From contig NC_090352.1 in NCBI RefSeq assembly GCF_035084215.1, forward strand, positions 18,910,001-18,974,000: a DNA stretch of 64,000 nucleotides. Reading direction: 5' to 3'. Positions within the stretch are counted from its first letter, which is position 1. Each line of letters opens with the position of its first letter. Of this stretch, positions 1-64,000 are shown in pieces. The translations under genes were made by a program, and so were the position numbers. The notes beneath the pieces are model-generated. The model saw nothing but the letters and a program-made list of their open reading frames with translations. It was not told the origin of the DNA and made no database searches. This DNA comes from Heptranchias perlo (Eukaryota).

Positions 1-169
1 CAAAAGTGTTGCTTTACCTTGGAGCTGTCATCTCTCTCAGTTTACAAGAAAAGATATTAACGCATTTCTTTAGGTGGCAGAGGGTCTGATTGAAAATGCT
101 GGTTCATAACTCAGTGTCAAACTTCCAGACACGAACCAGATGCAATATCATCATGCATGTTACGCCACT

Positions 170-1000
170 CATAAGAGCATTAGAAATAGGAGCAGGAGTA
201 GGCCATATGGCCCCTTGAGCCTGCTCCACCATTCAATAAGATTGTGGCTGACCTCAACTCCACTTTCCCACCCAATCCCCATATCCCTTGATTCCCTTAG
301 AGTCCAAAAATCTATCAATCTCATTCTTGAATATATTCAACGACTGAGCATCCACAGCCCTCTGGGGAAGAGAATTCCAAAGATTCACAACCCTCTGAGT
401 GAAGAAATTCCACCTCAGCTCAGTTCTAAATGTCCGACCCGCTATCTTGACACTATCCACTCTAGTTCTAGACTCTCCAGCCAGGGTAAACATCCTCTCA
501 GCATCTACCCTGTCAAGCCCTCTAAGAATCTTATATGTTTCAATGAGATCATGTCTCATTCTTCTAAACTCCAGAGAGACTATAGGCCCATTCTACTCAA
601 TCTCTCCTCATAGGAAAACCCTCTCATCCCAAGAATTAATCTTCATTGCACCTTCTCTAAGGCAAGTATATCCTTCCTTAGGTAAGAAGACCAAAACTGT
701 GCACAACAATCCAGGTGTGGTCTTACCAAAGCCCTGTTAAATTGTAGCAAGACTTCCTTACTCTTGTACTCCAACCCCCTGGAAATAAAGGCCAATATAT
801 CATTTGCACTCCTAATTGCTTGCTGTACCTGCATGTTAACTTTCTGTGTTTCGTGGACAAGGACACCCAAATCTCTCTGGACACCACCATTTAATAGTTT
901 CTCACCAAAGTGAATAACCTCATATTTCCCTACATTATACTCCATCTGGCACCTTCTTGCCCACTCACTTAACCTGTCTATATTCCTTTGCAGACTCTTT
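170..1000 (-). mobile_element. CR1/HER1-type LINE, 3' part (RT C-terminus, 3'UTR and tail)
   Basis: ORFs 254..559 and 643..1020 give CR1 motifs (DLIETYKIL, FFTQRVVNLWNSLP, LVRPHLDCCAQFWS). The tail reads ataagagcattagaaataggagcaggagtaggcc on the + strand at 171. Confidence 0.93.
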
Positions 1001-1322
1001 GGGCACAATTTTAGCCCCAAGATCGGGTGTGTTGGGGGGGGGGGGGCGCGGGGGTGCAGACAAAATCGATATTTTTAGGAGCAGGCAGACATCCTGGCTC
1101 CAACCCGCCCATTTTTGCATTAGACCCAGGCAGATCTGTGTGCGTGTGCACAGCAGTGACCAGGAAGTCCCGCCCCCACTTTAATCCGATGGGCCAATAC
1201 TTAAAGGGACAATGTACCTCATTGAGATACTTAAGGTACTTTATATTTTGTGTATTGGACAATTAAAATGATTTTAACCTTACCTTTTCGGGTTTCCCAT
1301 CGCTTCAGATTTGGGCCAGGTG
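1001..1322. mobile_element. Fragment of a Harbinger-type non-autonomous DNA element embedded in the CR1
   Basis: Starts abruptly with gggcacaatttt. This resembles the gggctcgatttt terminus of the element ending at 45160. A very similar copy lies at 30198-30436. Confidence 0.6.
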
Positions 1323-2885
1323 AAAACTGTACACAGTATTTCAGGCGAGGTCTCACCAAAGTCCTGTACAATTGCAGCAGGACATCCTTACTCTTGTACT
1401 CCAACCCCCTTGCAATAAAGGACAACATACCATTTGCCTTCAGAATTGCTTGCTGTACCTGCGTGTTAACTTTCTGTGTTTTGTGTACAAGGATACCTCT
1501 GAACACCAACATTTAATAGTTTCTCACCATTTAAAAAATATTCTGTTTTTCTATACTTCCATCCAATGTGAATAACCTCACATTTCCCCACATTATACTC
1601 CATCTGCCACCTTCTTGCCCACTCACTTAACCTGTCTATATCCCTTTGCAGGCTCTTTGTGTCCTCCTCACAGCTTACTTTCCCACCCAGCTTTGTAAAG
1701 TCAGCAAAGTTGGATACATTACACTCAATCCCTTCATCTAAGTCATTAGTATAGATTGTAAATAGCTGAGGCCCAAGCACCGATCCTTGCGGCACCCCAC
1801 TAGTTACAGCCTGCCAACCTGAGAATGACCCATTTATTCCTACTCTCTATTTTCTGTCCTTTAACCAGTCCTCTATCCGTGCTAATATATTACCTCCAAC
1901 CCCATGAGCCCTTATCTTGTGTAACAATCTTTTGTGTGGCACCTTAACAAATGCCTTTTGAAAATCCAAATGTACTATACCCGCTGATTCCCTTTTATTT
2001 ACCTTGCTAGTTACATTCTCAAAAAACTTCAGTAGATTTGTCAAACACAATTTTCCTTTCATAAAACCATGTTGACTCTGCCTAATCATATTATGATTTC
2101 CTAAGTGCCCTGTTACCACGTCCTTAATAATGGATTCCAGCATTTTCCCGACGACTGATGTCAGGCTAACTGGCCTGTAGTTCCCTGTTTTCTCTCTCCC
2201 TCCTTTCTTGAATAGCGGGGTTACATTTGCTACCTTCCAATCCACTGGGACCGTTCTAGAATCTAGGGAATTTTGGAAGATCAAAACCAATGCATCCACT
2301 ATCTCTGCAGCCACCTCTTTTAGAACCCTGGGATGTAGGCCATCAGATCCAGGGGATTTATCGGCTTTTAGTCCCATTAATTCCTCCAGTACTTTTTCTT
2401 TACTAATATTACCTACTTTAAGTTCCTCACTCTCATTAGCCCCTTGGTTCCCCACTATTTCTGGTATGTTTTTTGTGTCTTCTACTATGAAGACAGATAC
2501 AAAATATTTGTTTAACGTCTCTGCCATTTCCTATTCCCCATTATCATTTCTCCTGTGTCAGCCTCTAAGGGACCCATGTTTATTTTTGCTATTCTCTTCC
2601 TTTTTGCACACTTGTAGAAGCTCTTACAATCTGTTTTTATATTGCTAGTTTACTCTCATATTCTATTTTCTCCCTCTTTATCAATTTTTTGGTCATCCTT
2701 TGCTGGTTTCTAAAACTCTCCCAATCCTCAGGCCTACTCCTCTTCTTGGCAACATTATAAGCCTCTTCTTTTAATCTAATACTATCCTTAACTTCTTTAG
2801 TCAGCCATTGAGTTTTTATCCCTCAATGGAATGTATATTCATTGAGAATTTTGAAGTAATTCTTCAAATGTTCGCCATTGCTTAT
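1323..2885 (-). mobile_element. CR1 LINE ORF2 fragment (reverse transcriptase), decayed
   Basis: ORFs 1847..2527 and 1466..1795 contain NYRPVSLTSVVGK, QHGF, DFQKAF, PQGSVLGP and FADFTKL (a decayed FADD). Confidence 0.95.
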
Positions 2886-2971
2886 CTACCATACTTTATC
2901 CATCGTTTGTTTAAATATAGAGAGCTCTTTTAGTTTTTGAAGGTCTGTTTGCATTCCCTTGATGTAAAGAA

Positions 2972-3255
2972 GAAAAGAAAGAACTTGCATTTATATGGTG
3001 CCTTTCACAACCTCAGGATGTCCCAAAGCACATTACAGCCAATGAATTACTTTTGAAATGTAGTCGCTGTTGTAATGTAGGAAACACAGCAGCCAATTTG
3101 CTCAGAGCAAGGTCCCACAAACTGCAATGAGATAATGACCAGATGATCTGTTTTTTTAGTGATGTTGGTTGAGGGATAAATGTTGACTGTGGAGAACTCC
3201 CCTGCTCTTCTTCGAAATAGTGCCATGGGATCATATACGTTCACCTGAGAGGGCT
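2972..3255 (-). mobile_element. SacSINE1/DeuSINE-like SINE, 3' half
   Basis: Reverse complement of the 3' half of the full SINE at 26327-26785 (aacttgcatttatatggtgcctttcacaacctcaggatgtcccaaagc). Confidence 0.85.
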
Positions 3256-4184
3256 TAACGTTTATGTTTAATGTAATATGCTCCTCATTATAAGCATAAT
3301 CTTAAAAAAGACCATCATGTTTGCTTCTACATGTGGGACTTTTGGCTGATTTGCCTCAGATCTTCATATCCCATCTCTACTTGGCTGCATTCAGAATGTG
3401 GCCCTGAGCATTCAGAGCTTCTATTTTGTTGGTGAAACCATTTCGCCTACTTTGCTGCGCTGATCTACTAATAGATGGGAGAAAAACATTTTTCCCTCCA
3501 ACATTTCTGTTTCTATCCTGGTTTGTCTTTAAGCAATTTCGTTGGGATTGACCTTGATCTTGCTGCCCAAAAGCACTGTGTATTTGGGGGAACTGCACAT
3601 GCAGAAATTTGCTAAGCATGTTTTATACTGGCACATACAAACGATCTTCCCCACACACACTTTCCTATGGCTTCTTTCTTCAGCAATTGTGTAGAACAGA
3701 AATAGGGCAGTAAGAAACAAGCAGTGGCTATGTCAATTCAGCATTGCAAGTTTGCATGTGAAACCAGTGTCTATCCAGAGCGCCAACATGTTTACAAATC
3801 CTAATAATACTTTTCTCATTAGCCAGCTATGAAGAGGCACACAATCAATCTGGAAAGGGATTGTTTCCTTTTGGCAATTTTCCTTCCTATTCGAGTCAAC
3901 CCAGCTGAGACTAAGAAACCCACTCTCTGGTTGAGTTATGAATATGGCTTGAACTTGGGTCTTGACCTCTTTTAGGGCAAAGAACAAACACCAAGGGCAG
4001 AGTGTAAGTTCATTTCAATTTACCCGTGTGTTGTTCATGTGCCTGATGAGCCTAGTCACAAATCAATGTTGCATCATTTTAAAAACGGAGTTTTGCCAGA
4101 GGGATTGGCATGCAAACAAATTAATGTGATTGTCTTTATTGTTGAAACAATCTCAAGTAGACCTTAAATTTATACTCCATTCAT

Positions 4185-4828
4185 TCATAAGGCCATCTGA
4201 CTTTCTGGTTGCCACCCACCTCCCTAACATCGTCAGTCTGCTCCTGCCTCAGCTTATCTGCTGCTGAAACCCTTATTCATTTCTTTGTTACCTGTAGATT
4301 TGACTATTCCAATGTTCTCCTGACCAGCCTCCCACCTTCCACCCTCCATAAACTTCAGCTCATCCAAAATTATGCTGCCCGTATCCTAACTCGCACCAAG
4401 TCCCGTTCATCCATCACCCCTGTGCTCGCCAACCTACATTGGCTCTCAGTCCAGCAATGCCTCGATTTTAAAATTCTCAACCTTGTTTTCAAACCACTCC
4501 CTATCTCTGTAACTTCCTCCAGCCCTACAAACCTCTGCGATCTTCCAATTCTGGCCTCTTGCGCACCCCCGATTTTAATCACTCCACCATTGGATTGCCT
4601 TCAGTTGCCTACGCCTTAAGTTCTGGGATTCCCTACTTAAACCTCTCCGCCTCTCTTTCCTCCTTTAAGACGCTCCTTATAACCTACCTGTTTGACTAAG
4701 CATATGCTCACCTATACTAATATCTCCTTATGTGACTGGGTGTCAAATTTTGTTGGATAATGCTCCAGTGAAGTGCCTTGGAACGTTTTACTACGTTAAA
4801 GGCGCTATGTAAATGCAAGTTGTTGTTC
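4185..4828 (+). mobile_element. L2-clade LINE 3' fragment
   Basis: ORF 4209..4619 has L2 C-terminal motifs (AAETLIH, RFDYSN, LQLIQNYAARIL, ITPVLANLHWL). The tail is aaaggcgctatgtaaatgcaagttgttgtt. Confidence 0.9.
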
Positions 4829-4993
4829 AAATGACAACCATGAAGTATATTTTTTGTGTGATATTCTAAAATAAGGGCTATCAGTGTTGGGGAACGGAAC
4901 CCCTTTGTTATTAGGTTATCAAGGACTTGCACGCAAGGTATGAAATTTACTCTATTCTATTTCAATAATATTATCTCTTAATCCAAATCTCAG

Positions 4994-7205
4994 CATAGAA
5001 TCATAGAATGGTTACACCACAGAAGGAGGCCATTTGGTCCATTGAGCCTATGCCGGCTCTCTGCAAGAGCAATCCAGCTAGTCCCACTCCCCCACTCTTT
5101 CCCCGTACCCCTGCAAATTTTTCTCCTTCAGGTACCTATCTAATTCCTTTTTGAAAGCCACAGTTGACCCTGTTTCCACCACCTTTCAGGCTGTGCATTC
5201 CAGATCATAACCACTCGCTGCGTAAAAAAGATTTTCCTCACGTCTCCTTTGGTTCTTTTGCCAATCACCTTAAACCTGTGTCCTCTGGTTTATGACCCTT
5301 CCACCTTTGTGAACAGTTTTTCTTTATTTACTTTGTCTAGACCCTTCAAGATTTTGAATACCTCTATCAAATCTCCTCTTAACCTTCTCTGCTCTAAGGA
5401 GAACAATCCCAGCTTTTTCAGTCTATCCACGTAACTGAGGTCCCTCATCCCTGGAAACATTCGAGTAAATCTTTTCTGCACCCTCTCTGAGGTCTTCACA
5501 TCCTTCCTAAAGTGCGGTGCCCAGAATTGGCAGATGACACAATACTCCAATTGTGGCCGAACCAGTGTTTTATAAAGGTTCAACATAACATCCTCGCTTT
5601 TGTACTCTATGCCTCTATTTATAAAGCCCAGGATTCCGTGTGCTTTCTTAAACGCCACTTTTCCTGTCATCTTCAAGGACCTGTGTACATATACCCCCAG
5701 GTCTCTCTGTTCCTGCACCCCCTTTAGACTTGTACCATTTAGTTTTTACTGCCTCTCCTACCAAAATATATCACCTCACACTTCTGAGTTTTAAATTTCA
5801 TCTACCATGTGTCTGCCCATTCCACCAGCCTGTCTATGTTCTCTTGAAGTCTATCACTATCCTCCTCACTAATTACTACTTCCAAGTTTTGTGTCATCTG
5901 CAAATTTGGAAATTGTGCCCTGTACACCCAAGTCAAAGTCATTAATATACATCAAGAAAAGCACTGGTCCAAGTACCGACCCCTGGAGAACTCCACTGCA
6001 TACCTTCCGCCAGTCTGAAAAACAATCATTCACCACTACCCTCTGTTTCCTATTACTTAGCCAATTTCGTATCCCTGTCACCACTGTCCCTTTATTCCGT
6101 GGGTTTCAATTTTATTGACAAGCCTATTATGTGGCACTTTATCAAACACCTTCTGGAAGTCCAGTATACAACATCAACCGCATTGCCCTCATCAAACCTC
6201 TCTGTGACCTCATCAAGAAACTCAATCAAATTAGTCAAACAGGATTTGCCTTTAACAAATCCGTGCTGGCTTTCTTTTATTAATCCACATTTGTCCAAGT
6301 GATTATTAATTTTGTCCTGGATTATTGTTTCTAAAAACTTCCCCACCACCGAGGTTAAACTGACTGGCCTGTAGTTGCTGGGTTTATCTTTACATCCTTT
6401 TTTGAACAAGGGTGTAACATTTGCAATTCTCCAGTCCTCTGGCACCACCCCTGTGTCTAAGGATGTTTGGAAGATCTTGGCCAGTACATCCGCAATCGCC
6501 ACCCTTACTTCCCTCAGCAACCTAGGAAGCATCCCATCGGACCTAGTGACTTATCTATTTTAAATACAGTCAGCCTTTCTAGTACCTCCTCTTTATCAAT
6601 TTTTATCCCATACGGTTTCTCAACTACCTCCTCTTTTACTGTGGCTTTGGCTGTATCTTCTTCCTTGGTAAAGACAGCTGCAAAGTATTCATTTAGTACC
6701 TCAGCCATGCCCTCGGCCTCCATGCGTATATCCTCTTTTTGGTCCCTAATCAGCCCCACCCCTCCTCTTACTACCCGTTTACTATTATATGCCTCTGGAA
6801 GACTTTTGGATTCCCTTTTATGTTAGCCGCCAGTCTATTCTCATACTCTTTCTTTTTGCCCCTCTTATTTCATTTTTTACTTCCCCTCTGAACTTTCTAT
6901 ACTCAGCCTGGTTCTCACTTATATTAACAACCTGACATCTGTCATACACCCCCTTTTTCTGCTTCATCTTACTCTCTGTCTCTTTTGTCACCTGGCTTTG
7001 GTTGTCCTACCTTTCCCCCTCCTGGGAATGTATCTAAACTGTACCCAGACCACCTCTTCTTTAAAGGCCACCCATTGTTCGATTACAGTTTTGCCTTCCA
7101 ATCTTTGAATCCAATTTACTCGGGCCAGATCCATTCTCAACCCACTGAAATTAGTTCTCCTCCAATTAAGTATTTTTACTCTAGATTGCTCTGTGTCCTT
7201 TTCAG
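4994..7205 (-). mobile_element. CR1 LINE (second family), ~2.2-kb 5'-truncated copy
   Basis: Tail catagaatcatagaat at 4994. RT motifs in ORFs 5290..5718, 5869..6084 (QGSVLGP, FADDTK) and 6092..6532 (NYRPVSLTS, QHGF). Confidence 0.95.
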
Positions 7206-9319
7206 TATTTTTACTCTAGATAGCTCTGTGTCCTGTTCTACCATTCCTACCACATAAGTGTGAATTTAACCATATTTTACATCAGTTTTGCTTGTGGTCT
7301 CTCTGACTCTGAGTGGAATAGCCTCGTTAGTACCAATTAGTGTCTTATAATGCGTACTTTTGTGCATTTAGTTTGCACTCACCAGGAATTTGATTAAGAC
7401 TACTCAAATTCATTTCGCTTAAGATGCTTAAAGCCAACAGAGATATTTATGCAATTTCAGTATGAGCTAGATTTGAACACTGGTGACAGAGGTGAAAGCA
7501 GAGTCCATCGTGCATTAGCCAATGCTGACATTCAGTTCCTTGGAGAGGTACATTTTAAAGCAATATTGGGAATGCTCTGACCTTGATCTGCATGAAAGCT
7601 TCCACTCGCTACTGAGACAACATTGTTTTACAGTTGTTAGTTCTGAACCACAGTTTTCTACATGAGCACTACCATTCGTGTTCTTTGAAGAGATGATGGA
7701 AGATATGTTTCTCTAGACTCGTGCAGCCAGTTGTCTTTTTTTCCTGACTTCCCTTCTCCCAAAATGAGGTAATAGGACAGTGCATTGTAGGTGATCGAGC
7801 CCCTTTAGATTAGCTCGGCTCTTTAAAAAAATCATTCTGTCTTAAATTTAAAAAAAGGTTCAAGTGCACAAAAAGCACAGCTGTGTCAATTGTACTCTTT
7901 TTACACTTGCAAATTTTCCCCAAGTAGAGGAACAGAATAAATCATTCTTGCACTAGTGCCAGGATTCATACATGCATTCTTTGACTTAAGTTTGTTTTGT
8001 ATTTTCCCTATGTTCCCTATTGAGGGTAAAACAGGTCAAAGCGTGCCCTACAATGGCAGTTGGGGTCTTCTGTACGTCATGGGATCCCAATTTGCATATT
8101 GAAAGGGCCTACCACCTGAAACAGGCAGGCGCTTCGACCATCCAGTGGTAGGCCCCTTTAAAAATGGTGGCAGCATTGGCGTTAAAACTACCGACCCCAT
8201 TTTGGCCAAGTTAAAATCATCCTCCGCATTTCAATGAAACTAGTGAATGGACAAAATAGATCTTTCATGTGTAATCCTGGATGTAAGGCATCTCATGCCC
8301 AAAGACAGCATCAGATGTAACATAGTCAAAGAAGCAGGCATAACCTCACTAATAGTAATATATGCTTAGCAGCTAACGAGGCCTTGTTGACACTGGATCA
8401 GATTGTTTCGTACTTTTTACACTTGAATGATCTTAAAAGAGAAACCTCCCATTTTCTTTTCATGTTGTAAAGCATGAAGCAGATTACTAAATAATACAGT
8501 ACACCAGTAGGTACATTGGAGTATAACAGGCATAATAGAGGTTTGTGCATCAATTGGGGTGTGAACATTTTTGTTCTGCAAGTTGTCATTTCCACTTGTG
8601 TAAGAAGTATGGCTGGTCACAATATAAAATCTATTACAGTACAGGGGACATGATGCAGAGATAGCAGGACTGGTAATGTCATACACAGTAGTCATTTGTC
8701 AGAACCTCTTTGAAGAGATTTCTTGTCAGATTAGTAAATCCTCCTGTCAGCTCTTCAGTATCTGACATCAATGAAAGGTTACGCTACTAAACTATTATAT
8801 CTTGTTTCAGATGAGTGCACAATAGAATATATGTATGTCAGGAGACTTTGAAAAATGTGCCAATAATAAGGCATTTAACTAGGTAATAGCTGCCTTACTG
8901 GGATTTGCCATTTTATTTTGCTTGCTTTTGTTCAACATTGAAATTAGAATGGTTCAAAAGTAATAAAGACTTGTACTACCCTGAAGAAATTGTGATATTG
9001 AATAAAAAGGTTTATACTTCATGCCAGGAGGAAAGTACACATTACCCATGACTGACAAACATACCCACGGACACTTCCACTGGCAAATTTATTCTGTCAG
9101 TACAGCCTCAGGAATTAGAAATATTATTTGCAGAGATCTGTAGGTGGCATCAAATCATATTAAATACAGACAGGATTTATTTTGGAATTTGTCATATCAA
9201 AATATTGACTATTGCAATAGAATTTGCTTTATTTTGCATTTGCTCAAGGGCAATTTTATTTCACTTATTAAAAAAACTGGTTATGTTCAATAAGCTAGTC
9301 TCCAACCCAATTGTTTCGA

Positions 9320-9377
9320 GGGGCCATATGGCCTACTCCTGCTTCTATTTCTTATGTTTCTTATTTCTTATGTTTCT
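9320..9377 (+). mobile_element. Very short CR1/HE1-type 3' tail
   Basis: gggccatatggcctactcctgcttctatttcttatgtttcttat matches the reverse complement of the tails at 171 and 29347. Confidence 0.7.
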
Positions 9378-9446
9378 CCTGCATCATTCATAGCGCTCGG
9401 GAGAATTCGGCCTACAATGTCAATTTTCATCTCAAGTGAAGCTAAT

Positions 9447-10061
9447 GGACTGGATTTTGCTATAAAACTAACGGTGAGGCTAACGGGGCTAATGAATGGA
9501 ACAGCGTAAAGTTCCTGCACTGATGTCGTAGATACGGACCAATCTCGCCAGAAGAAGTTAGGGCCTGTCCATTCTGATGTAAATACCCTTTTAACGGTCT
9601 GTCTTAATGACTGTCAAACAACCTCTGAAAATTAACTTTTACAAGTTTCTAGTCCCATTCCTTCAGCTTTTAATTATTGTTGGGCATTTCAAAAAAAAAG
9701 TAAGTATATAATTTTTTACTTTTTATTTCTGTCTCTTTTATCTCTGTCTTCAATGTTTCTTACTCTGTCTTTATTTTGTTTTCTCTAACTGATTTGACAT
9801 TGAATTCACTATTCCAACTTACACTTCCTGGTTCAGTCCCTGCGTGGCTTATTAACATGCTTCAATCTGATTGGTTAAGGGGATACACCGTTGCCTGCCC
9901 TGTTCACACGGGTCCCAGATGCCCGGGAAAGGGCACCTGCTTTTTGGATCTCTAATTTACAGAAAGTTGCCATGCAAAACCCCATAGAAAGTCTCTGGGC
10001 AAGTGCAAATCTAATGAACAGTGGGCGCCATTCATTCGACGCTCAGAGCAAAATCCGGCCC
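9447..10061. mobile_element. Harbinger/PIF-type MITE with 15-bp TIRs and a 3-bp TSD (AAT)
   Basis: Left end ggactggattttgct pairs with right end agcaaaatccggccc (13/15). aat is present on both flanks (9444-9446 and 10062-10064). Confidence 0.8.
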
Positions 10062-10074
10062 AATATTTTTTCCC

Positions 10075-10970
10075 ACCTTTTGGATAAGATGTTAAACCAA
10101 GGGCCCCATCTGCCATCTCAGGTGAACGTAAAAGATCCCAAGGCAGTTTTCAAAGAAGAGCTGGGGAATTCTCCTTGGTGTCCTGGTCAATATTTATCCC
10201 TCAACCAACATCACCAAAAAAAAAGATTATCTGGTTATTTATCTCATTGCTGTTTGTGGGATCTTGCTGTGAACACATTGGCTGCTGTGTTTCCTTACAT
10301 TACAACAGTGACTACACTTTAATAGTAGTCCCCACCTCTTACGGCGGACAGTGCGGTATTAACGGGATTTGCCCGCTGTACACATTGGGCAGTTTAAAGG
10401 GGTAACGTTATTACTATTGAAAAACACTGTAACAAATCACCTTTGAATAAACTTAACAAGACTGTCTGCAGTGTAACTAGCTTCATCTAAACCGCACCTG
10501 TGGAAAAAGTCAAATACTTATATTAAAAATGTCAAATGTTGAAAAAGTTATTAAAATAATTAATTCCACATGAAGTACACAAGGTAATTGGGCCTTAATG
10601 AGGTGCTATTTACTTATTGAACATGTTTGTTATTGCAGTCAGCGTTGAGTCGTGCAAGCTGTAACCAAACACCGGTTAGAGGTGATTAAATATACAAGGG
10701 AACTGCACATTAAAAAGGTGCGAACTGCTGAGTAAACACCTGTTTCTGGCCTAAACACATGGAGTGCTTAACACATTGTAAGCAACAACTTTAGAATTGA
10801 CAATAATGGAAATGGAAAATGGTTAGCAATTTTTTGGTCAATTCAAATGAGTGTCCAATATAAACATGGGCGGTTTAAGTGGTGGGGACTGTACTTGATT
10901 AACTGTACTTGAAGTACATTGGGACGTCCTGAGGTCATCAAAGGCACTATATAAATGCAGTTTCTTTCTT
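10075..10970 (+). mobile_element. SacSINE1-like SINE (5'-truncated), split by a DNA element
   Basis: 10075-10325 matches the SINE core. 10892-10970 continues with the SINE tail (gggacgtcctgaggtcatcaaaggcactatataaatgcag). Confidence 0.85.
10326..10891. mobile_element. pogo/Tigger-like (Tc1-mariner) MITE
   Basis: Imperfect ~25-bp TIRs: tagtccccacctcttacggcggaca versus the reverse complement of the right end, cagtccccaccacttaaaccgccca. It sits at a TA site and cleanly interrupts the SINE. Confidence 0.7.
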
Positions 10971-11658
10971 ACATCCTGCAGTGTTTGATTATTCAATGTT
11001 GTTTCACACTGAGAAAAAAGCCCTAGGTGAGAAATATTATTCAAAGTACCAGGCTTTTTAATAAGTTGAGAAATTAAGGTAAAGGAACAAAGGCCATAGA
11101 GCAGGACACCGCCAAGGTTGAGCATCATTAAAGAGATTAGGTAAATTAAAAAATAGGAATTAGGTCAGTTTGTCTAGTATGTCAGCTATTTAGGAATCCA
11201 GATGTGACTAATTGCATTTTTGATCAGTAAATGAATAATGAGTAATATACACTGTCGTTGAGCATGTGATCTCAACACTCATATTCGCAAGGCATGTACA
11301 TGTGTACTTTAATCCTTTTGTGCATTTGTTGGTAATTGGTAAAACAAAAATCATAGCATGCAAGTATTTTTTTATTGTTGTGTGTGCTTTACCTCATGGA
11401 TTACTGCTTATTGGTTATCTGCTAAAATGATGTGTAATACAGGTGAAAATTCTAGACTTCAGCACCAAGCAAAGACCACCAACAATGTATGAATGTATGA
11501 AGAAGGGAGCTGTCACCATGGTCGACTCAATCAACCGTTCCAGGCCAGTAAAAGGAAGCAAGCCCAACCAATAATGAGCAGCTCCAACAGGGCTTTGTCA
11601 TGGTAAAGGGGCAAGCAGCATCAATTGTGGATGGAAAGCAGGGTGGGTCTGGCCCATC

Positions 11659-11826
11659 TCGTTGTGCAAGTCAACATTCTCAGCAATCACTCTGATGAAG
11701 TCAAAGTACTGCTCGCAACTGCTGGGCAAAAACCTAGAAACTGCACTAAGATGTGCCATATCTGATAAATTCATGTCAGAATTCCAAACTTTGGTGAAAG
11801 AGAAAGACTACAAATTTTCACACTGA
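11659..11826 (+). pseudogene. C-terminal dimerisation region of a hAT (Buster/Charlie/SPIN-type) transposase, fossil
   Basis: Translates as SLCKSTFSAITLMKSKYCSQLLGKNLETALRCAISDKFMSEFQTLVKEKDYKFSH*. This matches the YLCE.TFS....KSKYR..L....LR...SH* end typical of Buster/Charlie hATs. Confidence 0.75.
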
Positions 11827-11989
11827 ATGTTGGTGGATGTTTGTTAAGTAAATATATGCATGATGTACATTTACCTGTATTGTGTGTAAGGTGTTTTCTA
11901 CTAAAATTAGTGCAAGTGGCTAAAATGGTGTCGCTGTAATCACGCCTGTGGCTAGTCAGCGATTTCTATTAGTCAACATTGGATTAGGT

Positions 11990-13500
11990 GACACTATGCT
12001 TGGGCTTTAAAAGTCTGAAGATTGTAGGAGGGAAGGAGATTTTATGATGAGTCTCAATTTCAACATAGTGAGGACGTCGGAAGAAGGTGGGATATGTCGG
12101 ATGGTATATTTGCAGCTTTGGAAGAACAAGCAGGTAAAGTTCATAGAACCATATTATTATTTGATTAATAGAGCAATGAGGAGGGCTGCGATAGAGAGAA
12201 AATTGAAGGCTGGGAGTGAGAGAAGAATCACCTATTAGATGATAACTGATTGTGTTTAAGAATGCAAGAAAGGGATAGGAAAGAATTTTTCCATAAATGG
12301 AAGCAATATTCAAGTCTTTCATGGACTCTGGCTTTACAGAGTTACACAACAACCGTCTTTCCATTTCAAAAAAAGTTTTCAATTGTCTGAAGCACTTTGA
12401 TATGTTTCAATGTGAAAGGTTCTACACAATTGATATATAGTAATGACCTGGACTTGGGTATATAGGGTATAATTTCAAAATTTGCAGATGACATGAAACT
12501 CAGAACTATGTGAAGGATAGTAACAAACTTCAGGAGGACATAGACAGACTGGTGAAATGGGCATACACATGGCAGATGAAATTGTACCATTTAGTTTAGT
12601 ACATTTTGGTAGGAAGAATGAGGAGAGGCAATATAAACTAAATGGTACAATTTTAAAGGGAGTGCAGGAACAGAGAGACCTGCAGGTGTATATACACAAA
12701 TCTTTGAAGGCATAGAGTACAAAAGCACGGAAGTTATGCTAAACCTTTATAAAACACTGGTTAGGCCCTAGCTGGAATATTGTGTTCAATTCTGGGCACT
12801 CCACTTTAGGAAGGATGTCAAGGCCTTAGAGAGAGTGCAGAGGAGATTTACTAGAATTATACTAGGGAGGAGGGACTTCAGATATATGGAGAGACTGGGA
12901 AGCTGGGATTGTTCTCCTTAGAGCAGAGAAGATTAAGGGGAGATTTGATCGAGGTGTTCAAAACCATGATAGAGTAAATAAGGAGAAACCGTTTCCAGTG
13001 GCAGAAGGGGAGGACACAGATTTAAGGTGATTGGCAAAAGAACCAGAGGTGGCATGAGGAAACACGCAGCAAGTTGTTAAGCTCTGGAATGCACTGCCTG
13101 AAAGGACAGTGGAAACAGATTAATAGAAACTTTCAAAAGGGAATTGGATAAATATATGAAGGGAAAAAAATTACAGTGCTATGGTGAGGGCAAGAACAGA
13201 GCACTGGGGATACGTTGAGATAATGAGGAAAGAGTTGGAGGATGAGTCCGGAACTGCAGTCAGCTTTGGTGAAAGATAACAGTAATGATGAGAAGCATAT
13301 AGCATCAGACTCTGTCAAAGGCTTTGGAAATGTTCAAAGCAATGACAACTAACTCACCAAATATTCAAGAATGGAGTACCAGAGCTGTGTAACACTGGAA
13401 ACAAGATTACCAGAGGAGTATCCACAGCAAAAACATAATGCTGCTCTAAGTAACCCATCATATGACAATAGTCAGCAAGTGGTCTCAATAATTTCTGCAA
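11990..13500 (-). mobile_element. Old, highly decayed CR1-group LINE in two pieces (about 11990-12360 and 13220-13500) around a younger CR1
   Basis: The minus strand near 13305-13360 reads VVIALNISKAFDRV (an RT motif). ORF 11984..12382 (HLIGDSSLTPSLQ) resembles the RT C-terminus. Confidence 0.55.
12425..13215 (+). mobile_element. CR1 LINE 3' fragment
   Basis: aaatttgcagatgaca (KFADD) and ttaggccctagctggaatattgtgttcaattctgg. Same family as 4994-7205. Confidence 0.9.
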
Positions 13501-13789
13501 CCTGGCTCTTTTTTAATATAAATCTTCTCTATTACTGAACAAACAAATAATGCAAGTAGAAGAAATATTATTTTCCACATGATGAAAAATTGTTATGTTG
13601 TAAGTTGAATTTCTTGAAGAAAACTTGAAGAAAAATATTGCATTTTTTATTCTATTGAAATAGGCAGAGGTTTGTTTAACATACAATATAGTCAGAGATG
13701 AAAGGAAACTGTTTTATTTTAAAAATTATATAGTAGACTATATATGGTTTTCTGAAATTGAAAAGACTGGAGCATAACCATATTTTTCC

Positions 13790-15105
13790 TCAACCATGAC
13801 CATGTAACAGTGAACAGGGAGTGAATGACCATTTAATTGTGAACAGGGAGAGAATGATCATGTGATTGTGAACAGGGAGTGAAATGACCATGTAACAGTG
13901 AATAGGGAGTGAATGACATTGTAATGGTGAACAGGGAGTGAATGACCATGTATTGGTGAACAGGGAGTGAATGATCATGTAATTGTGACCATGTAACAGT
14001 GAACAGAGAGTGAATGACCATGTAACTGTGAACAGGGAGTGAATGACCATGTAATTGTGAACAGGGAGTGAATGACCATGTAATTGTGAACAGGGAGTGA
14101 ATGACCATGTAATTGTGAACAGGGAGTAAATGACCATGTAATTGTGGACAGGGAATGAATGAGCATGTAACATTGAACAGGGAGTGAATGACCATGTAAC
14201 AGTGAATAGGGAGTGAATTACCATTAAATTGTGAACAGGGAGTGAAATCACCATGTAACAGTGAACAGGGAGTGAATGATCATGTAATTGTGAACAGGGA
14301 ATGAAATCACCATGTAACAGTGAACAGGGAGTGAATGAGCATGTAACATTGAACAGGGAGTGAATGACCATGTAACAGTGAATAGGGAGTGAATGATCAT
14401 GTAATGGCGAACAGGGCGTGAATGACCATGAAATGGCGAGTAGGGTGTGAATGACCATGTAATGGTGAACAGGGAGTGAATGACCATGTAATTGTGAACA
14501 GGGAGTGAATGATCATGTAATGGCGAATAGGGTGTGAATGACCATGTAATTGTGAACAGGGAGTGAATGACCATGTAATTGTGAACAGGGAGTGAATGAC
14601 CATGTAATTGTGAACAGGGAGTGAATGATCATGTAATTGTGAACAGGGAGTGAATGATCATATAAATTGTGAACAGGGAGTGAAATCATCATGTAACAGT
14701 GAACAGGGAGTGAATGACAATGTAATGGTGAACAGTGAGTGAATGACAATGTAACTGTGAACAGGGAGTGAATGACCATGTAATGGCGAACAGGGTGTGA
14801 ATGACCATGAAATGGCAAATAGGGAGTGAATGACCATGTAATTGTGAACAGGGAGTGAATGACCATGTAATTGTGAACAGGGAGTGAATGACCATGTAAT
14901 TGTGAACAGGGAGTGAATGACCATGTAATGGTGAACAGGGAGTGAATGATCATGTAATTGTGAGCATAAAACAGTGAACAGAGAGTGAATGACCATGTAT
15001 TGTGAACAGGGAGTGAATGAGTGTGTGACAGTGAACAGGGAGTGAATGAGCATGTAACAGTGAACAGGGAGTGAATGAGCATGTAACAGTGAGCAGGGAG
15101 TGAAT
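13790..15105. repeat. Minisatellite, 29-bp unit tgtgaacagggagtgaatgaccatgtaat, about 45 copies
   Basis: The tandem unit is directly visible, with 29- and 30-bp variants. The overlapping periodic ORFs are artefacts of the repeat. Confidence 0.97.
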
Positions 15106-15689
15106 TGTGCGTGCATGTGTAGCTCTTGGCATCAGCAACATTGTACAGTTCAAATGTGTAACAGCTTCACAATATATTCTCTTAATTTATGTGCAAACAG
15201 ATAAGATGGATGACAATGGCGGTGTTAATAATTCAGTCAAATGTTATTTAATATATTTCTATGCTGCAATGACTTATTCATCAGCTTTGATAAGAAAGCA
15301 GTACTTTGGCAATAGTGTTTCTATTATTGAGATATTACTCTCAGTGATGACACATCACATGCATGAAGTCTAAGAGAATTGTAGATGATTTGACAACCAA
15401 ACCAATCATCATACTATAGACTTCCATTGACTGTTCGGCATGGAATATCATTCTTTGATTTACGATTTAAGCCATGACCGTCTAAAGCCACTCTAGCTTT
15501 TCTAATTGTAATACCACAGGGCAGCACCTTTAGTCTAATTATTTAAAACTGATGGTAATATTGTAAAATGCCCAATTTGCATTTGAAAGTGTCTGTTGCA
15601 AACCTGTTCTGACAATTTTTTTATTGCACTCCTCAGGCACCTAAGTACTTTTTTTTAAGTACATTTTCAAAATCAAATTTTAAATCTTA

Positions 15690-17850
15690 CAACATAGTAA
15701 CATAGTAATGTTTTGGATAGGAGGAGACCATTGGTCCAACTAGCCTACCCTTCCCAAACTTCCCATCAGAATCCTTCCTGTGATTATAACACTAATATTT
15801 CTTTTGCTCGGATCAGCTCTCGGTCCGCAGATTGATGAGCATCTGCGACCAGTTCGAACTGGCCTCGGGGGCCAGGGTAAATCGTAGCAAGAGCGAGGCC
15901 ATGTTCTTTGGGAACTGGACCGACCGATCCTTTGTCCCCTTCACCGTCAGGTCGGATTACCTGAAGGTGCTGGGGATCTGGTTCGGGGGGGCCGGGGCGT
16001 GCACCAAAAACTGGGAGGAGCGTATATCCAAGGTTAAGCAGAAACTGGGACTGTGGGATCGACGATCCCTCTCGATCGTGGGCAAGAACCTGGTCATCAG
16101 GTGCGAAGTGCTCTCGGTGTTGCTGTACGTGACGCAGGTCTGGCCCATACCTCGCTCCTGCGCCGCGACAGTCACCCGAGCCATCTTCCGCTTTGTCTGG
16201 AGATCAAAAACGGACCGTGTCCGCAGGGTCACGATGTACAAACCTCCGGAGAAAGGGGGAAAGGCGTGCCCAACGTGGCCCTCATCCTGATGGCCACCTT
16301 TGTGTGCGGCTGCATCAAGCTGTGCATAGACCCTCAGTACGTAAACACAAAGTGTCACTACGTGCTGAGGTTCTACCTGTCCCCGGTGTTGAGAAGGATG
16401 GGCCTGGCCACGCTGCCACGGAACGCTCCGTCCAGTTGGACCGTTCCGCCCCACCTGTCCTTCGTGGAAAGGTTTGTGCAGAAAAACACCTTTGACCACA
16501 GGCGATCAGCAAGTGGTCCGCACGTAACGTCCTCGAGACCCTGCGGGAAAAGGAGATGGTGGATCCTGTCGGTTGGTTCCCCGAGCAGACTGTCAATGTC
16601 ATTTGGCAGAACGCCTCATCACCAGAGCTTTCAAACAAGCACCAAGACCTAGCTTGGCTGGTGGTGAGAAGGGCCCTTCCCGTCAGATCCTTCATGTACT
16701 CCCGGACTCTCAGCGCCACCGCGCGCTGTCCCAGAGGAGGCTGCGGTGGAGACGAGACCGTCACCCATCTCCTTCTGGAATGTGCCTTTGCAAAGAAGGT
16801 CTGGAGAGAGATGCAGTGGTATCTGTCCAGGTTCGTCCCGAGCAGTTCCGTAACACAGGATTCTGTGCTCTACGGGCTGTTCCCGGGGACGCACACTGAG
16901 ACGGATATCAGCTGCGGCTGGAAGACCATCAACTCGGTGAAAGACGCCCTTTGGTCTGCCCGAAATTTGCTGGTCTTCCAGTACAAGGAGCTGTCCTCGA
17001 CCGAGTGTTGCAGACTGGCACATTCCAAGGTCCAGGACTACGTGCTGAGGGACGCACTGAGGATGGGTGCGGCCAACGCAAAGGCCCTGTGGGGAAAGGC
17101 AACCGTTTAGAGCCTTCCCGCCATGGTATACCGAGGGGCTGCAATCAGGGAAAAACCCCCTCGGGCAGAATGTCAAATTCTAACTGATGTAATGTAACTG
17201 TAATGAATCTGTAATGAACCTGGAAAGAATCTGTAACGTACCTGTTATCAAAAATGTGTATTGAGTGTATTGCAATGAGGCACCCTAGAGTGTCATGAAC
17301 TGTAATTATGTCCAATGTGTTCATCGAACTGTACTTGATGTAACCTGCAAATTGTATAAACTGTATTGTGTACGTTTGGAATGTGATATGACAACTGTAT
17401 TTATGAACTGCTGCAAATTTTATGAATAAAGTATATTTTTTGAAAAAAAAACTAATATTTCTGTATCCCCATTTCCTTACAGGAATTCAGTCAATCCATT
17501 TTAAAACCAGCCACGGTTGTCTGTTCAGCCATCCCCAGTGATAATCTGTTCCACAATTCTATTACTCTCTTAATTTAAAAAAAATGAACAAAGTTCCCTA
17601 TTTTTCATGGACACCCTTAATTTTAAACTGTCCCCCAGTCCTCAAATCCTTCACCCAACAGAAGAATGTTCCTGGATCCCAAAATCTCCCTATCCATGAA
17701 AATCTTAAAGGCCTACATCAAGCTTTCCCTCATTGTCTTCTCCAGAGAATGAAGTCTCAGAGTGGATCTTTCCTCATTACTCAGTCCTCTTACCTCAGTA
17801 ATCATCCTTATAACCCTCCTCTGGACCTCTGGACCAACTCCAATAATTAG
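15690..17850 (-). mobile_element. Old CR1 3' fragment, host of the Tx1 insertion (pieces 15690-15802 and 17451-17850)
   Basis: Tail aacatagtaacatagtaa at about 15690. After the insertion it continues with a decayed CR1 3' region (aatctgttccacaattctattactct, ttttaaactgtccccc). Confidence 0.6.
15803..17450 (+). mobile_element. Tx1/L1-clade non-LTR retrotransposon, 5'-truncated, young
   Basis: RT C-terminus (ASGARVNRSKSEAM, YLKVLGIWF) and a zinc knuckle (CPRGGCGGDETVTHLLLEC). Stop at 17110, AATAAA at 17425, then an A-tail. 12-bp TSD actaatatttct at 15791-15802 and 17451-17462. Two -1 frameshifts, near 16260 and 16500. Confidence 0.92.
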
Positions 17851-18050
17851 AACTGTAGAGGTTTACGGCACAAAAGAATGTCAATTGCCCCATCCTGTTT
17901 GTGCCAGCTCTTTGTTGGTAGGAATCCGAAACTAATCGCGTTGCCCTGCTCTCTCCCCATAGCCCTATATCTTCCTTCTGCTTCAAATGTTCAGCCACAT
18001 TTCCCATAAAAGATGCAATGGTCTCTATCTCAACTGCTGCCTTTGCCAAA
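17848..18050 (-). mobile_element. Decayed CR1 3' end
   Basis: ORF 17795..18049 (AAVEIETIASF...HLKQK.DIGLWG) resembles the CR1 C-terminus and 3'UTR. Confidence 0.6.
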
Positions 18051-19097
18051 TCAACCTGGTAACATGGAGGCTCTGCACATGTGCATGAGGTCCTTCAACT
18101 TGCAATCGCTCAAAATGACTTTTTCTGCTGGTGCAATCAGATGCCACCATGAGGCATAAACCCAACTTGCAGATCAGATTCCCTGGCAAGTGCAGGCACT
18201 CAAGGGACTCTGGACCCACTTACACTGGCAATGGTGGTCTGATCAACCCACCTCAGCTACACGCACACGTCCCTCTGCCGAATCCTCTGGAAATCCTTGT
18301 TGGTCTGTAGCTCTATGAGGGGAAGACGAATTTCAAAAGGAGGGCTCATACTATTCAGGGTTGTAGGGACGGGGTATTTGCTTGAACGGTAGGGATTAAA
18401 AAGAGAAAAAGAAACAAAAATGCTTTGATAAATTAAAGATCAAAACCAAACAAACAATGCTACAAGAACAATGATGTACAAAGACACCATGTGTTACATA
18501 CATAGATTGCTCTATCTCCCTTCCCTGGTGTAGTAGTGTACACGTTACACATGTTAAATTCAGTCGGCCATTGTACTGCAGTGCACCAAAGGAATCCTCC
18601 ATACTCAGTGCTTTATTTGCTGCAAGTTAAATTGCTGTTGCAAGAAAGAATACTGCTGGTAAATAAAAATCTTCCAGTGCAAAAATGTAGCTGTCCACAA
18701 CAACAGAAATTAATGCACTGAGCAAAATCGACCAAAAAAAGCTCATTCCAAAAAGACTGAAAGTTTTCAAAATGATAGCCAGTATTAAGAAGAGTATCAG
18801 AGCAGTGCAGTAGTCATGTGCCCATTTTAATTGGGTGGTTGCACACTTGGTATAGAGCTGGCATTCTAGCAATTTACATAACATTTAAACCTCTAATGAG
18901 GCTTTTGAGATTTACATACATTTCGTACCTCTAATGAGGCTAATGCTGGACATCAATGCAGTCTCCTCAATGCTGGACAGTTTCTTTGCCATTAAATGCA
19001 TTGTGCGGCACATTGGTGCGGGTGCCTGTGCGCCCGATCACGTGAACCAGGTTTGCAGTGGGCAAGGATCTGCACCGTCAGTGCAGCCTCATAAATT

Positions 19098-19310
19098 CAG
19101 GGCTACTGCTCTTGAAACTTATTTTGAGCGTGGTTGGTAAATGGTGGGAGTCCAACGACAGAAACATTGGGAATGGGAGGGTGAGGATGGAGGGGAGTCC
19201 AAAGACGGAAAGGTTAAATTGGGAATGGGAGGGTGAGGATGGAGATGTTCACCAAAGCATCTGCATTTAATCTCCCCAATGTAGAGGAGATTGCACCATT
19301 AGCAGTGATT
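19098..19310 (-). pseudogene. Penelope-like element, GIY-YIG endonuclease fossil
   Basis: The minus strand reads CNLLYIGEIKCRCFGEHL and SVVGLPPFTNHAQNKFQEQ. These resemble PLE motifs CGLLYIGETKRRL..RF.EH and SVLGL......QRKLEEQ. Confidence 0.65.
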
Positions 19311-19599
19311 TTCAGGAAGCCTAGAATAAAAAAGTAGGGGGTTAAATTCGATTGGGCCAATAATCAGGCACGACGACAGTGATCTGCGACTAACTCGCGT
19401 TCGGTGTTTCCTGCGCAGGCAGTACAAGAACTTTGTGCTGCCTGCTAATTAGAATGATTCCTCCGTACAGTCAGTGCTACCTGTACTGTTGAGGGGCTGC
19501 ACAGAGAATCAGGAAGCCCGAAATGGGGCGTGGCCAGTGCACGTCACAGGCAGCCTGAACCTCTTAAAGGTGCAGGTGCACATTTTTAATGGCAGATGC

Positions 19600-21446
19600 C
19601 CAGTCCACTGGCAGGAAGGATCGCGGGACCAGTACGAGAGTGCGCCGCACGCTCCCCCGACGACGCACTGGAGACCCTGGTGGAGGGGGTGGATGAAAGG
19701 AGGGCCAACATGTACCCGCAGGGAGGCTGTGGCCCAGGAAGTCAACGCCAGGAACATGGCACCACGCACCTGGATGCAGTGCTGAAAGAAGTCCAACGAC
19801 TTGACGCAAATGGTCAAGGTGAGTGAATGCAAGTGTTAAGTGGCACATCCGACCAACTGCAGCACTGCTCCACGCATCACACCCCCCATCACCCACCCAC
19901 CAACAAACACTGCCCATCCATATGCAATGCTGCACTCGGCATGCTGCATCTCACCCGCACAAAGTAAGTACCACACTTGCAGGCCACCCAACCACCACTC
20001 ACAGGTCACACACTGGCAGCTATTCAACCATGACAGGCACATCACCCAGACACCTTGTAGGATACTCACTGACATACTGCCCTCTATCTTGCATGAGAAG
20101 GTGGCACATAACAGCCGGCAGCAGGAGAGACCTGAGGGAGGACAGGCACGCCTACACGTCCTCAACCCCTTGGAGGAGACCATGCCTTGGATCAATGGGC
20201 CGGCCATCGCTGCAGCCGTGACCACATGCCACGCTGGAAGTCCCAATGAAGGGGGTCTCTGCAAAGCTAATGCTTCTTCTCGTTTCCCACATCTCCCTCA
20301 TCCCATAATCTTTTCTGACTCATGTGCTGCAGATGCTGTCAGCACGCACGTTTTACTTGCTTCTTTCCCCACTCCACAACTCAACCTGTTTCCCTTTGTC
20401 ATTGCAGATACCCAAGAACACGTGGTGGCACCGTCTGAGGAGGAGGAGGAGGAGGAGAAGGAGGAGGAGGACTCTGAAGCCACACCGTCACTCAATCTTA
20501 CATTCACATCCACCAGCTCAGAGACTGACACTGCGCGTCCTTTAGAGGTTAGTTTAGAGGAGGGATTTGCACGTAGTGAGGCATCGGGCACAGGAGCCAG
20601 GTCGGGGCGAACGGATACCACAGGTGCCAGCTTGCCGGAGGGCGAGCTCGTTCACTAGTTCTGGTAAAGAGGAGTCAGATGAGGACGTTGACGGGCCAGG
20701 CTACTGAAGACGGCTGATGGGCATACACCACCAAATGTTTGGTGCACTGGAAAGCCTGCACACAATGAAAAAGGGCATGGAGGAGTCCAGCTCCAACTTG
20801 GCACAGGGCTTTGCGCAGAGCTTGGAGCCCATCCTTTCCAACATGGACTGCGTGGTCACCTCCATCAGCACACCTGTGGAACCCACCATGATGCAACTTC
20901 TGATGGCCGATGTCACGGCATCCATTGCAGCACAAACCAATGTCATCAAAGGTCTGCAAGCTATGGTTGCTGCTCAGACTGCTGCATTGGAAGCTCAGAA
21001 TGCTGTTATCGTGGCCCTTGGATCCCCGTTCCAAGAGCGTCGCAACACTCCAGCAATCCGTTCTCCAGCAGATCACCAGGACTGCTGAGGCGCCGCCCCG
21101 GGAGAGTGGCAGTGGCGCCATGACAGTCGGACCTGCTGTCCGATCTCCGGACGACAGCATTCCTGCTCCCACTCCTGCCATTCCGCCAGTGCCCTTGTTG
21201 TTGCCTGTCGACCAGCCAGGCCAGACTGCTGCTGCCCATGCTGAGATGGTGCAGTCTGAAGCCAGGCCCTCCCGGCCCGGAGCTGCTCGAGGTCGTCCTC
21301 CAAGGCCATCTGCACCTTCCTCAATTGAAGGCCAGCAGCCTCCCACCACCCATGCTCCAGCCATTGGGGATGCACCTCGTAGGAGCACTAGGATAGGTAA
21401 AGGCACACGAACAACAGGCACTAATGCAATGCGCAAGGGTAATTAG
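19600..21446 (+). pseudogene. Harbinger Myb/SANT-like DNA-binding protein gene, spliced and decayed
   Basis: Motifs RECAARSPDDALETLVEGVDERRANMYPQGG, EVNARNMAPRTWMQC*KKSNDL and EKVAHNSRQQERPEGG, then an acidic run and a Pro-rich tail. Donor aag|gtgagt at 19819. Acceptor cattgcag at 20407. Confidence 0.85.
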
Positions 21447-21640
21447 TCCCCTTTAATTTGCATAATTTCATTCGTTAATTGATAAATGTGACTTTGAATT
21501 TGCATTTGATGGTGGTTTTTATTTGTGCGATGAGCTGAGGGGGAAAGTAATGTGCAATCAGATGGGGACAATTTGATGGTCACGTGGGGGTGGACAGGTG
21601 GGGACTGTAGGATGTTGGTGATTTTGAGATGTAGTTGACA

Positions 21641-22839
21641 TTATTGATAGCGGGCATGGATCAGGTGTGCACGCGGAGCCCTTGCAGACAAGGCGTGTGT
21701 TCCTTGTTGCCCCCTTGCGTCTTCCTCCACTTCCTGCTCCGGCTCTTCCCTCTCCTTCTCTTCAGCCTCTTCCTCCTCCTCTTCCTCCTCCTTCTCCTCC
21801 TCACCTCTGGCTCGGGGTCTTGTCTGATCATCGGTGTCAAGGACAGGCCCCTCATGATGGCACAGTTGTGCAGCATGCAGCATACCACCACGAATCTTCC
21901 CACCCACTCAGCGGTGTACTGCAGGGCTCCTCCAGAACAGTCCAGGCAGCAGAAGCATTGCTTCAGGGGGCCTATGGTGTGCTCCACAATGTTGCGTGTG
22001 GCAGCATGGCTCTCATTGTAGGCCTGCTCTGCACATGTGCGTGGGTTCCTGACTGGAGTCATGAGCCACTGCATGACGGGATAGCCCTTGTCACCCAGTA
22101 GCCAGCCTTTGACTTGCCGAGTTGGATGAAAGATAGCTGGCACGTTGGACTGCTGCATAACGAAGGTGTCATGAGGGTAGCGGGCATTGACCTCCATGAT
22201 TCGAGGGCGTGTGATCGCACACCAGCTGCACGTTCAGGGAGTGGAAGTCCTTTCGGTTGATGAAGACGGCCGAGTTGATACGGGGGGGCACATAGAACAA
22301 TGTGCGTTCAGTCAATGGCACCCTGCAGCGTGGGGAAGCCTGCAATGTGAGCAAACCTTCGTGCTCGCTGGTTCTGTTTGTCTCTATCAAGAGGGAACGT
22401 GATGAACCTGTTCCTCATCTCACACAGTGCGTCTGTGACCTCCCTTATGCAGCAGTGCACTGCATACTGCGAGATGTTGCACATATCACCAGCAGAGGCC
22501 TGAAATGATCCTGAGCCATAAAGTTCAGCGCCACAGTTACCTTCACAGCTACAGGCAATGCTCCTTGTTCTGCTCTGATGCTGCAGTTGTGGCCGGCACC
22601 AGTTGACAGATCTCCATCACGACCTCCTTGGTGAACCTTACCCATCAGATGCAATGCTCCTCGTTCAGGTTGAGGTAAGAGAATTGGTCCCTGAAGGCCC
22701 TCATTGGATTTGGCCTCCTACTCAGTGCCCTGCACCTCCTCCTCCTCCCTCTCTTCTCAGCATGACCTGCTCTGCATGGCCTCTCTGCATGCTCCCAATT
22801 GTGTTCAATGCCCAGCGGGAGCGCTAGCAGACAACCCAT
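21641..22839 (-). pseudogene. Harbinger (HARBI1-like) DDE transposase, frameshifted
   Basis: Motifs ALPVAVKVTVALNF, GFPTLQGAID*TH, NRKDFHSLNVQLVCD, GWLLGDKGYP, YNESHAATRNIVEHTIG and VVCCMLHN. Confidence 0.93.
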
Positions 22840-23339
22840 GGTGCCAGGAATCTTGTTCAACCACGGTCGTAATTTTCCGACCTGTAAGGCAGTACCTGCC
22901 AAACCACCCTCAAATGTACTCTAGCAATTCTCATTAAGTATAGAGAGCTTCAAAAAACACTTCCTATTCTATCAGCAGCCAGAAGCAATAATCCAGCAAC
23001 TAACCTGCAACACCTTTAAATCGCGCTGGTGGGTGGTCCTCCAGGCAGTAAGACATGTTCAGGTGTGCATGGTTAAGACTGTGCATTGAGTTGAGTTAAG
23101 TTCCAAAATGGTGTCTATCACTTTAAATCAGCGTTGCACACTGATTGTACGCATTTTCTCCCTCCTTTACATGCTTCCGGCGTTCGCTCTTTGCGTATGT
23201 GCTAATAACTATACCAATATGGCGTCCGGCGCACATCACGCTCGAAAATTGCATGCGCATCCACGATGCCATCTTGGCACTCCAGGAGGCTGCGTATCAC
23301 CAATCAACGAGCCCTAGATGGCCCAATTTCTAGCCCATA

Positions 23340-23710
23340 GAAGGTTGGAAATATCCAACAGGTCCGTCAGCATCTGAAAAGATGAGTTAACATTTGCTGG
23401 AAAGCTGAAATAAAACAGAAAGAGCTGTTTGCAAGCCACTCAACCCATTAACTCTCTGTGTGACCACAGTCAGCGTTTCTGATTTTACTTTTACCTGCTG
23501 TCTTCTTTCCTCCCCCCGCCATCCTCCCCCCACCCTCTGGTCATTTTGTTCAGTACTAAGAAGAGGTGGGTTTATTTTCCAGTTTCTGGTTCTGACAAAG
23601 GTCTACAGTCAAAATATGAATCCACCTTTTCACTATAGCAGACGCTGATAGACCTGTTGGGTATTTTTGTATTTTTTGTTTTTATTTTAGATTTCCTGCA
23701 TTTGGAGTTT
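23340..23710. mobile_element. Penelope-like terminal sequences in inverted arrangement, decayed
   Basis: 23342-23375 (gttggaaatatccaacaggtccgtcagcatctg) is inversely similar to 23638-23670 (gcagacgctgatagacctgttgggtattt). Same family as 59470-59560. Confidence 0.6.
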
Positions 23711-23960
23711 GTTTATTCTTTTATTGACAAAGAGGAACCTCAAACTATCTAAGCCCAGCAATTAAATATTCAGTGAACATTGCTATGAGGGTTGCATTTA
23801 TGCAGAAAGTAATAGATACCCAGGAGTGATTATCCAGCAATAATCTAATTTCACAGGTCAGATATTAAAAACAATAAGAACAAAGCTTGAGCTATTATAA
23901 CCTTCATCTAAACCCTCAGGGGGAACTAGTGCCTGGTACTCATCCCCACAGATCTATTCA

Positions 23961-23962
<2 letters not shown>

Positions 23963-23997
<35 letters not shown>

Positions 23998-24029
23998 CTG
24001 TATGTATGTGTATATATATATATATATAT
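23963..24029. repeat. (TA)n/(TG)n compound microsatellite
   Basis: Directly visible. Confidence 0.95.
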
Positions 24030-25202
24030 GCCTTTGGAGTTGTTGTCATAGATTTTTTAAAATTATTGATAGGTGTCATGCAGACATCAACCAGGGAGCT
24101 CCATTCTGTTAAGGATGACGACCTCCTTACTGAAGCATTATTAATGATCATGATATAATTGCTGCAAGTGATGATACACTTATGGTGCCTTTGGCATCAA
24201 ATGTCTCGAAGCATATTCTGTAGTCAATTCGGACAAAATAACAGTAAGTGTGCATTATAAGGCAATAGAAATTTTTATTGAAACAAAGATCCAAGAGGTG
24301 AAAGAATAGTATGTTAACCCAGTCCGGCACCCAGTTGATAGAAATGTCACGTCAAAGACTCCTTCTTACTGTGCTATTAATTGAGATTCTGCGTCCCCAG
24401 TTTATTGTCTGGTCTTCAGTGTTTATGCTGTTAAATCGGCTTTCCATAGACTGGTGGCCGAGTGTGATTTTAACAACAGAGCAACATCAGCTCACGTACA
24501 CCAGGCTCCTGAATTAAAAGAACAGTATAAAATAAGCTAAAGAGAGTGTGCCCAAGAACAATATTGACTAATGATTTTAGTGTCAGAATGTACAAGTTAC
24601 TTTTATGGAACGGGGGCCATTTCTATTACTATGTGTTTCAATTGTCCTCTTGTTCCCTATTGCAGCAAATAACCGAGACATACCTGCAGTACATCCATAA
24701 CAAAACCTTTCCATCTTGGCTAGATTTTTAGATATGGTGCAAACATGTTTCTACAGATCTTGTAGTCTTAAACCTCTGTTCTATAAAGCACCAGTGAAGA
24801 ATGGAAAGGAATAATTAAAGAAGTGGTTTTCAAAAGCCCACTACAGAACAATCAAATACTTCTCTGTTGTAGGTGGCTGTTGCATGACACCAGAAGGCAA
24901 CGGTTTCTGTAAAATCAATAAGGTTCTTATCTGAGCTCCCATACTTTACTGTTTTTTAATCATTTTTACTTGTGTCCCAGGGAGCAATCTGATACATATC
25001 ATGTTCTTTATTTCATGGCATCCTTCCAACTGTTAGATTAAACTCTGTTACATTTCAATTTACAGCCTAGCTGGGGCTCTCAGAAACACACACAAGAGCA
25101 CTCAATATTTATTTTGGTCACTGAATATTTCATCGGTAAGCTTAGACAGTATGAAGTTCCCTTTTAGTAATACTGTTTCCAGGGACTGGAATTCTGAGCT
25201 AT

Positions 25203-25962
25203 TAGGAGAGGCAATATAAACTAAATGGTACAATTCTAAAGTGGGTGCAAGAACAGAGAGACCTGGGGGTATACGTGCACAAATCTTTGAAGGTGCCAGA
25301 GCAGGTTGAGAAAGCGGTTAAAAAAGCATATGGGATCCTGGGCTTTATAAATGGAGGCATAGAGTACAAAAACAAGGAAGTTATGTTGAACCTTTATAAA
25401 ACACTGGTTCATCTACAACTGGAGTATTGTGTCCAATTCTGGGCACCGCACTTTAGGAAGGACGTGAAGGCCTCAGAGAGGGTGCAGAAGAGATTTACTA
25501 GAATGGTTCCAGGGATGAGGGACCTCAGTTACGTGGATAGACTGGAGAAGCTGGGGTTGTTCTCCTTAGATCAGAGAAGGTTGAGAGGCGATTTGATAGA
25601 AGTGTTTAAAATCACAAAGGGTTTAGATAAAGTAAATAAAGAGAAACTGTTCCCATTGGCAGAAGGGTCAAGAACCAGATTTAAGATGATTGGCAAAAGA
25701 ACCAAAGACGACATGAGGAAAAACGTTTTTATGCAGTGAGTAGTTATGATCTGGAATGCGCTGCCTGAAAGAGTGGTGGAAGCAGATTCAATCGTGGCTT
25801 TCAAAAAGGAATTGGATAAATACTTGAAGGGAAAAAATTTGCAGGGCTGCGGGGAAAGAGCGGGGGAATGGGTCTAAATGGATTGCTCTTACAAAGAGCT
25901 TGCACGGGCTTGATGGGCCGAATGGCCTCCTTCTGTGCTGTAACCATTCTACGATTCTATGA
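25203..25962 (+). mobile_element. CR1 LINE 3' fragment with intact tail
   Basis: ORF 25245..25739 has CR1 motifs. It ends ctgtaaccattctacgattctatg. Same family as 4994-7205. Confidence 0.95.
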
Positions 25963-26326
25963 AAAACACAGCCCATTCATGAACATTATCCATCCACTAC
26001 GACATTGGATAAAGAATGTAGCAAAAATTGCAATATTTGTACTTTTACAAACAGCATTAATGTATCTGGTGCCATAGTATTTCTACAGAATTGCTATATT
26101 TATTGTCAGTTTTGCTTTTTAAAAATTGTATTTATTGCTAAACGCTTTTGTATATTCAATCGAATGTCCCAATATTAGTAGTTGGTTTTAAACAAGGTAC
26201 CATGGAGATGCTGGCTCTGGCCTTGTTATATCTGTCGTTGTATTAACAATTTCCTGTTGCTCCACCATGGCTGTTATGAAGATTTGAATCCCATTAGAAT
26301 TGAGCCCTTGGTTCATGTGCCACAGG

Positions 26327-26785
26327 TGTCAGCCATGACTCAGTTGGTAGCACTCTCGCCTCTGAGTCAGGAGGTTCTGGGTTCAAGTCCCACTCCACAG
26401 GCTTGAGCACAAAGTCCAGGCCGACACTCCCAGTGCAGTACAGAGGGAGTGCTGCACTGTTAGAGGTACTGTCTTTTGGATGAGATGTTAAACTGAGGCC
26501 CCATATGCCCTCTCTGGTGAACATAAAAGATCCCATGGCCCTTTTCGAAGAAAAGCAGGGGAGGTATCCCTGGTGTCCTGGTCAATATTTATCCCTTAAC
26601 CAACATCACTAAAAACAGATTATCTGGTCATTATCACATTGCTGTATGTGGGACCTTGCTGTGCATCAATTGGCTACTGTGTTTCCTACATTACAACAGT
26701 GACTACACTTTAAAAAGTACTTCATTGGCTGTAAAGTGCTTTGGGACATCCTGAGGTCGTGATATAAATACAAGTTTTTCTTTCT
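26327..26785 (+). mobile_element. Full-length tRNA-derived SINE, SacSINE1/DeuSINE-like
   Basis: Pol III A box tgactcagttgg (about 26336) and B box ggttcaagtcc (about 26380). The central core includes ggtgtcctggtcaatatttatccc. The 3' tail is L2-like. Confidence 0.88.
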
Positions 26786-27933
26786 ATCTCCAGTCTTAAT
26801 TATTTTTTCATTTTCAGTAAATTTCTATTTGTTGCTACATTGAGTTGTCACTGAAACAGCTCATTGAGAATATGTAAAATTGTAATTTTTCTTCTAACTT
26901 TTTACCATACACTCCACCCTTGCTTGTTTGGTGTTAAATAGCTCAGGCCTGAATTTCCAAAATTGGTCTAAACATGCTGTAATCTGGGCAGGCAGGAGCA
27001 GAAATTGGGGTGGAAGTTGGTTCAGAATCATTTATTGATTTCTGACTGGACTGAATTAGTGAATGCTACTGCACTGTAAAATAAACTGCTTTGGAAATGT
27101 GTAAGTCAAGCTATTTCTCATCTGTTATTTGAAGTCAAGGTTTTTGGTTTGTTTTATTTTTCTGGAGAGGTCAAACTTCTCCCCACCCAATCCCTTCTCA
27201 GATTAACTTGTTACCCAATTTGGTTTTTCTGAGTTCTGTCACAAATTGCTTGGGTTGTTTCCTTGTATTGAGATCATGACTGACAACTTGCATCTTAACC
27301 CGAAAGCCCTGTGGAACACCAGTTCATTCGTGGTTTGGCTACTGAGACTCAGCCAATAAAATTTGTATTATCGTACTGTAGAATCGGTTAAGCAAGGTCC
27401 CCACACTTTGTTTCCTCAGTCACAATTTGTACAGGATTTGTGTTGAGTGCGTAATTTGCACACCCAAAAACAGCCAGGCATTTTATTGCGCCATTCAATT
27501 GAGAGAAATATATCATATGGCACATTTTTTTGTCATTTTTGCCCTCGCAACGCTGGGTGCAAAGGACGCTTGCATGTCAGGTATTGCTCATGCCGTAGGA
27601 GTGTATTTAAAGTTCAAAAGGTTTTGTTTCCCAATCGCAATCAGTCACACAGAGATCTAGGGGTGTGGGTACATAGATCTTTAAAGGTGGGGGTGGGGGG
27701 AAGTGCAGGTAGAAAAGGTCATAAAAAAGGCAAATGAGATTCTTTTATGGAATCAAAGAAGTTTACAGTACCGAAGGAAGCCATATAGCGCATTGTGCTG
27801 GCTCGATACGAGAGCAAGATCCAATGGTCTCTGTCTCAACCACTCCCGATATGGAGATGCCGGTGATGGACTGGGGTTGACAATTGTAAACAATTTTACA
27901 ACACCAAGTTATAGTCCAGCAATTTTATTTGAA

Positions 27934-27974
27934 ATTCACAAGCTTTCAGAGGCTTCCTCCTTCCTCAGGTGAAT
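27934..27974 (-). ncRNA. Minimal type-I hammerhead ribozyme motif, minus copy
   Basis: AUUCAC-CUGAGGA-A-GGAGG-AAG-CCUCU-GAAA-GC-UU-GUGAAU. Stem II carries one G.U wobble. Confidence 0.7.
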
Positions 27975-27999
27975 GTTGTGGAGCAATTTTATCCACAAC

Positions 28000-28040
28000 A
28001 TTCACCTGAGGAAGGAGGAAGCCTCCGAAAGCTTGTGAAT
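28000..28040 (+). ncRNA. Minimal type-I hammerhead ribozyme motif, plus copy
   Basis: Stem I AUUCAC/GUGAAU, core CUGAGGA, stem II GGAGG/CCUCC, then GAAA and a palindromic AGCU stem III. Predicted cleavage after CUU at 28034. Confidence 0.78.
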
Positions 28041-28105
28041 TTCAAATAAAATTGCTGGACTATAACTTGGTGTTGTAAAATTGTTTACAATTGTCAACCA
28101 CTCCC

Positions 28106-29215
28106 AGTAGAAAAGTGATCTATGCTCCAATAACCTCTGCATAAAGAAACTTCTCCTGACCTCTCTCCTCTTAATGACATTAATGACCCCTTGACACTGA
28201 TTCCCCAACCAGAGGAAATAGTTTTTCCGTATTCACTATAGTTTCCCATTTTATGGCATCATCCTGATGAATCTATGCTGTAACCCCTCTAGCTTTTATG
28301 TCCTCTCTACAAAGGTACACTCAGAACTGCAGAACTGTTACCTAACCAATGTTTTGTACAAATTTATCATTACTTCTTTATTCTTATACTCTATGGCCCA
28401 TTTATATGTCAAAATGATGTCAGATTTTTTTATGCCTTTATCTACCAGCATTCTCAATTTCAGGGAGTTATGTATTTGATCCCCATAGTCTTTCTGTTGA
28501 ATCACACCCTTTATTGTCTTTCCATGGAGTGCATACTCCCATTCCTTGTTTTTCCACCCTAAATATATCACCTCACACTCATCCACATTAGTATCTGTCA
28601 GCTGTCTGCCCATTGCGCTAACCTGTCTAAATCTTCCTGAAGTCTTTTATACTTTTCCTTACTGTTTGCCAAAACCTTACATTTGTATTGTCAGCAAATT
28701 TCAAGATTATGTTCCCTATACACAATTCTAAATCACTTATATGTACTGAACACCCCTTGGGCACACAACTTCCAATCCCCCTCCTATCCAACCAGCATCC
28801 ATTTACACTAATACTTTATTTCCTGTCCATCAACCAACTTTCTATCTATGCTGCTACATTTTCTCTTTTATCATATACCTGATTTTTTCTAACAAGCCTC
28901 TGTAACACACCTTAATAAATCCCTTCTAAAAATTCATATACACGACATCAACGGCGTTGTCTTTATCAATCCAATCAGTCACTTCTTCAATATTTGTCAA
29001 ACACAACTTGCCTTTAACAAATGGTGTTCTTGATTAACTCATGCAATTCAAAATGCTCACTAATTTTATCTTGAATTATAGATTCTAAAAAATTGCCCAC
29101 AACTAACTTGTCTATAGTTGCCCCAGTTTATCTTTCTCTCACTTCTTGAACAAAAGTGTTACATTAGCTACTCTCCAGTCCCATGGAACAATTTGCATAT
29201 TTATGAAGGAATATT
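28106..29215 (-). mobile_element. Old CR1 LINE (also 27770-27847, and probably resuming at about 35165-35440)
   Basis: ORF 28338..28613 (CEVIYLG, AIEYKNKEVMINLYKTLVR) and decayed RT sequence up to 29215. Confidence 0.8.
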
Positions 29216-29346
29216 TGACATGGCTGACCACACCATCCTCCTCCAATGTCTCTCCTCCGTCGTCCAGCTGGGTGGGACTGCGCTCGCTTGGTTCCATTCT
29301 TATCTATCCAATCATAGCCAGAGAATCACCTGCAATGGCTTCTCTT

Positions 29347-31819
29347 ATAAGAACATAAGAAATAGGAGCAGGAGTAGGCCATACGGCCCCTCGAACCTGC
29401 TCCACCAATTAATAAGATCATGGCTGATCTTCGACCTCAACTCCACTTTCCCGCTCGATCCCCATATCCCTTGACTCCCTTAGAGCACAAAAATCTATCG
29501 ATCTCAGTCTTGAATATACTTAACGACTGAACATCCACAGCCCTCTGGGGTAGAGAATTCCAAAGATTCACCACCCTCTGAGTGAGGAAATTTCTTCTCA
29601 TCTCAGTCCTAAATCACCCACCCCTTATCCTGAATCCTGAGACTATGCCCCCTAGTTCTAGACTCTCCAGCCAGGGGACATGGCCTCTTTGCATCTACCC
29701 CATCAAGCCCTCTAAGAATTTTATACTTTTCAATTAGATCACCTCTCCTTCTTCTAAACTCCAGAGAATATAGGCCCATTCTTTTCAATCTCTCCTCATA
29801 GGACAATCCTCTCATCCCAGGAATCAATCTAGTGAACCTTCATTGCACCCCCTCTAAGGCAAGTATATCCTTCCTTAGGTAAAGAGACCAAAACTGTACA
29901 CAGTGCTCCAGGTGTGGTCTCACCAAAGCCCTGTAAAATCGTAGCAAGACTTCCTTACTCTTGTATTCCAACCCCCTTGCAATAAAGGCCAACATAACAT
30001 TTGCCTTCCTAATTGCTTGCTGTACCTGCATGTTAACTTTCTGTCTTTCATGGCCAATAACACCCAAATCTCTCTGGACACCAACATTTAATAGTTTCTC
30101 ACCAAAGTGAATAACCTCACATTTTCCTACATTATATTCCATCTGCCACCTTCTTGCCCACTCACTTAACCTGTTTATATTCCTTTGCAGACTCTTTGGG
30201 CTCAATTTTAGCCCCAAGATCAGGGACGGGGGGGGGGGGGGGGGGAGGGGCAGACAAAATTGATGTTTTTAGGCGCAGGCAGGCATCCTGGCTCCAACCC
30301 GCCCATTTTTGCATTAGACCCAGGCAGATCTGTGTGCGTGTGCACAGCAGTCGCCAGGAAGTCCCGCCCTCACTTTAATCCAGTGGGCCAATACTTAAAG
30401 GGGCAATGTACCTCATTGAGATACGTAAGGTACTTTGGCCCCGATTTTGGAATGGAAGCTGGATGGCAGCGGGGGAAGGGGTGTGAATGGGCGCATGGGT
30501 AACGCAACTAATAAAATATGCTAGTTTCGCACGCGATCGCAAATGAATTGGTGCCACTTAACATGGCTTCCAGGTTTGCTGTCCGAAAGCTACGCAGTGG
30601 GAGGACTGCGCACCCGCATCACAGGCTGTCAGCTGGAGGAGCACTATTTAAAGAGCCATTGCTCCAAAGGCTTTTGCTGGAGCAAAGACCCATAAATCAC
30701 AATGGAGCAGCACAGGGGCAAGGCTGCTCCAAGGTTCAGCGAAGTCTCACTGCAGAAGCTACTGGACGGGGTGAGGAGGGGGAGGGATGTGTTTTACCCC
30801 GGGGATGGAAGGAAGTGCCCTGCCTCTGCCACCAAGAAGGCCTGGCTCGAGGTGGCAGACAAGGTCACCAGCAGCAGCAACATCTCCTGCACCTGGATCC
30901 AGTGCAGGAAGTGATTCAGTGACCAGCCAAAGTGAGTACACTTATCGATTCTCCTGCATTCCGTGTTCCACATCACCGCTCCCCCCCTGCCAATTCATTC
31001 TGCACTGCCAAGACTACTCCATCACTTCACTCCTCACACCCACTTAAGGCTCATCCTCAACTTACCTGCACTTCCTCTGCAATTCCTCACCTCCCCATTA
31101 GTCACCCCACCACTACCACTCACCCCAATCCTCATCCAATGTGATGGCTCTGTCTCATACTCACCCTCTGATGCATCTCTTTCATGGTTAGCCTCACCCA
31201 AACCAATGCATTCATTGGTTGGCCACTTCACCATCACTTACTCACACGTCTGTTCTTTCTCCCCTTCTAGAAGAGAGCGCAAAATGCACGAGAAAGGGCA
31301 AGGACTGGAGGGGGGCCACAACAAATAGTGGTCCTCACAGACACGGAGCAGGCAGCCCTGCAGGGGACGCCGAGACTGGCACCCCACAAAAGTCTGGTGA
31401 CACAACTTTAACATTCATAACACACAATATGAATTGATGTTAACAATGCTTACCAGGCACTGATCCTTGCGGCACCCCACTAGTTACAGACTGCCTACCT
31501 AAAAATGACCCGTTTATTCCTACTCTCTGTTTTCTGTCTGTTAACCAATCCTGTATCCATGCTAATATATTATCCCCAACCCCATGAGCCCTTATCTTGT
31601 GCAACAACCTTTTGTGTAGCACCTTATCGAATGTCTTTTGAAAATCCAAATATACTACATCCACTGGTTCTCCTTTATGTATCCTATCAGTTACAGCCTC
31701 AAAAATCTCTAATAAATTTGTCAAACATGATTTCCCTTTCATAAAACCATGTTAATTTTGCCCAATCATATGATTTTCTAAGTGCCCTGTTACTTAATAA
31801 TGGATTCCAGCATTTTCCC
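29347..31819 (-). mobile_element. Chimeric CR1 (copy 2) inserted in the L2
   Basis: Tail ataagaacataagaa at 29347. CR1 runs to 30197, the DNA-element fragment occupies 30198-30436, and CR1 RT resumes at about 31455-31819 (DFQKTFDKV, GVPQGSV). Confidence 0.9.
30437..31440 (+). mobile_element. Truncated Harbinger (second family) with a Myb/SANT exon
   Basis: Terminus ggccccgatttt at 30437. ORF 30702..30914 reads AAPRFSEVSLQKLLDGV...TKKAWLEVADKV...TWIQCRK. Confidence 0.85.
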
Positions 31820-31923
31820 AGTCCTGCGCCGTTACCTCTGGAGTCCCCCAAGGATCTATCCTTGGCCCCCTCCTATTCCTCATCTACATGCTGCCCCTCA
31901 GCGACATCATCCGAAAACACAAA

Positions 31924-33834
31924 GGGAGTTAAATTGGTTAACCCCTGAAAATGGGCTCTGGGATCGCAGTGCGTGATTAACCCGCTCCCGGTTGTTGCGA
32001 TGCAGGCAGCACGCAACATTCGTGCTGCCTGGTGATTTCAATGATTGCTGCGTGCAGCCCGCACGACCTGCGCTTTTGAGTGACTGCACGCATCAGCAGG
32101 AGTCCCCGATATCGGGAGTGGCTAGCACCACTTAAAGGCAGCCTGCACATTTTAAGGGGGAGGTGCACTGTGGCTGGAGGAAGTGGTGGAAGTGAATTGT
32201 GAAGTGAATCTGTGCTGCAATATAGTGAAACATGGTGATGATGGGAACTCTGGAATTTTTAATGAGCAACAACTTGGCTGCTCGATGTTTGAGGGACTCT
32301 GATATTTGCAAAATATAAGATATGGGTCTGAACAAAGTCTGAACGGAGATCAGAAATAGCACACGTAAAACACAGATGCAAGTCTCGTCCTTATGTTTAA
32401 AAACTATTATTTTATTTTAAAATATCAAATAAAGGTTGCTCAAAACTACATCCCACATCTTCCAATCTGCACACCAGACCTCACCAATCTGCCGATCTGA
32501 GTTTGTACCAGGCCTGCGAGACAATGTGCACCAAGGTTCTCTGATGATACACTAGAGGCCTTGGTGCAAGAGATGGACAGAAGAAGGAGCATCCTATATC
32601 CTCAGGGGGGCAAGAGGCCCTCCAGATATATGCTCGCGAGGCAGTGGGAGGCAGTAGGGGACAAAGTCAATGCCAGGAGCATAGCACCACGAACATGGAT
32701 GCAGTGCAGGAAGAAGTGCAATGATTTGACACGAGTGGTCAAGGTGCGTGACTTCAACTGTCAAGTGGCATCACCTACCAACTGCACCACGAGCCGCATC
32801 CACTGCACCATGCACTACACCCCCCATCACCCACATACCAACAAACTCTTTCAATCAGTTACTGAACTCTTCCACTCAGATGCTTCATCTCACCCTCACA
32901 CATTACCACTGTTGCAAGCCGCACACCCACAACTCACAGGTCACACGCACTGGCAGCTATTCAACCATGACAGCCACATCACCCAAACATCTTGCAGGAC
33001 ACTCACTGACACACTTCCCTCTTTCCTGCAGGAGAAGGTGGCGCATAACAGTAGGCAGCAAGTGGCAGTGGCTCCATGGAACATGAACCTGCTGTCCTCT
33101 CTCAGGAAGACAGCATTCCTGTCCCACCCCAGCCACTCCGCCAGTGCCCTTGTTGTTGTCTGTCAGCTACCCAGCCCACTCCCCGTAGAGTATTGATACT
33201 TTATTATAGGAACATAGGAACAGGAGTAGGCCATTTAGACCCTCGAGCCTGTTCCGCCATTCAACGAGATCATGTGACCTAACTCCATATATAACCTTAG
33301 CCCCATATCCGTTAATACCTTTGGTTAACAATTGAGCTAGCACCAACTGCTGTTTGTGGGAGAGAGTTCCAAACTTCCTAATTTCACTCCTGAAAGTCCT
33401 GGATCTAATTTTTAGGCTATGTCCCCTCGTCCTAGTATTCAAGTACAGGAGACCACCAAAAACAGGTACAAATGCATCAGCAGGCAGAAGCAATAATCCA
33501 GCAACTAACCTGTAACTTCCGTATGATCCCTTTAAATAGCGCTGGTAGGGAGTCCTCCATGCCGTTTAAGACCTGCTCAGCTGTGCGAGGTTAAGATAGT
33601 GCGTTGGCTGGAGCGTGGAGCTCCAAAATAACAGTGGCCCCTTTAAATCAGCGTTGAACACTGATTTACGTCATGATCGTCCTACTCTACATGCTGCAGG
33701 CGTTCGTTTGGCAAACCACTTTACCAAGATGGCGTCCTGCGCACGTCACACAAAGTTCTCGGACGCCATTTTCGGGGCTTAGCTGCCCGTGTAGCGCCTA
33801 CAGAACAGGCGCCACATGGCCCAATTTAGCCCCC
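31924..33834 (+). mobile_element. Internally deleted Harbinger of the same family as 19337-23336
   Basis: TIRs gggagttaaattgg and ccaatttagccccc (12/14). Myb exon 1 (WEAVGDKVNARSIAPRTWMQCRKKCNDL) and a GT-AG intron at 32744-33031. The transposase is deleted. The right end matches about 22900-23336. Confidence 0.88.
33205..33437 (-). mobile_element. Short CR1 3' end inside the Harbinger
   Basis: Tail ataggaacataggaacaggagtaggcc and the TRGHSLKI motif. Confidence 0.8.
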
Positions 33835-34175
33835 AATATCAGATTTCACAATAATGCTGATGACACCCAACTCTACCTCACCACCACCTCTCTCGACTCC
33901 TCCACTGTCTCTGATTTGTCACACTGCTTGTCCAACTGGATGAGGAAAAATTTCTCTCAACTAAATATTGGGAAGACTGAAGCCATTTTCTTCGGTCCCC
34001 ACCACAAACTCCGTTTCCTAGCTACTGACTCCATCCCTCTCCCTGGCCACTGTCTAAGGCTGAACCAGACCGTTCGCAACCTTGATGTCCTATTTGACCC
34101 TGAGATGAGCTTCTAACCACATATCCACTCCATCACCAAGACCGCCTCCTTCCACCTTCATAACTTCGCCCGTCT

Positions 34176-34516
34176 TTTTAAAAATTTGTTTATGGGATGT
34201 GAGTGTCGCTGGCGAGGCCGGCATTTATTGCCCATCCTAATTGCCCTTGAGAAGTTGGTGGTGAGCCGCCTTCTTGAACCGCTGCAGTCTATATGGTGAA
34301 GGTTCTCCCACAGTGCTGTTAGGTAGGGAGTTCCAGGATTTATTTCCAAGTCGGGATGGTGTGTGACTTGGAGGGGAACATGCAAGTGGTGTCGTTTCCA
34401 TGTGCCTGCTACCCTTGTCCTTCTAGGTGGTAGAGATCGTGGGTTTGGGAGGTGCTGTGAAAGAAGCCTTGGCGAGTTGCTGCAGTGCTTCCTGTAGATG
34501 GTACACACTGCAGCCA
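34176..34516 (-). mobile_element. 3' fragment of the LINE family seen at 60313-62621
   Basis: ORF 34158..34517 (AAVCTIYRKHCSNSPRLLSQHLPNPR) matches the C-terminus of ORF 61282..62559. Confidence 0.9.
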
Positions 34517-35469
34517 ATGATATATTTAATATTTAATATCTCCACCATAACTTCATCTTCCACAATTGGCCTCCACTCCTCAGTGATCTCTGCCCTTGCC
34601 TTAGCTCATCTGCTGCTGAAACCCTCTAGATTTGACTATTCGAATGGTTGTCCTCCCATCTTCCACCCTTCATAAACTTGAGCTCATCCAAAACGCTACT
34701 GCCGTATCCTAACTCGCACCAAGTCCCGTTCACCCATCACTCCTGTGCTCGCTGACATCTACATTGGCTCCCGATCAGGCAAGGCCTCGATTTTAAAATT
34801 CTCATCCTTATTTTGAAATTCCTCCATTGCCTCGCCCCTCCCTACCTCTATAACCTCCTCCAGCCCTGCAACCCTCCGAGATCTCTGCGCCCCTCCAATT
34901 CTTGCCTCTTGCGCATCCCCGATTTTAATCGCTCCACCATTGGCAGCCGTGCTTTCAGCTCGGGAATTCCCTCCCTAAACCTCTCTGCCTCTCTACCTCT
35001 CTCTCCTCCTTTAAGACGCACCTTAAAACCTACCTCTTTGACCAAGCTTTTGGTCACCTCTCCTAGTATCTCCTTAAGTGGCTTGGTGTCAAATTTTGTT
35101 TGAGAAGCATCTTGGGGCGTTCTGCTATGTTAAAAGCGCTATATAAATGCAAGTTGTTATTATCTCTAACAATTGTTTCATGCCCTCCTTTGAGGGTACA
35201 TTCTCACTTTACTATCATTTGTAAAAACTGATAATATCTCCACCATAATTTCATCCTCCACAATTGGCCTCCATTCCTCAGTGGTCCTACCCTCCCTTCA
35301 ACTGTTTATTTTTTATATGGTAATAAAGCTCTTCTTTTCATATTATCTGCTAGCCTTTTTTCATATTCCCTTTTAACCCTTGTAATTTCGATTTCCCCTT
35401 GCCACTACACTTTCATTGCACTCTCTTCATGGCACTAATATATTTTATATAATATATATAATAATTTCT

Positions 35470-35665
35470 AATGGAACTTGCTGCCATATGCAGTAGTTGA
35501 GGCGAATAGCATAGATGCATTTGAGGGAGAAAGGAATAGAAGGATATGCAGATAGGGTCAGATGAAGTAGGTTGGGAGGAGGCTCGTGTGGAGCATAAAC
35601 GCCAGAATAGAACAGTTGAGACGAATGGCCTGTTTCTGTGCTGTAAATTCTATGTAATATATGTA
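35470..35665 (+). mobile_element. CR1 3' tail fragment (family also at 38568-38730, 52460-52545 and 63775-63972)
   Basis: gggaggaggctcgtgtggagcataaac...gaatggcctgtttctgtgctgtaaattctatgtaa. Confidence 0.8.
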
Positions 35666-35771
35666 ATATCCTTCCCAGAATGAGGTGCTCAGAACTGCAT
35701 GCAAGATTTCAACTGCAGTCTAACCAATGTCTTGTACACATTTGACGTGTTATATTCAATGTCTCTATGTA

Positions 35772-35884
35772 TTTTTTTTATTCGTTCATGGGATGTGGGC
35801 GTCGCTGACGAGGCCAGCATTTATTGCCCATCCCTAATTGCCCTCGAGAAGGTGGTGGTGAGCCGCCTTCTTGAACCGCTGCAG
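35772..35884 (-). mobile_element. Extreme 3' end of the 60313-type LINE, inside an old CR1 (about 35670-36050)
   Basis: tttttttattcgttcatgggatgtgggcgtcgct is the reverse complement of 62585-62621. Confidence 0.85.
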
Positions 35885-37944
35885 TTGTATAATCTCATTT
35901 GCCTTTTTCATGGCTTATTGGTCTGTATTCCCACCTTTGAAGATTTATTATCTACACCCCTAGATCTCTCTAGTCCTCCACTCTTGTGAAGATTACTACC
36001 ATTCAGTGTATGCTTCCTAGTCCCAGAATGTATTACTTCACATTTCTCAGATTATTGGGTAGATTTACGAGGAGCTTGGCACAAATTATATGGACCGTGC
36101 CATAATTTAACACAAAGGCATGTCATAGCTTTGGGTTACCAAATCATTATTTAACACTGAGCTTTAACATTGATCTTTGCATTTTGAATGTTTCTTCTTT
36201 TCTATTGGCAATGATCTGATAATACACTTGTTGGAAAATGGAAAGTCAGGTAAATCATTAGTGCGCAGATGGACACTTAGATGTTTTTTTAGAAACAGTG
36301 ACAGATAAACCTATTTCAATCTTTCACCCTTGAAATTGCTCATTTTGATTGCTAAGAATTTCACTGTAGAATTGAGAAAAAGGAACCATTTTATTGCACT
36401 GTTACAATAGACTGGGTAAAACCCCAAATGTGATAGGTTTAAATAGAATTTTATGAAGAGACATGTTTTCAAAAGCTTAAGCTCTCCTCTAGAAGCAATC
36501 GCCTGAGGGTACATATTACAGACTTATTTTACACAACATACATCAGACCTCTGATGATATCTTGCAGTGAAGAGAGACATTTGTAAAATGCTTTACTTTG
36601 CCTCCAGTCATCTTATGTAACACTAACTAGGATGTTACTTTGCTTTGAAGCTTGTGAGAGGTAGTTCTATGGGTTTTTCCCCCCTCCTTTTGAAAGTCTG
36701 CAACTTTGAGGTTGCAGAAATTGTTTCCTGGTGCAATAACTGTTGAAGCCAAACCGAGGAAAAGATTTTTATTCCAACGGGATTCTTTAGAATGCATGTG
36801 ATGGACAGAAGAGTTGCTTACAAACTAGTTTTGCATACAACTGAATTAGCTTCATTTATACTAAGTCACAATCAAATTGGGGCATAGTATAGCTTGATTT
36901 AGAATTGGATACTAGAGAATTTAGCTGAATGTGATACTGTAAACATAAGTTCTGAGGCCCAAAGTAAACAATTATACTTTCCACGAATTATCTGAGCCCG
37001 GAATAATGTTTTGGAAATGCACTTTGCTGAGTGCAGTGTAACAAATCATAATAGGCACACAGCCAGTGTTTATGTTGGACCCTTAGAAAAATTAAAGGGC
37101 AGATTTTTCTGCTCCACTCCCAGCCCAGATGCTGTGGAGGCAGAGCACACTTGAAGTGTATTTGTCTGTCAAGGACCCTGAGTGCCTGAATTTGGTGGGC
37201 TTGGTCATTAATATAGCACACCTTTTGCAGACCCGTCAGCTAAGGAATCGGCTGCCAACATCAGGCCTTCTGGTACCACAGGTCTCCACCCACTTTGTAC
37301 ATGTGGAATAGGTGTTCCCTGGGCCCCAGCCCCAGGAAAATGGGCCTCTATAAATTTATGTTTGGGTACATTGTTGAATTTGGGGGAGGAGCACATTTGA
37401 GCCTTGGGAGCTGACAGTTACTTTCACTGTGAAAATATATTCTATCCCACAAGTATTTCAACAATGAGAAGCTCTTCAGTCACTTAAACCTGAAAGGCAA
37501 TACCTTGGAGAGGTTTTGCTCTTAACAGAAATCACAGTCTATATGACTAAACGGACACTGTTTAAAGTGGGAAAAAACGTTGCCTCAAGCAATGAAATCC
37601 ATGGGCAGCTGAAAAGGAGTTGGTAATCTTGAATAAATTATCACACAGCCTATCTTCAGTGGTCTGGCTGCAAGAAGAAATGGATGCTGTCTAAATCCCA
37701 AAGGAGGTAAATGCTGAGATACAAAACCGCGTGCTGCAAAATATATTGTAATGCTCACATGGCCATAAAGTATGGAAGTAAATATCATATTATTGGTATG
37801 AGAATGGCTCTATAGAATGAGCAGACTGGTTACTTCAATTTTCCACCTAAAAATAGACACCAGGCGTTTGAACTTCCACAGGGGATCTCCCGATTGCCTG
37901 TCACAACTCTGGAAGAAGATCCGTGGGAACCCGGAGAAGCAGCA

Positions 37945-38042
37945 TCAAAGTCAATGGAAAGGAAAATTGTCAGGCTTTATAACAGGCGGCTGATTCATAA
38001 TCATGCGTTTTACTCCCTCCCGCAAAGTTGAATTTTACCCCC
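37945..38042. mobile_element. Right half of the hairpin MITE family seen at 50178 and 53586
   Basis: aaagtcaatggaaaggaaaatt...tataacaggcggctgattcat...gaattttaccccc. Confidence 0.55.
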
Positions 38043-38049
38043 ACTGTGA

Positions 38050-38567
38050 CTGGGGTGCCTTCAAAGAAACATCCAAGGAGGCATTAGTTGAACAAATAGC
38101 ATGGATGCCTTTGGCTGCAACTCGCCTCCGTTTCAATTCCACTTCCATGTCCCGAAGACCTGGGCACGGTGCTCCTGCTGCTCACCTCTTCGGCCACCTC
38201 CAGCCAAGCACTTTTGGTTGCAGAGCCACTTTTCTTCCTGCCATCCATTGGAAACATTACCTCTCTCCTGGCTCTCATTGCAGCCAGCGGTACATCCAGG
38301 GAAGCACCATTAAATCTAGGGGCAGCATTTGCTTTCCTGGACTCCATTTCTCCTTCAAAATCCATTGTTGCACAGGCGCTTTAAATAGTGGGCATTAAAT
38401 CATGTCATTCGGCTGCACAGCTTGGAGATGTGAAACCCGGAAACAAAGATAATAGCCTGCAATTGAGTTGCAATTGCAAATTTAAATATGCAAACTTGAC
38501 TTCCGGGTTCTCCTTGTGCAAATCCACCCACCCACTGAGTATCCGGCTCCAAGTTAAAATCCAGGCC
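38050..38567 (-). mobile_element. Truncated Harbinger with a Myb/SANT exon
   Basis: ORF 38084..38365 reads AAPRFNGASLDV...ATKSAWLEVAEEVSSRS. The terminus is aaaatccaggcc. Confidence 0.82.
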
Positions 38568-38730
38568 TTTAAGGGGAAGCTAGACAAGTACATGAGGGAG
38601 AAAGGAATAGAAGATTATGCTGATAGAGTGAGATGAAGTAGGGTGGGAGGAGGCTCGTTTGGAGCATAAACGCTGGCGCAGCCCAATTGGGTCGAATGAC
38701 TTGTTTCGGTGTTGTGAATTCCATGTAATT
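38568..38730 (+). mobile_element. CR1 3' tail fragment
   Basis: FKGKLDKYMREKGI plus a 3'UTR like that at 35470-35665. Confidence 0.8.
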
Positions 38731-39323
38731 CACCATATCTTCGTGATGCCATTGAGTCTGTGGTTCCCCCCTCCCTTAGGGAAGTGCTGCCTTCAGTGGT
38801 ACTGACTGTCAGAGTGAGGTATGTGAACCTCTGTCTGCATATGAGGGGTGTAGGTGTAAGTGGGTGGACACAGCGCATCTTAGATTCAACCTGGCATCCC
38901 TTCATAGGTCCTTCTCTTCTTCCAACCAAATCAGATTGGGGAATTCCCATTGGGAGACCCATTGGTGCCAGTAATGGTGCTGAATGGTAAACATAAATAA
39001 TTTACAACAGTTGGTACAGAGACTGATGAGTGCCAGTAAGGAAAAAAATAGTTAAGAAATGGCTAAAATATAGTTATTTTTATATATTACTGTATCCTTT
39101 CTATGCTCTCCAGAATACCCATCATTGTCTAGCAACCCTGCCTCAAGTGGGCAAGATTTACATTTGATATCCTGCACACCAGAAAAATGAAAAATAGCAT
39201 GCACGATGAACAAGTGTTTCTCACCCAAATTAATATTAAAATGAAGTGTCCACTTATTTGAGACAAGCACTTCTACTTTCACGACCTTGCCCTCCCCCCC
39301 CCACCCCCCAACACCGCGACCTC

Positions 39324-39598
39324 CATCCCCCTCCTGATCGGTCCCCTCGCCCGCTCGCCCACTTTCCGATCGGCCCCCTCTCCCAGTCATCCCCCTCCTG
39401 ACCGGTCCCCTCGCCCGTTTGCCCACTTCCCGATCGGCCCCCTCTCCCAGTCATCCCCCTCCTGATCGGTCCCCTCGCCCGCTCGCCCACTTCCCGATCG
39501 GCCCCCTCTCCCAGTCATCCCCCTCCTGATCGGTCCCCTTACCTGTTCATCCCCTCCCGATTAGCCCTTCTCTCCCGGTCGCCATCCTCCCGATCGCT
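39324..39598. repeat. C-rich tandem repeat, 64-bp unit (two 32-bp subunits), about 4.3 copies
   Basis: catccccctcctga recurs at 39324, 39388, 39452 and 39516. Confidence 0.92.
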
Positions 39599-39987
39599 TT
39601 CCCTTTTAAACACTTATCTGAGAACTGCCACCACTGACGCACCGGCCTGATATTGGAAGCCTCTTCCCCGACGAGCTGCCTGGTAATGCTCAGTAGGTGT
39701 CTGCAGCTCGCTGGTGATATTTAAATGAGGCCCGAGGTCCAATTTCAGGTACACCTGGGGCCTACCCATTCAGGAGCAGGGAACGTCAGTGCTGGAAAAA
39801 GAATTCACAGATCTGATAGCGATTACACTCAGTTAAAAGGAAAGGCTTATCGGAGATGAGAGATTCCACTCCGAATGGTTTCAGCTGGCTGGATGGCTGT
39901 CTAGAGTACATGAAAATTACTAAGTAACAAAGCTTGTGCCAGCCGTTTGCCTTAAGCTCTAACTAACCGCAAGGCATCCCCACCATC

Positions 39988-40485
39988 AGAGAAGGTTCAC
40001 TAGGTTGACTCCGGGTATGGAAAGATTGTCTTATGAGGAAAGATTGAACAGGTTGGGTCTATACTCATTGGAGTTTAGAAGAATGAGAGGAGATCTTATT
40101 GAAACATACAAGATTCTGAGGGGACTCAATAGGGTAGATGCTGAGAGGATGTTACCCCTCATGGGGGAATCTAAAACTAGGGGGCATAGTTTCAGGATAA
40201 GGGGTCGCCCCTTTAAGACCGAAATGAGGAGGAATTTCTTCTCGAAGAGGGTCGTGAATCTTTGGAATTCTTTACCCCAAAAAGCTGTGGAGGCTGAGTC
40301 ATTGAATACATTCAAGGCTGAGTTAGACAAATTTTTGATCAGCAAGGGAGTCAAAGGATATGGGGAAAGGATGGGAAAGTGGAGTTGAGGTAAAAATCAG
40401 ATCAGCCATGATCTCATTAAATGGTGGAGCAGGCGCGAGGGGCCGAATGGCCTAATCCTGCTCATATCCTTTATGGTCTTATGGT
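39988..40485 (+). mobile_element. CR1/HER1-type 3' fragment
   Basis: ORF 40005..40388 (LSYEERL...RGDLIETYKIL...VVNLWNSLP) and the tail ttatggtcttatggtc. Confidence 0.95.
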
Positions 40486-40699
40486 CGCCTGGAAATGGGC
40501 TGTTGATGCACCTGTTGCCTGGCACTCGTAGCTTCAATATCTCAGCTTCTAGTTGCAGTTCCCTCTGTATTGAATTACACCTTTATTGGATTGAATGATA
40601 AGGCAACAATGAAGTGATTGGAAATGTCTCCGTCTTTATTCCAAAAGTACATTCAGTAAATGACCATGTGATTTGATGTGTAGGCTGTAACTGTGCTCA

Positions 40700-40890
40700 G
40701 CTTCATTTTGTAAAACACTCTTGGGTTTAATGCATACAAGCCCTTTGTCACCCAAGAACCATCCTTATGGTTGGTCAGACTGCGCAAAGAGACACAAATT
40801 ATTATTAATGATGAAGAAATCACAATACTATTCTGTGCATCACAGATTATCTGCATGTCAAGGAAGTAGAATTCCTTTTGACTGACATAC
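40700..40890 (-). pseudogene. Harbinger transposase remnant
   Basis: KEFYFLDMQIICDAQN resembles KGFHSLNVQ.ICD. The reverse complement of ccctttgtcacccaagaaccatcc reads GWFLGDKG. Confidence 0.65.
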
Positions 40891-43269
40891 ACATTTAGTA
40901 TTTTAAAGGTCAGCTCTATTTTGAAGTACTGTACGTGAAATTAAGCAGTTCCAGCATCTTTTTGAAATCTAGTAGTTGAATAGAATTCCTGATGCCCTGA
41001 CAATTGCCAATCCTTTTTTGGGAAATACATGACACATGAACAATATCCCGTCAAAACGTTGATATCTTGTTTCGAATTTGCCCTTTCCCTGTGCCAGCAT
41101 AGTCTTCCCCAGCAGCTTGAAAGCACCCATTGTAAATAAATTCCAGAGCTGCTGTGACCTTCATTAGGACAAGAAAGGCAGTGAGATTAACAGAATTGTC
41201 CAAATCTAAAACTGTCAAATTAAATATCTCTATCATGATTTCCCTGGCCCCCACCCTACCTTTAATCTGAATTTCCTCACTCACAGATCAACTAAAATAA
41301 TTCATCCTTAGCCTATAAATCCTCTTATGTGGGTAGGTTCTGCAGAGTTACCTCTTCTCAATACTTGGACAGTCTACATCTCATGCTTGTGCTTAGAGAG
41401 GGCAAAGTGTACAGCGATCTGGATTAGGCGTTTTCTAAACTGGTAAAAAAGACAGACAGAAATTCTGCAGAGTGTTTAAACCTGCTTTATTTGAGCCTTA
41501 ATTCTGCATGCAGCAGAATGACGGAATTATATCGGAAAATCATGCCCAAAGTTGATGAGCTATGACCCTACATGGCTACCGGTTGGTAGGGAGGTGTCTA
41601 GTCATGATGCTCCAGGCATGATGAGCGTGGAGCAGGCTTGGTGGACAAGCTGGTCTTTTCCTGTATGTTCGTATGATCCCTAATATGTGGCTAAATTAGC
41701 AGCTTAGTCACTACGTGGAGAACATTTTCCATCCGATAAACGTAGGATGTAACATTTAGGGTCACAGATAAATGGCCAAACAAAAATTCAGACCAAACTC
41801 TATTTTTTGTGCCTGGAAGAAGTTGGGTACAGAATGTATTACCGGCTGAGAAGAAGCCTCCATCGTGTGTAGTTATAACAACAGGAAACATTTGGTGCTG
41901 GATTCTCCTGGGTGGGGTATTGCCAGTGAAGGACTTCTGCCCAACGCTATGGCCCTGTTATAATCCTATTCCCATTTTCCTGGTTTGGGGGGTCATTTCA
42001 TATGCAGGGTGGGCTGCTGGTGGGATCCCTGCCACCAAGAGGACATCTGCCACTGCCAATGTGGAGGGGAAGGAGGTCACTATTAGGCCCACTCCTTCAA
42101 TTGATCAACTTCAGTGATTTACTTTTGCTGCCCCAGGGCCAACCTTTCTCCGAGTGGTCCCTGGGGTCAGTGGAGAAAGCGGTGATAAAGTGGGAAACCA
42201 GCTGAGAAATGGGCCTCCCGTGCTGGCATATACCTGGGGGCAGGGCAACCAATCGCCCTTGTGGCCGGGTGAAGGGAAATCGAGGACCAGGTGGGAATCC
42301 AGTGGTAGGACTCACCGCCTATTTGTATCCATTTTCCGCTAATATCCAACCCAATTTCAGGCAGGATAGAGGAGGGAAATCCACTCGTTGATATTTAACT
42401 TATAAGTTTTTAATTTCTACCCATGGGACTGTTATAGTCAAACTCATGTGAAAATAAAAGGGGGCAGTTAGTATTTTTTGATACGTATGTGTTTATTGAA
42501 TTGACAAATAGCTGTGATTAAGAATGGGACAGTGATAACATCAATCACTTTCATGTCAGGCTTGGCACAGTTCAGGTGCAAAGAAGAGATTCTCCCTGCG
42601 TGTTCGAACAACTCCTTTTGACCTCAGCCTCGGAAGAGACTTCTCTGTTGTGCCAGTGTGATATTTCCACTCATCACATCCATTACGCTGATGGTCTCTG
42701 TAGGAGAGAGAATTCCAATCAATTCCCAGACACAGAAATCCTTTAACCATCTGTTTGAGTTGGATTCAAGCCTAGTTCTAGAAGGGATTGGAGAGCATTT
42801 TGATACACCGTGGCCAATTTTCGGCAGCCATATACCACCAGCAGGGACTTAAGCTCAGCAAAGGAATCAGAAGTATGGCCAGAGATCGTTCCCATAGGAC
42901 CTCTGCCCATTCAGAGCGGCCCAACAACTACCATTCGGCTGGGACATTTGTGCAGGACGCTTATGCCCAGCACGTGAGAGCTTCATTTAAATATTATAAT
43001 GACCAGCTAATATACTTAAAATAACGCATGCATAGATTCCTGACTTTTGTGCTGGGAACATGATGTGCACTCCGGCTGCCCATAGAAAATGGACATTGTA
43101 GGTTGATGGTTGCTGACAGAAAGTCAGCATTTGAAGGGGAGCTGTCATTTGCTGTTAAAAATGGTTTTTGGAGGCTTCAGAAAAAGAACTTGCTGCTTTT
43201 AGTATATTTATTTCTGGCCACTTTTTTTTGTGCAAATCATGATAACACTGCCATTTCCTTTGGTGTGAT

Positions 43270-44200
43270 TTACACTTTCATCATGGGTTTCCTTAGTGGA
43301 ATCCTGTTGTATTTATGTTATTTAGAGGAAGAAGAGGTGGAAGAAAGGAATAATGCCAGGAAGGTGAGGTTGCACCAGGGACAGATAGACGAACCTGCCA
43401 GAGGCTACTAAAGTAACCACAGCACTCAACGTTTACACATCAGGCTCATTCCAAGGTCCTACAATATCAATCAATGTACAGTGTATAGGTGATTGTACAG
43501 GTGACCAATGGTTTATTTGCTAATGCAAGCAATAATATCACTTCCCCCATGGACAACCAGCAAAAGTATGAGAGGGCTTAGGATGTTTTCAAAATGGCAG
43601 TGTTCCCCCAAAGTGCAAGGTGCCACTGATCGCACCCACGTTCCTGCACACAACAGTCACACCTTCATGCACTACAAGGGCTACAGCTCCATCAACACTC
43701 AGTCCGTATGAGACCAACAGCACTGGATCATACAGGTCAATGCCCACTTCCAGGCAGCAATCATGAAGGACTGCCTTAATAATTGCCTCACAAAAGAAGA
43801 GTGTATGGTTAGTTTCTCGCAGACCAAGGATAACATCTTGAGCACTTGCTAATGGGTACCTCTATAGCCACCTGTGAACAGATGCCAAGTAGAGATACAA
43901 TGAGGTATCAGCATCATTATTCAACTCAGCATTCACACCTGGAAACAGTGCTTCCAATGCCTTGACAGCTTATGGGGCTTCCTACTTTATAGTCTGGCAA
44001 AGATCTCCAGGATGACCACGGTCTGCTACATGTGCCAACAACTTCACAAATCTAAGAAACATAAATATAGAGCAGAGGAGGAGAACAATCAATCGCTGCA
44101 GGCAGGAAAACAAGACGAGCCAGAAGTTCCTGCTCCTGAAACATTTATTTAGGCTGCACGAGTGGTAAGCAAGGCTCTCACTGAGAAGAGTATCTCCTAA
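43270..44200 (+). pseudogene. Highly decayed Harbinger transposase
   Basis: PKVQGATDRTHV resembles P.VQGAIDCTHV, and YKGYSSINTQSV resembles RKGYHSINVQ.V. Decayed NEV and CYMC..LH segments follow, then an acidic tail. Confidence 0.7.
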
Positions 44201-44854
44201 GATTCCATTTCAACATTGTATTAACCAAGCCCACTTCATCTTCACCATATCCTCTCCAAAAACACCTTCACTTACATTTTCTTTACCAACAAATAAAGTA
44301 CCAAGGATTCCATTCCTGTCAGTTCAGGATCCATTGTGCTACATCATGTCACTAACATGCTCTGCACATGGCTGAACTACAGCACAACCACATTTTTATT
44401 CACTAAATGTGTGTGTGCACAAGCACCAGCTGTTTACACTCTTCTCAGTGCTTCCTTTTGATGACACATTATGGCATGTCTCCTCTACATCCTAACCTCC
44501 TGCTCCTTCTAGGTACTACCCTCATGGCAGGAATTAATGAGTTAACTGAGTGCTTTGTCTGAATAAGAGTCACTTGGAAGTAACGTGATCCTCTAACTCC
44601 TTGAGCTGAGTCATAGATGGTCCAACTACTTGCTCCGCCATGCCCATGGTTGCATATGCTGCTTTGTCCTGCATGCTTGCTATCATTTGCATGGTCAGTG
44701 GAGTGGGGTGGCTTGATGGTGTGGATGCACCTTCATCTGTGCTCAACCAAGCTCTGAGCAAGGATTCTATCGATCTGATCTCCAAGCATTCATGAGAGAT
44801 GCACTGACTAGGAACATAGGTGCGGGAGTAGGCTGTCCGGCTCCTCGAGTACCT

Positions 44855-45160
44855 TTCTAGGCACTTACCTGCAGTCTCGGGCCGTCTCACCTCCTTTCAC
44901 GAGGCGTAAAACAGAAGGCCTGGGAATTCCGGCCCCCTGGGGTTGAATTGGGGAATTGGCTACATTTGGAGGCCTTCTTGAAAGGTTTTAAGGCCCGACC
45001 CGCCTGCCGGGAGCGGGTTGGCTGTCCGCCCCTCATCCTGCCCCCGTGAAAACTGGAAATGGGTGGGTTGGAGGCGGTTTGGGGGCGTGTCTGAAATTAT
45101 GGCAATTTTCAATGCCCCCCGCTCCCATTCCACCCGGTTTTTACTTTGAAAATCGAGCCC
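44855..45160. mobile_element. GC-rich Harbinger-type MITE fragment
   Basis: Ends in aaaatcgagccc. The reverse complement resembles the start of the 1001 and 30198 elements. Confidence 0.6.
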
Positions 45161-46715
45161 TCTGTCTCCTGCTGCTCAACCAATTTCCTAACCAGGTCAA
45201 TAGTTTTCCCTCAATTCCATGAGATTTGACTTAAGCTAACTATCTCCTATGAGGGACTTTATCGAATGCCTTCTGGAAGTCCTTATAAACAACATCCATA
45301 AACATTCTCCTGTCCACTACCTTAGTCACCTCTTCAAAACATTCAACCAGGTTCGTCAGGCATGACCTACCCATTACAAATCCATGCTGGCTCTCTCCGA
45401 TCAGCTGAAAATTTTCAAGGTGTTCAGTCACCTCTCTCACCTTTCTTAAATAATGGATAACGTGTAATTTTCCAATCTAAAAGAGTGGTCCCTGAATCGA
45501 GAGAACTTTGGAAGATTATAGTTAGGGCATCTGCAATGTTTTCACCTACTTCCTTTAAAATCCTGGAATGGAAAACATCTGGTCCTGGGGATTTGTCACT
45601 CTTTAGTGCCATTATTTTCTTCATTACTGTTAATTTACTTATGCATTAATTATGGTGAATCACCATCCCTGTTTTAAAATTAGTTTCCTTGGGGTGTCTG
45701 GCATGCTATCCTCTTCCTCTATTATAAATACTGATGCAAAGTAATTATTTAACATGTCTGCCATTTCCTTATTTTATAATATCACCATTATCAGTTTTTA
45801 AGGAGCCCACATTGCTCTTGACCACCCTCTTTTTCCTAATATAATTGTAAAAAATGTTTGTGTTGATTTTGATATCCCTTGCAAGTTTTTTTTCATACTC
45901 CCTTTTTGTAGCTCTTAATATCTTTTTTGTCACCCTTTGCTGTTCTTTGTATTTCTCCCAGTCGCCAGAATCTGTGATTTTTTTTGCATTTTTGTCTGCT
46001 TTTACTTTTAGTTTTATGTTGTCCCTTACCTCTTCTGTTGTCCACAGCTTTTTTTTTGGCAAGTAGATCTCTTGCCCCTTAGGGGTATAAACTGGTTCTG
46101 TATCATGTTAAATTATTTTTTAATCATCTCCCACTGATCTTCTGTCTTTTTACCCATTAACAAATTTGCCCAGTTTACTGTGGACAGTCTCTGTCTCATC
46201 CCATTGAAGTCGGTCTTAGCTAAATTTAGAATCTTAGTAGCTGGTACGGGTTTCTCCCCTTCAAACACTACGTTGAACTCGATCATATTATGATCATTAT
46301 TAAATAAATTTTCATGCACCATTAGGTTGTTAACTAAATCTGGCTCATTATTTATTATTAAATCTAAATTGGCCTGTCCTCTTCTTGGTTCTGGGACATA
46401 TTGTTGCAGAAAGCTGTCCTGAACACACTCAAGAAATTCGTTACCTTTCTGATGCGCTCGTCTGCTTATCCCAATCTATATGAAAGTTAAAAATCCCCCA
46501 TTATAACCATTCTGCCTTTGCTACATGCTTGTCTAATCTCTGCATTTATACATTCTGCCACTTCACAGCTGCTACCAGGGGCCTATACATAACTCCCACT
46601 ACAGTCTTAAATCCTTTTCTATTTCTTAATTCTACCCATAAGTTCTCCACTGCCTGCTTACCTCTCATTATGTCCTCTTTTATCATTGAAGTAATTTCAT
46701 CCTTAATCACTAAAG
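45161..46715 (-). mobile_element. CR1 ORF2 fragment (endonuclease, linker and RT), decayed
   Basis: ORFs 45240..45440 (QHGF, DFQKAFDKVPH), 45424..45624 (KSPGPD) and 46113..46322 (DHNMIEF). Confidence 0.9.
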
Positions 46716-47399
46716 TTTTTGAGGGTAGAAGTGAGTGACGTTAGATGCTGCGAGGTGCAGGCCTTGTCTCGCTCACTGGGCTTTGGCATAGACTTCTGAG
46801 TACATCTAGAGAAGAGAAGAGGAACATAAGTTTTAATGCTATCATTAAGGCAACCCTGCAAATATAGCTGCAGAATAAGTCATATGGCATCGTACTTGAG
46901 CGTATATTTTGGCGGGTGAATAGGTTGAGATGGAAGAACTTGAGAAACCATAGCAACCCTGAGTTGAAGGGAGGCCTCCCACTTTACTGTCAGCAATTCT
47001 GTCAATGCTGTCTTGACCAATGATCTGAAGGATGATGTCCTGAAGATTGCTTTGTGCTCTCATGTTGAGGGCCTTCATCCTTTCCAGTCTTTTCTCTCCT
47101 GTTGTCTGCAGCATCCAATCAGGTGCATGCTTATGCTTTCTGTTCAGGCCCAAAAATCCAGCCTGTCATCCATCTAGTCACAGAGATATTTTTGTCCTTT
47201 TTTAATAACTGGTATTTTCACTGTTTCATCCTCAGTACAGTGATGCTAATAGAGGGCACTCAGTAGAAGACCTCAGATTAATTGGAGCATTCGTGCACTC
47301 CTTGCACTAAAAATCAGCACAAAACAATCCCAGTGAAATATAACATGATTTTATACTGTCTCTCCTTCCTTATGTTATCTGCAGACTTTTAAGATATAA

Positions 47400-47800
47400 T
47401 AAAGACTAATATTTATATGAACCTTATCATTATCAATGAGAAGCATCTGAAAGTGCTTCTCACCAATCACCTTTCAGCAGTTATTATGAAGGCAACATGA
47501 AAACCAATTTGTGCTTAGCAAGATCCTGCAGATAGAATGAGATGAATGATCAGTTAATCTATTTTTGCTGATATTGGTTAAGGGATGAATGTTGCCCAGG
47601 ACATTGGGAGAACTCTCTGATCTTCTTTGAATATTACTACAGGATCTTTAATATACATCTAGGCAGCAGGTGCAGCCTTAGTTTAATATCTCATCTGAAG
47701 AACGTCATCTCTGACAATGCAGCATCCCTCAATAATGCTCTCCCAGCTTAGATTATGTGCTCGAGTTCTGGAGTTCAATTTAAACCCACAATCTTCTGTC
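47400..47800 (-). mobile_element. Old, decayed SacSINE1-like SINE
   Basis: Diverged reverse complement of 26327-26785 (tattggttaagggatgaatgttgcccaggacattgggagaactc). Confidence 0.7.
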
Positions 47801-49809
47801 AAACCACACCTAGTCCGAATGCATTATCTTAAGCAGGTCCCCTCTACTTTGTGCACTAATTCCAGTCAGCTTTAACTACAACCTGTCCTGCATTGATAGC
47901 TCTAAACTCTTCCCTGTTCCCTCTTCATCCCCTTGATAGAGGATATAATTGTTAAGTTGTGGGACTCACCACAAAATATTCTGCTGCCTTCTCAAGCATA
48001 AATTAATCTAAGAATAGTACTAGACTGATGGTTATGACACTTGTGGAGTAGAAAGATGGTATTGTAGGCATGGTAAGAAGCAAACCAACTTGCACCCCTG
48101 AAAAGTATAATATTCTTTGTCAGCTGGGTGTCTGATACGCACAGAAATGCAGCACCATGTTTAAGACACCCTCAGATGTGGAGAGTTGGGGAAATAAGGT
48201 CTTAGACCTTTCCTAGTGAAGGCTCAAATACATTTATTTATTCTTCCATGATCACTAATCCCTTTTGGCTAATTCTCCTATTTCAGTTTTTCTCATCTAA
48301 GGGCCTAGGCGCTATGCTAGGACTTTGCATCCTCTCTGGGACTGGTTGGGAAGGGAATGAAGAACAGCTTATCTGGTGAGACAAGACTTGTCTCCTGTAT
48401 CCTGTTTCATGAAAAGGAAAAGCAGAAACACAATTTCATTTCCAATCTCTAATCTCACTTTAGCGTTGACTTTTATTGACACCATAGGATTTTAGGATTG
48501 TGCTGTATTTAATCGTTTGAAGGTATCCCAGTTCAATAATTAATTTTGTTGTATGAGTATTCAGGTCACCAGCAACAGCTTAATGAATGCATCTCTTTGT
48601 CATACCAATGCCAAGTTTGTACAGCAGCGTCTGACTTACAAGGGACTTTTTTTAAGCTTTGTTCTATTGAGATTAAATGTTAAGAAGCAGTAGCACAGCT
48701 GTGTTTTACAGTTCGGAATATTTTTCTCATTGTTTATTAACCTTGTTGAATCAACTTATTGTTTATAATGGAGAATGACAAATAGTTTCATTTGAAAAGT
48801 AATGGGTTTATAAGCCTGTAGCTCTTAAGTGGTAAAAGAGGACAGATTACATTTTCCTTCAAGGCTAATCACATCATTCTGAATTATCCTTCCTGTTTCA
48901 ATATTCCTATTTCAAGTTGGTTGCTTCAAGCTAATATGTTAAACAATGAAGACCCCTTTGTTCATCAGACACTTAATTCAGCACTGATGTTGATGATTAC
49001 CTGCATTTATCATTAGATATTGTTTTTGTCTGCACTATATACATTAGTAATGGAATTGCAGGTGCAATCATTTAACATTTCAATGTTTAATCAACAAAGC
49101 ACACTTAATTTTCCTAATCAATAAAGTAGTGTTGTGAACTGGACATTTGTAAACTTCATTTTTGAAAATTTAGACTAATATTCTCCTGATATCATTCAAT
49201 GCATTCACATTATGAGTGGAGATCTGCCTAACCTATTCATTTATACGTGCTGGTATTCCAAGATTGCCTGTTCCACCTGGGATTAAACCAAGATGATTTA
49301 TCTTCCATTGTAGCTAAATCCTCCTCAGAGAACCTTTTCTAACTTTCCAATATTTAGTGCACTGTCTCTGTCTGACGCTTCACTTTAAAACCACAATGTA
49401 TCACTGGAAAACCTTTTTTTCTTTCATTCTCATGTGTCGACTTTTTAAAGGAGAACTCGATCACTATTAAACTATGCATGAGTCAGGTCTGCTTTTTGTA
49501 TCTGCCTTTTGATGTTGCTGGCAGATGAGCAAGAAGCTACATTACCTTTCTATTGGATGTGTTCATGTGCAGTATTGATGGTATCACTTCTCAGCTCACT
49601 CATCCTGCCAGCTGAAGGTTAAAGCAGGGAACAAAATAAACGCCTGGACCATTTCAATCCCATTTCTAGATATAGCAAATCAGAATATTATGGCTATGAT
49701 TTTCATGTCATAAAATAAATGTGCCTTATTGCCTCTAAGAAAAGATATTAATAGGAAATATCAGCCCCTTCATATATGAATGTTATTTCAAAAGGAAAAT
49801 GCTCCCCTG

Positions 49810-50930
49810 ATGTCTATTGGGTAAAAGCATTGCCCAATGTAGCACTAAGCTCAGAAGGTTGCAGCTTTAATGCCCGATCAATCCTGAGGTAGCTCATCTT
49901 AGCCAGAAAAATTGTAGAGTGTCGCATTGGGACTTAATGCTTCAGAGATAGGGAGGGAGAAAAAACAGCCTGTTTTCCTGATCGTTACCCAGTCAACCCT
50001 GCTCTAAAGTGCCTGTGTGTAGGAGCCGGGTGAGAACGAGGCCTGGCTCAGCTGTGATATTCTGGATGAAACATCTGCTAACATTTACCTTCAAGGCTAA
50101 AACACAAAAATGGCCACTTGGGTGAGGTACTAGGGGATTGCTGGTGCCAATGGAGCCAAATCCCAGCGAGACTTAGTGGGGGTGAAATTGGTCTTTGTGG
50201 AAGCGCCAATTAGGCAATAACGAATCGGCCACCCATTTTACGTTCCGCCCGAATTTCTTTTCCAAGGACTTCGATCGGGCGGGGTGTAAAACAGGTTACC
50301 GATTCACTACTGCCCGTTTTGCGTTACCACAGAAGACCAGTTTTACCCGCAGGATCTGCAGGGGATATATTTAAACAGAGTTACCCTACTTGCTGCAAAA
50401 TACAAATTATCAGCTACATTTTGGTACATAAATTGCATCTCTGCATAAGACTGCTTTTTTCAGTAAAAATCCTTCAAATTGCATCAGTTTATAAGTGAAA
50501 GCCATGTAGATGAGGAAGATAAAAATGTGCATGTAGGTGCAACTTATACATCAACTTTTATGGTAACTATCTTGAGTAGCACTTAACCATGCAGAGCAGG
50601 TTGATTTCCTGGTCTGTGTTGAGTTAGCTGATTCTAGGCAGGACAGAAATTGAGGCACTACAATTGGCCCTCGTACCCCTGGGCTAAGGAGGGGCAAATC
50701 AGCCAATGGTCCCACTCCTTATTGCTGTACAGTGATTCCTGATGGAAAGTGCACTTGTAGCAATAATGGCTTGGTAATTATGCCCTCTGTGCTTGAACAG
50801 CCTAGCATCACTCACTGTCTAGGCTCACATGTAAAGAATAGGCACTTTGGCAAAGCGCTGAAGGGCTTCCATCACTCTTGGAATTGTATTCTATCAACAG
50901 TGATAAGAGTGGAGAAATTTGCAAAAAATA
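49810..50930 (+). mobile_element. Two decayed copies (about 49810-50177 and 50595-50930) of an ancient SINE, AmnSINE2-like; more pieces at about 51810-51910, 52190-52245 and 59925-60220 (-)
   Basis: Shared motifs ggtctgtgttgagttagctgat, gcactacaattggcc and tggccacttgggtgaggtac. The copies resemble each other. The family name is from recall only. Confidence 0.55.
50178..50350. mobile_element. 173-bp palindromic (hairpin) MITE with Harbinger-type ends
   Basis: The left arm gggggtgaaattggtctt...ccgcccga is an imperfect inverse of the right arm tcgggcgg...aagaccagttttacccgc. Flanks are agt/agg. Confidence 0.8.
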
Positions 50931-51364
50931 TGCATATTACCCTTTGAAAGGCTTAAATCTGCTTGTGTCTCAAAGCACAGTTTTTATCAGTCTGTTTTGG
51001 AGATGCTTCACCCCATCTACTTGATCTATTTCCAGCACACTCTTCTAGTGGAACATCGGAATTGCTCAACAAATAGTGACCAAAGTTCATCCAGTTTGCC
51101 TTCTACCATCCTAGTGGTTGCATGATCCAACAATTACAGAGTTGTTGACTAATCGTGGCAATCAATCTCTATCAATTAGTCTATAACAGACCCAGACACA
51201 AGGCGAAGAAAACCCCAATGGTAGAAAACTTTGGGAACCATAGGCCCAAATTTCTCTCTCACATGTGATGTATAGTAAGTTTGTGACCATCTGTGTTGAA
51301 AAGCTAATCATATAATTACAACTGATAAGCCTTTGAAATTTCTACCAGTCTGGATCAATTGACC

Positions 51365-51652
51365 TTAATTCTGGCCTCTTGCGCATCCCCGATTTTCTTC
51401 ACTTCATTATTGGTGGCCGTGCCTTCAGCTGCCTAGGCCCTAAGCTCTGCAATTCTCTCCCCAAACCTCTCTACCTCTCTCTTCTCTTTTAAGACGCTCC
51501 TTAAAACCTATCTCTTTGACCAAGCTTTTGTTCACCTGTCCTAATATCTCATGTGGCTTGGTGTCAAATTTTGTTTGGTAATCGCTCCTGTGAAGCACCA
51601 TGGGATGTTTTACTACATTAAAGGCGCTATATAAATGCAAGTTGTTGTTGTT
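51365..51652 (+). mobile_element. L2 3' end
   Basis: Matches 4545-4828 and 34895-35160. Tail aaaggcgctatataaatgcaagttgttgttg. Confidence 0.9.
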
Positions 51653-53585
51653 AATTCTGTATGCATGGACAGAAAATTGTTGACTTTTTTTTGACCTAAG
51701 TAACACCAGAAATCTGAAGAAGTGCTGTGGCAGGAAAAGTCTTACATGTTGCAGTACACACGTTGACGACTTTACATTCCACTAATTGTAAAATATAATG
51801 GATAGTTGGCTTCTTCCAGTGACTCTGTGAGTAAATGCACTGTGGGGTATTGCTATGAACCAAATCAAGCAGCCAGGTCCCAGGTTTGATCTCTCGTCTG
51901 TGCTGAGTTCAGTTGCTTTTATATTGCACGGGGCCTGTGCTAGTTGTGCCGGCTTCCAGTATGCAGATCGCATGCAGTTGGCTGAAACCCAAATGGAAAC
52001 TTACTTTGATGTGCTGAGGCCAGCGATCAGGAAGATCTGGTAAAAATGAATCTTCCCAATTGTTAACCGTAGAAAATCCTGGCAAATTTACATTTGGATT
52101 GTCACAGCCTGCACAAGATCTGTACATCGGAAACAGGTGCCACTAGCACGGGTCTTAATACAATATAAAAGGCAGCTTTAGTTGATCTCAATCCTGGGCT
52201 AGTGAGAGTTCTTCTGATTGCTATTCAATGACCCCTATGGGGAAGAAAAATATTGATCAGGTTAGTGTGTACACTCTTTTTATTTCACTCATGACATTGC
52301 ATAATCCACCGTTAACTTTCTCTTTTGTGACCTGATCGTCCTCACTTATACGTTATAAATCATATTCCTCAGTAATTCACTATCTACTCAATGGGACACA
52401 TCAGCTCTTGTTTTTGCATTGTTGCCTCCAAATAAATAGTTTAAAGACTAAATATGTTGATGGGGTTAGATGAAGAGGCTCGTGTGGAGCATAAACCCCA
52501 GCACAGCCCAGCATGTTGTAATTTTTATGTAATCTGTGTAATCTATGAATGAGTATCTAATTGTGTTCATTACTTTTAACAAAGTTCAGTACATTAGAAC
52601 CTTCCTCGACTGTTATGTACAGTCAGTACTGTATTCTATTCTTGTTAAATACCAGGTTGTACCCAAGTTTAACTGCAGGCTTTTCTTCACTGCCGCATCA
52701 GAGAGCTTGAGACCCACAACTTGCCTTTCCCACAAGCACAGCAGTTTAGGTCGTGCCAGTGCTCAACCAGCTCAGCACAAACACTAAGCTAGCACTCAAT
52801 TCCGGCCCAATCCATCACCTGCTTTCCACTGCCATGTATCGATTTGCCTAGTCAAGCGAGCTGTGTAGATCAATAAATGTTTTTTAGAGCAATATTGTGT
52901 GGGGCTAAATAAATTAGTTTATTTTGTAATAGGAAGAAACAAGGTGTCACTCAGCAGGGCTGGTGCTACAATTTCCTTTCATTACAACCTCAGTGTCCAC
53001 TGATTGGAAAAGTCAAGGTAAAAAGTTACCAGTGGCTTTACCTTTCAGTGAACCATCTTAAAAAAAATTTAAAGGCAATATCTGAATTTTTTTCCCCCCT
53101 TGGCTAAGCTGAGGTTAATACAAAGACTTGTGTTCCTAGATTAGTTCCTAGATTAGTTTGCTCTTCACAGTTTGTGATCGGTTTTTTCAACTGCGCCTTA
53201 CGCAGATGTAGAGATAATGCACTCCAGTGTCAGTGGTGATAGATATTGCACATGGAAGCATATATAGTATGTCAATAAGGATTACATATGTAAAGATATC
53301 TGACATATAGAATTAATTAAGCTCTTTCTGACGTTAAAAATGTTTTGCGAGCAGATCATCTATGGAATTGCCTGATGTTAAGGTGAAAGGTATGTTTTTT
53401 TTTGCAATGATCAGTGCGTTATACTATGTAATATACAATGTAAAAAACATCCCTGTGCTCTCAGGGCACATTGTGCAGAACAGTTAGAAAGCTAAAGAGC
53501 CCACACAAATAAAAAAAATGCAGAAAGACCTTTGGACATGGAGATCATTTACCACCTTCGACCCCATGACTGAACAGAAGAGTTT

Positions 53586-56500
53586 GGGATAGAAATTTGT
53601 CAAGGAAGGCAGCGCAAAATGGGCGGTACGGAATCGCCCGCCTGTTATACCCCCCGCCTGTTATACTCCCCAAACGATATACTCCCTGCCCGTTATACCC
53701 CCCGCCTGTTATACTCCCCAAACGATATACTCCCTGCCCGTTATACCCCCACCTGTTATACTCCCCACTCGATATACTCCCTGCCTGTTATACCCCCCGC
53801 CTGTTATACTCCCCAAACGATATACTCCCTGCCCGTTATACCCCCACCTGTTATACTCCCCAAACGATATACTCCCTGCCCGTTATACCCCCCACCTGTT
53901 ATACTCCCCACTCGATATACTCCCTGCCCGTTATACCCCCCACCTGTTATACTCCCCACTCGATATACTCCCTGCACGTTATACCCCCACCTGTTATACT
54001 CCCCAAACGATATACTCCCTGCCCATTATACCCCCCACCTGTTATACTCCCCACTCGATATGCTCCCTGCCTGTTATACCCCCCACCTGTTATACTCCCC
54101 ACTCGATATACTCCCTGCCTGTTATACCCCCCACCTGTTATACTCCCCAAACAATATACTCCCTGCCCTTTATACCCCCCACCTCTTATACACCCGACTC
54201 GATATACTCCCTTCCCGTTGTACATCCCACCTGTTATACACCCCGCCCCGCCCATTATAGGCCCCGCCCATTATACCTCCGCCCGATATACTCCCTGCCC
54301 ATTACACTCTAAGCCTGTTGTAACCCCATCCATTATACCCCACCTCTGATATACACCCTGCCCATTATATCCCCTGCCTGTAATACTCCCCCCCATTATA
54401 CTATATGCCTGTTATACAACCTGCCGTTATACACCCCGCCGTTATACACCCCACCCGTTATACACACCGCCCATTATACCACCCACCCGTGATACCCTAC
54501 GCCCGTTATACTCCCCCACGTTATACATCCCACCAGTTATACTCCCCGCCCGTTATGCTCCCCTGCCCGTTATACACCCCGCCCGTTATACACCCCGCCC
54601 GTTATACACCGCGCCCGTTATACACCCCGCCCGTTATACTCCCCGCCCGTTATAAACCTCGCCCGTTATACACCCCGCCCGTTATACACCCCGCCCGTTA
54701 TACTCCCCCGCCCGTTATACTCCCCGCCCGTTATACACCGCGCCCGTTATACACCCCGCCCGTTATACTCCCCGCCCGTTATAAACCTCGCCCGTTATAC
54801 ACCCCGCCCGTTATACTCCACGCCCGTTATGCACCCCGCCCGTTATACACCCCGCCCGTTATACACCCCGCCCGTTGTACTCCCCGCCCGTTGTACACCG
54901 CCCCCGTTATACACCCCGCCCGTTATACACCCCGCCCGTTGTACTCCCCGCCCGTTGTACACCGCCCCCGTTATACACCCCGCCTGTTATACTCCCCGCC
55001 CGTTATACACCGCGCCCGTTATACACCCCGCCCGTTATACTCCCCGCCCGTTATAAACCTCGCCCGTTATACACCCCGCCCGTTGTACACCGCCCCCGTT
55101 ATACACCCCGCCCGTTATACACCCCGCCCGTTGTACTCCCCGCCCGTTGTACACCGCCCCTGTTATACACCCCGCCTGTTATACTCCCCGCCCGTTATAC
55201 ACCGCGCCCGTTATACACCCCGCCCGTTATACTCCCCGCCCGTTATAAACCTCGCCCGTTATACGCCCCGCCCGTTATACTCCCCGACCGTTATACACGC
55301 CGCCCGATATACACCCCGCCCGTTATACACCCCGCCCGATATACACCCCGCCCGTTATACACCCCGCCCGATATACTCCCCGCCCGTTATACACCCCGCC
55401 CGTTATACACCCCGCCCGATATACTCCCCGCCCGTTATACACCTCGCCCGTTATACACCCCGCCCGTTATACTCCCCGCCCATTATACTCCCCGCCCGTT
55501 ATACACCCCGCCCGTTATACTCCACGCCCGTTATACTCCCCGCCCGTTATACACCCCGCCCGTTATACTCCACGCCCGTTATACTCCCCGCCCGTTATAC
55601 TCCCCGCCCTTTATACAGCTCGCCCGTTATACACCCCGCCCATTATACTCCCCGACCGTTATACACCCCGCCCGATATACACCCCGCCCGTTATACTCCC
55701 TGCCCGTTCTACACCACGCCCGATATACTCCCCGCCCGTTATACACCTCGCCCGTTATACACCCCGCCCGTTATACTCCCCGCCCGTTATAAACCTCGCC
55801 CGTTATACGCCCCGCCCGTTATACTCCCCGACCGTTATACACGCCGCCCGATATACACCCCGCCCGTTATACACCCCGCCCGATATACACCCCGCCCGAT
55901 ATACTCCCCGCCCGTTATACTCCCCGCCCGTTATACACCCCGCCCGTTATACTCCACGCCCGTTATACTCCCCGCCCGTTATACTCCCCGCCCGTTATAC
56001 AGCTCGCCCGTTATACACCCCGCCCATTATACTCCCCGACCGTTATACACCCCGCCCGATATACACCCCGCCCGTTATACTCCCCGCCCGTTCTACACCA
56101 CGCCCGATATACTCCCCGCCTGTTATACTCCCCGCCCAATATACTCCCCGCCCGTTATACACCCCGCCCGTTATGCACCCCACCCATTATACTCCCCACC
56201 CGTTATATACCGCCCCCGTTATACACCCCGCCCAATATACACCCCGCCTGATATACACCCCGCCCGTTATACTCCCTGCCCGTTATACACCCCGCCTGAT
56301 ATACACCCCGCCCGTTATACTCCCTGCCCGTTATACACCCCGCCTGTTATACTCCCCGCCCGTTATACACCCCGCCCGTTATACACCCCGCCCATTATAC
56401 ACCCCGCCCATTATACTCCCCGCCCGTTATACTCCCCGCCCGTTATACACCCTGCCCGTTATACTCCCCACCCGTTATATACCGCCCCCGTTATACACCC

Positions 56501-57354
56501 CGCCTGATATACACCCCGCCCGTTATACTCCCTGCCCGTTATACACCCCGCCTGTTATACTCCCCGCCCGTTATGCACCCCACCCATTATACTCCCCACC
56601 CGTTATATACCGCCCCCGTTATACACCCCGCCTGATATACACCCCGCCCGTTATACTCCCTGCCCGTTATACACCCCGCCTGTTATACTCCCCGCCCGTT
56701 ATACACCCCGCCCGTTATACACCCCGCCCATTATACTCCCCGCCCGTTATACTCCCCGCCCGTTATACACCCTGCCCGTTATACACCCCGCCCATCATAC
56801 TCCCCGCCCGTTATACTCCCCGCCCGTTATGCACCCCGCCCATTATACACCCCGCCCGTTATACACCCCGCTTGTTATACACCCTGCCCATTATACACCC
56901 TGCCTGTTATACACCCCGCCCGTTATACACCCCGCCCTTTATACTCCCCACCCATTATACACCCCGCCCATTATACACCCCGCCTGTTATACACCCTGCC
57001 CGTTATACACCCCGCCTGTTATACTCCTTGCCCATTATACACCCTGCCCGTTATACTCCCTGCCCGTTATACACCCCGCCTGTTATACTCCCCACCCGTT
57101 ATACACCCTGCCCGTTATACTCCCCGCCCGTTATACTCCCCGCCCGTTATACACCCCGCCCGTTATACTCCTTGCCTGTTATACACCCCACCCGTTATAT
57201 TCCCCGCCCGTTATACTCCCCGCCCGAGTAGTTCCATTGACTAATAAAATGAATTGAAATGAATATTAAGTAAGGAGTAAGACAGAGGGCCGATACAATG
57301 CCGCCCATTTAGCGCAACCCCTCCTCCACTCCCCAGAAGATGAATTTCTACTCC
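53586..57354. mobile_element. Hairpin MITE inflated by an internal minisatellite
   Basis: TIRs gggatagaaatttgtc and gatgaatttctactcc, TSD ttt. Inner arm sequence gcgcaaaatgggcggta pairs with tgccgcccatttagcgc. Confidence 0.82.
53636..57226. repeat. Minisatellite, 16-bp unit cgttatac(a/t)ccccgcc, about 225 copies; the 5' part is a 47-48-bp trimer
   Basis: The unit is directly visible. The ORFs show 16-aa periodicity (3 units = 48 nt). Confidence 0.97.
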
Positions 57355-59469
57355 TTTACCTCACCTCTGAAAAGAACCCTCCGGCTGCATTAAACTGAGA
57401 GTTAAGAGTTTCCTGAAAAAAGTAACTAAAAATTATATTACAATAAAATCCCATTACACCTAGAAAGTTCAGTGTGTGGGATTTATGTTCAAGTGCAGCT
57501 TTTAGCAAAAAAAAGGGTATATGAAATGAGGAAGTCTAATGTTGGTAAAATGTTGCTGGTGCCAATTCAGTTTTGCTGGCAAATAAAATGTAATGTCTTC
57601 TTGTAAACTTTAACTGATAAAGGAGGATGAAATTATAATCTTTTCAGAATAAACAAGGAAGATTGGGGGCTGATGCCAGTGAACACATTCCTTTGTATGT
57701 GTGCAGGAGCCATGGTTGTGCCATGGCTTCTGGGAATTGTCGTCTTTTCTGTGGGAACTGGACTATTGTGCATGCTCACTTTGTTATTTTACATCAGTGC
57801 CATTATATCGTGTCTCCAAACTTGAGGAATAAACTGGCTGGGTTGAAATAGTCGAGTATGGAAAGGGTGTTTTACCCAGAGTCCACGATGTTTAGTGGCC
57901 TGGCGTGGTGCATTGCGGTGTTTGTGGGCAAGTAGGGAAAAGCAATTGGAGTCGAGTGTGACAAAATAGAGAATTTTTTGTCTTTCACTTCATACAGTTC
58001 TAAAATGACTATAGTTAAAATGGAAGTTGCATTTTCCTTACCATATTTCAGTGTGAAGGCCAGGAGACGGGTTGTCTGCAGAACTCAAGCCAGAGTAATC
58101 AACCTGGAGGTTAATTGGGGCTTTATTTTAGTTGCGAATTGAATTATACAGGGTCAAAGCATTTAGCAGTTATGTGAGATCTGGAAAAACATGGGGACAC
58201 CTGCTCATCAGTGTTCTATGTAATTAATTCAATAATGCTGACTAGAATGCTTTGGACTGTTCTCAGCATTGGAGAAGTCTTCATCTCTTTAATTTTAGGA
58301 GGAGATCTGAAATCCATGGGTGCACTAGAAATTTCTATCCATGTACAACATTACATCATGAAGGTTTACGAAAGACTATGTCATCAAAAAGTCCTGTGGC
58401 TTACCAAATTGCGTAAGAAATTTAACCCCTTGTGGGGTGATTTTACTTTTATTGTATTGCATTCTTAGTGTGTCTTCCTGCTTCAATAGATTGTTCAACC
58501 TAGAAATAACTATTAGTTTTAGCTTGAGCATGTTGGTTTGGCGCTGCAGTATTTTCTGCCTTTTGAAAGATGGTGGACAAACCCATAAGATCCCCAGTGA
58601 TCAACACCATGATTAGGGGGTAATTTTTAATCCGGGGTATGCTATATCATACATTGTATGTGTAAGGCATTGGTTTATAGGACATCTGGCCTGCTTATGA
58701 AAAACAGCTTTTTTATGCGACCGCAAAGGTGTTGGGAGAAAGCCTGAACTATTACAACAAGTTTAGGGGCAAGTTGATGATTTATTTTGTCTTTGGATTT
58801 TCTTTAATCTATTATGTTGCATGTTATTTCTACAGCTATCTGGTGATGGGTGAGGAACTAACAGGATCGTGGAAAGGAGTTTGAAATAATTTCTTCCGTG
58901 ATTTCATTATTGTGAATGGGAATTTTTTGAGAGACAGTGTTTTTTGATTGGCTGAGATTTACCAATCAATATGCTTTGCATCTTTCAGCCATGATGACGT
59001 GGAGCAGACACAAAATGTTTAATGATATAGGTAGGTGTACAATCCAGAGGATACAGTCATAAAAATACACATCGCCTTCTATGACTAAAGATGCTGAAGA
59101 AAGGGAATAACAGTTTCTGACCTAAAAATCTGCTTTATTAAGCACTGCATGGTGATGCAGGCTTTTGTTCTGTCTGTCAGGGAATATGGATGGTGCAAAG
59201 AAATTCTCCCACACAAACCGTAAGATTCACTTGAGAAAAATTATCTCTGTGTCATAACTGTTACAGAGGCAAGAAAATATTAATTTGTAAAGTCTCTGAT
59301 ATTTTAAAGATATACATTATGTATAAGAGATTGGACAAGTCACCTTCACAAGTTGTCAAATACACAATACACACAGTTAAGATCAGCCAGGACCATCCCA
59401 GTGTTCCAACACACAATGCACAATGTGGAGTAGGGTCACCTGTACAGAGTATAAACCACTCAGTGTAGT

Positions 59470-59560
59470 AAGAATTGCTGGAAAGTTTCAGAAGGTCATT
59501 TAGCATCTGTGGAGAGAACAGAGAAGTTGATGTTTCAAGTGTAGACCTGTCATCAGAACT
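59470..59560 (-). mobile_element. Penelope-like terminal fragment with a decayed hammerhead motif (59525-59560)
   Basis: The minus strand reads AGUU-CUGAUGA-C-AGGU-CUAC-ACUU-GAAA-CAUC-AACU, followed by tctctccacagatgct...tttccagca. Confidence 0.65.
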
Positions 59561-60239
59561 GATGCTGACTGATGAGCTGACTCTTTCCATCACTTTTTGT
59601 AAGCAGAATGATTCCATTAACACTAATGATGCAGTGAAGATCTATTGAAAACAGTTTCTTTGTCACTCCAGCAGGTCAACTCCATGAAATGAATGAAGAC
59701 AGAGCAGCCATTAAAGAGTATTATTTGGAAAACAAGTCACTGAAAAAACACCACGCAGTTACCTTTTATTGAGGGATATAATTTTGGGACATGACTATAC
59801 TCCTGTAATAGACCTACCATAGCAAATGAATGTCAGAAATGTTTGGATGCATCCATTATTTTCTTTTCTGACCAAATATCTCCTGAGGATCTTCCTTCCT
59901 TGCTGAGGTACAGTTCCACATAATCCAGTTCCCCTCCAGTAGCTTGCCCAGCAGGCCAGTGTTCATGTGTGAACTTTGAAAGTAAGTGTCATTGGGGCAT
60001 TACAGTTGAGCCCCATCCAGTCTTCATCTAATGTCCATGCACACTCATTTCCAGCAGTATTAGATCGTAATCAGAAGTGGGAGCTCTGGCTGATTTTCCC
60101 ATCCCAGCCTCACAAATGCCGAGGCAGATTGTAACACCCCTACCACTGTCTTGGTTGAGATTAGTTAACTCAGCAATACTGAGGACTGAACCTGGGACTT
60201 CCTGGTCTGTGTGGCTTAGCGAGTTGGGGCTTCATAAAG

Positions 60240-62662
60240 ATAAAAAAGAACTTGCATTTATATAGCGCCTTTCACGACCTCAGGACATCCCAAAGTGCTT
60301 TACAGCCAATGAAACTTACTTGACCTTGTCCTCACCAATCTACCTGTCGCAAATGCATCTGTCCATGACAGTATTGATAGGAGTGACCATCGCACAGTCC
60401 TCGTGGAGACGAAGTCCCGTCTTCACACTGAGGACACCATCCCATGTGTTGTGTGGCACTACCACCGTGCTAAATGGGATGGATTCAGAACAGATCTAGC
60501 AGCTCAAAACTGGGCATCCATGAGGCGCTGTGGGCCATCAGCAGCAGCAGAATTGTATTCCAGCACAATCTGTAACCTCATGGCCCGGCATATTCCTCAC
60601 TCTACCATTACCAACAAGCCAGGGGATCAATCCTGGTTCAATGAGGAGTGTAGAAGAGCATGCCAGGAGCAGCACCAGGCGTACCTAAAAATGAGGTGCC
60701 AACCTGGTGAAGCTACAACTCAGGACTACATGCATGCTAAACAGTGGAAGCAACATGCTATAGACAGAGCTAAGCGATTCCACAACCAACGGATCAGATC
60801 AAAGCTCTGCAGTCCTGCCACATCCAGTCGTGAATGGTGGTGGACAATTAAACAACTAATGGGAGGAGGAGGCTCTGCAAACATCCCCATTCTCAATGAT
60901 GGTGGAGTCCAGCACGCGTTTGCAACCATCTTCAGCCAGAAGTGCCGAGTGGATGATCCATCTTGGCCTCCTCCCAATATCCCCACCATCACAGAAGCCA
61001 GTCTTCAGCCAATTCGATTCACGCCATATGATATCAAGAAACGGCTGAGTGCACTGGATACAGCAAAGGCTATGGGCCCCGACAACATCCCGGCTGTAGT
61101 GCTGAAGACTTGTGCTCCAGAACTAGCTGCGCCTCTAGCCAAGCTGTTCCAGTATAGCTACAACACTGGCATCTACCCGACAATGTGGAAAATTGCCCAG
61201 GTATTTCCTGTCCACAAAAAGCAGGACAAATCCAATTCGGCCAATTAACGCCCCATCAGTCTACTCTCGATCATCAGCAAAGTGATAGAAGGTGTCGTCG
61301 ACAGTGCTATCAAGCGGCACTTACTCACCAATAACCTGCTCACCGACGCTCAGTTTGGGTTCCGCCAGAACCACTCAACTCCAGACCTCATTACAGCCTT
61401 GGTCCAAACATGGACAAAAGAGCTGAATCCCAGAGGTGAGGTGAGAGTGACTGCCCTCGACATCAAGGCAGCATTTGACCGAGTGTGGCACCAAGGAGCC
61501 CTAGTAAAATTGAAGTCAATGGGAATCGGGGGGAAAACTCTCCAGTGGCTGGAGTCATACCTAGCACAAAGGAAGATTGTAGTGGTTGTTGGAGGCCAAT
61601 CATCTCAGCCCCAGGGCATTGCTGCAGGAGTTCCTCAGGGCAGTGTCCTAGGCCCAACCATCTTCAGCTGTTTCATCAATGACCTTCCCTCCATTATAAG
61701 GTCAGAAATGATGCTGTTCGCTGATGACTGCACAGTGTTCAGTTCCATTCCCAACCCCTCAAATAATGAAGCAGTCCGAGCCCGAATGCAGCAAGACCTG
61801 GACAACATCCAGACTTGGGCGGATAAGTGGCAAGTAACATTCGCGCCAGACAAGTGCCAGTCAATGACCATCTCCAACAAGAGAGAGTCTAACCACCTCC
61901 CCTTGACATTCAATGGCATTACCATCGCCAAATCCCCCACCATCAACATCCTGGGGCTCACCATTGACCAGAAACTTAACTGGACCAGCCATATAAATAC
62001 TGTAGCTACAAGAGCAGGTCAGAGGCTGGGTATTCTGTGGCGAGTGATTCACCTCTTGACTCCCCAAAGCCTTTCCACCATCTACAAGGCACAAGTCAGG
62101 AGTGTGATGGAATACTCTCCACTTGCCTGGATGAGTGCAGCTCCAACAACACTCAAGAAGCTCAACACCATCCAGGACAAAGCGGCCTGCTTGATTGGCA
62201 CCCCATCCACCACCCTAAACATTCACTCCCTTCACCACCGGCGCACAGTGGCTGCAGTGTGTACCATCCACAGGATGCACTGCAGCAACTCGCTAAGGCT
62301 TCTTCGACAGCACCTCCCAAACCCGCGACCTCTACCACCTAGAAGGACAAGAGCAGCAGGAACATGGGAACAACACCACCTGCACGTTCCCCTCCAAGTC
62401 ACACACCATCCCGACTTGGAAATATATCGCCGTTCCTTCATCGTCGCTGGGTCAAAATCCTGGATCTCCTTTCCTAACAGCACTGTGGGAGAACCTTCAC
62501 CACATGGACTGCAGCGGTTCAAGAAGGCAACTCACCACCACCTTCTCAAGGGCAATTAGGGATGGGCAATAAATGCCGGCCTCGCCAGCGACGCCCACAT
62601 CACATGAACGAATAAAAAAAAATACGTTTGAAGTGTAGTCACTGAGATAATGTAGGAAACAT
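60240..62662 (-). mobile_element. SacSINE1-like 3' fragment split by a LINE (60240-60312 and 62622-62662)
   Basis: ...tacagccaatgaa and atacgtttgaagtgtagtcactg... rejoin to the SINE sequence seen at 3035-3085. Confidence 0.8.
60313..62621 (+). mobile_element. CR1-group LINE, 5'-truncated, ORF2 segment nearly intact
   Basis: One frame runs from LLDLVLTN...SDH (endonuclease end) through KAMGPD, N*RPISLL, QFGF, DIKAAFDRVW, PQGSVLGP and FADD to the stop at 62559. There is a single internal stop at 61246. The tail is tgaacgaataaaaaaaaa. Confidence 0.93.
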
Positions 62663-63774
62663 AAGAAGAATGCACTGAATGACATCAGGTCATATATCCT
62701 TTAAACAAAACTCGATATTTTTTTCCTACCTCACATACTTGTCCATTTTTATGAATTAATTTTTTAGCATTGTGGAGTTTGAGGGCTGTATATTGAAATT
62801 TTTTTATGTGGCACTCTGTTAATCTGTCGAGCTGTGGCATTGAAATTGTATCTGTTGAAGCATGCACATCATGGCTTGCCTGCAACTTGTCAACTAGTTG
62901 GAGTGAGAGCCTTAGAAATTGTATTAGCTGCTGCTGAAAGATTGCTGAGTTTTAATCCACATTTGTAGCCACGTTTATATTTACAAAATGTCCTGTTTTG
63001 TTGCTGCTGTGCTGTTGTAGATTAAGGCAGTGGTTTGTGCTTCAGCGTGTTTGGACTTATCAAAGTGTTTGCACAGGGTGGGTGATTGTGATTTTATAAC
63101 AGCTTGAGACAATATGTACAGGTGGTAGGAAACAGGTCCCAGCAGGAAAACACCAACATCACAATTTTGTCCCTATTTGTGCCATAATATATATCGGCAA
63201 TGGAATATCCTGATACAGTTCTGCAGGTGCTCACACCTCTCTACTACCTTGACTATTCTTCATATGTAAGCCAAGACAGTAAGGGGCTGATTTTTGACTA
63301 AGATTCAAATTGGGCGATGGGCATCCGCTACACCCGCCTAATGGCACCAATGGAATCATGTGTCAAAAAAATCCAGCAGATCAGAAGCAGGTGGGAAGAT
63401 TTATGTGGGACCAGGAAGAGTGTTCACACTCCTCCTGGTCCCACAATAACAATAATCAGTGCACAGGTTTTTTTTTTTGGGGGGGGGGAGGCATTTCAGA
63501 GCAGCCTGCAGCTGGTTTGGCCGTTCAACACTCAGTTCCACAGTGGAACACCAAAATTGAAATCAGAGTCCTACAAAAGTCATAGGACCCCAATGTAAAT
63601 ATTTTAATAAGGCTCCTGTCTGTTTTGGGTGGGACCACTGGCTGTCTATTTTGAAGCCTGCACAAAAATCAAGTTGGGTGCTTCTCGGATGACCAGTGGG
63701 AGGTAGGTTTTAAAAAAAAAAATTCCGTCTGTCCATCGTCCCGTTTTTGAGTGTATGGGCATTAGGCACATGAG

Positions 63775-63972
63775 AAAAGGGAAGCTGGATAGGTACATGA
63801 GGGAGAAAGGGGAAGCTAGATAAATACATGAGGGAGAAAGGAATAAAATGTTATGTTGATAGTGTTAGATGAAGCAGGGTGGGAAAAGGCTCGTATGGAA
63901 CATAAACACCGGCATAGACCAGTCAGGCCAAATGGCCTGTTTCTGTGCTAACAATTCGATGTAATTCTATGA
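63775..63972 (+). mobile_element. CR1 3' tail fragment with a ~30-bp internal tandem duplication
   Basis: gggaagct(g/a)gata..tacatgagggagaaagg occurs twice. The tail is aattcgatgtaattctatg. Confidence 0.8.
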
Positions 63973-64000
63973 AAATTGTCTTGTGTGTTCACAGGCCACT

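Follow-up and report, generated by a model that had tools for sequence, protein, structure and literature searches.

In a 64,000-nt stretch of the Heptranchias perlo genome (NC_090352.1, positions 18,910,001 to 18,974,000; hereafter the window), the hammerhead-bearing end of a Penelope-like element (PLE) was found twice, head to head, between 12-bp direct repeats. This unit was likely (probability about 0.7) produced by one insertion whose cDNA was copied back, and it is likely a dead-end copy, with both ribozymes predicted to be buried in a hairpin. Judged from its sequence, the unit represents the pLTR and one-sided tail that form the 3′ end of a very abundant Penelope-like retrotransposon, and the inverted layout is likely an ordinary insertion by-product, not a new self-spreading element.

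Layout of the inverted unit and its surroundings

As shown in Table 1, the unit consisted of two 108-nt arms, 99% complementary and separated by a 9-nt spacer. A single mismatch set the arms apart: position 28026 has C, and the minus arm has T at the matching base, 27948. The flanking 12-bp direct repeat TCAACCACTCCC occurred just twice within the window, and its chance probability was about 3e-8 at one place and about 1e-5 over 21 × 21 offsets. Arms, mismatch and repeat had been described in an earlier reading of this DNA from its letters alone (the sequence-only reading) and were exact in the sequence. The left arm was 27 nt longer than the arm given there, the added stretch being the tail, which was present on the left arm only. 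The last six bases of the right arm (TCAACC) were also the first six of the right repeat copy; because TCAACC is thus element sequence as well, the putative target-site duplication (TSD) is 6–12 bp.

Table 1. Features of the inverted unit, in window coordinates
Feature	Position	Strand	Remark
Left TSD copy	27836..27847		12 bp (6 bp if the right TCAACC is counted as element)
One-sided 3′ extension (PLE tail)	27848..27874	-	27 nt (33 nt with the right arm taken to end at 28093)
Left arm, pLTR end of Penelope-like element	27875..27982	-	Minus-strand sense; 72%/115 nt to metagenome locus L005
Minimal type-I hammerhead motif	27934..27974	-	U in place of C11.1 (27948); cut predicted 3′ of 27940
9-nt spacer	27983..27991	+	Exact copy of element-internal 27919-27927, likely templated junction filler
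Right arm, inverted second copy	27992..28099	+	No tail; same start base as left arm
Intact minimal type-I hammerhead motif	28000..28040	+	Predicted cut after 28034
Right TSD copy	28094..28105		28094-28099 doubles as 6-nt microhomology with the element

The match between the spacer and the inside of the element grew to 11 nt when one shared base on each side was included. The element contained random 9-mers of the window at a rate of 0.0018, and for shuffled spacers the rate was 0.0041; when the neighbouring base on each side was required too, the chance fell to 7e-5 (random window) and 4e-4 (shuffled). No ORF of at least 120 aa overlapped the inverted unit, and the 64-kb window held no second copy of the element and no other hammerhead motif. 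One difference in 108 paired positions supported a young age of the copy.

The insertion site lay in an old LINE remnant, and both flanks were colinear, not base-exact, with an old LINE copy at 4960-5450, which served as a roughly colinear empty-site comparison. A 32-nt match at 18010 was considered as a related site and rejected, as the match did not continue. Pieces of another high-copy repeat (28179-28237 and 27700-27750, loose-end agreement about 0.7) were part of the old LINE remnant and stood in both orientations around the site. LINE, Tx1-like and Harbinger-like remnants were found throughout the window. Ordinary mobile-element remains occupied 15796-17110, 19700-22230, 32500-33200 and 60313-62559, among them a zf-RVT ORF of Tx1-like type, pieces of Harbinger-like DDE_Tnp_4 and Myb/SANT, and a LINE ORF that was still fairly intact. 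The best named match of one LINE RT of the window was a chimaera protein (70%). Two long minisatellite arrays were present (53630-57230 and 13790-15110), the first giving long proline-rich open frames.

Hammerhead motifs

On the plus arm, stem I (ATTCAC, 28000-28005, with GTGAAT, 28035-28040) enclosed the CTGAGGA core (28006-28012), one additional A (28013), stem II (GGAGG/CCTCC, loop AAG), GAAA, the palindrome AGCT (28030-28033) and H17 (T28034). The core nucleotides (C3 U4 G5 A6 N7 G8 A9, G12 A13 A14, A15.1-U16.1 and H17) were present in both arms, so that the sequence-only reading was right in placing a hammerhead on each strand. By hammerhead numbering the predicted cuts fall as given in Table 1, on the plus strand directly after H17, where that reading had put it. 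The extra base before stem II and the G10.1-C11.1 pair were present on the plus arm; in the minus-arm ribozyme the mismatch fell on C11.1, and G.U replaced this conserved pair.

A hammerhead model search, suggested in the sequence-only reading, turned out negative. The window gave no Rfam match at gathering score; when 351 nt and 66 nt were searched at E up to 10, no hammerhead model appeared, and only hairpin-shaped microRNA and other models were returned, all below their cut-offs. Since no Rfam hammerhead model matches, the assignment rests on features described in PMC4209133, where metazoan PLE minimal type-I hammerheads (also treated by Lunse et al., as cited in the review PMC6765202) share the core bases, an extra base between 9 and 10.1, the G10.1-C11.1 pair and a palindromic, loop-less 15.2-16.2. 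The AGCU palindrome in stem III agreed with these features, as had been claimed. According to PMC4209133, a dimer is necessary for minimal hammerheads of this type, and in Schistosoma pairs of minimal hammerheads lie on opposite strands 100-700 bp apart. The present unit differed in that its two motifs were just 25 nt apart, with the minus-strand G.U at 10.1-11.1 and the cleavage triplet CUU. In place of a dimer, such motifs were reported to need protein help (PMC11167929).

A related pLTR next to a putative Neptune-type ORF

A pattern scan of metagenome sequence gave 13 loci. One of them, L005 on a metagenome contig, aligned from the hammerhead through the tail with 72% identity over 115 nt (E 2e-8), so that the tail was conserved there too; 11 were dismissed as chance, and the single viral locus of the pattern scan was likewise a chance match. 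The agreement of L005 in the core was no evidence, because the core had been fixed by the search pattern.

The pLTR-type end of L005 followed the stop of a GIY-YIG-containing ORF (E 7.5e-5) at a distance of 271 nt. This alignment and the adjoining ORF bore out the Penelope-like origin proposed in the sequence-only reading. An ORF with RT and C-terminal GIY-YIG was present beside the homologous pLTR in L005 and absent from this copy. The best match of the L005 ORF among seven was the shark RT-EN protein P0001 (59% identical), relatives of which were found in several sharks. The ORF carried a Cx5CxxC linker, and the RT-EN linker motif CX2-5CxxC was present in both L005 and P0001, the copy itself being without coding sequence; this linker marks Neptune and Nematis PLEs (PMC8557442). 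In these respects L005 resembled shark Neptune-type PLEs and joined this pLTR type to their endonuclease. The putative tie between the unit and a Neptune-type ORF runs via L005, that is, via the metagenome and not via DNA of this genome. Upstream of C3 in L005, TATA (39 nt) and TCACT (10 nt) were seen, resembling pLTR promoter motifs in PMC3846280.

L005 contained a head-to-head inverted RT piece of its own, 75% identical to P0001. At L005:653-1360 a plus-strand RT piece (P0001 residues 116-171) abutted an EN piece on the minus strand (about residue 467 onward), and the arms of this inversion did not overlap in the part seen. A further locus, L008, had a minimal-hammerhead-like motif with a longer stem II at 464-501 of an AT-rich contig, and no PLE ORF was recognised by eye beside this fold. 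Read by eye, pair 3 of stem II was A-U in the present unit and C-G in L005 and L008.

Related copies and their junctions

Four public runs of a single sample supplied contigs that were aligned to 27600-28349 at 82% likeness, giving 14165, 16052, 4109 and 3759 family contigs per run and so indicating a very large family. The summed depth in run X1, which is not a copy number, reached about 0.5-4.7 million in each arm bin; most of the spacer had about 950-1400 and a unique flank contig about 5. The left junction of the copy was crossed by a 1139-nt contig with 0 differences in runs X1 and X3. No empty-site joint was seen among the contigs listed. Contigs stopping before 27848 numbered 100 in X1 and 78 in X3, and their flanks were mixed (agreement 0.38-0.39). 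Their consensus ended in CAT, placing an ATG directly beyond the tail, and the MAS at the start of one related protein is in slight support of this ATG. The 5′ ends of copies clustered at 27992-28002, which may be where the promoter spacing of L005 would put the transcript start; alternatively, other subfamilies could diverge there.

Of at least 173 joints, 23 distinct and best-supported ones were taken; two go-back joints were dropped, leaving 21 head-to-head joints. Among these best-supported joints of one sample all 21 differed, indicating that the palindrome is rebuilt at each insertion. Symmetry within 7 nt was found for nine (permutation p 0.027) and within 12 nt for 11 (p 0.08); ten were clearly asymmetric. 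Since the depth of some joints was 40-180 and that of unique flank about 5-16, one junction may stand in several copies. The sequence-only reading had set a family against a one-off insertion product: the layout was not unique, as it recurred among contigs, and it was not fixed either, each occurrence having another junction.

Wherever the family varied the two arms were identical, for example at 28039, 28043 and 28055, where 36-63% of the letters in X1 were others. Only C was listed at 28026 at a frequency of at least 2%; a private CpG change therefore likely gave the minus arm its T (27948). For 28000-28036, in a set biased to contigs at least 82% alike, none of the variants listed reached 2%, and nine places varied in 28037-28063. 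The outer pairs of stem I (28037-28039) varied among contigs, while the inner CAC/GTG was mostly constant.

Predicted folding and fate of transcripts

The hairpin of the plus transcript was predicted at -201.8 kcal/mol (z = -27.8; none of 200 shuffles was as good) and that of the minus transcript at -206.2 kcal/mol, the stability of a single arm being unremarkable (z -0.7 to -1.7). Forcing the hammerhead on the full transcript cost 64.9 (plus) and 67.4 (minus) kcal/mol, and about 59 kcal/mol at the moment when stem I was just complete. Only in a transcript starting at the centre was the motif free, at a cost of 0.8. Each transcript, from either strand, contained just one hammerhead, while such motifs are reported to require a dimer (PMC4209133) or a protein (PMC11167929). 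In the head-to-head arrangement of the arms, a polymerase reading through on either strand would reach the antisense arm first. The hairpin is also favoured by about 65 kcal/mol, so that the prediction is against any competition from cleavage, whereas the sequence-only reading expected self-cleavage and hairpin to compete. The centre of the inverted unit had no TATA box and the copy had no ORF, so that only read-through would transcribe it; such a transcript is predicted to give a 108-bp hairpin (dsRNA) and no cleavage.

The modelled active dimer (-24.1 kcal/mol) was less stable than two monomers (-26.6) and a stem-II-swapped dimer (-32.9), tertiary contacts lying outside the model. That the active dimer was not the most stable form agrees with the low activity described in PMC4209133. 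Small interfering RNAs from Penelope inverted repeats were reported in Drosophila (PMC3681739), and the unit would be a plausible siRNA source. Two runs guessed to be RNA (X6 and X7) also contained family contigs, with next to none over the centre or the unique flanks. Over 27850-28099 their contig depth was weighted 3′ of the hammerhead more than that of the DNA runs, a measure that cannot rank parts; since contig depth shows no level, start or strand, nothing was concluded from X6 and X7 on expression.

Origin of the inverted unit

In the proposed course of events, the endonuclease of an autonomous Neptune-like element would nick both strands 6-12 nt apart, and the top-strand end at 27847 would prime reverse transcription at the tail without homology. 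The cDNA would run 135 nt, as far as the template's 5′ end, where the polymerase would jump, copy 9 nt from inside the element and turn back on the cDNA. The second arm would then be joined to the target via TCAACC, and one CpG would decay later. The copied 9 nt and the shared TCAACC letters were visible in the sequence. The Anolis PLE protein nicks and extends both strands; it initiates reverse transcription internally on the RNA, without homology, and its two start sites mark the limits of the tail (PMC11167929). The left junction fits this priming, because it has no homology to the target. Self-priming was proposed for palindromic junctions in PMC3846280. Copy-back is favoured here because the arms agree at all family-variable sites (up to 63%) and symmetric junctions occur at many positions. 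The shared variable letters would favour one template; the symmetry signal is weak. The spacer may be inherited from the template, since some contigs resembled it with few other letters.

A less likely course, though a serious alternative, is that the two arms were primed separately, a dimeric PLE protein nicking both strands and each 3′ end priming its own cDNA, one at the tail and the other at an inner start helped by TCAACC; both cDNAs would reach the 5′ end of the RNA and be joined end to end with a templated 9-nt filler, giving the same dead-end product. The cleavage and extension of both strands by the Anolis protein, its predicted dimer and its two start sites (PMC11167929) agree with this. 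So do the start of both arms at the same base near the presumed transcription start, the 33-nt tail that goes with a 12-bp TSD (inside the published 30-40 bp), the ten asymmetric junctions and the non-overlapping inverted piece of L005. Two independent cDNAs would not be expected to have all family-variable letters in common, nor to give near-symmetric junctions at many positions, as in nine of 21 within 7 nt, and copying back from a single cDNA is preferred on these grounds.

The young MITE-like non-autonomous family put forward in the sequence-only reading, with the whole palindrome transcribed and retrotransposed as a unit, is improbable. Its youth held good, and the clean TSD and the lack of an ORF are also what such a family would have; pLTRs suffice in cis to mobilise other sequence, as stated in PMC3846280, and some joints exceeded single-copy depth. 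The fixed palindromic layout did not hold, as the 21 junctions seen all differed. Three listed X1 contigs crossed a similar centre, but with other letters (2-9 gaps and 4-10 differing letters). The low depth over the spacer against millions on the arms, the missing TATA box in the centre and the single copy in the window also speak against a mobile palindrome, and a perfect 108-bp hairpin should be a poor template. It is even harder to credit that the palindrome is a fold-back artefact of sequencing or assembly at a single pLTR copy. None of the contigs listed spanned the copy's own centre or its right junction, as an artefact would have it, but fold-back would not be expected to leave a 12-bp duplication, a templated spacer, a one-sided tail or arms that differ at a CpG, and many analogous junctions were present in independently assembled contigs.

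Junction ends near the predicted cut

The predicted cut lies between element positions 43 and 44. When the 42 junction ends (window 27870-28056) were placed by element position, eight fell in 1-15, at the presumed transcript start, two in 16-43, 25 in 44-65 and seven beyond. The ends thus avoided the ribozyme core (2/42) and piled up just 3′ of the predicted cut (25/42). With one end counted per junction the numbers were 1 against 12 (p 4e-4 for uniform placement), in a small sample of the best-supported joints from one sample that possibly includes related copies. Snap-back microhomology of at least 3 nt was found at 3.2% in positions 16-43 and at 3.4% in 44-65; being equally available in both stretches, it does not explain the cluster. 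The A+T content was 46% in positions 16-43 against 77% in 44-65, and ATT/AAT words numbered none and five. ATT is the preferred cut of the lizard PLE enzyme (PMC11167929), and the cluster could stem from A+T richness, from ATT words or from polymerase stalling at stem I.

A tentative further idea, which we regard as unlikely, is that hammerhead cleavage in vivo has left its record in the genome as the inversion junctions of this shark family: most short insertions would come from ribozyme-cut RNA, whose free 5′ end would trigger copy-back, and copies like the present one from uncut RNA. If true, the ribozyme would cap the copy length of its own element and seed dsRNA-forming palindromes across the genome. 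According to PMC11167929, hammerhead cleavage could be dispensed with in vitro, and Anolis RNA-seq showed no cut ends. No report of this shark family or of junction clustering at the hammerhead cut was found in a literature search whose scope ended short of subscription papers, Repbase/Dfam, supplements and Lunse et al.

Comparison with known systems and significance

A hammerhead-bearing pLTR, a head-to-head inverted 5′-truncated copy and a one-sided tail, features of EN+ PLE insertions, were all found in the unit. EN+ PLE insertion units (PMC3846280, PMC8557442 and PMC8969392) have in common with it the head-to-head inverted pLTR and one-sided tail, the short TSD (putative in the unit), and also junction microhomology and 5′ truncation. 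For rotifer PLEs PMC3846280 gives an inverted pLTR, a 31-bp tail and a TSD of 8-10 bp, compared with 12 bp (or 6) here. The unit further differs in having no ORF sequence, arms that start at the same base and a templated spacer.

Non-LTR retrozymes, described also from a cartilaginous fish, are likewise short non-coding pLTR derivatives with type-I hammerheads, but they (bioRxiv 10.64898/2026.07.22.740005) form head-to-tail tandems with consecutive hammerheads on the same strand. The inverted layout of the unit, with one motif per strand, does not fit a non-LTR retrozyme. MITEs are short, non-coding, palindromic and flanked by TSDs. The unit differs from them in its retroelement sequence, in its asymmetric ends (the tail) and in that no internal structure is fixed among copies.

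Earlier publications already cover inverted pLTRs, tails, TSDs, minimal hammerheads on opposite strands and the siRNAs that Penelope inverted repeats give rise to, and the origin of tandem and inverted PLE structures is called undefined in PMC8557442. The single locus matters little, since a known retroelement class has left very many such stumps. Its value lies in being a young and clean example of a step in PLE insertion that is poorly understood, and in a genome with very many short copies both the origin of the inversion and cleavage in vivo are testable by counting junctions and arm differences.

Follow-up and report, generated by a model that had tools for sequence, protein, structure and literature searches.

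The growth of a tandem array out of a transposable element is a route already known in plants, frogs and mammals, including one Harbinger family, and no new mechanism is involved in what follows. According to the parts of the reviews available to us, thousands of human minisatellites derive from transposons, and repeats derived from MITEs have been reviewed for Xenopus (Xstir and miDNA4), rye, oysters and ants (PMC12628747, PMC6947457, PMC9659126). The closest precedent for the locus described here is the Harbinger subfamily MtPH-A6-4 of Medicago truncatula. In the accessible portion of its description (PMC2213677), these elements are likewise of the Harbinger type and carry a subterminal tandem array at one or both ends, which at times leaves hardly any other sequence between the two terminal repeats; furthermore, 27 out of 27 further Medicago arrays had residual element ends. 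The two cases differ in the unit, which is 60 bp long and present in 2–35 copies in the plant and 16 bp long and present in 225 copies in the vertebrate, and also in what can be observed: a family of arrays was shown in Medicago, whereas a single locus is reported here, along with a visible unexpanded seed and its direct repeat.

Xenopus miDNA4 and Xstir/Xmix are likewise vertebrate MITEs with a repeat that occurs as a monomer or as an array (PMC12628747, PMC9659126, in the passages available); however, miDNA4 is a Tc1/mariner element with a captured central repeat, and Xstir has been explained by the fusion of two neighbouring elements, whereas in the present case the unit belongs to an arm and the ends are Harbinger-like. 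The GC-rich minisatellites of Alu, B1 and MaLR elements resemble this locus in that they expanded from a stretch of a dispersed element lying between short direct repeats, but their hosts are retroelements and not, as here, the arm of a DNA transposon (PMC6947457, in part). Tandem repeats within inverted-repeat elements are also listed for DTC84 of Donax trunculus (up to five central core repeats) and for Tetris of Drosophila virilis (its satellite being listed as TIR-220 arrays); unlike the element considered here, neither is listed as a Harbinger in the excerpts at hand. Lastly, the human minisatellites CEB1 and CEB25 are likewise GC-rich and strand-skewed, with G-quadruplex motifs (PMC3486850, PMC5491262, in the sections available), the folding of which is predicted in our case. 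A search of titles and abstracts on shark Harbinger tandem repeats and on cartilaginous-fish satellites, in a collection with few subscription papers, retrieved nothing on this repeat.

The window, i.e., the whole 64-kb stretch of DNA analysed in the present work, contains many decayed LINE reverse transcriptases, together with Harbinger fossils, a repeat landscape typical of cartilaginous fishes. The minisatellite and the element that houses it can be divided as follows (the strand is given after the coordinates):

53583–53585, plus: left 3-bp flank TTT, a likely target-site duplication.
53586–53636, plus: left arm of the array element, with its terminal inverted repeat at 53586–53597.
53637–57227, plus: the minisatellite, made up of 225 16-bp units that follow the consensus CCCGCCCGTTATAC(A/T)C, with a C-rich top strand.
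53637–54180, plus: 5' zone of the array, a three-unit higher-order repeat of 47/48 bp, 35 units, 15% off consensus.
54180–54560, plus: most diverged zone of the array, 23 units, nearly all unique, 17% off consensus (12% outside CpG).
54560–56750, plus: homogeneous core of the array, in which blocks have been duplicated in register, the copies lying 4 to 37 units apart.
56750–57227, plus: 3' zone of the array, with almost exclusively CpG transitions, terminating in the inner motif of the arm, CCCGCCCGA.
57228–57264, plus: central spacer of the array element, opening with a TTCCATTGACT stretch that is also found in the spacer of the third family arm (see below).
57265–57354, minus: right arm of the array element, with one decayed seed (57265–57290), a 13-bp insert and the terminal inverted repeat at 57343–57354.
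57355–57357, plus: right 3-bp flank TTT.

In the assembled sequence, Tandem Repeats Finder reported a 16-bp array of 224.5 copies with 82% matches at 53637–57226, and a wraparound alignment resolved it into 225 units (53637–57227) belonging to 80 unit types, 49 of which are singletons. The array is polar, its zones differing in structure and divergence from 5' to 3'; the core is 5–7% off consensus, and its longest exact duplicate measures 150 bp, at an offset of 544 bp. The left junction is real, since a contig from X1, which is possibly the assembled sample itself, matches the left flank, the arm and the first two units (52477–53668) without any difference. The open reading frames around the array are repeat-derived only. 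The proline/tyrosine-rich frames that run across it were rejected as genes: the unit is stop-free on the top strand and such frames occur in all three phases. Moreover, no Rfam match was retrieved from 49000–60000 and no tRNA gene was found; probing with a two-unit pattern retrieved no match from metagenome contigs and none from viral contigs, and a shorter unit pattern gave three single matches in prokaryote genomes, judged to be due to chance, and no array.

Two other arrays were observed in the window. The region 13796–15105 is a minisatellite in which a 29-bp unit recurs about 45 times, with higher-order periods of 58 and 87 bp, and around which no convincing bracketing inverted repeats were found. 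The region 39324–39596 is a C-rich array of a 64-bp unit repeated about four times, with a 32-bp sub-period, adjoining an apparent transposon end; it is possibly a second element-borne repeat, and the search for inverted repeats bracketing it found none.

The first-pass annotation of this DNA had placed the 16-bp array between the inverted arms of a MITE with TTT on either side, and both the arms (53586–53636 and 57291–57354) and the two triplets were found as quoted. The 12-bp terminal inverted repeats match each other at 10 out of 12 positions, and the chance that two random local 3-mers are equal, as the TTT flanks are, is 0.02. Excluding the seed, the two arms match at 38 out of 51 columns (13 differ). 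When the array is reduced to one unit, the element measures 203 bp and is predicted to form a hairpin (z = −4.2), with none of 100 shuffled sequences being equally stable. The right arm keeps one seed, decayed at seven positions; therefore, only the left arm has expanded.

Two further loci carry arms of the same kind, so that this family of small elements is represented at three loci within 64 kb:

50178–50350, plus: short unexpanded relative, a 173-bp hairpin with one seed per arm and the flanks AGT and AGG.
37945–38042, minus: third family arm, with a terminal repeat and a single seed.

The short element forms a single hairpin (z = −6.6; none of 200 shuffles was equally stable), its 3-bp flanks are equal at two out of three bases, and it carries both of the seeds that had been attributed to it, one per arm. 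The end opposite to the third arm was not found. The proposed kinship between the array element and the short element was confirmed by aligning the collapsed element with the latter: the alignment runs from end to end, with 118 matches in 169 columns and a score of 134.5, far above a background maximum of 77.5 over 921 windows. With the seed excluded, the array arms match the arms of the short element at 34 to 37 out of 50 positions, and 0 or 1 of 4000 background windows (a background that contains the family's own arms) were as good. The matches of the third arm are weaker (30/46 and 33/52) and were equalled by nine and two of 4000 background windows, respectively. Moreover, in a search with a seed-free profile built from the three non-array arms, the array arms ranked next after the training set, with weak E-values of 0.024 and 0.14; when the seed and the spacer were included in the profile, the E-values were 7e-10 and 6e-5. 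At the sequence level, the kinship of the two elements does not rest on the seed alone. With an identity of about 70%, the short element is a cousin of the array element and not its immediate ancestor.

Two other small elements were observed. The first (27875–28099) is a near-perfect palindrome of 225 bp, 97% self-complementary, that looks like a separate, young hairpin element, one end of which loosely fits the terminal pattern used for the arm search. The second (44939–45123) has GGG...CCC ends and CCCGACCCGCC-type motifs and gave no alignment to the arms of the array element.

The alignment of the arms on a common anchor revealed their internal organization, which consists of a CCGCC(C/T)G-type motif, nine bases, a second CCGCCCG and then an A. 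The unit of the array is the stretch between two 7-bp direct repeats, CCGCCCG, lying 16 bp apart in the arm, an aspect that is new here. The array starts at the first motif, in the register of the arm, and ends in the second one, beyond which the central spacer begins; the final letters of the array are those previously quoted, and its terminus is in register with the arm motif. The left arm of the array element and the third arm show the first CCGCCCG copy, and the two arms of the short element show the second; one of the two copies is absent from the right arm of the short element and from the third arm. Both copies are complete in only one out of four single-seed arms: the left seed of the short element retains the direct repeat at the 16-bp spacing (50229–50251), with CpG decay, and this is the only occurrence of the doubled motif outside the array in the 128 kb represented by both strands. 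The ancestral two-copy state of the arm is deduced from four decayed arms, one of which shows both copies. According to the model of Haber and Louis, as given in the available text of PMC6947457, the unit of a nascent minisatellite is flanked by direct repeats of 5–10 bp and is doubled by slippage or unequal exchange; the arrangement of the arm is what this model needs, a textbook seed for the birth of a minisatellite.

Outside the array, the unit (in any rotation, with up to three mismatches) was retrieved in the window only from the right arm of the short element and from the third arm, both of which belong to this family. Each of the other family arms of the window, three in all, holds a single seed. 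These data bear on the idea that the element captured a GC-rich satellite of unrelated origin, or received it by insertion, or that the likeness is due to chance. The unit is indeed short and low in complexity, and the capture of a pre-existing repeat has been proposed for miDNA4 (PMC12628747, in the excerpt available). However, the array lies in exact arm register at both ends and in unexpanded relatives each of the two arms has one copy of the unit at the matching place; because of the register between array and arm, this explanation is largely refuted, and we regard it as very improbable. The data support the view that the array derives from an arm motif of a small hairpin element, and the anatomy given in the first-pass annotation is right.

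The way in which the array has grown can be read from the distribution of its variants. Variant unit types are clustered, 23 of them having a mean span of 47.5 units versus 136 ± 8.5 in 1000 shuffles (minimum 110), and there are 15 identical in-register runs of 4–8 units with marker variants, which recur 4 to 37 units apart. Since the core holds exact duplicates of up to 150 bp while the arms differ at a quarter of their columns, most of the core would be much younger than the arms. The oldest units, on the other hand, are 17% diverged, near the 25% of the arms; therefore, a short array may have existed before the insertion of the element.

According to these data, our reading is that a dead Harbinger-type MITE probably provided the seed of the minisatellite, through the 7-bp direct repeat of its arm, and that the array then grew mostly on the spot by ordinary repeat slippage. 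The ancestral arm would have been CCGCCCG-N9-CCGCCCG, and a misalignment between the two 7-mers would have produced the first extra unit, with the start of the arm remaining to the left of the new repeat and its inner end to the right. Most of the length of the array would then be due to successive local duplications, each of 4 to 37 units, which would have continued long after the decay of the arms. During a large part of its existence the array would have been methylated in the germ line, and its evolution would probably have been neutral, neutrality being assumed.

The affiliation of the element was examined through its ends, in comparison with a coding Harbinger fossil of the window:

19337–23336, strand not assigned: decayed coding Harbinger element, with a transposase remnant (PF13359, minus strand, 21661–22230, E = 5e-19).

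The terminal 12-mer at the right end of this fossil matches the left end of the array element at 11 out of 12 positions and its right end at 10 out of 12. Only these 12 terminal bases are common to the two elements, and the seed is not shared; moreover, a looser version of the terminal pattern has many matches across the window. The array element is likely a Harbinger because of the 11/12 terminal match with the coding fossil together with the putative 3-bp flanking duplication, and it would likely represent a non-autonomous PIF/Harbinger transposon (a Tourist-like MITE). In plants, the target-site duplication of Harbinger elements is TTA/TAA, according to the portion of PMC2213677 at hand; the TTT flank is 3 bp long, as in the Harbinger superfamily, but differs from the plant sequence. 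An autonomous partner sharing the subterminal sequence is absent from the 64-kb window.

As regards the fossils themselves, the element at 19337–23336 is a full-length, decayed Harbinger with the remnant of a putative Myb-like gene on the plus strand, convergent with that of the transposase on the minus strand, and with the flanks GTA and ATA. Two fragments scanned for its Myb remnant gave no Pfam match, and the remnant was recognised by a DNA identity of 77% to a PF13873-coding stretch near 32650–33060. Further Harbinger-like fossils with Myb-like remnants occur at 31924–33190 and 30300–31400, among them a Myb/SANT remnant (PF13873, E = 1e-8) at 32501–33193, with no Pfam match being obtained for 30515–30919, and a heavily decayed, Harbinger-like transposase remnant was recognised by eye on the plus strand at 43300–44100.

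The possibility, put forward for the Myb protein as a speculation in the first-pass annotation, that the unit is a binding site for the Harbinger Myb/SANT protein, or an Sp/KLF GC box, and that the array has been kept for binding or regulation, can be evaluated on this basis. The seed is subterminal and symmetric in the two arms, a position from which a single seed may plausibly have served as a Myb site in the once-active element; in the available part of PMC9710019, the Myb-like protein of zebrafish Harbinger3_DR binds a 9-bp subterminal motif. The array contains 101 GGGCGGGG boxes, a motif that we take to be an Sp/KLF site, and its CpG observed/expected ratio is 1.68 versus 0.36 in the remaining window. 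Furthermore, a degenerate single 6-mer is somewhat commoner in the ends of coding Harbingers than in the window (7 in 900 bp versus 0.18 per 100 bp, a comparison not controlled for GC content). On the other side, neither the unit (with up to three mismatches) nor the doubled motif occurs in the ends of the coding Harbinger fossils, which thus point to no cognate protein, and the Myb genes of the window are decayed.

The mutational pattern of the array is also relevant here. Over 224 units, the transitions per site per unit amount to 0.143 at CpG, 0.023 at other C/G and 0.015 at A/T positions; over 79 distinct unit types, the corresponding values per site are 0.215, 0.040 and 0.025. CpG transitions are thus about six times as frequent as other C/G transitions, which indicates that the array would have been methylated in the germ line through much of its history; the young core shows no excess of CpG transitions (7 in 93 units). 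Such methylation speaks against a functional platform, as does the distribution of the variants, which is the one expected from neutral local turnover; the data lend no positive support to the Myb platform, and we consider such a function very improbable. A wider proposal, in which the unit would be a polymerised site of the transposon's own Myb/SANT protein and such arrays a family shared by related fish species (more abundant in organisms B and C, see below), serving as decoys or as landing sites of a Myb-like or Sp/KLF factor that has been domesticated, likewise seems to us a long shot; if true, it would represent a transposon recognition site turned into a length-variable regulatory element.

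The G-rich strand of the array contains 56 non-overlapping quadruplex motifs, with a mean G4Hunter score of 1.29, and the commonest of them has a middle loop of 8–9 nt. In the case of CEB25, according to the available sections of PMC3486850 and PMC5491262, only short-loop variants were unstable in yeast. Since the commonest motif is long-looped and the instability of CEB25 is limited to short-loop variants, the formation of G-quadruplexes would be at most a possible contributor to the instability of the array.

The region of the array was also compared with contigs from sequencing runs of several organisms. From a sample of 661 words of 50000–57700, 78–79% were present in four runs of organism A and 7–11% in 16 runs of six other organisms (B–G); no RNA run was listed among them, a result without bearing on expression. 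Array words occurring at least twice make up 10.9% of the sample, close to the share found in B–G; flanks at 84–91% identity, although orthologous, would yield only 0.4–6% of their words. The share found in B–G was discounted as evidence for the array, because high-copy repeats of the flank contribute to it as well.

The contig comparison covered 50000–53668, about half of 50000–57700, in four out of 23 runs. Among the matches listed, organisms B, C and E have single-copy contigs over parts of 51808–53075 with an identity of 84–91%, which represent the orthologous flank. This region looks non-coding and is usable as an anchor for the orthologous site. The neighbouring region 51350–51720 is a very high-copy repeat, whose summed depth approaches or exceeds a million in each of the four runs and which has copies at 4547–4827 and 34897–35161. 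The bins of the short element reach 20–100 times the depth of the single-copy flank in all four runs; therefore, these organisms have the family in common, and in many copies.

The bin 53567–53668, embedding the left arm and two units, reaches 426 times the depth of the single-copy flank in B and 450 times in C, while the values for A and E are 79 and 17 times, respectively; in B and C this is four to seven times the value of their short-element bin. As the bin mixes arm and unit and the summed contig depth is not a copy number, these values give hints that B and C hold more arm- or unit-like sequence. They would fit a history in which a mobile master copy acquired the first repeats, short arrays were spread by transposition and the present copy grew later, as in MtPH-A6-4 or Xenopus miDNA4. 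The most diverged units, being about as old as the arms, agree with this scenario, and a precedent exists in MtPH-A6-4, where 18 out of 23 members have 2–35 repeats (PMC2213677, in the part available). Nevertheless, the bin cannot tell arm from unit, and the array itself may supply much of the depth observed in A, as 166 of its 32-mers are at least 80% like the first two units; moreover, the three other family arms of the window are each single-seed and the unit variants cluster locally. We consider such an array-bearing subfamily possible, albeit rather unlikely. Taken together with our main reading of a local origin, the derivation of the array from the arm, by one course or the other, is very probable.

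The window thus provides a snapshot of the birth of a minisatellite, as it contains, over a short distance, a seed still unexpanded between its direct repeats, the array grown from such a seed and the two ends of the element. It also extends the pattern of Harbinger subterminal repeats from a plant to a vertebrate, probably a cartilaginous fish. The array would be a likely polymorphic marker, and it represents a test case for the idea that primed transposon arms seed arrays repeatedly.
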